From NCBI GenBank assembly GCA_036172245.1, contig JAYWIR010000052.1, positions 310,001 through 374,000 of the forward strand: a stretch of 64,000 nucleotides of DNA, in the 5' to 3' direction. The stretch is from Raillietiella orientalis (taxonomy: Eukaryota). Of this stretch, positions 1 to 64,000 are shown piece by piece. The notes under the pieces are model-generated. The model ran no database searches. It saw only the letters and a program-made list of their open reading frames with translations, and was not told the DNA's origin. The translations under genes and the position numbers were made by a program. How positions within the stretch are numbered: position 1 is the stretch's first letter; each line of letters opens with the position of its first letter.

Positions 1-632
1 GGGTTTTTCTTACAAAATGTAATTTGTATTCTTATGAATGTCCGTTTCTTCAGCTTCCAATTCTTATATGAAAGAATTAAATTCTTTTATTGTCGGTATA
101 TGGATAAAGTTAACAGCTATCCAAATTGACTGCTGTGTTTACGGAATACAAGACTAAGAGAAAACAACACTGCATTTACATTGAATGCCGAAAAATAAAT
201 AAATAATTGGAAAAGGTTTAGATCCAAAAAAAAATTTTTTCACTGATAATGGAGATGTCATTGCGACTTTGATTGGTACTCTGTGAAATTCTGCTTAATG
301 TAGGTATGAATATACTAAAATTATCATATTAAAGCACCTCTCTGTGCAGTTTAAGTGAGAATACTCATGTTATTATTGAATAAGAATTCTTTAAGATTAT
401 CAATTCTGGTCAATCTCTTTGACTTGTGTTCGACTTTCAACGGATTTATCTATAATAATAACAATCAGACATCAGCAATACCCGTGAATGAAAGTCGAGT
501 TTTCAAGTGTTCAGAAAGCAGGTTTTTAAAAATTTCTTTTGGATTTGGCACTTCTGGAATGCTAAACGTGTCTTAGAGTAAGCGGTGTCTTGACTGTAAA
601 AGTGGCACTATTTTATTGTGAATCTTACAATT

Positions 633-2762
633 ATGTTAATTGAAGACAAAGCTTCAAAGGATGTAATCGAATCTCACCTTAAGAAACTGCGGAACAAGCA
701 GGGCAATAAGGTTTCTAGATTCAACTGTATTTTTGTTATTTTAAGATACGTTTTCTCACAAACGTGGTAACGTGCATGTGATGAATCTGTACGTCACCAA
801 AAAATCTTAGTTACTATTATTAATATTAAGTATCGCTAACTGTAGGCATGCATTGAATTTCTGTGATCCAGTGATTTGGACTTAGAGTGTGTATGTTTAG
901 GTTTGCTTTGATTGTGATTCAAAGAATCCAACCTGGGCCAGTATCACTTACGGGGTCTTCATCTGCATCGACTGCTCGGCAGTCCATCGTAATTTAGGCG
1001 TTCACATTTCCTTTGTGCGTTCTTCACAGCTAGATACGAATTGGACATGGTTGCAGTTGTGGCAAATGCAGCTGGGAGGAAATGCAAATGCAGTTAGTTT
1101 AATGAAATTGTGTAGAGTAATTTGATTGCCTGCATAGTTAGCATTTTTCCAACAACATGGATGCGATATGGCAGATTCTCAGATAAAGTATCAGAGCAGA
1201 CCAGCACAACTGTACAGAGAAAGATTACGAAATCAAGCTGTACAAGCCTTCAAGCTGCATGGTTCTCAGGTTATTTTCATTTCTGTTCATCAGTAAACTG
1301 TCATTTTCTCACAGTTCCATCTTTCCAGTGAGAAGGAGACTAGTTCTCCTGTGGTGACGGAAACCAATTTTTTTGACCAGCACACCAATGATAATTCAGA
1401 CATGTACGTGCCAGAAATGGCGAAGGTAATTTTGGGATTTACAATTGATTTTTGTAAGAATGATTGATTTTTTTCATTTGGGGCACAGCTACACTCAAGT
1501 GTGACAGATCCTGAATTCAGTGCTGCCCAATTAGCAGGAGAACCTTCTGCTACTTTCCAGTCTTCAGAGAGTACAAAACCTAGAACCAATGTATCTAATC
1601 GTAAAATGCTAGGCAAAAAAGTATCAAATGATGTACAAGACTCACTAACAAATACTGATATCAATCTTAGATTGCCTCCAGGCCTTCAGCATTGGGTCAG
1701 CGTGTGCAAGCAAATTTCGATACTTTAGAAAAAGAAGCTGCACTTGCTGACCAAGTTAGGATTGAGAAAGGAATTTCAGAAGTGCCTAAGAAAAGGGATT
1801 CAAACAGACTTGCTTATGCCGATCCGGCTGTTGCTTCCTCAGATTCCCAGCATGCTGAACAGATTGAAAGATTGGGAATGGGGATTGGCATTCATGGGTA
1901 TTTTCAGTGTCCTCATGTATGATTTTGATGTCAATTTTGGGTTTAGTGGAATTGGCCATTCTGCACAGAGCAGCATGCAGATTATTGAACAGGAGGGACT
2001 TGTTAGCACTCGCAGCAATGTATTTCAAGAACCGGATCTGTTAAGTGACTTTGACATGCTGATGTCATTGACACCTTTTAAGTGAGTAGATTTGTTGGAG
2101 ATAGCTGATTCCTTTGTCCTCCAGGCCAAAAGATGTTAGTAAGGAACCATCCACCTTCTTGTCAGAGTGTAACTCAAATGCCACAAATAGGAAGGTGCCT
2201 TTGTCCTCAGTTTTATCTCCCAGTGGTGATGAGATGCAGAAGAAATATGGAAATGCTAAAGCCATATCTTCAGATCAACTTTTTGGTGCTCAGACAAACT
2301 CAGAGGTTTGTTGGTTCTTTTCAGCATGTTCAAATGATGCACTTTGAATCAGTATGAACGTCAAGAAAGCCTTATGCGTTTCCAAGGTTCTTCTTCCATT
2401 TCTTCAGCTGAATATTTTGGGCACCCTCAACCAACAAGTACATCAACATTGCAGGCTCCTGATTTTGAGGATGTGAAAGAGAGTGTTAAGGCTGGAGTTA
2501 CCAAAGTAGCTGGAACACTGAAAGGATTGGCTACAAATGTGATGTCCTCTATACAGGTAGACATTGAATGAGGGTGGGACTGGACTGACTAATAGCTGTT
2601 GCAGGATACTATCAAGAAAAGAGGGAAATAGGGTAAGGTGTGGTGTGGCTTGTTGTTTGGGGTGGGATAAGGAACTTGTTTTTGGATTGCTGAATTTTGT
2701 GTTGTTGAGTGCACAAGGCAATGTCTAAAAATGGATTATTTCAGGAGCGGTATGACTTTTGA
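633..2762 (+). CDS. ArfGAP2/3: ADP-ribosylation factor GTPase-activating protein 2/3 (Glo3-type ArfGAP), multi-exon
   Basis: Exon 633-710 ([26 protein letters not shown]) splices to 901-1092 ([48 protein letters not shown]), which is the ArfGAP CxxC-x16-CxxC zinc finger with the catalytic Arg. Later exons carry ERLGMG, the Glo3 motifs [10 protein letters not shown] and [10 protein letters not shown], and a last exon ERYDF* (2745-2762). Introns are GT-AG. Confidence 0.95.
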
Positions 2763-5700
2763 GAAGCTCGTTACTGTGATCTTGCCACCATAGCAACAAA
2801 ACCTCATTGCATCCCAGATTGTTGAAATTGTTGAATAGGCATCTCATCATTAATTTAATTTTATTTGCCAATATACAGTGATTCGGAACCCGTATCTTGC
2901 AAGGCTATTATAATTTAGTGCTACTATGGCTTTTGCACGTCCATGTACAAAAAAATGTACATTCTTGTGCCTGACTTTGAATTCTTGACTTCATTTATCT
3001 ATTTTCAACATTTTGATTTTGTAAAAAGCCTAAGAATACATTACTACCCACCCACTTTGGAGATTTTAATCGGGAATCGTCATTTACTGCAAAATATCCA
3101 TATGAATCAGTTTGAATGCTCATACCGAGACGAGCAGTTTGATGCAACTCCGGGATGAATTGCTTGTGCCATTGTGCCCCCATCAGCTGCGTGGATCCAA
3201 TTGTGTGCATTGAAATAGCAGGAGAGGACGAATAAGAAGAAAACTCTGCGAGGTTCCAATGTCACGGGAATTCTTCCCCTTAGGGCCACCGTCACCATAT
3301 GAAACGAATGGTGTGGTCTTTGCCTTAACAGTGCCACCCATTTCGCGGGAAGGACTCCTTACCGAGTGATTAATGCGGAGCTTTTAATAGCCCTATTAAA
3401 GTGTTTGGACCCTGGAATTACAGTTTGATTTTGTTACGATTACTTTCCAGGCATGAATTCGTTAATCTCTTTGCTGTGGGGTTTTCCAAAGCGTTCGTTT
3501 TGCACGAAGCCATTTTGCTCTCTCCTGTTTTGCCCCGGCCCTGGCGCATGCGCCGCCGTCCCCTTCCCGGAACGCGGGCTGGCGGCCGCTAATCTTCCTG
3601 GCTGTCAGGGACCGGGGCGGGCTGCATTGCGTCGCTGCGGTTTCCGCGACGTTCGAGCATCACCCCGAAGAATTGCTTGAAGCTTTTTTCAGCTCCCTTT
3701 CTTTTCTTTCTTCCTTTCCTTTCGGGGGGGAGGGGATCAGCTGTGAGCGCCACGTGGAGCGTGGTGGGAAGCATGGAAAGCATGCAAGGTGGAGCGCTGT
3801 GTTGGGGTCATCCCGCTGCGATGGGGTGGTTTTCTGTTGCAAATGTAACGTCCCCGTATTCAGAAACGACGCCTAGTTTTGTGTCCGGGGAGCACTGAGA
3901 TGAGGGAAGGAAGGCATTGCCCCTTGTTAGGTGGTAATCTGATCGAGTTATTCAAGCGTGGTGATCTCGATCGGGCGTGCTTCTCCCATGAGGACGGTGC
4001 AGCAATCGCAAGAACGCGGCAGCATGCGTTTGACGTCCAGAAGAATCTCTGGGACAAAAAAAAAAAAGGTGGAATTGAGAAGGCGGGGGGGGGGAGGGAT
4101 TTTTCTTGTCAGAATGCGAGATGAAACAGCTACACCATTAGGCCGGGATTCTGTGATCTCGTTCGGTGGAACGGTGCGCGCTAATTTGCACGCGAGTGCT
4201 GTGACGTGCCATCATCCCGCACCGGCTGGAAACGGGCCGTCAAGGAAACCTTTGAACGGTCACGCCAACAGGTTGACGACGACGCAGAACATTTTTCCTC
4301 CCTGCAGACCGACGGACGCGCGCGTTTTGCTCGTGACGTACGGTTGGACACGTCCGGATCGAAGCAAAGTCACCCAAGGGATACACGTCCTCCAGAAGAG
4401 GATGGCTGTGCGTCACCGTGGGCGGCATTTCGGATCACCGCCATCTCCGCTACCTCCTCCTATCTGCTCGCAAGCGAAGGTGGCGTGTCTTTTCCTTTGC
4501 CGCACTGGTCGGACGGGATGGGGGTGGGCGATATCGCGCGGAAGGCGCCGAAACCTCCTCCTCCCCGCCGGGCGACCCATCGCGGTGACCCTTCCTGAAG
4601 AGGAGGCGTCTTTCCGCCCGGTAGCTTCCTTCCCCGTACCCCGTCCCTCTCCCTCAGGGTGCCCAGCAACGCTCATGCGGAAGCCTCCCACCCCCACCTA
4701 AGCAGCTCACGGCGCTTGCCCGCAAGGGATGAGTCCAAGAAGAGGCTTCTGGTTGCTCGGCGTTGCTCGTCCTGGCTGGCATTCGCCTCAGCCCCCTCCC
4801 GTCCCGTCAGCCATGGCCTCCACCCCCTTGCCCCATCCCCCACTCAGCCCCACAGAAAAGCAAAGGAAAATCTCTCTCTTCCTCCCCTCCCCTTCTTCCA
4901 ACTCCCCCCCCCCTTTTTCCGCAGCGGGTCGAGGAAGGCGAGAAGGGCCTTCGGGGCACATGACCTTCCCGTCAGTCCGCATCGGGACCACCCGCGCGGC
5001 ACCGAGGCTCCTCCCGGAGGCGCTACTGCCTCCCTCCTCCTCCTCCTCAATTCCTCCTCCTTCACTTCCTCCCTTCTTCTTCCCTCTCCTCTTCCTTTTT
5101 TCCTCCTCCTTCCACCGCCGAAGAGCCCTCAGGGTGAGTTGCCATCCAGGCCGTCCTAGTGATAGGAATCTATTCCCCTCCAGATCTTCTGCTCCTGAAG
5201 GGGGAAGAGAGTTTCGGAGTCTCAGACGCCTCTGCAGCGTACCCAAGTCGACATCTCCGGCGCAACCGGGGTCGACGGGCGCGGCGGGACGGCGGGTCGC
5301 CTCCGCGCCCGAAAGCAGGAATCGGTGAGGGGTTTCCGTCCGAGAAAGAAGTCGGGACGAGGGCCGTCCCTCCTACAGAACGGTGATCCCCGCGGGGAGG
5401 GGAGAGAGGCTTTGCCGTCTCACCTGGAATCCCTCTGCGCACTTACCGAGTCTTCCTGGAAGAAGCGCTTCTGGAGCGGAGAAAGGGTGGCGAGGAGAAG
5501 CGAAGAGAAGATGGGACCAGAAAGCGTGTCCCTCGTTTCCCGGGGCTCTCTCTGGGACAAAGAAGGAAGGACGGAAGCGGATGCCCGGCTGCTCGCCTCG
5601 AGGAAGCAGCGCAGGCGCACAGCGCGCTTCTCCCACGCGTCACCGTCGCGGGGGCGGTGACTCTCCACACCCCTGGAATGCGGCAGAAGAAGACCCAGAA

Positions 5701-6239
5701 CCGGAGGAGGAGTCTTCCGTGGGATCGGGAATAAGGTGTAAACGGCTCTAGGCGAGCACGGCTCCCAGAGACGCGCGACAGGCGCCACATAGTGGGCGCG
5801 CCATCTGAAAGGCGATGGCCGCACGACGCGGGACGCCCACCCAGCGATCCCGCGTCGTTCCCAGGTTTCAGCTGTTTGCTTCCCCCCCCTCCCCCTCCTT
5901 CTCTCCTCTCCATGATGCCCCTGGACGACCCCGAGTCGAAGCGCAGCCCACCATCCCATCCTGCCCACTCGAGAGCGAGACCAAGGCCCCACGAGTGGAG
6001 GGACTCGGAGGTGCAGCTCGCCAGAGATGCAGCTGGACCTCAGAGCGGCGGAAAAGCGGCGCATCAGCACTTCTGTCCTTCTCACCCTTCTGTGTCCCCC
6101 TTCGCCCCGATTCCAGACCCCAATCTTCCTCTTTATCCCCATCCATCTCTTTCCAGAGTGCAGACTGAGCGTGGCGGGAAGTCCGGACTGATCCGCGCGA
6201 CATTTGCTGTGCCACCCTGAGGCGCTCTCTCACGAATCT

Positions 6240-6545
6240 GGAAGTGGTGGTGGAGGAGGAAGAGAATGGGAAGGAAGGGAGGAAGAGGAGGAGGTGAAGG
6301 CGGGAGGAGAAGAAGAGAGGAAGAGGTGAAGGAGGAAGTGGAAAGGAAGGAAGGGAAAGAGGAAAGAAGGATGGAGAGGGAGGAGGGAGGTAAAAAGGAA
6401 ACGAGCAAGAGGAAGGGAGATGGAGGAAGGGAAAGGGGAGACGTGAAGAAAAGGAAAGAAGAAGGGAGGAAAAGGAGGAGCAGAAGAGGAGGAAAAAGGG
6501 AGGAATGGAGGAGGAAGAGGAAGGGAAGAAAGGGGGAAGGAAACG
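6240..6545. repeat. Polypurine (GGA/GAA-rich) low-complexity tract
   Basis: About 300 nt almost entirely A/G on the + strand. Confidence 0.9.
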
Positions 6546-6865
6546 CCTTCGGTGGGACGTCGTAAAGCGGAAGAAATCCTCATAGCCGGATCTTTCGAGC
6601 GCCCCTTCTGGGGATGGCAGGGGAAGGCCCGGAAAGAGACAACGCCTTGCTTTCTTTCTCTTTATTGTTCCATCGGCGGTAAGAATCCTCGCGGAGCCAT
6701 CGACGTGACGGCGGCTCCCTCTTTCCCGTGGACCCTCTTCCAGCTGCAGCATGGGGACGGGGGGTCGTCTCCTCGCTCCTAAAGGCAGGAAGCGGCGAGG
6801 GACTTCCTTCCGAAAGGGGAGGCAGAGCGAGCGTGGCGCGGGCGGCGACGACGGCGCCGATCTCT

Positions 6866-9668
6866 TCACTCGTCGGAGCATCCCTCGCAGACGCGCAGCC
6901 CGGAGGCGTTGCAGTGGTGGCACCGCAGCGGAACGGGCGAGTTGAAGTCGGACCTCCTGCTGCCGTGACACACGAGGCAGGGCAGCCACCGGAGCCCGCC
7001 ACACTGGGAGCAGGGCCCGCTGGTGCGCCATCGCTAAAAACGCTGCGTGAGGTCATCGAGGATCGCCCTGCGGCTCTTTGTTTACTTTGTACGGGCGCAG
7101 AACGCACCGCAGGTGACCCCTCTCGTTCAGGCGTTCGACGACGGCGGCATCCTGAGCACCGGGCCGGGAGAGGAGGAGGAGAGGCAGGGAAACGGGAAAA
7201 AGGAAGCGCATGTCAGCGCCGCCCAGAGCCACCCACCACCCCCTGCATCCCGCGCCCTCCTGCGCACCCCCGGGAAGCCCGTAGGGGGAAGGAGGGGAAG
7301 GGAACGAAGGTACTCACCCCCAGCAGACGACCCTCCACGAAGACGAGCGGGATGCGCACCTTGAGGCAGCCGCACCGCTCCGTCATCTCCAGCTGCAGGT
7401 CCCTCCTCTCGAAGAGGTCCCGCTCCTCGAATCTGGAGGAACACAGACGGGGACGTTCCCTCGGGGAGTCTCCCCCGCGCGCGCGCCGGGCTACCGGGGA
7501 GGAGGAGGGAGAGAGGGACTCAGACAGCCGACCCGGGGGTAGCGGCGGGGTGCTCTCCCTCCTACCCCTTCCCTGACCATCTCCAAGGTCATCCGGAGGT
7601 CATGCCTCCTGACATTCGCGGGGGCGCGGGAGGAACCGAGGAGGACGGCACAGGTCGCGCGCATCCACGTGTCAGCTGCTCGCTGTGAGTCAGGAGGAAG
7701 CGCTGATGGCGGAGGGGTCGGTGCCGGTGGTGGTGAGGACAGAAGGATGGTGACGGCAATGGTGGTGATGGGTAGTGCTGGTGCAGTGGTGGGTGGTGGT
7801 CGTAGTAGCGATGGCGATGATGATCGTGGTGAAGTTGGCGGTGGTGGGGAGGAGGAAGAGGGACGATGAGGGTGGCGTAGGCAAGCGGGTGGAGCAGGAG
7901 TAGGAGAAGGAAGGGAGTTTGCTGCCAGGAGCGGTGGATGCAAGCAGCTGGCCGCGTGTGCGAGAGATAACTCATGGCCCATCAAGCAAGGGTCCATCCG
8001 CATTGCATCCGTCCGCATCTTTTTCCCTTTCTGTTTCTTTCGCCCCCTCCCCAATCCCCTCGCTCCCTCCGCTGCCGATTTGCACGGAAAGGTGTGGCGG
8101 CGCAGGCAGGAGCTGCGCGCGTGCGCGTACACTCGAGAGGGCAATCGGCGCAGAGCCCGCTTTCGCCCCGAGAAGTCGCGTGACCCCCGCGCGCGCACCG
8201 CGCGAGGGTTCGTGCGAACGAGGAGCAAGGGAGGACACCCGACACACCATGGAGACTGCCCCGAGAAGCAGGAGGGATCGAACGCTTGCGGGCGCGCCGC
8301 CGACACGGAGAGCATTCGAACACGAAGACTTCATTCCCATCCTCCTGGGGTGGTCTCCGCAAGGGCGACCCGGCCAGCCTTGGCTGCCGCCACGAGTGCC
8401 TCCTTCCCTCCGGCGTTCCTCTCCCGGTCGCCCCAGCCTTTCTGCCGTCTCTCCCCTCCCTTCCCTTCCCATCCCGGCAGTGCCCTCCAGGACGGAAGGG
8501 AGCGGCGGCGGGTTACCTGATCATCAGCGTCTTGAGAATGTTCCTGACCTTCTGACAGTTGAGGTACGTCTCCCTGACAACGCCCAAGCTGGTCACATAC
8601 ACAACCACCTTGCCCGCTTCTCGTTCCCCGAAGACCTGGGGCGAGGGAGGGGCCAGTCAGGGAGGGAAGGTCGCCTCGCCGCCATCTGCGCCTCCCTGCC
8701 GCGGGCGCCCTCCTTACCTTGGCCACGGGGTCCTCCTCGATGAACATGACGCCGGCCTTGACACGGTTCTTGAAGCCTCGGATGGTGCCGTTCTGGCTGA
8801 GGATGGACCGCTCCTTGCCCTTGGCGTAGAGGCGGCGGAAGGCGTCCGGGTACTCCGCGTCTTCCGCCGTCAGCTCGCGGCACTCCGGGTGGCAGAAGAC
8901 CGACGGCTCGTTCTCCTGGAGGTGGAACGTTCGGAGGGCGCATGGGGAGCGACGCCCTACGCCGCCGCCCTCCTCTTCTTCCTCTTCTTCCTCTTCGTCG
9001 TCGTCGTCCTCCTCCTCTTCTTTCTCCTCCTCCTCGTCGCCGTCCGTCGCCACCTTGGCGAAGCACCCGGCAGTCACTTCGCCTTCACCGTCCTTCCTCT
9101 GCTGGGGCGCTCCCCGCAAGGCGCTGCCGCTGCCGCCACTCAGAATTCCTCGCACCACGGCGGCGGCGGCGGCGGCAGCCGCTGCCGCCACCCTCCTCTT
9201 CTTCTCCTCCTCCTCGTCTTCCTGCGTCCTCTTCTCCCTCCTCTCGGAGGGGTCCTGGCGACTCGTGCCCGTCCCTGCGGCGCCGGGCGGCGAGGCGTCC
9301 TCTTCCTCCTCCTCCCTGCCCTCCGGCGGGAGCCCGGAATGGTCGCCTCCCTCCCGCCCGCACACCTCCAGGTCGCGGCAGGGGACCAGCCTCCTCCTCA
9401 CGAACTCTCGCTCCAGGGCTTCCTTGAACCCTTCCACGCAGCAGCGCGCCGCCGACCTGTCCTCCGCTGTGGAGCGGCGCCCGCCGCCCCTACCGCTGCC
9501 GCACGGCGCCGTGCTCACCGGGGTCTTCGGTGGGCTGCGGGGACATGCCCCGAGGCGGTCACCGGCGGGCGGGGGGCCTTCTTCGCCGTCGGCTTCCGCG
9601 TCGCTGGCGTCCAGGTCCATCAGCATGTCGAACCGCTTCAGCACGCAGTCCAGGTTGGGGGGTGCCAT
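6866..9668 (-). CDS. Glutaredoxin domain-containing cysteine-rich protein (GRXCR family, like Drosophila CG31559/CG12206), 5 exons
   Basis: Exon 1 starts MAPPNLDC, contains an acidic tract and the family motif NGTIRGFKNRVKAG. Exon 2 is GKVVVYVTSLGVVRETYLNCQKVRNIL, exon 3 FEERDLF...IPLVFVEGRLLG, exon 4 DAAVVERLNERGHL, and exon 5 the zinc finger CSQCGGLRWLPCLVCHGS...RCHHCNASGLRVCEGC*. AATAAA on the - strand at 6661-6666. The start is the first in-frame ATG. Confidence 0.92.
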
Positions 9669-10104
9669 CGGGACGCGCGCGGCCTCGCGGGAGGAGGCGG
9701 CCACGGCGCCCGGGAGCGACGGTGGGTGAGGGCCCGGGAGGGCTGCGGGGGCCACGAGCTGGCGGAGACGGGGGCGAGCCGGCGGCGGAGGCGGCACCCG
9801 GTTTGGTGCGGGTGGGTCGGACGCGCGCGTGGTGGTGGTGCGTCCAGGGGCGCGCGCGCGCGGTCTGTGGCGGGTCCTCGGAGGCGCGCGTCCCAGCGGG
9901 AACTGCGCGGTGGCGCGGAGCAGTCGCTTCCGCTTCGACTCGCCGCCGGTCGCGCGGAGCTGCCACGGGGCGCGAGCTGTCCGGTGAAGCGTGTCGCCCG
10001 GGCCGGGCGCCCGACCTCCTCCCGCCGGCGCCCGCGCGCGAGCGCGCGGAGCTCCGCGCCTCGGAACGTTCAACCCGCAGGGCGGTAGCCACCGTTATTC
10101 GACC

Positions 10105-10514
10105 GTGACGTAACACTTCGGGCTTGTGGCGGTTCCGAACCACTTGGTGCGCGCGAGCGCTCCCGCCCCTGGGGACGCTCTTCTCGACCGGGAAATGCAC
10201 CGCGTCCCGGTCCGTCCCGGGCCGAGCCGCCGTAGGGTGATACCCGCCCCAAGCCCCAGCGTGGCGGCCCTCAGCCAGTTCTCTCAATGCCGCCCGTGCC
10301 CTCGAGACCTCTCCCCGCCTGCCCGTGAACCTCCGCTGCCACCTCTGACCCCTCCCTGAGGCCTTGCCGCCGGTGGGCTTCTCGGTCGCTCCGCTGATCC
10401 CATCGTCGCCGCCCCCACTTTCTCTCCCGATCTTCCCCCTCCCTCCTTTCTTGCTCTCCCCATCCGACTCTGGCGGTCCACCCGGAGGCCGATCCGGGTC
10501 GCCGGGTGACGTCA
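10105..10514. promoter_or_regulatory. Putative GRXCR promoter region with CRE-like sites
   Basis: TGACGTAA at about 10106 and a perfect TGACGTCA at 10507-10514 in CpG-rich DNA upstream of the GRXCR ATG. Motif match only. Confidence 0.3.
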
Positions 10515-10729
10515 TCGCTTTCCCACCGGGCGGGAGGCCCGCAAGGGAAGCTCTGCCTGAGCCGCCTGAAGGCCCCTTCCGTGCGGGCACCCCGAGCACC
10601 CGCGGAGCGACTTCCGGAAATACTATCGCGTCGTCTCCCCGTCCACTCACGCGCGCCGTTTGCGGGGGCCGCGCGCGCGAAGGCCCGTGAGAGGATGCGG
10701 GCGCACTCACTGCGCATGGCCCCAGTGTG

Positions 10730-11420
10730 AATAGGTACGTGGGTGTCTCTAGTCTGAAGGAACAGGTACGTACATGCCCACAGGGTGCAGGTACAGGCAT
10801 CTATGTGTCCTTAGACTACAAGTACAGGCACGTAGGCGTCCTTAGCCTACATATACAAGTACGTACATGCCCGTAGGTACCAGGTGCAGGCACTCAAGTG
10901 CCCTCACTGTACAAGTAAAGGTACGTAGGTGTCCTTGGCACACAACTGCAGGTAGATGTCTTCAGTGCACAGAGACATGTACGCAGATGCCCATAGGGTA
11001 CAGGTACAGGCACGTAGGTGTACAAAAGGTACAGGTCGTAACTGTACAAGTGCAGGCACGTAGGTGTCCTTGGCGTACAAGTACAGGTGGATGTCTTCAG
11101 TGCACAGGAACATGTACGTATATGCCCGTAGGGTACAAGTACAGGCCCGTAAGCGTTCTTAGTGTACAGAGGCATGTGCTTACATGCCTGTAGGGTACAG
11201 GTGCAAATATGCAGAAATACAGGCACATATGCGCATTTAGTGCACAGATTCAGATGAGTAGGTGTACTTAGTGCATAGGTACCTGTACCTATGCACTAAG
11301 TACACACCTACTAATTATGCACTAAGCACACCAAGTCATTCAGATGAGTAGATGTATTTATCGTGTATACGTATGTACTCACCTGTATGCACTGCGCACG
11401 AATGCGTGGAAGCACGTATT
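10730..11420. repeat. Degenerate GTAC/TGCA-rich minisatellite with ~134-bp higher-order unit and a terminal inverted repeat
   Basis: Units starting at about 10907 and at 11041 align (actgtacaagt...cgtaggtgtccttggc...gatgtcttcagtgcacag...catgtacg...atgccc.tagggtaca.gtacaggc). Near-perfect palindrome at 11258-11311. Confidence 0.85.
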
Positions 11421-11877
11421 TCGTGCACGTACATAAATGCATGGGCTGTGCACGAGTAGGTGGTAGAGACGCGCGGGCGCGCACGAGTGCTGCGCGAACG
11501 CCCGCGGCCCCAGAAAGGGTGGCGGGTGCGCCCTCTGCCCGACTCGCGGAGGGGGGTCGGAGGGCAGGGTGCGACGAAGGTCTCTTTCCCGATGCTCCTC
11601 GTGCGGAGCGCGGCCTCGGGGAGGGGAGGTCCCTGAGCTTTTGTACAACACGTCCCTAGGGAGTTGGGGCGGAGAGGAAGTGTATGTCTATTTGGGTGTA
11701 GGTGTGGGGGGGTGGGGAGAAACGAAGCGGAAGGGTCGCCGGAGCTTCCTGGGTAGTCAAGTGCGCCTGGAGGCTAACCCCCGAGTGCGGTCCTGAGGCG
11801 CGGGAGGAGTTCGACGGGCTGACACTACGGAAAGCGCTTTATTAAGGCTTTTCTAGGCATGCGAGAGGGGCCGCCGC

Positions 11878-14800
11878 TCAGGGCAGCTTGCGGATGGCCT
11901 CGAGCACCCGGTGGCACTCGCAGGCGACGTCGCAGACGAGCGCCTGGATCTGCTCCTTCGAGTCGATGACGTCGATCCTCTGGGTGTAGGGGTTGTAGCG
12001 GACCGTGAAGGACCTCGGGATGGTGGAGGCGAAGGCCCTGGGAGCAGTGGGGTAGGCAGGAGGGGCGGACCCTCCTTCCCGCTTACATCATCTGGTCCTT
12101 GACCCTGGAGAAACTCTCAGCAACGAAGTACAAAGGTTGGTACTCCGTGATGGGGTACTCCTGGGTGCACGCGACGTAGGGGTCGAAGGGCTTGGCCTGG
12201 GCCTTCCCGCTGATGCTGTACTCGAGCTCTCCGAAGGAGGACAGCAGCCCCGCCCCGTAGGCCTTCAGCTGACCTTCCTGGTGGCACAGGCCGAACTCGA
12301 CGGTGAACCAGTAGCACTGCAGGAGGAGGGGCCGCCATTCCTTCCGCCTGTCTCCCCCCCGGCCCCACCCTCACCGAGGCCAGCTTGAGGATGTCTTCCT
12401 CCGGGGCGCCCAGGGACGCCAATCCGATCTCCTGGGAGAACTGGGCGAAGTCAGGGTCGGCGAAGAGGGGAGCATGCCCCAGGAGCTCGTGGCAGATGTC
12501 CGGCTCCGGGGTGTAGAAGGGGCAGCTGGGATGCCGGATGTACTGGGTGGAGAAGAACACGCGGAAGGCGAGCCCCGACAGGAAGTCCCGCGACGACAGC
12601 AGCCCGGCCACGGGGCGCAGCGTGAATCCCGTGCAGCCTGAGGGTGTTGTCCGGCCGTCGCGCGCGACCCCTCCCCCTCCTCCCTTCCGCGCCGCGCCCG
12701 CGGAGGTGGTGGTGGGAGGGGCTACCCACCTCGCAGGAAGTTGGAGACATCCTCCAGCTGGGGTATGGCGTCCTCGCAGTAGCCGCAGTTCTGGACCAGC
12801 AAGGGGAACGCATGGTTGAACTCCCGGCACGCGTGCTTCGCGTAGAGGTCCTGCAGCTTCCTGTAGATCTTCCTCCAGGTTCCGATCTCCTCTTCCGTAT
12901 ACTCGACCCTCGGTATGGGCTGCCCGCTGAGGGAGGGAAGGGCCAGCGCTCAGCACGCACCCCACCTGCGGGCGCATCCGAAAGCGCGCAGCTTACTGGT
13001 TGTAGCTGTAGGCGATGTCCGCGAAGAGGCGCCGTCTCTTCCGGTAGACCTCGTCTTTGAATCCAGGGTGGTCGGCGTCCAGCTCCGCCCCGTAGCTCAG
13101 GATGTGCTCCTTGCACTGGTCCAGGTCCTGGATCTTCCGGGGAAACCAGGGAACGGCGTCTTCGGGAGGAGGAGACGGGAAGCAACGCTCCAGCGCCGCT
13201 GCCCCCGTGCGCCGCCCCGCAACTCCACCTTCTGCTGGCAACGAGGGGGGAAGGGAAGTACCTTCCACAGTAGCCTTAGGCGAGACGATCTGCAGGTACT
13301 TGGACTGCTGCTTGAGGTCATCGATGATGGCCCGAAGATCGTAGTCGCTCTCCTTGAACTCGATCAGAAAGTCGTACTCCCCTGGATCCCTCGCGGAAGA
13401 CCTGGACTCGATGTGGCTGAGGCTTATCCCGTTCTTCTGGAGAAGGAAACGAGAATCGGGATTTCGCCGGAGCGGCAGCGCCGGCGGAAGAAGCGAAAAA
13501 GGGAGAGGGGCCAGGCGCGTGGTGAGAAATCCTCCTCCACCTCCTGCGGGAACGCGCGATTTCCTTCGTTTAGCGCCGGACCGAGAGGTGGCTCCGCGAC
13601 GCAGAGAGTGGCAGCGACGAGAATGCGCGTCGGCTTCCTACTCGGTGGTCGCTCGTCGGCTTCCAGCTCACGCGCGCCTCGCTGCCGGAGGTGGCAGCGC
13701 CGGCCACGACGAGCCTCCTCTATCGAAGCGCTCCCAGTGGCCATGAGGGGGGTACGAAGGGCAGAGAGGTCCAGGCGGGGACGTGGTCCAACGCCACGCA
13801 GTGGATGCTCCGCTTTGAAGAACTCCAGCGCGAAAGGGGGCCGCGCGCGTTCCCTGTCGACGACTGCGCCGTGTAAGCAGAGGGTCTATGCCGGGGTAAA
13901 GAGGGCGAGTAAGCAGCACTCCCGTCTCCCGGGAGACGGGCGAGCAGCGGGACGGCCACAAGAGGACTCTCTGCTCCGGAACTCTGCGTGGCCGACCGCC
14001 CTTCCGGATGACCCCCGGAAGGCGCCTCCTTCCGGGGCGTCTTCTCTGGAGGCGAGGCGGCCGCTTCAAGAACGCTAGACTGACCTTGAAGACGTCGAGG
14101 ATGCGGGCGAGAGCGCCGATCTCTTCCTGCATGGAGATGATGATGCGCGTGCTGCGCTTGGTGTTCTCGCATGGTTGTTGTTGCGTCGAGCCCTGGGGAC
14201 ATGGAAACACCTTGCTTAAGTTGCGGCACCATCACGGTCAGGGTGCCGCCGAGGCATCTGGTGCCAAGCGCTAACAAGCGGAGGAGGGGTGAATAGGAGC
14301 CCCTTCTGCCCGCTCAGGGAGCCCTTCCTCTTCATGCTGCGCCCTGGGGAAGTGCTGACAGACCAAGGGGTGAGCACAGGGCGCTGCCAATTCTTCCTTC
14401 CTCTCCTTCCCTGGCTGCAGGGGACGCCTCTGCGTGGGGTATAGAAAGGGAAGCTGGGGAGGGGTTAATGCGCCGGACGGAGGAAGGCACGCGCGAGGTC
14501 AGCAGCCCGGTCACGGGAGAGGAAACTCGATCCCCTGGGGGTGGACTGCTCGTGGCTTCTCAAGCCAGAGGCGACGGCCGCGATGACAATGCGGTCCAGA
14601 AGTGTTCGCAGGTAGCGGCACGTCGGCAGGAGAGAGATGCTGACTCTGGACCAGAGGTCCCCTCCCTCCTTCCCTGACCGAGCGGAGACCGTGCCAGCGC
14701 GTCCCCGCCTCGTTCTGCGCTCTCCGCTGGAGGCGGCCTATCCACCTGGATGTAGGGGTGGAGGACGACGGTGGTCGCGAGCAGGGCAGGGAGGCCGCAG

Positions 14801-14950
14801 TGCATGCCCAAGAGGCGGAAACGGCGGCCTCCCTTCCTGCCCTTCGACCTGGACGGCTGGGTCACCGCCATCCCGTCCGAAAACAAAACCGTCCGAAAGC
14901 CGCCCCCCTCCCTCCCACGCGAGAAAACGCGGACTGTGGACACTCACCAT
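11878..14950 (-). CDS. PAH: Phenylalanine 4-hydroxylase (Henna/PAH-like aromatic amino acid hydroxylase)
   Basis: ACT domain [14 protein letters not shown]...HIESRSS; catalytic domain [42 protein letters not shown] (Fe ligands), [15 protein letters not shown]. The LLSS and YWF residues favour PAH over TPH (YLSP, YFF). The first coding exon is only ATG (14948-14950, ccATG|gtgagt), in phase with the exon starting at 14192. AATAAA at 11838-11843. Confidence 0.95.
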
Positions 14951-15479
14951 GGCAACCGTAGGCAGCTCTCTCAGTCCTGCCTGCTTCGTCGTCGTCGCTA
15001 TCGTCGTGAGTGGAGGAGCGCGAGCGAGGTCCCTGCGGCGGAGCAGCGGCTGTCGGGTGCGTCGGCCTTCCCCGGGACTTCAAGGAAATCTTTCGGGAGA
15101 ATGAGGACAGGCACGCGCTCGGAGTTGCGGGGGAGGGAGGGAAAGGGGGGGGGGAATAATCCGGGAGAAAGGGACGCAAGGGAGTAAGAGGAGGAGGAGG
15201 AAGGGGTTGCGTAGGGGAGCAGAGGGAAGTGCCGTCTAACGGGTTACCGCGTGAATGCCGGCGCGCGCGCCGCGACCCAGCCTTCCTTTCCTCGACCCCA
15301 AAACCGCCTTTCGCGCTTGCCTTCACCATCCCTGCCATCCTCGGCTGTTCCCTCTCTCCTCCTCACCCTGTCCGCCTTTTCCCTGGTGGGCAGGAGATGG
15401 CGTCGCGGGCACAACAACTGCGCCTTAAGCAGCCCCCTTCTCGAGTTACGCTGCGGAAAACTCAGGATAAAAAAAAAAA

Positions 15480-15760
15480 AGTTCTTTGTCTTCTTCTTTC
15501 CTCCTCCCTTCCTCTTCCTCCTCCTTTTCCTTTCCTCCCTTTTTCCTCCTTTCCTCATCCTCCTCCCTTCCACCTTCTCTTCTCTTTCTCCTCCTCTTCT
15601 CTTCGTCCTTTAGTCTTTCTCTTCTTCCCTTCCTTGTCCCTTCCTGCTTCTCCTCTCCTCTTGCCCTCCCCTTCCTCTTTTCCCCTTTTCTTCTCCGCTT
15701 CCTCCCTTCCTCCTTCTCCTGTCTTGTTTGTCATCTCCTCCTTCATCTCCTCCCATCTTT
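15480..15760. repeat. Polypyrimidine (CT-rich) low-complexity tract
   Basis: About 280 nt almost entirely C/T on the + strand, upstream of PAH. Confidence 0.9.
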
Positions 15761-18700
15761 GAGGCTGCAGGTGGCGAATCTGCTATCCGCGGACGGTCGC
15801 GCCTGCTCTTCTGAACCGCCGCGACTTCGGACCAGCCGTCGCCTCGGCAACCGTGAGGCCAAGAGGGACTCGATAGGAAGGAAGGATGGAAAGCCCGTGG
15901 GCGAAAGGAGAGTTCCCGGCCGCTGCCGATCCCCCTCGCGGGAGAAGCGAAAAGAGTGCCAGACTGACTGCCCCCTGCCTTCGAGAGGGTAAAGCCGGTC
16001 GGGCTGAGGCATGGAAGAGGATGAGGAGGGGTGGAGGAGGGCAGAGAGGACTTCAGGACGACCGTGGCGATGGGCCCTCTGTGCGAGGGCGGTGGTGCCG
16101 GTGCCCCGGGAAGAAGTCACACCTGCATCCGGTGCGCTCACCTGCCAGGGCGCCCAGCTCCAGGGACTGCCGTCCACTCTGGGCGCGGGATCGGCCCGCC
16201 GGCAGGACGAGGAGGAGGAGGCGTCTCCCTGGGGCCGGCTGGCAGAGGGGCCGTTCCCCGAGTGGCTCATCCGGCTTCCAGGCAACCAGTCTGCCACGCG
16301 CAGCTGCGGAGCGGCCGTCGACGCTGCTTGGCGGCGGTCAGGTGGGCCAAGAGCGGGCGCTGGCCGGGTCTACGAGCGACCCTCCTGCCTTTCCGGAGGG
16401 CATATGTGGGTTGCAGGAGGAGAAGGGCATGGTGCGGGAGCGAACCTGCGGGCAAAGGACACCCCTTCGAAGAGAAGGTCAGCGGCCGCGGGACCGTCGG
16501 GACGGATTCTCGTCCAGCGGGAGGATTCCCGGAGGACCCGCGCGACGCCCGCGCTTCTCAGAGGAAGCGGGAAGAGGCAGGGGAGAGACGGGGAGCTTCG
16601 CTGGCGACTGGAGCGAGAGAGAACGGTGGTGGCAACCCTGCTCGTTCGAGGTTGCTCGTTTCGTTCTTCGGAAGAGGCTCCTTTCGAATCCACTGAGGAA
16701 GAGGCAGAGAGGGAAGAAAGGGGAGGGGGGGGGGAAGGGGGCAGGACGACGAATCCGACCCTTGCCCACGATTGCATTCAGCACGCCGTTCCGGTGAATA
16801 CGGGGCAGGCAATCTGCCCGCGGGCGCGGGGGAGCTGAGAAGAAGGTGGGTCGGCAAGTCCCCTCTTCTCCTCCACCTCTCCCTTTCTGCGTTCCTTCCC
16901 TCTGGGGGAAACGATCGCTTCCTCGTTTATCTGCAGCCCGGCTCACTCCCGCTCACGCTGGTGCACCGCGAAGGGAGGAAGGTCACATCTCGGGTCGAAA
17001 TCACTGAAGATTACATTCAGTTACAAAATGGCACATGACCCACTCACTAATCTACAGCAACGCCAGTGGACCAGCAAATTAAAGATTCACGGTTCAGTAG
17101 AAGATTCGAGACGAAACGGCATCCTCGTCGAGTTTCCCAGACTTCCTATTATCATCATCATCATCATTCTAAAAGTGCATTTGATGTTACTTCACCTCTC
17201 GGCTGCTCGTTTAACAGTACAGGTGCCACCTTTCTTCGATATTTCATTTCCCAACCCTTAAGCGTCCGTCTTGCCCTTTGGTTTTGCGGAATTGACAATT
17301 CATTTGCTCTCCTGCGGCTGAGCTGCCATCGCTGACACGAACCGATCGGTTCGTCGATGACCACGTGCGGCGCGCCATGCAACAACACGCGCACCGGGGC
17401 GGACACATTGCGCGTGTGACCGTGTTGCACGCGTTCGCGAGGACTGTACTTTTTCACACCGCATCCGGTGTGCATCCGCGTGGATCGCCTGGCAACCCTG
17501 TTGACAGGAGTGGCATTTGCGCAGCGTCCCCAGGGAAGCTTGGCGACGCCCCTGCGAAAGGAGACATCTCGCAGAAGGAACGGTTGGATGGCTCCAGATG
17601 ATCCCGGCAAAGCGGCACGTGAATTGGCGTTTCTTTTTTTTTTTGTTTGTTTGTTTGTTTGTTTGCTTCCCAACAGGGCACAGGAAAATGGAATGGCAGT
17701 GTGTGCAACATGCGAGCCGTATGAGTGACCAGGAAACGTGGCCCGTCCGCGTGGCGGTGAAAACAAGCAACTGTCCCCCCTCTCTCCCCCCCCCTTCCCT
17801 TATCCCACTCCCACCCCCACTCCCAGAGAATCGCAAAAAAAACAGCATCCAAAGTATCGTCCGTGTCTGCAAACTTGCAAGTAGCAGGTTTCACAGCGTA
17901 ATAAAAAAGTCCAAGCGATCCGCTGTTTGCAAGACGCAACGGCGGAAGCCTCCGCAACGCGCGCCTCCTGTGAAACGAAAAGAAAAGGGAGACACAGCTG
18001 AAATCCTCTTGCGAAACTAGGTCATGGGAAGGAGCAGCTTTGGGTGCCGTTAAGACGCGAAGACGGATTCCCGAATCCCTGCTCACTGAACAAGAACCGC
18101 ACGCTGCGGCGGAATGTGACCATCGGCTGGCAATCCATTACTGCCCCGCCGAGAGAAGCACATTCGCTTCGGAAAAGGGCGACGACGACGACCTCGCAGT
18201 GAATCGAACGGGAGTGGTCAGCTCCGCTTGCTCCGATCTCGGGGCGACCCCTGCAGAAAAAAACCGCGAAAAGTGCCCGCAAGCAGGACCGGCGCCCCCG
18301 CGAAGGGCTCCGCGGGAAACAGACGGCTCTCTTGGGATGGACCTTCGAAGGGAAGTTTGCCCATTCGAAACGAGGAAGGGCAAGCGCAGGTCGCTCGTCC
18401 TAGCGGCCGGCGACTGCTCTTGGAATCGGGAAACAACGGGGACGGGCGGAGGTTTCCACCGATGGGTAGGTTCTGCCTCCGAACGAACGGGGGTCGGTTC
18501 GCCCGCGTTGTCCCCCCCCCCCTCACAACGGAGTGATGAGGAGGGTTTTTTCATTTCCTCTTTTCTGATGCGTGGCGAAGATATTAGATGATGGGGCCCA
18601 ACCAGGGGCCGCAGGTTGACGGAGAAAGCAAACACTGCATTTTTCATCTGCAATACATCCTTTTCCCATTAAAAGTGCACCGCCGCATTAAGGCACGAAG

Positions 18701-19258
18701 AAATAATACGAAATTCTCAAGGAATCTTTGCATGGATTCCAGAAACAGCCCTACGCGCTAGCGAAATGGGTGCAGCCATTCTAGACTGCTCTCTTCCTTG
18801 AAAAGTGAAGCTTCTCCGAAGGAGGCTGCGACCGCGGCACGCGGGCTCAGATCCGGAGCAGCTGAAAACGTCTTTCGCCGCCATCGCTCCCTTTTGCCAA
18901 TTCGTTGCCATGAAGCGGTTCCATCTCCTTTTGGGTGGGCCAACAACCCACCTACAACTGTCGCCGAAAACTGGGGGACTGTTAGGACTCGTTTGTTGGT
19001 CTGTTTCACCAGGCCCAGGTCCAGTTTCTGGGCTTACTTGGGATGCATCACACGGTGCCCGTCTTGTGTGTGTGTGCGTGCGTGCGCGCGTGCTTTCTTC
19101 CCGTTTTCTTTTTCTTTTTTTTTTTTTTTCTCTTAAATGTATTCCTTAAGAAAAAGGGTTTGAGCCTCCCTTCGCTTTCGATTATTTTCTGAAGGAACTT
19201 GGTCAACTGAATCACCAAGCTCGTTAACCTTGTGCACAAGCGCAGAAGACACCCCCCG

Positions 19259-19926
19259 TCAGCGGAATTCCCCCCTAATGGTAATTCTCAGAAAAAGCAG
19301 AGCATCCAACGTGAGAAGCAGCATGCACAAGACAGGAAGCGTGAAACTTGATACGAGAGCTCCCCACCAGAGAATCCAGTTTTGAGAAAACAACCACTGC
19401 TCCTTAAGCTCCTGGAATGCTGCTAGCCCTGCTTCGCGCATGTGATGAATCCCAGTTTTCCCGATAAGGTCTTTCTCGAAAGCAGCACTCGAAAACAAGT
19501 CAGGCGGGATCCAGGAGTCAAGGGAGAGGCGAAACACTCCCCAGAAATCGCCTTCCTGCGCGCAAGCCGGAGCGTGGTCGAAAGCCATCGGTCTGCTCTG
19601 GTAGAAAAGGCGAAGAAGGGTGACCGGAAAAGGAGCCGCGGTGTCGTCAGTCATACGACGGTGAAGCGCCGTTGGGGTGGTTGGAAATGCTCGTACGCGG
19701 AAACGCGCGCGAGGCTGCCGTGGGGTCATCAGGGTAGATGCTGGGTCCAGATAATGCTCCGGACCGCGAAGTTCCGCATGCTGGCTGCCCAGTGGATCCA
19801 AATCGAATGGATCCACCCTGGAAGCTTCTCCAAAGTGGGCGTGCAGGAAATGGCATTGGCGCTGCCGCCAGTCTGCGAAGGGTTCGAAACGAATAGGGAC
19901 CGCGCAGAAGCCGCTAAGCAAACCAC
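19259..19926 (-). pseudogene. Possible decayed divergent ionotropic receptor (IR) C-terminal fragment
   Basis: The ORF ends AAFEKDLIGKTGIHHMREAGL (like the iGluR/IR S2-end motif LxLxExGL), followed by a hydrophobic segment WILWWGALVSSFTLPVLCMLLLTLDALLFL. The upstream STLMTPRQP is M3-exit-like. It is intronless and apparently frameshifted. The resemblance is weak and by eye. Confidence 0.25.
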
Positions 19927-22730
19927 TCTGGGCGTACGATGCTCAACTCGAGGGAAAAAACTGCTCCGTCTCGAACCGGATGAACAAATGCTGATGATGA
20001 TGATGACAAGCGAATTGCGGTACTACGCCATTGGGAACTGACCGGTCGTCAGTTAAAATCACACCTTACTCGCAAGCAGTGATGCCACAAACAAAAAAAA
20101 GACGCTTGGTATTGGAAAAACGGACGTACGAAGACAGATTCGAACTCACGGGAAAAGACCTTCATTACTATTCCTTAGAAAAGAGGACACATATTGCATG
20201 TTTAATGTAAACCTTGCAACGCAAAACTCATGTGCTGAAACAATACTTTTATTGAAGAGTCCATTGTATATACAAATGGGATGCATATATACAGAAAGTG
20301 CGTACAATTGATTCTATCTATTACATATAAATACGTATTTTCTATATTAAATTTGCACCCTTTTAAACCCTATTTAATCTCCATAAGAAAGCAAACAACT
20401 TTCGTCTTCGTCCATCATACTTCTCAAGGGAATCCCAATGACTTGACAACTGCAACTTGGAAACGGATCCAAAGTTCGTGGAGACTCTAGAATATAATAA
20501 TTATAAGTTAGCATGTAGGTAAGCGCCATTCCAAATGTGCTCTCTAATTAAATATTCGACACAACTTTTATTACGATTCCGATCGACACTGATAATAAGT
20601 TTTGCACGTACCATAATGCAGACAATAATTATTTCACTATTCATTACAACAACTGAAAATTGCTTTTCCTAGTGAAAAAAAAAAAAAAAGTTCCGACGAA
20701 ACTTCTAGATGCCCGATACTTCGCAATGAAATTTGAACTCATCAGTAAAAATTGCATTCTAATGAGTAAGCTAATACAGCGCCTTGAACCCTATGAAAAG
20801 TTGTATAGCCAAAAATATGGAACTTTTTAAAGATGTTAACTTTTGTAGAGCCCCTTGAAAAACACAGGATAGAATCGAACATTTGGGATAGAATAAATAA
20901 TAAATTGTTTGTGTTGAAGTATCAGTTTCAGTCGGAAATCAGAATATCAGGAGACTTTCGATCTGATCAGCCTTGATCTGAACAAGATGCCGAGATTAGC
21001 GATCGTAAGAGGAGTGTTTCAAGGTGCTTCTCAAGTTGGTTGTAGGGGATCTGTGCAATTAAATGATCTAAACTAGCTAACGAGCTGAACAGTAGTTCGA
21101 GAAAGGCAAATAAGCAAGCATGTAGATTCATTCATTTTTTTTGTCTTCCTTCTACACACCTCTACTCTAGGCAGTTTGCTACTAATATTCAATCATGTAC
21201 TTGCTGCTTCACATTACCTAAAATACTGAAACAGACAATAAATTTTGTGAGGTATATTTAATTGAAATCTAATTTTTTCTCCTGAAAAGTAATTGCTCAT
21301 TTATTACCCAAACGATTCCTTTTTCGTATATGCGAAAAATCTGGATCGCAAAATCGAGCTTCCCAACCCCATCCAATTTTTCATTATGCAATAAGGAGAA
21401 TAAGTCCGTCTCCAATCAAAGTATGGGTGAAACACGAAATTCTTCCAAGAGTCCATGAAATTAAAAGAGACATTTTCCTCCCCCCCCCCCTCTCAACCTT
21501 CAATAAACTGCTAAGAACTATTATTTATTTAATTAATACTGCTAATTTGAATCATTATGTCGTACACGTTCCAGTGGTTAGTGTTCACTTCCTTTTCCAT
21601 TTAGAATAGTTCTTTATTGATGAGAAATTAGAATTCCGTTTTCGCATATCATAAAAATTAAGAACTGAGTTTGAGTAATTGTTTCAAAAAGATCCTTTGA
21701 GACAAAGGGTGAAATACGCGTTCACTTTTGAAAACAAAAGATAAAATATTGGAATTTTGGCATGAAATCAGTGCAATTATGATGCGTTCTTTTTTCTTCT
21801 TACGTTCAATCTTATAACTGATTTGTGAAACATTCGAATTTGAGTTTTCAACGTTTGCATGTGCATTTATGTACATGTGAAAATAGATTTCAGTTCTTTT
21901 CTAGATGTCTACCTTCTTATTCGTCATCACGATAACTTGAAGTAAATTTCGAATCTTTATACTAAATCGTACAAGCACCGCTTTGTGTGAGAAATCTCAA
22001 ATCTTGTGGTGGTTTGGAATATGAAGTCTTCAGGACACAACAAGGGACCGAAAACGCTACAGAAATTGAAAATGATTTGAAATCCGTGAGGGTAACGTGA
22101 GAACACTGCTCTTGTATATGAAATTTCTGAACGTTTGTTTCTGTTAAGGAATCCCCCCCCAAAGTGAAACATCTTTCTCCATTGGGTTGATGCTGCATTT
22201 TTAGCACGCTATTCTTTTACCGGTAGTAAGCGTTTCGTTTCCTAATAAGTTCCTGCTCCCCGTAGCATGTCTGAAAGCTCAGCTGTAAATGAGGCCAGAA
22301 TTTTAGATCATTCATATGTTTTATAGACTTCCATTCCCATTTTAATCATATTTATACAGTAGATTTTGCAGTTTGGAATTTTGCGTTCGAGTGTTTCCTT
22401 TCGCTTTTTCCATTCTCTGACAAAGGTTTGGTACATAAAAATGAAACGATGGCACTACGTTTGGGTTGTTGATTGTTAAGGATTGAAATGAACTGTATTA
22501 CCGAACTTTTCTTCCCTCTCTCTCTTTCTCCCTTTTTTTAAAAATAGAAACTTTATTTCTAGCATACATGGAGGCCTCAAACAAAGGATTTAGCTAAATG
22601 TTGCCTGCACTTCCAATTTACTAATTTTTAATGCTTGTGAATGAGCATACACAGCCAGTGAGCATGTGGACGTTTTCACAATAATCCGCTGTATCGGGAT
22701 TTATAAGGCATCTTTTCGCTTGAAAATTTC

Positions 22731-24148
22731 ATGACTGCTGAAACGTTTTGCAAGATCAAATGTAACTCGATGGAAGTAGATGAGAAGAAATATATCAATC
22801 TTTTGACCAATTTCGAGTTTTTCCGCTGCTTAGCTATGCCACAGCCCCAAAGAAGCAAGTACATGCTTGATATTGTAAATGAAAGGAAAGCTCGACTTGG
22901 TCCAGCTGCTGACTCTTTGCCAGGTATAAATACAGCCTGACTGTCATAACTTTGATTGAAAATTATGAGGACACAATTCTGTATACTGTTTTGCAGATGA
23001 CATTGTTTTCAATGCTTCATTCCGTCAGCCTTTGCTGTCTGCGATGGAATGCCTTATTCAACAAAAAAGGTAAGTACATTTCACTAGTTTAATCAATTGC
23101 TAGTAATTAAAGTTCACTATTAATGTGTTTCATTACATCATAAAGTAAGATGCATGCATGTGGTATGCAAAGTTCGCATCAGGAAAAGAAAGACACACTT
23201 CCAAACAAAAGTGAGTCGACAGAAGTGTTCCTTGGAACTTCATCCACCAATCTGACTAAGAAACACAATGAATTTTATTCACAAGAAGGAGATGATGATC
23301 CTCACACCATCCGACAGAAGCCGTGCAAGAGTGAAAACAGCTCTTGTGTTGAAACCGAAGTTTCAAATGATAGGCAGCATGCTAAAGAAATCAGTAAGAT
23401 GAGACAACTTAGGAATCCAAAAATAGTGTTACATCGTTACCATGAGTTGGAAAAGACTGGATCACGGACTGGTTTATTGCAAAAAATCATGGATAAAGCA
23501 GATGCTATTTATCATAACAAACTGCAGTCCAGTAGATCTGACTATTATGTTCAGAGGCATGTGTTATTAGCTTTGCTTGTAGCTCACCAAAGTGAATTGG
23601 TGTTATCAGATTTGGTATCCATGACAATGCAAGAAGTGGTTGCAGGTCATGTGGAACAAGGACTGTTCAGTTTTACAGTTTCTCCAGTTCTATCTAACAG
23701 TCACCCTAAAGTCATCATTCTCACGCCGCCATATGCCCAATTCCTAATTAGTTTTCTTCTTGGTGCCAGATTCCATGCAAAGATGAATAGGCAGACAAAG
23801 TATGTTTTTTTCCAGTTCAGCAGGGGCAAAGTTTCCAAACTAAGCAACTCTTCTGTTAGTGTAAGTTCACCGAGTATCATTTGCATCTCGTGATGTGCAT
23901 GTGTATTGCAGAAAAGTATCCATAATGGCTGGAGCATTATAAGCAGGGACACAAATATTCAGACAATGAAAGAATTCTCTCAGCATCTTGCCTACACATA
24001 TCCCCATTACAAGCAGAAAATGAAGCAGCATGCGTCCGAAAACTCGCAGTTCCTACATACGGAAAAAATAAAGAACTTGGATGAAAAGCGTGTTCTTAGC
24101 ACTTTGCAGAAATTTACATTCTCATTGAAGGCTCAAACACAAAGCTAG
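22731..24148 (+). CDS. Uncharacterised ~405-aa protein, 4 exons; C-terminal half resembles a tyrosine-recombinase catalytic fold lacking catalytic motifs
   Basis: Exons 22731-22923, 22997-23069, 23146-23860 and 23912-24148 join in frame (intron phases 1, 2, 0; total 1218 nt) with GT-AG introns of 73, 76 and 51 nt. AATAAA at 24312-24317. The gene model is well supported; the fold assignment is inference and the start codon is uncertain. Confidence 0.8.
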
Positions 24149-25389
24149 GAGAAGCGCGGAAGTACACCGGAAGCCTATGTTTGAACGACAGCCCCTGAAT
24201 GAGGATGCAGCCTGCAGAGATATTTCAAACTTCGTGCCTTCTCCAAGTTTGTATACAGAAATTTTGCTAAACGGCTCGCGCTGCGTTTTTTTTTTTTTTT
24301 TTTTTCTTATGAATAAAAGTTGGTGCTCTTCGAATTTCGAGGGTCCGTGCGTCATAATTTGAACTGCGTGTTGTCCGTTTTGAGGGCTCCAGGAAGAGTT
24401 CGCTGGTGTAGTCAAAGTGCTAACTAACTTTTTGCAGCCAGAAAAGTGTGCAAGCTAGAGGAATTGCGTACCCGGAAATACGTCTGGTCAGTGTCTCCAA
24501 GCGGTGCGGCCATCGACGACGACGGAACCGCAGAGAGTCTTCAGGTTATCTCGGCCACGAAAGAAGTCGGAAGCGTTTGCTTCCGCAAGTGGGTCGCGCC
24601 GCCCTTCCGTTCGCATGCGATTGCTCCGGGTGTTCCTTGCAGTCCCTTGCATCTCCTCATCCCGCGTGCAACGAGAGAGAGGTGACCCCTTGTCCGTCGT
24701 CGACCACGGTCCAGTCGCATGCGCGCTGTCTCCGTGTCGCGGATGCAACTCGGGACTGCGATTCCAGCCGGATTCGACATCGGCCCGTGCGTGGACGTGC
24801 TCCACGCAGAAGCCGCCGTGGTGCATCCGCGTGCTGGAAGGCCATCTCTAGACGAGGCCATGCGTCGCGGAGGGCACATTGGAACAAGTACGGGTCCAGG
24901 GTCACCTAGCACAGCTTCCCTTCTTCCGGTACTGGAGGCGGGCGCTGCAAGGAAGTACCCACAGCGAGATGTTCGTCACCCGAGGCCAGCCCCAGGCTGT
25001 CCGCACATACTGGTGGACTACTGCATCTGCTGAAGTGATATCCAAGGGGGTCGCCGGCGTCGAGGGGGTCCTAGGGTATGAGCTCGCGGGGACGCCACCA
25101 ACCGACCGACGGTTTCAAACCCCCTGCGGTTTGTACACCCTGTCGGCATTCGGTATGCATTCCCCGGGGCGGTAGCCAACTGCCATCCCCTTTGTGCTAG
25201 GGAGACCAACGTGGCGGCTAAGGATGGAGCCCTTTTCCCTGGATGGAATGTAGATGGTGCCTGTTAACAAACGTCGTCGGGGAAAGAGCGGTTCCGAAAA
25301 GACCCCCGTGAACTTTGCTCCAGTATTTGCAATCTCCTGCCGCCAGGCGTTCACCTGTTTTAGGGGGGCAGGGGATCTAGGAATGCTGC

Positions 25390-26100
25390 TTCAACCCACA
25401 GGCCATGTTCTGGCAGGGGAAAACCGCGGAGGTGGTAGAACACCTAGTTCTACCACGCGCGGAAGAACTTGCCAAAAAACCGGTACGCAGACCGGTGAGG
25501 TCCGCTCCATCGGCGAAGGGGGAGGGAAAACCACAAGAAAAAAACGAGTGGAAAAAACGTGGAAGGGGGGGGGGGGGGCAATGTTTCCTGGGGAAAGGAA
25601 GGCGGGAAAGGGATCAGTGTTTGCCCGGAGACGTCCTCGGCATCCTGTTCAGGATCCTGACAAGTCATGCATTCTTTGGTTGAGATTGGGGCCATCGGGA
25701 GGCAATCTTCAAGAAGATTCCCGCCCAGTGGATGGAATCCCTGCTATTGTGGCCTCTTCTTTTCGCGTTCCAGGTTGCCACGATTCTGCATACACAGCAG
25801 AGCACTGCTAGAAATGCGGCTAGAGACAAGGCGTCACGCAAGAAGAGACACCGGAAAATGTTCATAGGGTAGCCTACCGGGATTTTAAGGATCAACGAGA
25901 GTCGATTCCAAAGGGCTCGGAGGCCGACACAGTCTATTAATAAGTGCGGGAAGGTCTTCTCTCTGCGACTTTCGCAATTCGCATCCACGCTGCCCCGTGT
26001 CCAGAGATAGAGGCGCGCCTTGCTGGAAGGTCGCTGCCCCTTGCTTCCCTCAGGGAGGCAAGCACTGAGGCAGGGGGGGAAGGTGAATCGAAGCACTCTA
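25390..26100 (-). mobile_element. 5'-truncated L1/Tx1-type non-LTR retrotransposon fragment (ORF2 C-terminus plus 3' UTR)
   Basis: NCESRREKTFPHLLIDCVGLRALW is a decayed zf-RVT CCHC-type motif. It is clearly paralogous to the peptide at about 26400-26750 (LFLRDALSLAAFLAVLCC vs LFVRDALSPAASPAVLCC), and the 3' UTRs are homologous. Confidence 0.7.
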
Positions 26101-26149
26101 TTTATGTTTTCCGTTCAACGCGTAGTGAAGTCATTGCTTCATTGGTCTA

Positions 26150-29100
26150 ACACTCGGTAACGGAGTTAAACCAACCCCGTGCCGGGGCGTTTATTACAAA
26201 AAATATCAAACATATAGGTGTAGGGTCATAGGCCCTACATCGTCCGAAAGTGCTCGGAACTGCCGAGTAACCAACACGCACGCCGGCGAGGTTCGCCTCG
26301 GCAGCGGAGGGAGAGGGGGCGAACAAAAAATAAACAAAAAAAATATATACAAAAATTGGGAGGGTCAGGAAAAGGATCACTGTTCGCTGGAGGGCGTTCC
26401 ATTCGAGTGCGCCCCAGGGGAAGGGGCATCTTGCTGCCGTCCGCAGGAAGCGCAGGGCGAAGTAGATGGCGTCCCTGTCGCGCCGTCCTCCTATCGCGTA
26501 GCTCCAGACCCCCACAATCCTACGTAGGCAGCAGCAAAGAACTGCTGGGGATGCGGCAGGCGAAAGGGCATCGCGCACGAAGAGGCGCTTCGTCACGTCT
26601 CTAGGATTGTCCGTCGGTGCACCGAGGGCCGTCGAGAATCGCCACCACAGGGGCCGAAGGGCAACACAGTCTACAAGTAGGTGCAGAAAGGATTTCCGTT
26701 TCCTGCATCTGCAACAGTTGTGCTCCACAGCCTCTCGGGTCCAGTGGGAGCGGCGGACTTTGCACGTCACTTTGCGGGGTGACCGCATGACAGTGCTGGA
26801 CGCCTGCTGCCCGCTCGAGGGGGGGCGTTCGACACACCTGGGGAAAGCAAGATGGAGGAAGTTCAAAGGAGCGGCCCTCGGGCAAACCAGTGTAAAGGGG
26901 GCGCTGCGAAGCGCGCGCCCTCGTCGTCGACGGTCCACCTAGGATCCAGGAAACGAAGAGGCGCCGCGCGGTCTCGGAGTGAATTCCTGGAGAGTCTCCA
27001 GGAAGCACTCGGAGAGGCTCTCTGGGGACATCCACGTGACACACGTCACAGGAAGAACACCGAAATCCTTTCCGGGTTCCCTTCGGGGAAGGACCGAGAA
27101 GTGGCCCCTTCCAGAGACAACCGGGGTGTGGGTTCCCTCTTGGGAGTCAGGGAGAGGACGGAACCCCTTCCTCAGGAGCCCTTCCTGGACTCATCGGGTG
27201 GTCCCCTCCCTGGGTCATCCCCCCTATAACTTGAAGGGTCAGCACGCATCCCCGGGCGGCGTGGATGGCGCTCAAAGAGCCACGTCGTGACCCTTCTCCC
27301 ACTCTCTCCGAGAAGGAGAACGGCTCTTCAGCACCCTTGGAGAAGCAAAAAACAAAGCAGCTGGGAGGGAGGCAGCGGAACCCCCCCCCTGCCGTCCTCT
27401 GTTGGCTGCTCCATCCGTTCGTCCTCTCCCTTTTTCCCCCACCGCGGCCGGTTGGCGGCAGCAGGAGAGGAGGTGGGGGGAAGAGCAAAACCAAAAACAG
27501 AGTAAAAGGAAATGGGAAAACCTTGAGGAGGATCGGAGTCACGGACCGCTGCATGGTGGCGCCCTCTGCACCTTCCGGAGGCAACCGATAGATTCCTCCT
27601 GCATGACGCCCCCCACCGGATGGGGCAGGGAACACCTCGTTGCGATCCCCGAAAAGAAGGGTGCCTCCACCCTGTCGCGCTTGGTTCCCGGTGGAGCACG
27701 GCTGCGTGCGGGAGGTCGCTGACGAAAAGGAGCGCTAAAAACGACCGCGGGGTTGCTTCCAAGAGGGATCTGGAGGGCAACTCGAGGAGCGACGGGGTAG
27801 TTGTTCTCCGGAGACTTTCTTCCTCCGCGCCGGCAAGGCGGTCGGGGTCCGCCCCCCTCCCCCTGGTCCGGTGGCGCGCCTCCCCCTGCCGCTGGCGGAA
27901 CGAGGAGAGAGTGCCACTGTCCATGAGCACCGCAGGTGGCACCAGATCTACTGGGGGGGATTCTCGGGCCCAGAGGACGGGTCTCCTCGGTGGGGGTGAG
28001 GGTGGGGGGAGGGACGGCAGCGCCGGAGAGCTGTATCCGCGAAGCCATATGCCTTTGTGGAGCGCGCGGCACGCAAAGCCCCCCCACGGGAAGAGCAGCC
28101 GAGCACCCTGGAGGATGAGGTGCAGGAAGCATCGGCGGCACCGCTGCCGATGTGCCTCCCGCTCGCCCCCGGGGCGGGAGGGATGGATAAACCATGACAA
28201 CGTTCGCGGCAGAGTCCGCTCGAGCAGCCGTGGCTCTCCGGGAAGCTCGGAAGCCCGGAACGCTCCGTTTCCTGGAGTAGCGGGACTGCCGTTCCGCGGA
28301 CGCGCCTGTCGCGTGGGTTGACCCGTGACCCCACGCGCCGCCAGGCCACAGGAGAATCCTCACGCGGAAGCCGGGCACAAACGCCTGTTTCCCCGCTGAC
28401 CCCTGCGGCCAGGAAGAGGCATCGGCGCTCCCGTCCGTCCGAATGCCCAGAGGGGGAACTTTCGGGACACCCGGCTGCGAGGTGAAGAGGCGCTGCGAAA
28501 GCTGGCCGCCTTCCGGTGAGCACGGTGCGGTGGGGTGACCTGATGACGTCTCCCCGTCCCGCATCCGAACCTTCCCCTAAGCCCCTGTACCCGTTCCAAG
28601 CAAGCCCCGCCTCGGGAACGCCTGCTGACCAACCAGACACTGCGCCCAGTTCTCTTGAGGGCCGCCGCGCCTTCCAGTGCGTCGAAAGAGGGGACCTCCC
28701 AACTCTGCCCGGTCTGAGTTCCCTCGACGTTCCCTTGGAGTTTCCTTGGCGCTCTCCTGGCGCACCGAACGCGTCGCACGCGAAGGGGAATGTCCCGGGA
28801 AAGTCGGGGCCTTCCAGAGTCCACGTACCCGTCGCCCCTGAGATGGTTCGATCCGAACGGAACCCTTCCCCTTCCTCGATCCCCTACGGGAGGTAACAAG
28901 GCGAGTCGCGCGTCACCTGCTCCATCACCACCGGGCGTAGGTGCGTCGCGCGCGCGAGCGGTGGGATCTATCCAAGTGACGACAGGAGCGTCCCCTTTCC
29001 CTCCGATCAATAGGGCACAGCACCTGCGGGTCGGCACGGGGGGTGGGGGAGGAGACGACCCAGCTGCCACCGTTCAGTTCGGCATGAAGAGCGTTGCTGG

Positions 29101-31400
29101 GACGCCGGAAACAGCCGAGGCCCTTGTGCGGTTACCGTGTCTGCCCCTCCTCCCCCATCACTCTTTTTCCCCAGGCAGTAGTAGGGTGAGGAAGGGGTGC
29201 GGCGGGATAGGCAAAGAGGCGGTACTTCGGGGGAGCGCTACGCGGGCCCTCCAGTCCATCAAACGCTGCCTCTAGAGAACGCGTCCCGACGCGCGATCCC
29301 GAAGGAGGATGGGTGGGAGGGATGCCGGGATGTGTCGGCAGAGGCCTTGAGTCGAAATGGGGGAGGAGCGTGCATGGGACTGTGGTCACCGGAAGCGTTG
29401 CATCTTGTTGCTGCGGGCGCGCTCGCGCAAAAGCAGACAATAGGGGTGGCGAGGTGGGAAGAGAGAGAAAGCTGCAGCCGAGATGCGCGTCTCCCATGCG
29501 GGTGCGGAGCCAGGAGGGATGAGCGGACTGGGAGTGCGGGGAGCCCCTCGGTTTCCACGGCGATAGAGCGAAGTCCCGGATCAGCATTGTCCCTTTCCTC
29601 CTCTTCCCTGATCCCCCTAGTCCGAGGCGCCCAGGGAGCACACCAGGACTAGAGTGGGAGGCGCGCGCCTCCCTCTCCCTCGTGTCCTCAGGGGTGTCCC
29701 GCGACCTCCGGGGCGGACGAGCGGCCCTCCCGCCCTGCCCCTGCAATTCCTGACGTCCGGCCAGACTTCGCTGTAGCTGGACTTGCGCGCTGCAACTCCC
29801 GCGTAGGGAATAGGGAGAGAGCTCCCACTTTCCTCCCTCTCTGACTCCGCTCCCGGAGGGCAGTCACTCCCTGCCCCCCAAGCAGCGACCCCCCCATCAC
29901 TCCGCGCCTCCGCGGGCACCTGCCGCCGCCTCCTGAAGCCACCCAGCCAGTGCTCTTCCCCGGACCCGGCTGCGACCTTCCAGCTGGCGACTTCCAGCTG
30001 GAGGTCGCCTAGGATTAGGGATTCGGGGGCACCGTTCGCAGTCTGTCCTCGGCCATCTCCTCACGATGGGCCGTCCGGTGGGCGCGGATATCACGTGGCT
30101 CCTCCTAGGCTGCTCCTCGGATTGCCCGAGGGCCGTCCCGTCATTCTCCGGCCGGACTTCCAGAGGGCGCCGCCTCTTTCGCTCCACTGAACTTCTCACC
30201 ACCTGTGGGAAGGTGGTATCGAAGATGGCAAGCGAGGAAGAAGGTGCCCAGGGCGGTCCTGGGCACCTTCTTCTCCCGACCCATGCGGCCGTCTCCCTCG
30301 CGGAAGCAGCTTTCCCTTTGGATGGCCGCCGATCCCTTCGCGACGGTTCGCTACTGCCACCGCGTCAGTAGAAAATACTTATTCCTCTTCTTCCTCTCCT
30401 TTCTTCTCCCTCCCTCCCTCTTCCTCCTTCTCCCTTTTTCTTCTTCCTCCTTCCCTTCCTTTTCACTTTGCCTTCCTTGAGGACCGATCATCCCTAGGGC
30501 CCTTCGACTGGCCAAACACTTTCCCGGTCACCAGTCCAGCGCGTCCTCTGTGCCACGAGAGAGCCGTGACGTCTGCCGCTGTGACTGTCTGGACGCGGAC
30601 CTGTTCCTTCCGAGCGCGAGCACGGGAGTCCCGGCAGCAGCTGTGGCGCGGCAGCGGCTTCGAGCGCGCGGCCACCTGGAAGGATCTTCTCTGAGGCAGA
30701 GAGCGGGTGCAGCGGAGCCTACACCATGCAAGACGAGGCCGGTCTGGACGAAAGGGGATTCCGGCGCTGCCCGCGCCCCTCTTGCCCAAAAGCGACAGGA
30801 ACGAACCTTCAAGAGGCAAGGACCACACGCTCTTGCTGACTCCGGGCGAGGCTCTAGGCCTCCCTCGCTCGCGCTCGAGGCTCCATCTCGCGACTCGGCT
30901 ACGCCCAGGCCCCCTCAAGTTGGTCGCGAAGCCACCTCTTGGCGTGCACTCGCGGCACCTACGGCACTCCCACGCGGGAAAGAATCCAGGGTGAATCTGT
31001 CCCGGCTGCGCACGTCCTGTGGTCCGGAGAGATACCTCTTCTTAACGCCAGGTGGTTAGCAGTTCCCCTTCCCCCCTTCCCCTCTCTCTCCAGCCCCAAG
31101 AAGCCCCAGGCACCTTGACAAAGTGGCCATTCGCGCGCGCGCGCGGAATGCCGATACCCCTCTGTTGGGGTCAAGGGGCGCACTGCGTCGGCCGGCGGAA
31201 GTATCAGCGCTCCCCTCCATTCCCCTGGCGAGAGGCCAGGATCACGGAGCATCGCTCGCAAGATGGGAGGCACCCTGCAGCTTCCAAACGCGAGGGTCGC
31301 ACGGCCGGGCAGCCAGGACATCGTCCGGCTTCCCTTCCCGACCCCGTTTAGAACCAACGATGGCCCCACTCGAGGGGGGCATCACCCCACTAAACTAACA
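26150..31400 (-). mobile_element. Decayed near-full-length L1/Tx1-type LINE (ORF1-like region, APE endonuclease, RT remnants, zf-RVT, 3' UTR)
   Basis: Order on the - strand: WLQEA (about 29935, LQET-like); GRRASRLQ...ASGDHSPM (about 29370-29500, APE SRLD/SDH-like); LSRDIPLRVRRVR (about 28780, RT-like); CCRCRKRKSFLHLLVDCVALRPLW (about 26640-26720); T-rich 3' UTR with AATAAA near 26190. Many frameshifts; boundaries are approximate. Confidence 0.65.
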
Positions 31401-33760
31401 AGCCCACCCTGCACTGTTGCAAACCGGACCACTGCAGCGCCTCGGGCAAACGCGCGCTCTCAACAGCGGCGCTTGCGACACGGCATGCGAAGAGGCGTGA
31501 AAGAGTGCAACGGTTCGTCATCCGCCCACGCACGGGACATCTTGGTTTCGTCTACAGCCCATGATGTAAACAGTCGGCAGCGTTGCCTTCTGATGCCAGA
31601 GGCGAGTCTGTCGCTACGGCTCCCACAACCAACACGTCAGCCATCCCGACATGACGCGATCCCCCGGAACCCTTCAGAGGCTTCCTCAACCTCCCCAACT
31701 CCCTCCGACTCTTCGTTCTTTGTGCTGTAGCGCAGATCTCGTGGACCTGGACGAAAGATCTTTCTTTCGTCCAGGCTTGCATGCGAGCATTCAAACGTGG
31801 GCGAGTCCCAATTGATTAAGACTAAAATCAAAAGAAAGGTTTGTGCAGACAACGCTATTTTATTCAGGTGTGATTTTGCTATGCGGGCCGCTTTGCCCGA
31901 GATCTGCCCGGGCCACAGCTGAGAATAGTCGGCACAATCTCAAAACCAGCAGCCGTCGCTGAGCAAGCAGAGAATCTTCGAGACTTGCTGCCGTGACAGA
32001 GCTTCCATAATGCATCTGACCAACCCCTCATGTGACTTTATATGAAACACAGAAGCAGCACGAGAACGAGAGGCAGGCCGGTCTGCCTTGGGCTGCTGCA
32101 CACCGGAACACTTTCAACACCGCAGTCAAACTATTGCATTCCACTTTACAGAGCACTGTTTCGTCATCCCATTCTAACATTCTACTAAGCATCGGAATTT
32201 ATCCCGTTGCGACAAATAGATAGCTAATTAAAACATTTTAAGTTACACTGCAGCTCTTTCACTTGCTAACACCTTGGAAACCTTCAACTAAGCAAAAAAC
32301 GCGGAACATGCATGGATACTTCAACATCTTAAAATCATCCAACTGTTGGAACTGAAACTATTGTGATCATTTGACAGCATGTTAACCACATTCACTGACC
32401 TCACTGCAGGAATAGGTCAACCACAGAGAGCAACGGCACCAAAACTTGCAGACCAAACAAGTACTCTGACTGGTTCACAGCTTACAACAAGAAATTCAAT
32501 AAACAGGAAGATAAACCACACAACCTTAGATGAAATCTCATGGTGCATTGCTGAAGGCTGAACAGACTGAAGGAACAGCAGACTGGTGATGCCAAAAGAA
32601 CGCCCAATGCATGCAAAACAGCTCAGAAAAGACCCAAACCAGGTCACCATTGCATTCCCAAATGCCAGGGTTGGAAACCAGGAAACGACCAAGCAAGGGC
32701 AGGGGTAATGGGCACGGCAAATTGGTGAATTCCATCACCATCGAAAGAGGTTGCCATTCATCGGATGTCTCAGGTGTGGTCGAAATGATCCCGGCAAAAT
32801 CGAATTCTCTGAAAGCCGCCGCTCACGAAAGGAATTCTAACGATCTCGAACAATACGAACGTTTCAGGCGTACACAACGAAGGCGAATGAATACACAAAA
32901 CCTTCCGAATACACCTAAGAAACCAAGAAAACCTGAACAATGAATAACAAATAAAGGAAGTCGCAGGAAAACCCACTAGCAGGAAATCAACAAGCAGACA
33001 GACTCAGGATAACTCTCTCCAGGGCACAAGAAAATCAATTCTGTAGTATCTGCGTGCCCTTTTTATTGAAAACCCAAGCATTCATCCCATATGCAAGCAA
33101 GTACCATGTGCAATAGGAAAATATCCGATTTGTTCCTGAAGAACTTCATTGGGTCTTTGAATGAAGATGTTCATTACTTTCAGGAATAATCTTATTTTTT
33201 ACTCGAGTTTGCAACTACAGGCAGCATTGCATGAATCAATGGGCAATTGCCCTCTAAACTATTTGCAGCAAGCGAAGCTGGGACCAGGGCAATAGAACAT
33301 GAACTTGCATTTCCCATGGGAGAAGGAAGACTGTAAACTCTGAGCAGAGAAAAACTTTAAGATTCAAGACACGACTCAAAGGTGTGCAACCCTATCAACA
33401 CCCTGCTACTGGCTACCCTGACAACAAACATCCATTTTGCTTCAGAACTGCATACCTTGCCATCTACTATATTCAGCTGTTTGTGAGCAAATCTTCACAA
33501 TCTGATTGCTTAACTGCTTGCACTGCTGACTGTGAAATGCTACACACATCCACCCATCAAAGTTTTTCTGTACAGTGCTGAAAATTTTATCCTGGAAACT
33601 GAAGCTTACAGTGACATGATACTGAAATCTCAGGTATGAACTGGAAACTTGAAAACAAGCTATATTAAAAAAAAAAAAAAAAAATCGCTTGACACTGATT
33701 TTGGACGGACAGTTTGCTAAAATCCTAAGTTTTCCACAGATGATACACTTCCAGCTTTCC

Positions 33761-35140
33761 TCAAGAGAGCAGAAAAAACATGATTATAGGGAAAACAACA
33801 GAAAATAATATGGCTTCCTTCATGGAAGGACTGCCATTGCAGCGTTCATCAAGGTTACAGAAGCACCAGGTGACATTTGAGTAGTAATTTCTGAAACTCT
33901 TGCTATCAAAAGATAGCTATAATACTGCAAACCTTCGGATATCATTCTCCTTAATGTCTTCAACAACGTAATGACCTAATTTGAGATCTCTGGTGTTTGG
34001 ACGACACCCTTCAGAAGTGTCTGCAGGAGTATCAGTCCTTATTTTCTTAAGGGAGGAAAGGCAGTCTCTAGTTATCATGGTCTCTCCTGAAGAATGCGAA
34101 GTGCTTTCAGTGCACAAGATGTTTCAAAGACTCACCCTGTCTACGCTCAATTATTTTAACACACATATCATCCCAAAGATCACAAGCCCATCCGGCATAC
34201 CATAAGCCAGTAAGGGCACCTCCACATCCAGGATGTGTACTGATACACTTGTAACAGTATAAACCTTTCACATTGTCTAGAAAGAAAAACAACAAACAAA
34301 CATCAACCAAAAGCAGTTTGGAAGTAAGTTCATAAATTGGCATCTGAATGGAATCACACTGAACGTAGTCATTTAGAAAAGGCATTTCCTTCGAAATTCG
34401 GATTTCATATTTCACTTGTAAACGAGCTTTACGTGGGAGATGGTTGAAATTATCGGTGCAAAATATGCTCCACTCATTCATGAAAGCTAATAAGAAGAAG
34501 GAGAAAAAAAAAACAACCAAAAAAAGGAAGAAAATCACATTTTTTAAAACACGCATTTAGTCCACTCTACAGAAAAATAGGCTCGGTAATTGAAATTACC
34601 AGCAAAAACAAATCCTGGAAATCACTTCTGCTGACAATGGGGCAACATTTTGTCATTGGGTATACAATCCTGCTGCATTGGATAGTCTTTATCCGGTTAA
34701 GATTTCGAGTAAATACAAATCTAGTTTGAAAGTTTTCGTGTTTCAGCAAAAGATGAAGCTGAGGCGAAAGTGAGACTAAAGTATGCAGGTTGCAGATCGC
34801 TTTCACCGATTTTTTTTTTTTTCTGATTCAAAGAATTCAACGAAGGCAATGAGCTTTACACGGCAAGCAATTCGCACTGTGCTACACCGATCAAGAAGGC
34901 CACCCATCTTGAAAGACCTTCACATCCAAATGTGACCCCACGGGCACCTACCTATCCCACATACGGCTTCCCACACGTTTAAGAGGTAGTTTAAAACTTC
35001 ACTTATCACATATGCACGGGTGCAGGAGCAAAGAGGGCCCCCAAAACGCCAAACTCACCAGTAAAGCAAAACAAACACAGGACAGCTATACGTATGCATG
35101 AGTTCAATGATGCTGCTGGGAACACATTTCTTCTAGACAT
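33761..35140 (-). CDS. crim: Ly6/uPAR three-finger GPI-anchored protein, crimpled-like, 4 exons
   Basis: Signal peptide MSRRNVFPAASLNSCIRIAVLCLFCFT (35059-35140), then LYCYKCISTHPGC...CDLWDDMCVKIIERR, ITRDCLSSL...TPADTSEGCRP...KLGHYV and NYYSNVTWCFCNLDERCN, ending in the hydrophobic GPI signal AILFSVVFPIIMFFLLS*. The pattern matches my recollection of Drosophila crimpled; the symbol is less certain than the family. AATAAA at 33062-33067. Confidence 0.88.
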
Positions 35141-35810
35141 TTTATGATGTTCCACATCGCTTTCCGCCCACACCGCGTAGGTCCATGGAACTCCGTGCTG
35201 ACTTCGGACTTCGAACTCGCCTCAAGCTGTAGCTTTGGCACCCCACCTACAAGGGTTGCCAGACGCACGCGGGCACATTATCTTTCGGAAAAGTGTCGGA
35301 ATGCGGCCATGTGGTAAAGAGACAGAAGAAGACCCCCCGTTTCCCCCTTCCCTTCCGAAAACAAGAAAGATTCTAAAAGAAAGCTCTGAAAAATCTCGCC
35401 TAACGAAAGAGATTTTTAATTTTCGATATGAAAGGAAAGGAACCGGGAATCACCACAATCTCGAAATGCACGCAACGTCTGGAAAGTCACATCACTTTAT
35501 CGATTGCTGCAGCAGATGGAAAAAAAAAAAAAATCTTTTCTGAGAAACGTGTCTCTTGAATAGCGCCAAGATGCGTAGATGGAAACGAGTCGCGGCTTTT
35601 GACAATCAGAATATTGCAGGTGCACAGGAAGATGATGATAAGTGCAGGCGGTCGGATCACAACACTGGCTTTTCTTAAATAATAACTGAAAATAAAATGG
35701 AAGCCCACAGGAGGAAGGGAAGAAAGACGGGAGAAGGATGAGGAAGGGAAGAAGGAAAGGAGGAGATTTCGACAAAGCCGAATGAACTGCCCTCTATAAA
35801 CTCAGCTTTA

Positions 35811-38800
35811 TTAGGACGATCCGAAGGCCAGCATCTCTCCCCCCTCTTCCAAGGTATTGTTCCAGTTGGTCCAAACGTAGCCGAAGTACTTGGGATCAGC
35901 CCTCAGGTCTTGAAGGGCGTTAATGGGGGTGACTGTGGTCTTTCGGAACTCCAGCAGTTTGGCGAGAAGCTCTTTCCGAAGAGTCTCATTCGTGTGGTAC
36001 AAATTCACGTATTCACACGGGTCTTCTTCCACATCAAAGATGCAAGGAGACGCGATGCTGCAGGAAGACGCCTGCTCGAGAGGAGGAGGAGGCCCGCAGA
36101 GGATTTGGGCCCCTGTCGGAGGCGAAGGATCCATCCGCAAACCCCGGAGGATGCCCAGGGTCTTCTCCGACGTCCTCGTCGCCTCGCGGTAGCTCGTCTC
36201 TGGGCGCACCCCGACATCCCTTCCCGAGGGGCCGTACCAGCCATCCCAGGCCCCTCCGTAGATGGTACCTGCAAGGTCGGCCGAAGGTCATTGAGTTCCC
36301 TCTCTCTTGCACCTAGTCCGAGACCCGGTCCGGGTGGCCGGCGGTCAGCTCCCGTCCTCGGCCCACAGGCGACGAAGGAGGGGAGAAGCCGTCCTCTGCC
36401 CCCTTTCGAGCAAAATGCGAGCCACGCATCGCCCGCGTCCCCTGGAGGAGGTGTTTGGCGCTTGCAGTGCTGGGGGAGAGGGAGGGCGCGAGGGAGAGAT
36501 GGCGGTCTGCTAACCACCCGCGCGGGCCCTCCCTGCCACGTCAGAGGGGGAAGCGACCAGGGGGGGGTTCTGCGCTTCTTCCCCTCCCGGGCAGAAGAAG
36601 GGAGGCGGAGGGGGACCCGAGCGACGGGACGAGTCCGTGAAAGGCCCTTCCGCCGCATACCAGGCGCGAGAGTGACCACCCGCACTGACCTGCCACCAGC
36701 TTGTGCTTCCCCACTGTGATGGCCGAGTAGTCAGACTCCCATGGGTCGATCTGGTGCAGGATGTCGCTCCGCGGCGACGGTTCGCCGCAGCAAAGGTGCC
36801 TCCACTGGCTGACCCCGTCTATGCCCTCTGGAGGGGACCCTCCTGGGGGCGGAAAGAAGCTGCGGGGTCGTGCCCCCCGGCCTGGCCGCACTCACCCGCG
36901 GCCTCGAGCAAGGTGGGCAGCCAGTCCGTGACGTCCATCAGTTCCGTGGACACCCTGCGCGGCTCCCGGAAGAGTGGACTCCATGCAAAGGCGGCTCCCC
37001 TGATCCCGCCTTCCCATAGTGTGCCCTTCACCTAGAAAGGGAGGAGACGAGTACTAGAGGGACATCCGCGTCGTCGGGGAGAGCCATCTCCTCCGCCGCA
37101 TGCGACATCCCGCGCCCCCGGGTGGCCTGCACACCGCAAGCGGGTGGACCAGCGCGGGAAGGCGCGCAGGCCGTGCACCCGCGGTGGCAGGACCCCAGCT
37201 TCCTCTTTTCCCTGTGCCCCAGGGTGATCCTCCCCTCCCTTCCCCGGGATGGACGAATTGTGGGATGAGGCGGAGGCCGGCTCGTGGAGCGCGCCCTCAC
37301 CCCCCTCAGGGGCCAGTTGGAGGCGGCGTTCCTGTCGAACCCCGCGGCGGGGCCACCGTTGTCCGTGGTGAAGACGAGGACAGAGTGGTCCAGCAGTCCC
37401 GAGGAGTGGAGAGCCTGGAGCAGCAGCCCCACGGACTCGTCGAGCTTGGACACCATGGCTGGAAAGGTCCGGGGCAGTGGGCGTGGGGAGGCATCGGAGG
37501 GAGACTTACCGGCGTAGAGGCGCCTGTTGACGTCAGCGATGTGGGCGAACCGCTCCACGGCGTCCCGGGGTGCCTCCAGAGGGTTCCACGGCAGGGCTGA
37601 GTGCACCGCGTTGTGGGAGACGTACAGGAAGAGGGGCCGATCCGGAGGGTGACCCCTGATGATCCGGACCGCCTCGCGGGTGTATGCGTCGGTCAGGTAC
37701 TCTCCGAAGGCGTCGGACGCGACGGTCATGTTGCAGCGCAGGTCGGACCCCCACATCGCCTGCGGTCGGAAAGGAGGAACGGGGTCAGACTCCTGGTCGA
37801 GCCTTGCCCTCCCCACCGCCCCTCGGGGAGCACTCGCCTGACCCAGGTTGACCTCGTACAGGGTGTGCGTGTAGTAGGAGCAGTAGCCCAGCCAGTTGCC
37901 GAAGTGCGACTGGAAGCCCCGGGCGGTGGGCGTGAACTCCCGCCGGAAGCTGCCCAGATGCCACTTGCCGACCGCATGGGTCACGTAGCCCAGTGCCGAG
38001 AGGTCCTCCGGCAGGATGCGGTACTGCAGCGGCAGCCCTCGGGGCTCCGCCCCGTGGATGACGTCGTGCTGCATGCCTGGGGAGGGGAGAGGTACAAAGT
38101 GGGCGGTGGGCCCCCGCGGATGGGCCCGAAGGGGAAAGGGGGAGGCGAGAGGGCACTCCCTCGGTCCCCACAAGGATCCCTTCCAGAACTACCAAGGAGG
38201 GCGCCCTCTCAAGGCGGTCTTCCGGGAAACCCAGGACTCCCCGGTCCACCGAGCCTGGCTACCAGGGGAGGCGCTCATGTGACCGGGAGAGGGCAATGCG
38301 CGGCGTCGCGCTATCCTGAGACGGCTCCCGGCCTGGAAAGAACGGATCCCCTTTCCCCACTACGCCCCGGCGCCTGTGCCGAGCAGCGTCCCGGCGTCCC
38401 GGAACCGCAGCCCCCTGACCTTCCTGGAACTCGCGCAGGACACGACAGGAAGGGAGGGTACGCACCGGGAGACGGGCAACGGCCATCCTGGCACCGTCTC
38501 GACGAGACGCGGGAGCAGCTCCTCGACCTCGGGACCGCAGAGTGCCCTCAGGAAGGCAAGCGAGGGCACTTTGGAGATGGCCAGCGCCTCTCCCGTAGGG
38601 TTCAGAAAGCGAGAAGGGATGAAGTTCCCAGAGGGAAGCGAGCACTCCTCTAGGGAAGCATCAGAGTCCTTCTCCCCGGGGAAGGGCTCGCCCGAGAGCG
38701 TTCCAAAAGGGCTCCGCCACTCGCTGGAACTCGCGAAAGAGAACAGGGCAAGCTGGGACCCTGGGAGCGGAAACGGGAATGGCCAGGAGGAATTGCCAAT

Positions 38801-41455
38801 TAAAAGGGAAGGAGAGCGTCTTTTTCAGGAAGTTTCAGTTCTTCCAGCGAAGGATACTGAGGGGAAAGGACGAATGGAGGGGCAGAGGAGGAAGAAGGGA
38901 AGGGCAAGAGCAGGTAGGAAAGAGGAGGAGGAGTAAAAAGAAGAGAGAAGGAGCCTCTCCTCTCGGCGTGCTAGGGACTGCCCTGACGCCGCCGGAGGCG
39001 TCCGCTCACCTATCCGGGACGAGTACCTCCCAGTCAGCAGAGCGCTTCTAGAAGGCGTGCACAGGGGGTTAACGTAGTAGCGGTTCAGGATGACCCCGGA
39101 GGAGGCGAGGGCGTCGATGTTCGGAGTGGGGATTTGCAGGGACCCGTGGAAGCCGACGTCGTTCCACCCCTGAAATGGGAGTCGGAGCGTGAGGTGGGTC
39201 TCTCCTGGCAGACTCTCGCCCGTCCGCCCCCGCCTTCTGCCGGCCCGATCGTCCCGGAAGAGACGGGAAAGAAAGGGGAGGGAAGCCCGCCTCGGAGTGG
39301 AGGGGAGTTCCAGCCAGCTGCCTCGCCCACCGCCGCCTGCAGGGCGCGGATCGGGAATTGCAGGGATGACTGCCACGACGACGGCGGCGAAGGTCACGGT
39401 GGAGGGATGAGAGCGAGGGGAGAACGCCCGGGGCGCATCGTTGCAGATTCTTCCCCTCACTTGTGACCTGCCGCCGGGGAGGGCGACGCAGGAGGGGTCC
39501 GTTCCGCGTTTTCCCTCTGTCGGCGTCCACCTGGACATTCCGCCGTCATCCCCTGCGCCACTGGATGCACCGCGAGAGAGGTAGGGTGGCTTTCCCCCTC
39601 TGCCCTTCAGGGCCCATCTTGCTCCCCTCTCAACGCCCCCTTGAGGTCAGTCAGACCAATCCCCCTTCCAACGAGTGCGGAGGGATCCCTTCGAGTCTTC
39701 TTACCAAGCCTCCGCGACCTCCTCGAGCAGAGACTCCTGGCCCCTTTCCTCCCGGGAAAGCGCTCCGGTGGATCCATTGAGGACGACCAAAAGCCCATCT
39801 TTATGTGTGATCTCCCGTGTTCCACGCGGTCCGAGTGGAGCAGCCATGCCTGAGGGGCACAGCACGTCCGGCACGCCGAGAACACGCGTGGCATCCGCTG
39901 TGACCTTACGAAATCTCCCAGGGCTCATCGCAACGTGCCACAAGGGTCGCGTTGTCCATGTGAGTGGCTGCACGCGCGTCACTGAGCCCGCTATGCGTGC
40001 CTGCACTGCTCTAATCCCGTTGCTCCCGTAGCCAAAGGACTGTTAGCCGCGATCCTCCCTCCCGGGACGCCTCCCCTGTGGCCGCGGCTTCCACCGGAGA
40101 GGCTTCTTAAGACCGCTCCTCCCGGAGACGCTCGCGCCTCCGGAGCCGGCCCAGCGTTCCAGGAGCCGCGAGCAGCCGGTGAAAGGGTTCCAGACGTCTC
40201 GGCGTGCTTCTCCTGGGAGACCTCCAGCTCTCTCTCTTCCCTGGGAAAGGAACCGTCCGTCCTCGGAGCCGGGAAGCGATGGGCCTCAAGGGACGCAGAG
40301 GACCCGCGATCCGCTGCTGGCGAGGAAGGAGGGCGGATGGGAGGACGAGGAGGCGAGGTCGTCGTCCGCGTTCCCCCGGGGAGCGTGAGGGGGCCGCCTC
40401 GCCCCTCGAGAAGTGGCCGCCCGGGGCGCTCATCCGGCTCCCCCGCGGAGCGGAGGCAGCTTTGGAGGCACGCCCTTGGGGAAGAACCGCAGCGACCCTT
40501 CCCCGGACCCCTCTCCCCTGCCGCGACCCCCTCCTCGGCGAGCAGACGGCCTTGTGCAGCACCTGCAGGGAGTGGGTGCCGGAAGGCGCCGCCTCCACGC
40601 GTCCACGAGCGTACAGCAGGGTTGAACGCGCTTCCGCGCGCGAAGCAGGGAGGGGGCGCGGAAAGGGAGACAGAGTGAGGAATGGGGCAGGGAAGAGGCA
40701 GAGAAAAAAAAAAGGCACCACGATCGAACGAGGGGTCTCAGGGGTCCTGCCGTCACTGGTCCCTCTCCCACCCCTTCCGCGAGAGAGTTAGGGACTTGAC
40801 CTGGGGGAGAGGGCGGGAAGGGGAGAACGCCGGTCCACTGGGCGCCCTGCTCTCCCGGGGTTCGAAGGTCAGGGGGCGGACGAAGTTCTCGCACCATTTC
40901 TGGGCGCTGGGATTTCCTACCACGAAGCTGCCGCTACGCGGGCGAAGAGGCTGGGATCACTGCATCCCCCAGAGACGCCCCCTCCCCTTCCTCCCGATCG
41001 TTGACGCATCTCCTTCGTCCCTCACCCACCCCCCTCCCCACCTGCTGCCTTTCTGAGGCGCCGCGGGGGAGGAAGGGAGGGGAGGGAGGAAAGCAACGTG
41101 GAGGCGGGAGACGGATCGGCAGCTGCAAACGCCCCCAACGACCCGTTCTCCTCCCCCTCCTCCCCTCCCCGGGGGCCGGCGACCCCGCGGCGCGCACGCG
41201 GGAGCCACGTGACCGCCCTTTCCGGCTGCGCGGTCCCCGCGAGGCCTTCCGGAAAGGACGGTCCCCTGCGGGGCTCCTGCTGACCTCCGCATCTGCCCCG
41301 CGGGGCGTCCCCTCCCCCCTTCCCACATGCCCGCATACCAGGTCGTCGGCGACGATGAGGATGATGTGGAGTCTGTCCGCACGAGCGGCGGCGCGGTCCC
41401 CCGCGGGGGTCGCCGCCAGCATCCACGTCAGCAGCAGCGTCAACGCCGGAAGCAT
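35811..41455 (-). CDS. Arylsulfatase B/I/J-like secreted or lysosomal sulfatase, multi-exon
   Basis: Signal peptide [35 protein letters not shown]; formylglycine motif [66 protein letters not shown]. Confidence 0.95.
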
Positions 41456-41991
41456 CGCACGACCGCTCACCGTCGGCAGAGCGCGAACGTGCCGCCTCCC
41501 CCTCGATCCCTCCGGAAAGGGAGGGGAGGGGACGCGGCGACCTCCGCCTCCGTGCGCGAGCGCTGCCGTGGCTTCCCTCCGTCCCCTCTCTCGCGGGTCA
41601 AGGCCTCCCTCCTGCTTCGCCTCAGGCGCCTCCTCCCAGGAACGCCTCCGCATCCCCGTGTCTTCCCGACGCGAGGCTGCCGCCACACCCTCGCGCATCC
41701 TCCTCCTCCCGGAGGCGCAACGCCCCCGACCCGTGGTCCAGAACCGTCGGCGCGAGCGGAAACTCCCGAGCTAGCGACCTCCCGGCTACCGGGAATGCTC
41801 CGGGGAGGAGCCGTCGCCGTCGCCTCCCTGCAACGAAGACCTTCGAACAGACGACCTGGGAAGGCTCTCGCCCTCCGGGCTGGGGGAGCGCTCGCTCGCT
41901 CGCTGGACGCGGACACCTCCGGGAATGGGCGCCGCGCCACGGGGAGAGCCACTTGACCCCCCTCGAGCTCGCTGCGCTTAGCCAGGCCGCA

Positions 41992-41997
41992 TTTATA
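41992..41997 (-). promoter_or_regulatory. Candidate TATA box for the arylsulfatase gene
   Basis: GGCTATAAATG on the - strand in otherwise GC-rich DNA, about 540 nt upstream of the ATG. Confidence 0.3.
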
Positions 41998-44900
41998 GCC
42001 CCCAGTATTTTTAGATCGCATGTTGGGCGCCATGATGGTTGCGCACGGTGGCGCCATGACGCTACTCGTTAGCAAAGCGCGCTGAATTCGAAACGCTCGC
42101 TCTTCCTGCGAAGGCAGCGACGCTCGCACTTGAGCTTCGGAGGAGAGAGGCTCCGGGCACCACGGAGAGGAGAAGGTTTCCATGGCAAGCGTGCAGTTTC
42201 TTTCATTTTTCCGCAACCGAATTCTATACCCTTGAAATCGATCGAGGTCGGCTTTGCTCCCCGCGCATATCCTGCAGCCCGTCGCCGGGGTAAGTTCAAA
42301 CCAGCCCGCCTATCGCCTCGCTTCGGAGCCACGTTCGAAGAGGGTCGGACAGAGAGGTGGTGAAGCTCAAGGAAGATGGGGAAAGGTGGCCGTTCGCGGC
42401 TCACAGAGCCTACTCCAGGCTGCCGAGCAACTCGAGTGGTCCGCAGCCGGAACGGGAGAACGGGCGAAACGCCTCGGAAAAGAGGGGACGGGCGCTGGTG
42501 AACCCTCACCAGAACTCGGAATGGTGCCTCGAAGCGAAAAAATTGGCAAGAACTGGCTTTGGTGACTTCCTTTTCCCTTCCCGTTTCGCGGGGCAACGCG
42601 GCTTCGGATGCAACAAGAAGACCCCAGTTGGACTATTCGGGACTGAGAACAGCTCGCTGCCAGGGGCAACCCTTGGCATCGGGTGCGGCTGTTCGGATCC
42701 ACCGGTTCAGCGGAGGGACCGAGCACTTGAGCTGTGGGAAGCTGCACAGCCAGCAGCGCGTGGATGAAGAAGGATGACATACGGGAAATGCATGCAGAAG
42801 AAAGAGAAAGAGAACACGACGCCCTCGCTGAGGACACCAGCCGCTCCGGGATCCACACGGTGAACCTGTTCGAGAGGGCGGAAAGGCAGTCTGCTGCACC
42901 ACGTCCTGGACACTCAGGACGGCCTCCCCATCTTTTGTAATGGCGAGAGTCCCGATGGTAAAAGATCGGGCCAGCAGCATGCATGATCAGTTCTGCACGG
43001 CGCGAGGGGAAAAAGAAACTCAACCCCACGTGCCCCTCCTGCCAATCGCTACGCCGCGACGGGGGAGCGCCGATGGAGGTGACGGGCCCGCAAAACAGGA
43101 CATGACAGGAAATCCCTGGGGAACTGTTACATCATACATAATAATTTAGTGAATGAATAATAATACGAAGGAGACGGTGTCTCCCCCCCCCCCCGCATGG
43201 TACGAACACTCCTCCTTACGTGAATCGTGTGATAAGAAGAGGAAGAACGTGACGACAGCCACAAACATCCCAAAATGACTGTCAAAGAAAGAGGAACTGT
43301 GGAAGAATCCTTGCCTGGACATACTGGTGCACTATGAAAAAGATGGAAGAAAATGCTTAGCTGCGCTCCATTCCCAAAGGCAAATTCCCGAAGGAGTGAT
43401 CCCCGTCCAAGACGGTGGTAGGAGGTGTGGTCGTGATCCTTTAGAATGTTGTTTGCTTGTTCTGTTGTTGTCGTAAATGTTTTGTTTTAATAAATTCTCT
43501 CCACTGCTGGCGGGAAATAAAGTTCTAGGTGAGGACTCTGGGGTGAGAAGGGTCTCGCGAAGGCTGCTGCCGCACGCGGACCGCCGCCCCCCCAAACCTT
43601 GCCGGTCAAGGGAACCCGACGATTCCACACCTGACTTGGAGACATCCCTCTCTTCTCAAGGGGTGTGCAGGCACTCTTGCTGCTACGAGGTGTCTCCTCA
43701 ATCCTCACATAGTGTCCTCTTTTCGAAGTTGGCCGAGTGTGCCCGGAAGCGCCTCTACTCTTGACTGCATGAACGGTTCCTCTCGAACTCGTATAAACCT
43801 CTTTGAAGGAACCCTGCTCGTTTTTGCCTCCTCTCCTTTCCCTCGTTGCTGACATCACAGCTCCCAGTTGACTGTGGCGTCGCCAGAGTTCTTGCGGAGC
43901 GCTGCAGTCCATCGAGAGCTGCGAGAACGATTCGATCGCCATAAGTAGTTTGGGGACGGAATTCCCCAGGAAACGAGGTGCGGACGCTGGAAACCCCAAT
44001 GCAAAAACATCTTCCACATTCCATTGCAAGGGAACACCGGAGCTCTCACGCACACGAGGGAGGGACACAACGTCTTCGGGGGAAGCAATCATCCGTTCTT
44101 TCCAAAGGAGCCCCCTTCGCCAGGAAACGGGGAGCGGCTGTGTCCGCCCGCTGGCTCGTCGCCCAGCCACCCAGGAGTTTCGTTTCCCGTGCAATGCGCA
44201 GCACAGTTACCACCACGCTGGTAGGCTGCTGCTGCCGTTATTTGCCCTCAGGGAAGGCAGCACTGCAACAAGAGGTGTGATGGTCAGACGAGACCACTTC
44301 GTCCGGTCCTGAAGGACGTCTTCCAATGGGCTGCAGAGGAGAGTCCTCGGAAGGCGAAGTTCCTCTGGGAGCACTTGCGAAGTGGCAACCCAGATCTTCA
44401 CCGTCTCCTGCCTTCAGGCGTTCCAGCCCTCGGGGCAGCAGGAAATCCGGGAGAACTTTTAAGGAAGGAGGCCAGTTGCCTCACTTTGGGAAGGCGACGT
44501 CCGCCCACTCTGTGCCGCGCCGCGACGACGTAAGTCCTTCGCTGCTGGCGCACGCCAGGGAGAACTCCACAATTTGGCCTCCTTTTCGAGGGAAGCACCG
44601 TCAGCATGCGTCTGGCAAGAAGTGGACGCTACGCTATCCCCCCGCTGATACCGTGTCATGCGCACTTGGCAACGCTGCAGGGAGTGCACGTGGTTCCTAT
44701 CTCTCGTGGACGTAGGTGGCCTAGAAAGGAGATTGAGCAGGGAAGAACCTTGAGCCACGAGCTACCGCTGCCGCCCCATGTCTTGGGTCCGCTCGGTCTG
44801 GAGACCGAGTCCACGAGACGGCTTTGACCGCGCGCGCTCCTTAAGTAGTTTGTCGAGAGGAAAGTAGGTTCACCTTCCCAGCCTGTCCCCCTTCCTGGCT

Positions 44901-46766
44901 GCGGAGGAACAGAGAAGGACAGCACGGGCCAAAGTGAGCGAAATGTAAAGGCGTAAATGCCCGGAGAGCCTGCCTCATGCCCCGCGGCCTTTCGATGCCA
45001 AGCCAGACGCGAGGTTTCGAATAGCCCGAAAAAGGTCTGCGATCGACCCTCAGAGTGCGACATTAAATTACAGTTAGCATTCAAGAATTGGAGATATTGG
45101 GTGACCTGGCCGTCCATGTGTCGGCCACTCATTACGGAAACTTAGCGGAAACTTCTTTTAACGCTTGCGGGTCAATGCAGCAGATGACATGGTGATTTCG
45201 GATGATTCCACCATTGAAGTCATCCTCTGCTTCATACGGGATGCAAGTGCACCGTTTGGGACCAACGCAGGGCTCAAACCTCACACTTCGCCACGGGCCC
45301 AGTAAGTTCTGCACCCTGGCTGTCTCCTGAACGCAACATCCCGACGAAATTTCTCGCAGGCTGACACGTTTTAGCCCTGAACGAAAACAAAGATGCAATG
45401 TTTTCTCGTTCCAAGGATGCTGCAGCATTCCCGCAGCCTACTCACCAACGCCACTTAAGCGATGCGATCATTGTAATGATGATGCTCGCTTAACCACACT
45501 CCCGGTTTAAAACAGGCTGAAAACGCATTCCCACGTGCGGGATCGCTTCTTTGCAACAACACGCGTGGTGCGGTTTGGTGGAATCTCATCGGTCCGACGT
45601 TGGGTCACAGTGCCTTGAATTCAAACCCTTTCGGTGCCATCACCACCGGCTGGCCATCACCAGTAGGCCACCACCGCTGGGCGGGGTGCACTGTCCCCGT
45701 GGACAGCATCCGAAGCAGTCCTCTTTTACCCCGGTGCACCACAGGTTTGATAAAGAGGAGCCATAGGGATCAACACGTTTCAGGTGCGTTTCAATGATGT
45801 GCGTAATAACTTGGCAGATGAATCACAACACGAATTACGTAACTCGGGGTGATTCGCTTTGAAAAGCAGGGTGACAACCCAGCATCGGGCTCTTCTCGCT
45901 CATGGCTGGGTCCACGTCTCCGGATTTCAAATGGATGGTGCAGCACGTTCGCTGGGAATCCCGGATGCTGCGAAGCCGCCACTTCTCGCCCGTGGTGCGG
46001 ATGCGGAGGAACTTCCTGGCCGAAATCTCCTCCAAGTGGCACGCGAGGGAAGATGGTGGTGCCTCGTGCGTCGGCTTCTTCTTCTGCAGAGAAAGGGTCT
46101 TCAACCGCGTTACGTGTTCGCGGGATCCGCACTCTCACCGCAGTTGTCGGAGTCCGTCCGTTTCGGGATCGCGCGCAACGCGGACGTGGACCGCGCCGCG
46201 GTGTTCCGAGGATCCCCGCGTGCATCGCGGGATGGCCGAGACCTAAACCACCCATCGAGATGAAAAGCCAGCAAGAAAGCCTTTCAGCAGCCAACTGGAA
46301 GTACCCATCGGCAATTTCCTCAGTGATGCGTAGAAAGATGCCTTTTTTTTTTTTATTTTTTTCGTGTGTTTGACTTTCGTGTGTTGCACGCCTGCACGAC
46401 GTGGACACTGTGACGTTCAGGGCGCCGACTGAGAAGGAAAGTGCCATCTGTAGCCGGGACACGCGACTCCATACGTGCAATCGCCACGGCTCGCTTCTCT
46501 TGCTTTGAGCCTTGCGCCCTGCTGCACCCACGATCACTCTGTGGATGCAGGCTGGAGCCGGCGTCAAGAGCGACGGGGCCAACGAATATCGAGACCCCGG
46601 CTGCAAGCGTGAACTTTCGCGTGGTCAACGCAGGCGGTGACGAGAACCACTCGTGTACACTACCCGCCAACAAAATGAAACAAACAAAAAAACCATACAG
46701 TATGTACTTTATTTGGCAAATAAATTTGCACAAAACAAAATGAAACATGCAATAAGGCTTTTCACT

Positions 46767-49700
46767 TCATACAACGGGTTCGGAATATTGCTCTTCTTCT
46801 TTACCCTCGTTTTGATTCCCGGCATATGGAATCCATAATCCTGAATCCACACAACGCTTCATGTGATATGTGGCTTCCTGCGGGTCCATCTTGGCAATCA
46901 CATCCTTCAAAATCTGGGGATCTCTGGTTTCAAAGCAGTAGCGCAGCTCCTGGAAACAGAAGCACATGGAACTTTCGGAAGGCAAAATGCAACTGACCTC
47001 TGGGAGTGATTCCATAACCTCGACTGGGTCCAAACCTCCGGGTCCAAGCCTTTTCTGGCGTTCCTCTTCTTCCATCTCTCGAAATGCTGCTTCTAATTTA
47101 TCAGCAGCACGATGCTTTACACGCTCTTTGAATGCAGTCAGTTCATCCTGGAAGGCCTTCACGTACTGCTCGTCTGCCAGCTGGATGCTGGATCCACTTC
47201 ACTTCTACCCCTTAGATTCTTAACTTACCGATTAAAAAATGGCGCCACACAAGACCTGGGATCCCTATCTAATTCTTTTGCTAATTCAAGAATATATTGC
47301 AGACAAATAGTTTGATGGGCAACATGTGCCATTAAGTCATGTTTCTGCATAAAAATAATGGACATTTCATTACACATTTCCTTACTTCCTCCATCTCCAG
47401 GTTGATACACCAGACCACCAGATAGTTGGCAGCATCCTCACACACCAACTGGGGGCAATCCTGCAGAAAACGTTTGCTGTCTTCAGTGCGTTGCATCAAG
47501 CCAAATTTCTTCAATAATTCCTCATTCTGTTGAACAAACAACTGCATGCGTTTGTGGCGCTCCTCTTCTGTTAACTGTTCCACCACTGGAGGTTTGGATA
47601 CATTAATGACCGTTTTTGTAAAACCATCGTGACTGAGTGTATCCACATTCCATGGTGTCAACTGGATGTGAGCTTGCACCAATTTTCCTTATACTTGTAA
47701 CTACCTTCTCTTTGTGAGCTAACTCAGCTTCCTTTTTCTGAAATTCCTCTTCCTGACTTATAAGCTGTTCCAACTCCAAATGCAAGGAACTCAAATTGGG
47801 TTCATTATTCTTCTCTGCTATACGCAGGCGCTGTTGAGTATCAGTCAGACGTTTTTGCCAGCTGTTTTAACATCTAGACTATCTTATCTTTCAACTTACT
47901 TAGATTTTTCCTTCTCAAACTCTTCTTTCTCCTGCTTTGATTTCTCCATGCGCTCCACACGTGCTTGATGGCGCCAGCGGAAGAGAGATGGGGTATCAAT
48001 GTTTGGATGAGTGTCATCTTCATCATCTGAAACCTGTAATGCAGGCATTATACATGAGAAAACATTACCTTGTAACTTGAAAGTTTCACAAAAGTTTACA
48101 CAGAAAACACAATTTTTCACTACTCCAATGATATGAATTTTCTCATATAAGATGCACAATCAAATTCATTATATGTGTTGACAATTACGTACATTTCAAA
48201 GAACATAAGAACTTCATCTTAAAAATAGAACACATCCAAATCAAACCTTACTGAAATTAAGATATATGTACACATACATAAAAAAACAATTCTGCTTCCT
48301 TACGGAATAAAATAAACCATTTTAACAACATATGCATTATTTAATATTATTGGATGACAATTCACACGAATTGTGGTCAGGGGGCATATTTACGATTTTA
48401 TCAAAATACATTTTCTAATGTACGTATTTATACAAAATATATACATTAGAAAAGCACACATACAAATTGCCAAAATGCTTAAATGAAAACATCCAAGGCT
48501 GGAAAAATTGCTAACTAACAACACTGTGGTGACCAATGGTCATTTACAAACCCAGTTTACATGCACGAAAGATAAATGGGATCTGTTGCTTTACACGGGT
48601 TTTACTAATGATCAATTAATGGATGAACGATATTCATCAATGATACTTGGTGAGGAAATCTATACACAATTGAATGTAACAAAGTCCAAACAGCAATACG
48701 GCTAACACAGAGTGTAAAATGAAAAAACGAGAAAGGAATGTGATAATACTTATAAGCTTTTAGCAATATATTACATTGTAGTGAGCATCATATTCCAAAA
48801 CTCATCTGAAAAAAATTTGGTGAAAAAAATGAGTCACTATGGCTTTTCCAAGAAACAGGAAACCAAATACACTAACAAATATAATCTAAAAATGCAAATA
48901 TAATGCTGCAAATACAATCTAAAAAAGGCTAACAACAGCACAATGTTCAACAAACTTACTATAGAATAAAATGAAAACATAAATAAATTCTACATGTACT
49001 AATGATTTTAGTACTTTGAAAACTTCCTATAATGCTTTGTACAACATATCACTTCTGGTATTATATGCATAATTTTTGACGAAATATTACACACACTCAC
49101 ATGTATAAAAACAACCTGAATAATCCATGAATAACCAAATCAAAATTTGTTGAAAATGTAAAATAGTTCTCTGATTACCATGAAGCAAACTTTTGTCCTT
49201 CTAAGTGCAAACAATACTAAAAAAAAATGTATTATGAAAAGAAATATAGTTGAAACAGATTGGAATGGTGCACATACTGAAATCTCATATTACTAAAACT
49301 TTTGGTATTGGTATTTCAAGATGTGTTCGTTTGAATGGCCATTTCTTAATTTCTTAGTGACATCAAAACTATTACAATGTGCTCACTATTTTCATCTCCA
49401 CTTGTTAGAATTTATTACCATTTATGCAGATTCAACTGTCTGAATAGGAAGCATGAAGTAATGAAACATTTATCCCAATTGCTTCTTTCATGCATTACTG
49501 CAGCATTAAAGTATCATTACCTCCTTATATACCTTAGGATATGATGCTATTTACTTTGACGAGAGACTTTATTAACATCAGGTAATTTGTTATACAATGC
49601 CCACACAATCACATTCTTATTATTTTCTGCTTTAGGGCATACCTCTTTAGCATAAGCAGAATCAGCCCTAGATGCCTTGCTTGTATTTACTCATGTATGA

Positions 49701-50744
49701 TCAAAATTTGCAATTTTGAAAATCACAGAAATTTAATGAAAATTCACTACAGCTTCAAACATGAACATCTTAGAGCATCAATGCTTCTTATCTTCAACTT
49801 GATAAAAAAAACGCTGAGTTGTACCCGACTTTCAAAGACAAATGTTGCTTCACTAAATGTTTCAGTCCCATTCATGCAAGCTCTTCTGGAAATTCTTTGC
49901 ATTGACATTTTAAATGTAATACATGATTATCGTTATATTTTAAAATTAGTTAAAAAAAAAAATGTTGATTCCATCAACTTGGCTGCATTCACGCATATCT
50001 GCAGGGAAACTCACCATCCAATTTCTCATTCACTGAACTTGAGGAAGCACATCACTTTTCATATCTATAGTTGACAAGGATCCCTGCATTTCACACATTT
50101 CTACTTCAGCTTCAAAATTTCTTTTTCTGCTAATATGGTACTTATTCATGAACTGCACCGAGTTGTATATATGTATTTTATAATAAGAATCATCCTCATG
50201 TATCAATACTTGATACCTATACTTTTTTTTCCTTCTTGATATGCGACACACAACAAGCATTGCAAAACGGCTTTACGAATTGGTAGCCAACAGGCATGGA
50301 AATCGACTATTAAGAATGACTCAACATATTATGGTCTCAATAAGAAACTATATTGCATGAAATATGATAAACATGATTCCTTAAATAAACGACGAGAACA
50401 TCTTGTTCTCGTGTGGAAACATTAAAGAATTATAGGCAGAAAAGATCATAGAGAAACATGAAATTTCATTCTTTAGGTTCACATTGGTAAGCCCTTGTTT
50501 TGTTTCCTCTTAAAAAACATTTGTTGCGCTAACTTTACATTTGAGAAATATAAAATCAAGGCGAAATTACGATTTAAAACAAAGCAAAATACAAAAAACT
50601 GAATAATATCTAGGAACCAAAAAGACTGCAACACAAAACAGTATGCAGTACAGCACACTATGTTATGCTTTATGAAATCAATGGAATTAAAAAAAAAAAA
50701 AATTAACCAACCTCAATTTCTTTCCATTTACTGTAATCGACCAT
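46767..50744 (-). CDS. Cdc37: Hsp90 co-chaperone Cdc37
   Basis: Exon 50712-50744 [11 protein letters not shown] joins [29 protein letters not shown]; then [46 protein letters not shown] and [10 protein letters not shown]. First intron about 2.7 kb, the others 38-48 nt. AATAAA at 46708-46713. Confidence 0.97.
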
Positions 50745-53700
50745 CTTCAAATATTATACTTTTGGCATCAATTCCGCTCAGGAAACATAAAGAATTCAAA
50801 CATGAAACTTCCTTTGGTAAATCCAAAATGGTTATGGATTTATTCTACAGTGATCTGGAAACGTTTTACTTTCTCGAAAAGAAGGCAAGACACTGATTAC
50901 ACACAACAGATCAGTAAGCTGGAAAAATTATTAGTTAATGTGTAGGGGTTCACCACCACAACTTGCAATGAAATTCTTGCCATGACAAACAACCTTGGCA
51001 AGTAACCAAAGATTACTTCCCACCATAGTATTACCCGTGCTACGCAAAAAACGAACTCTTTTGTTTGTTCGTTTGCTAAAATATGCAACTCTGACCACAG
51101 CAACCGGAAAAAGCTTTTTCGACCAAATAAAACGAATCCATTTGGACCCTCATTTTTTTTTTTTTGGAAGGGGAGGGGGGGGAGGCTTACAAAGAAATAC
51201 CTTTTGATAAACCTTTCCCACAGAAGCACGTACTTTGCTTGGATCCTCAATTTACCTTCCCAGGCTAGAAGGAAGAACCTTGATGGCCCAGAGATCCTGA
51301 ACGAAGTAGCCCACCAGCCGGCCAACTCTCCCTGCCCTGCAAAAGGCACGTTCCCAGCGTGTCGCACTCGCACCCCGGCACGAAAACGGCCGAGTGACGT
51401 TCCCGTGGAGCCCACGCAATTTACGAAAACGAAATTTACGTTTTCCTGAACGAATTCCCACCGTCATCAACAAGGCCAAAAGTCAACTTCGTTACTACTC
51501 ATCGCGTGTACTGGAAAGAGCTGGACCCCATCGTGCAGCATCGGAGATTTCCTCCGAGGTGATGGCAGCGGTTCGAAGGCTATGAATGCGATCAGAATTG
51601 CACCTCGCAGGTTCCGACTTTCAGGGGAAAATCAGACGGATTTTCCATTCTCACACCTTTCAGGTTGCAGTTGCTCGAGGGTTCGACACGACGACGTGTA
51701 TGCACACCGAACATTCGGTCCTTTATGTGCACACACCCATGTATTCACCTGCATGCCCTACCGACTCATTTTCATAGAGATTTTCACATGCATTTCACAC
51801 GTGGAATTCTTGAAGGCATCTTCGTACTATGCTTGATAATCTCACCGTATGAAACGCATACGAAAATCATGCTAGAAACTGGAAATCTGTAGTGCAATGG
51901 ATCCACGAATAATTCCAGTTCAAACTGTAGAAATAAGTGTAAGAAACAAATAAACAAATACATGATAATTTAACACCGAACCATTGAAAGCAGCTGGATA
52001 CGAAATGTACATATTCTGAGTCTGCCCTGTATGGAAAAAATCTTCCCTTCAAGCCATTAAACAAGCATTGCTGACAATTTCTGAAACCTCAGTGGGCATA
52101 CAAACCAAAGTTAAAGAAAAAAGCAGATCACGTTCGCTTAATCATCTGGAACCTTAATCGGGAATCTGCACATTATAAATTTGAATGTTATGATAAACTG
52201 GACTTCAGAAGAAGCTCCTGTTAAGCTCTTGTAGTTCTCGCTTTCTTATTTTTCTTTGCCTGCTTTCTGTGGCAGCTGCACACAACCCGTTCTTGTTTTT
52301 GTTTGAAGCCACGGTATTCGATTCCTTCCTTTCAAGTTTTCCTTCTCCAATTTTTGATTGATTTGCAGTCAGCGAATCTTGAAGAATACCTTTCAACGTT
52401 TCAGCTAATAAAGAAAACTTTCGTTTCCGGATGTATGGGAAAAAAAAAAGATGCAACGACCGGTGGCTTTCAGTGCCTTAGAGTAACTTCTTTAATCATT
52501 GCTAATTTATTCTTTTGCAATTTGGTCAAGAAGTACTCGATTTCCAGTTTTTTTTTTTTTTTCCAAAAATTTTCGACTCTGTACGGAGTTGCAAGGGAGA
52601 CGCATACGCTCAAAATCATTCATAGATGTAAGCGAAGAATATTACCGGATTCTTCATGAGGTCGACAGGTTCAGATAAACCCTTTATTCTAAATTATGCT
52701 CTCCTCTTTGTTGAGAGCCTTTCCGCCACTGTAGATGTGCACTCTGATTCTGAAAATGGCTATTTTGATTTCCTAAAAATTAGAAGTTCTTTAGATAATG
52801 CACTATTAGGCATGCTTGAGAATCCACATGAATACGAGCCTTGTCAGGAATACATTCACATGACGAGTACATTCCCTACCACTTTCGAGTCGGTGAGATA
52901 TCGGATCTTGGCTTCTGGATCGTTACTCTCAAAACACAGGTTTTGAAATTGGACCTATTATTAAGTTATTCCAACGAACATGTAGAATGGCAAACATGTT
53001 GACGCTTTAATCTCGAATGTTTTCGCCTACCAATGATACAGTATGAAACACAAAGAACAAGCGTTAGGGTGCAAGTTACATTTGCTGTTCCATTAGCGTT
53101 ATTTTTTTTTTTAACATAACGAGGCTGAAAAACATATTTAACGATTTATTTGGCTCGTGGTGACTCGTAAAATTACCTGTGATCAGTTCGCTTCATTCGT
53201 TCTCGACGGCTGAAGAGCACATGGTATTTTTTTTTTTTCCTTCTGCTGTCCTTAAACTTTTCAGATGATCCGACAACAGTATCTGTGCGTTTAAGTCGGT
53301 GCATTTGTTTGAATTCCCTTAAATGAGATTCTTTCCATCTCCCTATGAGGTGCACTGGCTTACCACTAAGCGTATCACTCCTTCGTTTCCAAGTGAATGA
53401 AAAAATAATGTAACGGACAGCTAGTTGCAGATCAAGGTGATAACTCCCAAATTTGAAATAAATTTCGAATTTCTACAACTCATCCTGCCAAAACGGTCCC
53501 AAAGTCATCTCCTTTTTTCCGAATTCTCTTTTCACCGATCCCTTGTTTTGAATGTGGTACCACGTGCACACGTGATGCAGAATCTGCACACATCCATGGC
53601 GCAGCAACATTTTGAATACAGCATTTCGCTTTAAGGATTTGCACACATTTGTAGATGTGTGTCCGTTTATAGAAAGTCTATAAAACCCACATTGCAACGC

Positions 53701-53789
53701 TCAAATTCATAATCCCGCCGACTGCTGCTGGTGAAAAAATGCCTCCTTACAATTACAAGTTCACATGGCAAATACAAATGTGAGCATTG

Positions 53790-54260
53790 TGTATAAACTG
53801 GATGGAGCAGCCGAATAGATTCAAGGGAATTTGTGCTGTATCTATAGTTACACATGGATTGGAGAACCAAGATTGCAGCGGTGGTGCTCTTCAGCTTTGG
53901 AGGTTTGCAATCACCTCCCTCCACACTATGGGCAGGATGGGTGGAAGGCATAGTGTGGGCATGGGTGAATATTATGGCACTGCAGGGTCACAGCTGATGG
54001 TGAGAATCAGATTGCAGTACCTCCAGCGGAGCACAGCGGACTCGATGGTCACAGAAGAGATTGCAAGTGATGGTGGTTGCTGCACTTCTGCTGCCATTCA
54101 ATGAAGGTGATGAAGCCATCCACCAGGAGCAAAACCAGTCCAAAACCAAAGCTGACCACCTCCCCATGATCCAAAACTCCAATGCAAACCCAAAGTTCCT
54201 TGACATCCAGTTTTTTTGGAATCTGACGCCCCTGAATTATTGTTTGAGCACTTTGTAACT
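53790..54260 (+). mobile_element. Highly decayed Tc1/mariner (IS630-like) transposase relic
   Basis: Across frames and in the correct order: GG..IVWAW (like GGGSIMVWG), LLLPFNEGDEAIHQEQNQSKTKA (like LLP..FIFQQDNAPxH), and FLDIQFFWNLTPLNYCLSTL (like LEWPxxSPDLNPIENLW). No TIRs were identified. Confidence 0.4.
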
Positions 54261-54473
54261 CCAAGTGAACGTGGTATAAAAATGTACAAGCCTAGAGTTT
54301 CTAGACTGCTTGTGTTTGTGTACTTGAGTGAGTATGTATGTACTCATATGACGAGTCTTATATGGCACGGGGGAACTCCTTGTGCTTTTTCATTCAGACT
54401 TGAGTTTTCAAAAATGTTTTCTGGAATGTCGTTGTTTCCTGCTTGAATTTTTCCCCCCCTTTTTTCCCTCTCT

Positions 54474-54504
<31 letters not shown>

Positions 54505-57500
54505 ATGCCCTTTCTGGTTTTGTTCGAATTGTTCTTTGCCTTCCCATTGGTGAAATGGAAGCGATTCCTTCGATTCTTCGCCAAGGGTGTGCAAGCAGCG
54601 GTCCATGGAAACTGCGGCTCCCCTTTGAGCGTTTCGGGAGTGCTCCTCCCGGAAAAGGTGGACGGATGCCGCCGATTTTGAAGAACGCACACGCGAAACA
54701 CCAAAACGGGGCCAAGGCGACCGCAGTGTTGGGCGCGGGATACTCTCCCAGCTCAGGACCAGTCCCAGGTGGTCACGATAATGAGATAAAGGCAGACGAC
54801 TCAAAAAAACAGAGCTGAAACAAATGAGGTCGCGATGATCTCTGAAACGAAAAGAGGTCACGGAATGGGAATACCAGCAGAGTCGGGTTCCTTCCTAGCA
54901 ACCACTGCGACACCGAGAAATCCCTCTTTCAGCCTTCGTTTTACTTTGCTGCTTACCCTCTCCCCGCCCCCCCCTCCCCCCCGGAATGTCAGCAGTGTTG
55001 CGAGACGCACGAACCGTGCGGGCGATCCGAACACCCTGAGGTGTGGAAGACACCATTTTCAGGCTGTTACTCTCCTCCTGCATGTGGACCTACAGCGACG
55101 CTGCATCTCTCCCGATTTTCAAGTGGTTCGGACTCCATCTTCAGAGGAAAATCAAAGTTCAGATCTAAAAAAAATGTCGATCTCTGAACGGGCGTCGGAT
55201 CAAAGGAGAGGGCCCACGTGGCCGAGCTTGTTTACAATGAGAGAACGGGTGACCCCAACTCCTCTTGCAATGGAAGAAGAAGAAAAAAAACCAAGCCCTG
55301 AGACCAATCAACGTACGCAAAGCCCGAAGCTGTTGAATGAGGGAGCGTTGACGGAGTAAATAAGAAGAAGAGGATGAGTAACGGTGGACCGCTGAGTGTG
55401 GAGCGAAACGGCAGGCGAAGAAGAGCCGTGGGTCACGATGCGGGCACGGTGTCGCCAGGCGTACCTCCTGCCTACGACGAGGCGGCGTGACCTGACCGGC
55501 CGGGCACGCAAAGGCTGCCCCGAAACGCGACTCGGGGGCAGAAGGGAGGAAACGCGCCCGAGCGAGGCGCACGGCGTTCCGACTGCGAGTCGACGCGGCG
55601 GCGGCGGCGACATCGCGCCCGCCCGCGCGAGGCGGAAATGGGCGTCGTCCCCGTGCGGCGAGGAACGCGTGCGACACTTGAGCAACGTCTCCGCCATCAC
55701 GCGGCGCCCGCGTAGCCGCGTGAACACGCGCGGCGCGCACACCCACGCGAAACACGCAACGGACGCACGCGAGGCGGTTGCAACACACGGCGTGCACGCG
55801 TGCACGCACGTGTCGGCGCACGAGCCGCTCCGTGGGGTGCTCTGCGCCAGCGCAACCCACCCAGCCCGCCCGTGGTGCGTTTTTGCCTTCCACCCTTTTG
55901 CTCGACCGAGGGCGCGGGCAGCTCGTCCGCCGCGCCGCGAGAGGGCCGGGGCTAGTCGGCAGACGAGGCTGCCACGAGGCAAGTGGTACGGGCCGCAGCA
56001 GCCACCGGGCCGGTGGCTATCGTAGGAGCAAGAACCGCGCTGATAATGGGATGCCAAGCAGAGGAGGCAGCAGCAGGGAGAGCAGGGAATGATCCATATC
56101 GCGAGGAGGGGTAATACGAGCGGAGCGCCAACAGCGCGATCCTTGCGAGGCGAATAAAATAAGAATAAAATAAAAGAAAAGAATTCAAATAGCAAACGGC
56201 GCCGCTATTCGACGTTTCGTTTTCCTTTCTTCCTCTCTCTGCGGCCTCGGCGCGCTGCTGCTGCTGCTGCAAACACTCCCGGTAGGGCCGGCGCCACGCA
56301 GGGAGAGCGGCCACCGGCGCCGAAAATAGCAACAGCGGTAGGGAGAAGCAGTGGCGCTGAAGATGCCGGCGGGACGCAAAAGCAGCAGAGGGAGAACGAG
56401 GACGGCAGCCATAAGGCAGGGATGGCGCTGAGGGAGCAGCAAGCGGTGCAACGCCGCCGCCGCTGCTGCCGCCTGGCGACCGCAAGACGAGCCGCAAGCA
56501 ACGCGACGGCTGCACTGTGGAGCGCCAGCGAAGGAAAGAGCGGCGGTGGCGGGCGGCAGTGAGCGCCGCAAAAGAGTGCGAATGGCAAAGCTGAGGTTGG
56601 CAGCGGTGCTGAAGAAGTGGGGAAAGAGGAACAGCGGCGGCGGCAGCAATGGCGGCAGCAATGGCGGCGCGGTGATTGCGGAAGAGCGCGCACAGCAGCG
56701 CCACCACGAACCGGCTGCGCTCTTCCACTCGCTCCTCCTCCCTCTCCCCCCCCCCCCCCGTGCGGACTGCGGCGCAAACGCGCACGCCTCGCGGGCAGCG
56801 TCGCCGCGGTTACCGACCGAACCCCCCCCCCCCCTCCCGTCATCCTCCCCCTCCTCTCCCGCCCGCCCGCGAGCGGGACGTGCGTGGGATGCAGCGCCAT
56901 CGCACGCGCGCCCCTCCTCGCGTGCGGCAGCGGCGGTTGGGGAGGCGTGCGCCCCTCCCCCCCCCCTCCCCTTCCCTTCCTTTCGCTCCCCTCCTCCCGC
57001 GCCTGCGCGCGCTTTATCCCGCCCCACGACGCAGCCCGGGCGAGAGAGAGGCCCGCCCATCCCGGATTTTCGATCCGGACCGCCGGGTTCCAGCTGCGCC
57101 GCCGGCGGGAGCCCGGGAGGAGGAGAGACCCCTTTGTAAGGCGTCGCTCCCGTGGAAACGGAGAGCGGCAGCGGCGGCGCTGCGCGCGGAGGTCCGATTC
57201 GCCCGCCCTCCCTCCGGGGAGGAGGGGAAGGGAAAAAAAAGGCCTCGCGGGCAGGAAGGGCGGCGGCGGCGGCGGCGGCGGCGGCGGAGAGAGGGGGAGG
57301 GGCGGTCCTCTCTCTTTTTTGTTCCCTCGGCCCGCCTCTCTCTCCCCTCCCTCCCTCCCTCTCTCTCTCTCCCCCCGCGAGACGGGGTGGGGGTGGGGGT
57401 GAGAGGAGAGAGGAGGAAAGGGAGGGAGTCGCGCGCGCGCCCGAGAATCTCCGCCCCCGCCGGACGCTCCTCCTGGCCGACGCGACCTCGAGGCTGCCGC

Positions 57501-59724
57501 CGCCAGCGCCGCGGCGCGGGTAGGCGCAGCTTCCTCCCTCCTCGGCTCCCCCCCGAGCACGCGCAGATGGCGCTCCCTTCCTTCCGGGAAGCGCGCCTGA
57601 GATCCCCCCCGCCCCCTCCAGGCTACTGGACGGACGGACGCGCGCGCCGACGCGGCGGCGGCAGGGAAACGCCGGCGGCTCGTCTCCTCCCCTTCCTGTC
57701 CTCCCCCCCCCCCCCCTTCTGCTGCTGCTGCGGCTTCTCCCCGCCCGTTCCCACGGGAGGAAGGGAGGGAGGGCTGCGCGAGCTCTCCCCGAGAGCCCAG
57801 GGAGCGGGGGCTCCGGTCGGCGGCGGCGGCGTCCGGTCGATCTCCAGATGTTCCTCCCCTCCCCCTCCTCCCCCCCGCCCCTCCCGGACGCACGTGCTGC
57901 TGCGCTCCTCCTCCCGGCGCGCCCGCCCGTCGGCGCGGCGTGGCACACGCTGGGGTCCGCCCGGTCCCAGCGTGTGGCGCCTCCGGGCTTCGCACTCCTC
58001 CTCCTGCCCGGACCCGCGCCTTTTGTCGTTCCAGGGGGACGCGCGTGGGTCGCCTTTGTCTCCCTCTCCTCCCTCCCCCCTCCTTTTTTTTTTTTTTTTT
58101 TTTTTTTCTCTTCGGCTTTCGCTTCGGATTTTCGCCGTCCCCTCCGCCCGGCGATCCCGGTGCGCCTCCGCTGCCGCCGCCCGTTCGTTCGTCCGTTGGA
58201 GGTGGCGCCCTCCAGTGCGCGAGTCAGCAAGCCCCCTCCCCCCGCGGGCTCAGGGAGAGGGAGAGAGGGGGGGAGGGAAGACCGATTGATGTGGAACGGC
58301 GGGGGCGAGTGCCCCGGGGCACCGCCCCCGCCGCTTCCCCTTCCAAGGGCGCCGCCGCCGGGTGCGTTCGGGGAGCTGCCTCCGCCGCGCTCTCTCTCTC
58401 GGGCGGGGACCGCTCGACCCCGAAACGTCCTGCGGGTGACCCCGAGGAGCCCCCCCGCCAGGAAAGGCGCGGGGCGGACCCGCGGAGAAGCCCCGGAGGA
58501 AGGCGAGCGCTGCGCCTGCTGGTCGCGGCGGTGCACCCGCCCGGCACGCATGCGCGCGCGGGGGAGGCTCGCGGAAACGCCCGCCTCGAGAGGAGGAGGA
58601 GGAGGAGGGGAGGGAGGGAGGGAGGGAGGGAGGGAGGGGAGATGAGGAGGGGGGGAAGCAGGGGAGGGAGGGAGACGACGAGGGGGAGGAGGAGCAGGCC
58701 TCCCGCAGCTGGCAGCGGGGCGGCGCCTCCGGCGTAGCTGCTTGGATCGGAATCTCGACGAAGGGCGAACGCGCCGGGACGCGCGCGCGCGCGCGACGTC
58801 CTCCCTCCCCCCCCCCTCCCCTTCCCCTCTCTCCTCCCCCCGCCCGCCCTTTCCTCCGGTTCCCGGGACCCGCTGCTTGCAGCCGCCGCCGCCGCCGCCT
58901 CGGAACTTCCCTTCCGTTGCCAGGGGTGATTTCGAAATCGCCCCTCCTCCGCCGCGTTGCTGGCGTCTTTCCCGGCGATCCCCTCGCGCCTGCTTCCCCC
59001 TCTCGCGGCCGCGGCTCGCGCGGCAGGAGCACAGGGAACGCGCGCGCGTGCTCCGCCCTCCCCCGCAGCCTCCCTCGACCGCGCGGCGAGCGAAAAAACA
59101 AAACAAAACAAAACAAAAAAAGAAAAAAAGAACGTTCCTTCCCCCCCCCCTCCTCCCCGCGCGCGACAACAACGCGAAGCAGCAGCAGCGGGACAAACGG
59201 CGAACACGAGGGGGGGGGAGCAACAACAACAACAACACACACACACACACACAAACAAACAACAAAAATGGCGGGAACGGGCGGGAGCTCGCCTTTGAGC
59301 CGCGGCATGCCTTCGCCGGGAACGCTCGTTCCACTCCAGGAGATGCTGCGCGCGCGCCCTCCAGGTGGCGCGCGAGGCGGCGCCCCCCCTCCCCCTCCCC
59401 GAAAACACACGAAAAAAGAGGACGGCGGCAACAATCAAAACGGGAAAAAAACAAACAAACAGGAGGAGGAAAGAAGGAACTTGGGCGTTGCCAGGGAGAT
59501 CGCTCCTCCCCCTCCCCTCGCGTTCGTTGCGCAAGCGGTGCGCGCAAGCGCAACGCGTCGGCTGCCCCGCACGTCTTCGCCCAACGCGCGTCGCCGGGCG
59601 GCGGAAGGGGCGACGCCGCCGCCAAAGTGTCCCACTGCGCCCGCGTGCTGCCGTCGTCGCCGCCGGGCGGCCGACCTTCGCGGGTGCGGAGGAAAATGGC
59701 CGCCTCCCCCTCCCCCTCCTCCTC

Positions 59725-59727
<3 letters not shown>

Positions 59728-59767
<40 letters not shown>

Positions 59768-59784
59768 CGCGCGCGCGCGCGCGC
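59728..59784. repeat. (TC)n microsatellite directly followed by (GC)n
   Basis: tctctc... for about 38 nt, then gcgcgcgcgcgcgcgcgc. Confidence 0.9.
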
Positions 59785-62198
59785 CCCCCTCTCCCCGTGC
59801 CGACCTTGGGCGTTCCCTCCCCCCCTCTGAAAGCGAGCGCGCGCACGCGCTCTGCCGTGGCCGCCGCCGCCTGCGCTGCTAGCGGGCGACCCCCTTCCAC
59901 CCTCCCCCGAGCAGAGGGAGGAGGTGCGACCGGACGGCGACGCGGCGGCTCTACGGCGCCTTCCCTACGGCCGCCGCCGCCGTCGCCACGCTCGCGGCTT
60001 CCACCGGAATGCTCCGCACGCGAGGCGTCACGCCCCTAGCCCCCCTCTCCGCTCCCCTCCGCCCGCGCGGGGGGGAGCGGAGGAGAAAGCGGCGGCAGCA
60101 CACTCTCCCCCCCCCCCCTCCGCCTCCTCCCGCTCCCCAGCGGTCTTTCTCGGCGCGCTCCGCGTTCCTCGGGGTAAGAGGAGAGGAGGAGGGGGAGGAG
60201 GGGGAGGGGGAGGGGGGGGAGGCGGTTTGCTCGAGTGCGACGGGAACGCCGGCCGGGCGTCACGTCCTTTGCAGGCCCCGCCGACGGCGTCTCTCTCGCG
60301 CGCGGCTTTCCCGTGGGCGCCTTCCCCTCCAGAGCGCAGCGCGCGTTCCGGTGCGCGCCTCGCGCGATCCCTGGCCGCGGCGGCCGTTGCTATGCGAGGC
60401 AGACGCAGGGCGAGGAGGAGGGAGCCGGGTCCTCGGAGGAGGAGGCTGCAGCGCGAGCGAGCGACCCCCGAGCGCCGGAAGGAAGGCTCGGCCGCCGCGC
60501 TGCCGAGCGAGCGGGGCGGTTCCCACCTCGCGTTCTCCCTGCCCAACCGCCGCCTTCCGTCAAGAAACCCCCTCCCACCCCGGGGGGGGGGGGGGGAGAG
60601 GGAGGAAGGGGGAGAATTCTGGATTCCGCGAAAAACCCTCCCGACGGGAGGGGGAGTGGGGGAGGAGAGAGAGAAGGAAAAGCAAACAGGAAACTTCGGG
60701 GAGGAAACCCTCCCTCTCCCCTCGTCCGCGGCCCTGGAACAGGAGCGCGGATGGGGAGCAGGGCGAGTCGGCCCCGAGCTACCCTCCGCCGCATCCCTCC
60801 CCGCCATATGCTGGGGGCCTCCGCTCGCACGGAGAGACACCGAGCGACACGCGCGGGAAAAAGGAAAAAAAAAAAAAAAAAAAAAAAAAAGAAGGCGGCG
60901 ACGCGTTTCCCCGGAGCGCGCGCGCGCACTTGTTGCGCTGCGTCGGGGAACGCGCGCAGGGACGAACCGGTTCCTCCCTCCAGAGCGACGGCGACGACGG
61001 TGTCGTATATAGGTCACCACTGGATTTTCACGGACGGGCTCTCTCTCCCTGGAAACGAGGGGGATCAGCAAGGTTCCGCCCTCGCTGCTGCCGTACCCAA
61101 GCGCGCGCGCTCCGAGCGCCTCGCCTCGCAGGGTTACCCCTCCTCCGACGGCGGCGGTTATCCGCCACGCGGGGGAGGGAGGGAGGGAGGGGGAAATGAG
61201 AAGAGGGGGGGGGGGAGGCCCCCCTCCCTTTGGGAAGGGCGAGGGGAGAAAAGTGGTTCGGAACGAAACCGGGTATCCAGGTTGCCGCGCAACAGCTCCC
61301 CCCTTCTGCCTCTCTCTCTCCCTCTCTCTCTCTCTCTTTCGAAACGCCCTCCCCCCCCCCCTCCCCCACGGACTTTCCGCCCGCGACGGTGGACGCACAC
61401 GAAGGAAACGGCGGCGTGTGCCTCCCCAAACGCTCGGGTCACGGAAACGGGGGAGAAAAGTCAGCTTCGGCGGGAGGAACAGGTTTTGGACTTGCGCACA
61501 TCTCCCGGCCAGCTGCTGCGCCTTCGAAAGGGAACCGCGGCTCGAATCGAAAAGTGACATCCCTGCAAAAAGCGGAAACGCTCCGCGTCACGTGGCTCGG
61601 CTCGGCCAATCAGGCGGCTCCACTCGGAGAGCCTCCGTCTCCACGTCTTGAATTGTCAACCTCGTCGTTGCGTTCACTTTGTCACGGAACACTGCAGTGT
61701 TCCCGTCCACCCCAATTCGGCATCCGTTCCAGGGGGGATCCGCGTTCGCTCCTCTCGTTTTGTTTGCCGCCGGGATGGAAGCACGGAGCTTTCTCCCAAG
61801 ATCGCTCGCACACACGAGGAGGAGGAGGAGGAGGAAAAGAAGGAATTTCTTCCCCCCCCCGTGTGTGTGTGTGTGGTTGCCACCCCCGGAAAGCGGGCGT
61901 TCGTTCCGAGCTCCTGCTTAGAGGTGGGGGTGCACGCCCTAATCTTAGGTGTTCCGGCGGAAAATCGGTTCGTGGCGTCCTCTCGACGGCTTGCCCAAAG
62001 GGGGGAAAAAAGGAAAAGAGAGAGGAAAAAAAACAACAACAACAACAACACCGGTTGTGTGACGAAGCACGTGGGAGCCCTGATAGCACCTGTTTGCCAT
62101 GGGGGCGGCAGAGCAGAGATTTCTTCCTCTTTTTTTTTTCCGCGCGGGTGCGTGCGCAACACTTCCGCAGCGGTGCGAACACTCCTTTGGCACGCTCC

Positions 62199-62229
<31 letters not shown>

Positions 62230-62462
62230 ACACAGACACACATACGCGCGCGCGCGCGCGCAACACACACCCACAGTGCACGAGGGTGAAAGTGTTCCGC
62301 GGGAAACCCCTTCGCCACACGTGCGTGCGCGTGCGACTCGACGCGCGCGCTCTCGCATCATTTTATTACTGCTGCCGCTGCTTCCGACGCTTTGCTTTGG
62401 GTGGTTGCGAAACCAAAACAAAACGAAAGATCCTTCCGCGTACCTTCCGGATTCTTGGAGTA

Positions 62463-62512
62463 TACACACACACACACACACACACGTGCGTGCGTGCGTG
62501 CGTGCGTGCGTG
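62463..62512. repeat. (CA)n plus (CGTG)n compound microsatellite
   Basis: acacacac... followed by gtgcgtgcgtgc... Confidence 0.9.
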
Positions 62513-64000
62513 TAAGACCTTTACGAATCCTGCGGTCGCAAATCTCTCGTGGTGACGTCACGAAGTGAAACGAAAACCGACGGCAAAACAAAAACAAACG
62601 GACGGACGAACTCGGACGCTCGCGAGTCTTTCCCATTCCCATGACGTACGATTTCCTTGAACGTTCGTCCGTGGGGTGGGCGAATGAGGGCCGGGAAGGG
62701 TGGCACGACGGGCACGCGAGGCGGCGGCCGCCGCCGCCGCCGCCGTCTCCGGGAAGAGAACCGCGTTCCTCCTCCTCGGAGGCCGCGCACCACCGCACGC
62801 TTGGCCACTCGACCGCAGGGCGGCCGACGGGTCCTCCGCCCCCTTTGACCCCGCCGACGCGGTCCGGGAACACCTCGGCGGGAAACGCCTCTCCTCGAGT
62901 GGTGCTCGGGAAGCCGTGGCGGGGCGGCGGTTTCCGCAGAGGTGGTCGACCGGGACGGGAAAACCACGCTGCGTCCGCTCCCTAAGGAAGGAAGGAAGGA
63001 AGGAAGGAAAGACGAAAACGGGTGGCGGTGGCGGTGGTAAAGGGGCACGCGGGTGGATGGAAGGGCGCGCGCGGTGCTCGCCGGTGTGAAGTTCACAACG
63101 TCACTGACGAGGAGCGGTCGACACACTGACGTGACACACGCACACGTCGTCGTCGTCGTCGTCGTCATGCGGCCGGCCGCCTGCTCCCCTCTTCGAGTGG
63201 GCCCTTTCTAGCGACTGGACCTGCGCAACTTTTTCCTCTTCCCGCAGGCCCCACGGGGAGCGTGGGCCGTGGTTGCGTGCACTGCACGTCCGGACGGTGC
63301 GGGTCGGGAGTCCTTTCCAGGAGCGCCGGGTGCCGTTTCGGCGAGAGGGAGAGAGAGAGAGGAGAGAGAGAAAGGGGGAGGAGAGGGAGGGAGGCGAAAA
63401 CAAAAACAAAACTCGGGCACTGGGGACAGGCCGGGACTTCCTTGCCAGGATCACAACTCGTTTACGAGCACCGCACGTGAAAGCACAAAGCACCACGTCT
63501 TCTTGGAACAACACGGGAGTAAAAATCACTTTTCCTTTTATTCTGCAAAAGTCTTTACACCACCAGGAAAAAAAAAAAAAGAAAAAAATGGAGAGGGGAA
63601 AAAAAAAAATGAAAAAAATGAAAAAAATGAAAAAAACTCTTGCGTATTGAGATCAAAAAATATATAGCTTCGTATTTCAAACTCGTACACGGAATGATCG
63701 CTGACGCAACCACGGATTAGCACAAACTCGGAGGAGGAGGAGGAAGGGGGGGGGGGGGCAGGTTCGGTGACGCAACAATCTCTCTCCACTGCAAGGGGTA
63801 CCAGATCCTGCGGGCACGCGCTGGTCACATCTCGGCTCATCGATACCGGCGAGAAGAACTCCCACATGCTAACCATTTTTATTGCATCAACCCACAGGAC
63901 GAAAGGTACATTTTCAGTGTTCATCCGGGCTAAACCGGCGAATACCTTCTTGCATGGAATCCGTTTGCGTGCCGGCGGCGTGCTGCTCCACGTGCTGCAA

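Follow-up and report, generated by a model that had tools for sequence, protein, structure and literature searches.

The locus at positions 22731-24148 of the + strand of the 64-kb window (the whole stretch of DNA that was analysed) is probably a real host gene with predicted splicing, and its 405-residue product is an orphan without detectable relatives. The reading that we favour, tentatively and at slightly less than an even chance, is that this lineage-restricted gene of an arthropod-like genome carries a diverged recombinase-derived fold. The protein would consist of a short N-terminal segment, a Ser/Glu/Lys-rich linker that is probably disordered, and a C-terminal alpha/beta domain of ~200 residues, which would most likely be a very diverged tyrosine-recombinase (DNA breaking-rejoining) fold with all of its catalytic residues lost. 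Such a domain would be unable to cut and rejoin DNA, because every catalytic residue is gone, and would serve as a DNA-, chromatin- or protein-binding module, a function that, like the recombinase ancestry of the candidate protein, we infer by analogy with recombinase-derived host proteins.

Joining the four exons by their coordinates gave 1218 nt, an uninterrupted frame of 405 codons closed by a stop. The features of the gene model are as follows.

22700..22708 (+): TATA-like TTTATAAGG, ~25 nt 5' of the first ATG, read from the sequence as a candidate core promoter element
22731..22923 (+): exon 1, 193 nt, donor CAG/GTATAA
22924..22996 (+): intron 1, 73 nt, GT..AG, GC 0.33, phase 1
22997..23069 (+): exon 2, 73 nt, donor AAG/GTAAGT
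23070..23145 (+): intron 2, 76 nt, GT..AG, GC 0.25, phase 2, weak pyrimidine tract at the acceptor
23146..23860 (+): exon 3, 715 nt, 238 full codons (P0001), reading frame 23147-23860
23861..23911 (+): intron 3, 51 nt, GTAAGT..CAG, phase 0, in-frame TGA at 23891-23893
23912..24148 (+): exon 4, 78 codons plus a TAG stop (P0002), predicted helical
24312-24317 (+): AATAAA polyadenylation signal, 164 nt past the stop, with ~20 consecutive T ahead of it and close to the end of the AT-rich island

Exon 1 begins at the first in-frame ATG downstream of a stop at 22704-22706, and exon 2 was recovered in frame by tblastn with the spliced product as query; both exons are predicted from reading frame and splice-site logic. 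Two of the three donors are GTAAGT, and a clear pyrimidine tract lies ahead of two of the three acceptors. If the TATA-like TTTATAAGG is used, the first ATG could lie at or ahead of the transcription start, and in that case translation would begin at the next in-frame Met, residue 14. An ATG at 23150, inside exon 3, is another possible start. Within exon 3, the Ser/Glu/Lys-rich linker, recognised by its composition, is followed by helices and three strands, as judged from the secondary structure of a low-confidence model. The DNA sequencing run X1 provided a single identical contig of 356 nt over 22895-23250, introns included, and otherwise only low-complexity matches, which has no bearing on relatives or copy number. 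Both the intact four-exon open reading frame (GT..AG introns, splicing predicted) and the polyadenylation signal reported in the first-pass annotation were recovered, and the peptides quoted there are all present: DYYVQRHVLL to KLSNSSVS in exon 3, KSIHNGW at the start of exon 4, and also NPKIVLHR.

The surroundings of the gene were analysed by a Pfam scan of 141 open-frame translations in the window, 136 of which gave no match. The matches obtained with the other five, together with the AT-rich islands of the window, are listed below.

901-1122 (+): ArfGap
12996-13637 (-): Biopterin_H
37031-38188 (-): Sulfatase
46770-48159 (-): CDC37_C and CDC37_N
1-3000, 20000-24330, 32300-35700 and 46700-54500: AT-rich islands, GC 0.37-0.42

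The protein of cricket Cdc37 aligned to the window as five blocks separated by gaps of ~40-90 nt. Short introns are therefore a habit of this host, and the three introns of the candidate gene fall within the size range of these gaps. No Rfam families were detected in the 64-kb window.

One question to be settled is whether the locus is a gene at all. It might instead be AT-rich intergenic DNA in which open frames arose by chance and are fortuitously linked by splice-like signals. We consider this alternative very improbable. It would agree with the lack of any homologue, with the shortness of exons 1 and 2 and with the weak acceptor of intron 2. Against it, the open frame that holds exon 3 runs for 249 codons and is longer than any frame found in 300 shuffles of the island 20000-24330 (maximum 183, mean 99), and exon 4 is an 84-codon open frame placed in register just after a consensus donor and acceptor. 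In addition, exon 3 reached a recognition value of 2328 in the ESM Atlas, within the range of real proteins; according to the tool, values of at least 2300 are obtained by 91 of 100 known families and by 9 of 100 shuffled proteins. CpG depletion limited to the gene body also argues against chance frames. The observed/expected CpG ratio was 0.43 (23 CpG) in the body of the candidate gene, 0.29 in that of ArfGAP and 0.48 in that of Cdc37, and it rose to 0.94 (80 CpG) in the 2.7 kb upstream of the candidate gene, which are equally AT-rich. CpG loss confined to gene bodies is what germline methylation of transcribed genes usually leaves behind in arthropods. Because the loss is confined to the gene body here, it lends indirect support to transcription of the candidate gene in the germline. 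From these features of the DNA we infer that the gene is transcribed and spliced. The exons have a GC content of 0.39-0.41, and the third-position GC of the ArfGap and Cdc37 exons is 0.38-0.50, which bears out the AT-rich composition, akin to that of the housekeeping genes, that had been ascribed to the locus; the sulfatase frame, located in a GC-rich block, has a third-position GC of 0.83.

Several other features of the window were observed. The window is a mosaic with sharp borders, in which the AT-rich islands alternate with GC-rich blocks (GC 0.62-0.68, with 1-kb windows of up to 0.75). ArfGap, Cdc37 and the candidate gene lie in AT-rich islands, the genes for biopterin hydroxylase and sulfatase in GC-rich blocks with a CpG ratio of ~0.9. 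This mosaic looks like an extreme form of a division into methylated and unmethylated compartments. The AT-rich stretch 20000-22730 contains no convincing open frame and no Pfam match, and with its undepleted CpG (ratio 0.94) it could represent regulatory DNA or a promoter, or else an unmethylated spacer. The stretches 48200-54500 and 32300-35700, also AT-rich, show many short open frames, no Pfam match and CpG ratios of 0.63-0.72, and may contain unrecognised genes or other orphans. A diverged tandem repeat array, with a unit of roughly 90-100 nt and copies 67-75% identical, occupies 10733-11205 in a GC-rich block. At 56185-59964 (-) and in adjacent frames, within the GC-richest block, open frames of up to 1259 codons occur in several frames and on both strands. 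They encode runs of Gly, Arg, Pro and Ala, and contain GA, CT and CA microsatellites; no Pfam match was obtained among those scanned, which were the higher-complexity frames only, and these long frames look like by-products of stop-poor low-complexity DNA rather than genes. Finally, the sulfatase-type gene at 37031-38188 (-) and 35814-41770 (-) has several GC-rich in-frame introns that are read through, so that its exons are fused into a 386-codon frame; gene finders that rely on stop codons would mis-model it.

Relatives of the candidate protein were sought in several collections. Pfam gave nothing at E values of up to 10 for exons 1, 3 or 4, which were queried separately, the putative domain being split by intron 3. 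Among PDB sequences nothing matched exon 3, and the sole match of exon 4, to an augmin subunit (E 0.66), was taken as noise, as were matches to unrelated or unnamed families of PHROGs and NCBIfam (E 0.03-0.23). In a collection of 5.8 billion protein clusters, 210 candidates shared words with the query and none of them scored. An exhaustive HMMER scan of 1.84 billion representatives returned no match at E values of up to 0.001, and none of the 48 pattern matches in metagenome contigs and 4 in viral contigs was confirmed by tblastn. The orthologue comparison proposed in the first-pass annotation thus found no orthologue in any collection searched, and consequently yielded no alignment, covariation or dN/dS. 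The same kind of search with the Cdc37 exon retrieved 153 relatives, of which the best were 64-67% identical; the named ones were nearly all from insects, and those from a mite and a crayfish scored lower. The source clade is therefore barely represented in the collections, since even the best Cdc37 relatives on record reach just this level of identity. As far as the collections searched extend, the candidate gene thus lacks conservation across insect orders; confinement to one species does not follow from this, because the source clade is unsampled.

Possible recombinase similarity was located in the third exon, in the segments indicated below.

23462..23827 (+): part of exon 3 laid by structural aligners on Cre/XerH, P0001 residues 106-227 against the first half of the catalytic domain (Cre chain residues 132-254)
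23570..23731 (+): Box I-like segment and, after it, a stretch resembling a beta-hairpin (spliced residues 231-284), from hhalign and Smith-Waterman alignments; no Arg at the site of the first catalytic Arg of recombinases

When residues 100-238 of exon 3 were compared with the ESM clusters, recombinase-type families were present in 22 of the 30 nearest named clusters, with scores of 0.90-0.92. Seventeen of these carried PF00589 (Phage_integrase), two PF16684 (ResT/TelK), two PF12012 (DUF3504) and one PF16787 (NDC10_II). With the whole of exon 3 and all clusters allowed, PF00589 appeared in 3 of 30 and the other 27 were unnamed. The matches share about 100 of 256 features, which according to the tool is typical of chance or of distant relatives, and ten like-family matches are also obtained by a third of shuffled proteins. 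For a structural comparison, 350,542 PDB chains were searched by Foldseek with the exon 3 model from AlphaFold. XerH occupied ranks 1-6 (E 0.08-0.36, probability 0.3-0.6, 116-122 aligned columns), and variola topoisomerase IB appeared at ranks 8, 9 and 33; the poxvirus type IB topoisomerase shares the catalytic fold of the tyrosine recombinases. A second look with VIA aligned Cre/Tre and XerH co-linearly with the model over 81-104 residues, from the first residues of the catalytic domain onward, and two designed proteins gave comparable lengths (97 and 99 residues).

At the sequence level, a home-made profile was built from 15 recombinases (lambda Int, Cre and the 13 PF00589 loci of E. coli K-12). 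The best local alignment of the spliced protein with this profile by hhalign placed residues 231-284 on Box I and the hairpin with P 0.14, a score that was matched by 11 of 300 shuffles (p about 0.04); the Box I region of the profile was the best-aligned place for 89 of the 300 shuffles as well. Smith-Waterman comparison with the best E. coli PF00589 locus also put the best local alignment on the Box I stretch (z 1.47). XerH, Cre, lambda Int, XerC/D (PF00589) and the poxvirus topoisomerase IB thus resemble the candidate protein in the top Foldseek matches, in the long co-linear VIA alignments and in the position of the best local alignment. The bacterial and phage recombinases differ from it in that no score is significant and in that the candidate has eukaryotic introns and none of the catalytic residues.

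This exon 3 model has a mean pLDDT of 38.0 and a pTM of 0.22, values at which, by the tool's own warning, structural matches carry no meaning. Exons 3 and 4 were folded separately. No Foldseek match of the exon 3 model in the PDB reached E 0.001. The wide VIA search, which is independent of Foldseek and covered 48,161 chains, revealed no recombinase among the 50 matches listed, all of them helical hairpins on model residues 103-165, and in BFVD there was no named integrase among the 50 matches listed, many of them unnamed. By hmmsearch with the 15-recombinase profile the spliced protein ranked 38th of 502 against shuffles. Exon 4 was silent throughout: its model consists of two long helices (pLDDT 63.9) and found no Foldseek match at E values of up to 10, and its score against the profile was reached by 64 of 200 shuffles, with the best alignment lying off the second active-site box. 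Neither Pfam, nor PDB sequences, nor the 15-recombinase profile, nor hhalign provided a significant sequence or profile match to the tyrosine recombinases. The fold suggested in the first-pass annotation is thus neither demonstrated nor disproved. Convergent but weak evidence for it comes from the ESM neighbours, from the top Foldseek matches and from the Box I alignment; against it stand the lack of a significant score, the silence of exon 4 and the lack of named recombinases among the matches listed in BFVD and the wide VIA search. Likewise, the AlphaFold and Foldseek check proposed there brought up XerH for exon 3, from a model of very low confidence, and nothing for exon 4.

These results have to be weighed against the alternative that the candidate is an unrelated orphan, that is, a fast-evolving or new host gene whose C-terminal domain has either a private fold or one of the other common alpha/beta folds. 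A hydrophobic helix, then three strands and another helix would in that case resemble a recombinase by coincidence. We regard this as unlikely, while giving it considerable weight. All the statistical tests of recombinase similarity were non-significant or marginal, there is no catalytic residue to anchor an alignment, two of the three library searches with the exon 3 model show no recombinase, and the number of shared ESM features lies in the chance range. Coincidence is less easily reconciled with the agreement of language-model features, Foldseek 3Di+AA comparison, and profile and pairwise alignment on the same superfamily and on the same register, at the start of the catalytic domain; these lines are not fully independent, since Foldseek and VIA were run on a single model and every line draws on the same 140 residues. 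Nor is it easily reconciled with the run of recombinases and topoisomerase IB within the top nine Foldseek matches. Tyrosine recombinases and type IB topoisomerases make up, by our own estimate, a small share of PDB chains, and for this reason such a run would be unlikely by chance.

The catalytic residues expected of a tyrosine recombinase (Box I Arg, hairpin Lys, His-x-x-Arg, His/Trp and C-terminal Tyr) were searched for in the spliced protein, and this set is not present. No Arg occurs between residues 227 and 296, a span that covers the Box I-like stretch; the sole HxxR motif is located at residue 142, in the linker, with none in the C-terminal domain; and no Tyr is found after residue 360 of 405, which corresponds to residue 33 of exon 4. 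The absence of the Box I Arg, and of HxxR from the C-terminal domain, agrees with what had been reported before. If the recombinase fold is true, the domain is, by its predicted sequence, catalytically dead. The chromatin-partner motif of the PxVxL type that had been suggested upstream did not withstand analysis. PKIVL is the only fit to the loose pattern P-x-[VI]-x-[LMV], and this pattern occurs in 467 of 2000 shuffles of the protein, so that the motif is uninformative.

A recombinase-like domain might also have reached this locus as a decaying or non-autonomous remnant of a mobile element with a tyrosine recombinase (Crypton-like, DIRS/Ngaro-like or viral), whose reading frame survives only because the copy is young. 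Neither transposase, reverse transcriptase nor integrase domains were found among the 141 Pfam-scanned translations. No terminal inverted or long direct repeats are present at the gene or at the island, and no dispersed repeat touches the island. Two candidate pairs of element ends flanking the island were rejected as chance occurrences: a 15-nt direct repeat at 19900 and 24802, made of GC-rich 15-mers off the composition boundaries, and the A/T runs at 20675 and 24286, which are homopolymers also off these boundaries. The many dispersed near-identical copies that would betray an ordinary transposon were not observed, as no second copy of the candidate gene exists within the 64-kb window. Should the fold be recombinase-like, it is from mobile elements that animals are known to have acquired domains of this sort. 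Cryptons, which are among the elements reported from insects in the excerpted text of PMC3212892, can do without long terminal repeats, and the lack of repeats is therefore of little weight. On the other side, the catalytic residues are gone and yet 405 codons and three splice junctions are intact, a combination more in keeping with selection for another function than with decay. The copy would not be young, because its divergence lies beyond HMMER detection among 1.84 billion proteins, and the gene body is CpG-depleted like those of host genes. Taking this together with the single copy in the window, we consider a mobile remnant improbable. The host-like character attributed to the gene at first reading is sustained by its Cdc37-like intron sizes, its ArfGAP- and Cdc37-like CpG depletion, its single copy in the window and the lack of terminal repeats and mobile-element domains nearby.

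The closest known systems are the host genes with a DUF3504 domain (PF12012), which derive from Crypton tyrosine recombinases and include arthropod WOC and vertebrate ZMYM2/3/4, QRICH1, KCTD1 isoform b and KIAA1958 (Kojima and Jurka 2011, PMC3212892, excerpted text). In the same excerpt, DUF3504 domains are stated to have lost the catalytic Tyr and the second Arg, their genes are described as highly conserved, and binding of DNA, chromatin or partner proteins is proposed for domesticated recombinases. The candidate resembles them, as far as that excerpt describes them, in being an intron-containing host gene with a recombinase-like domain (putative here) that lacks the catalytic Tyr and the second Arg and for which a binding role would be expected, and PF12012 is present in 2 of the 30 nearest named ESM clusters, where 11% of the members carry it. 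In contrast to them, the candidate protein has no PF12012 match at E values of up to 10, it is small (405 residues) and without MYM zinc fingers, BTB or another partner domain, and no orthologue of the gene was found in the collections searched. If it is related to DUF3504 at all, the candidate gene would be a separate and far more diverged case.

Cryptons themselves encode only a tyrosine recombinase and have been reported in fungi, cnidarians, sea urchin and insects (PMC3212892, excerpted text); those of Glomeromycota that encode DUF3504 are the subject of a 2026 paper (PMC13465315). The candidate is likewise a eukaryotic protein whose only recognisable part, if real, is a recombinase-type domain, and the host range given in the excerpt includes insects. 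Unlike a Crypton, it lacks the R-H-R-Y tetrad and terminal repeats, and it has the composition and CpG content of a host gene. An active Crypton is not supported, the catalytic residues being absent and one copy being present in the 64-kb window. Yeast Ndc10/Cbf2 and Gcr1 are also counted among the recombinase-derived genes in the excerpt of PMC3212892. The candidate shares with them a non-catalytic recombinase-derived DNA-binding domain (predicted in this case), and PF16787 (NDC10_II) appears in one of the 30 ESM clusters; they differ in being fungal proteins with further domains, and the candidate protein has no sequence match to them. In the literature on domesticated Crypton recombinases and DUF3504, no arthropod case beyond WOC is apparent from titles and abstract openings, which leaves its absence from print unproven. 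A bolder form of our favoured reading would be that a tyrosine recombinase was domesticated independently in an arthropod lineage, unrelated by descent to WOC/DUF3504, that it has diverged beyond the reach of sequence methods, and that its product is now a germline-expressed DNA- or chromatin-binding protein; we regard this as possible and somewhat doubtful.

Few host genes derive from inactivated tyrosine recombinases, and those known (WOC/ZMYM, KCTD1b, KIAA1958, Ndc10/Gcr1) are old; their roles lie in transcription, telomere protection and kinetochores. Were the fold reading wrong, the candidate would be an ordinary orphan gene, one of the many without annotation in an arthropod clade that is poorly sampled, and its interest would be modest. 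If it is right, the candidate would be a new, independent and much more diverged dead recombinase that has been domesticated. It would then offer a small, tractable protein for asking what role the recombinase fold plays after the loss of its chemistry. It would also mean that family-based annotation still misses cases of lineage-specific recruitment that have no sequence link to known families, and that animal genomes recruit dead recombinase folds more often than the family databases show.
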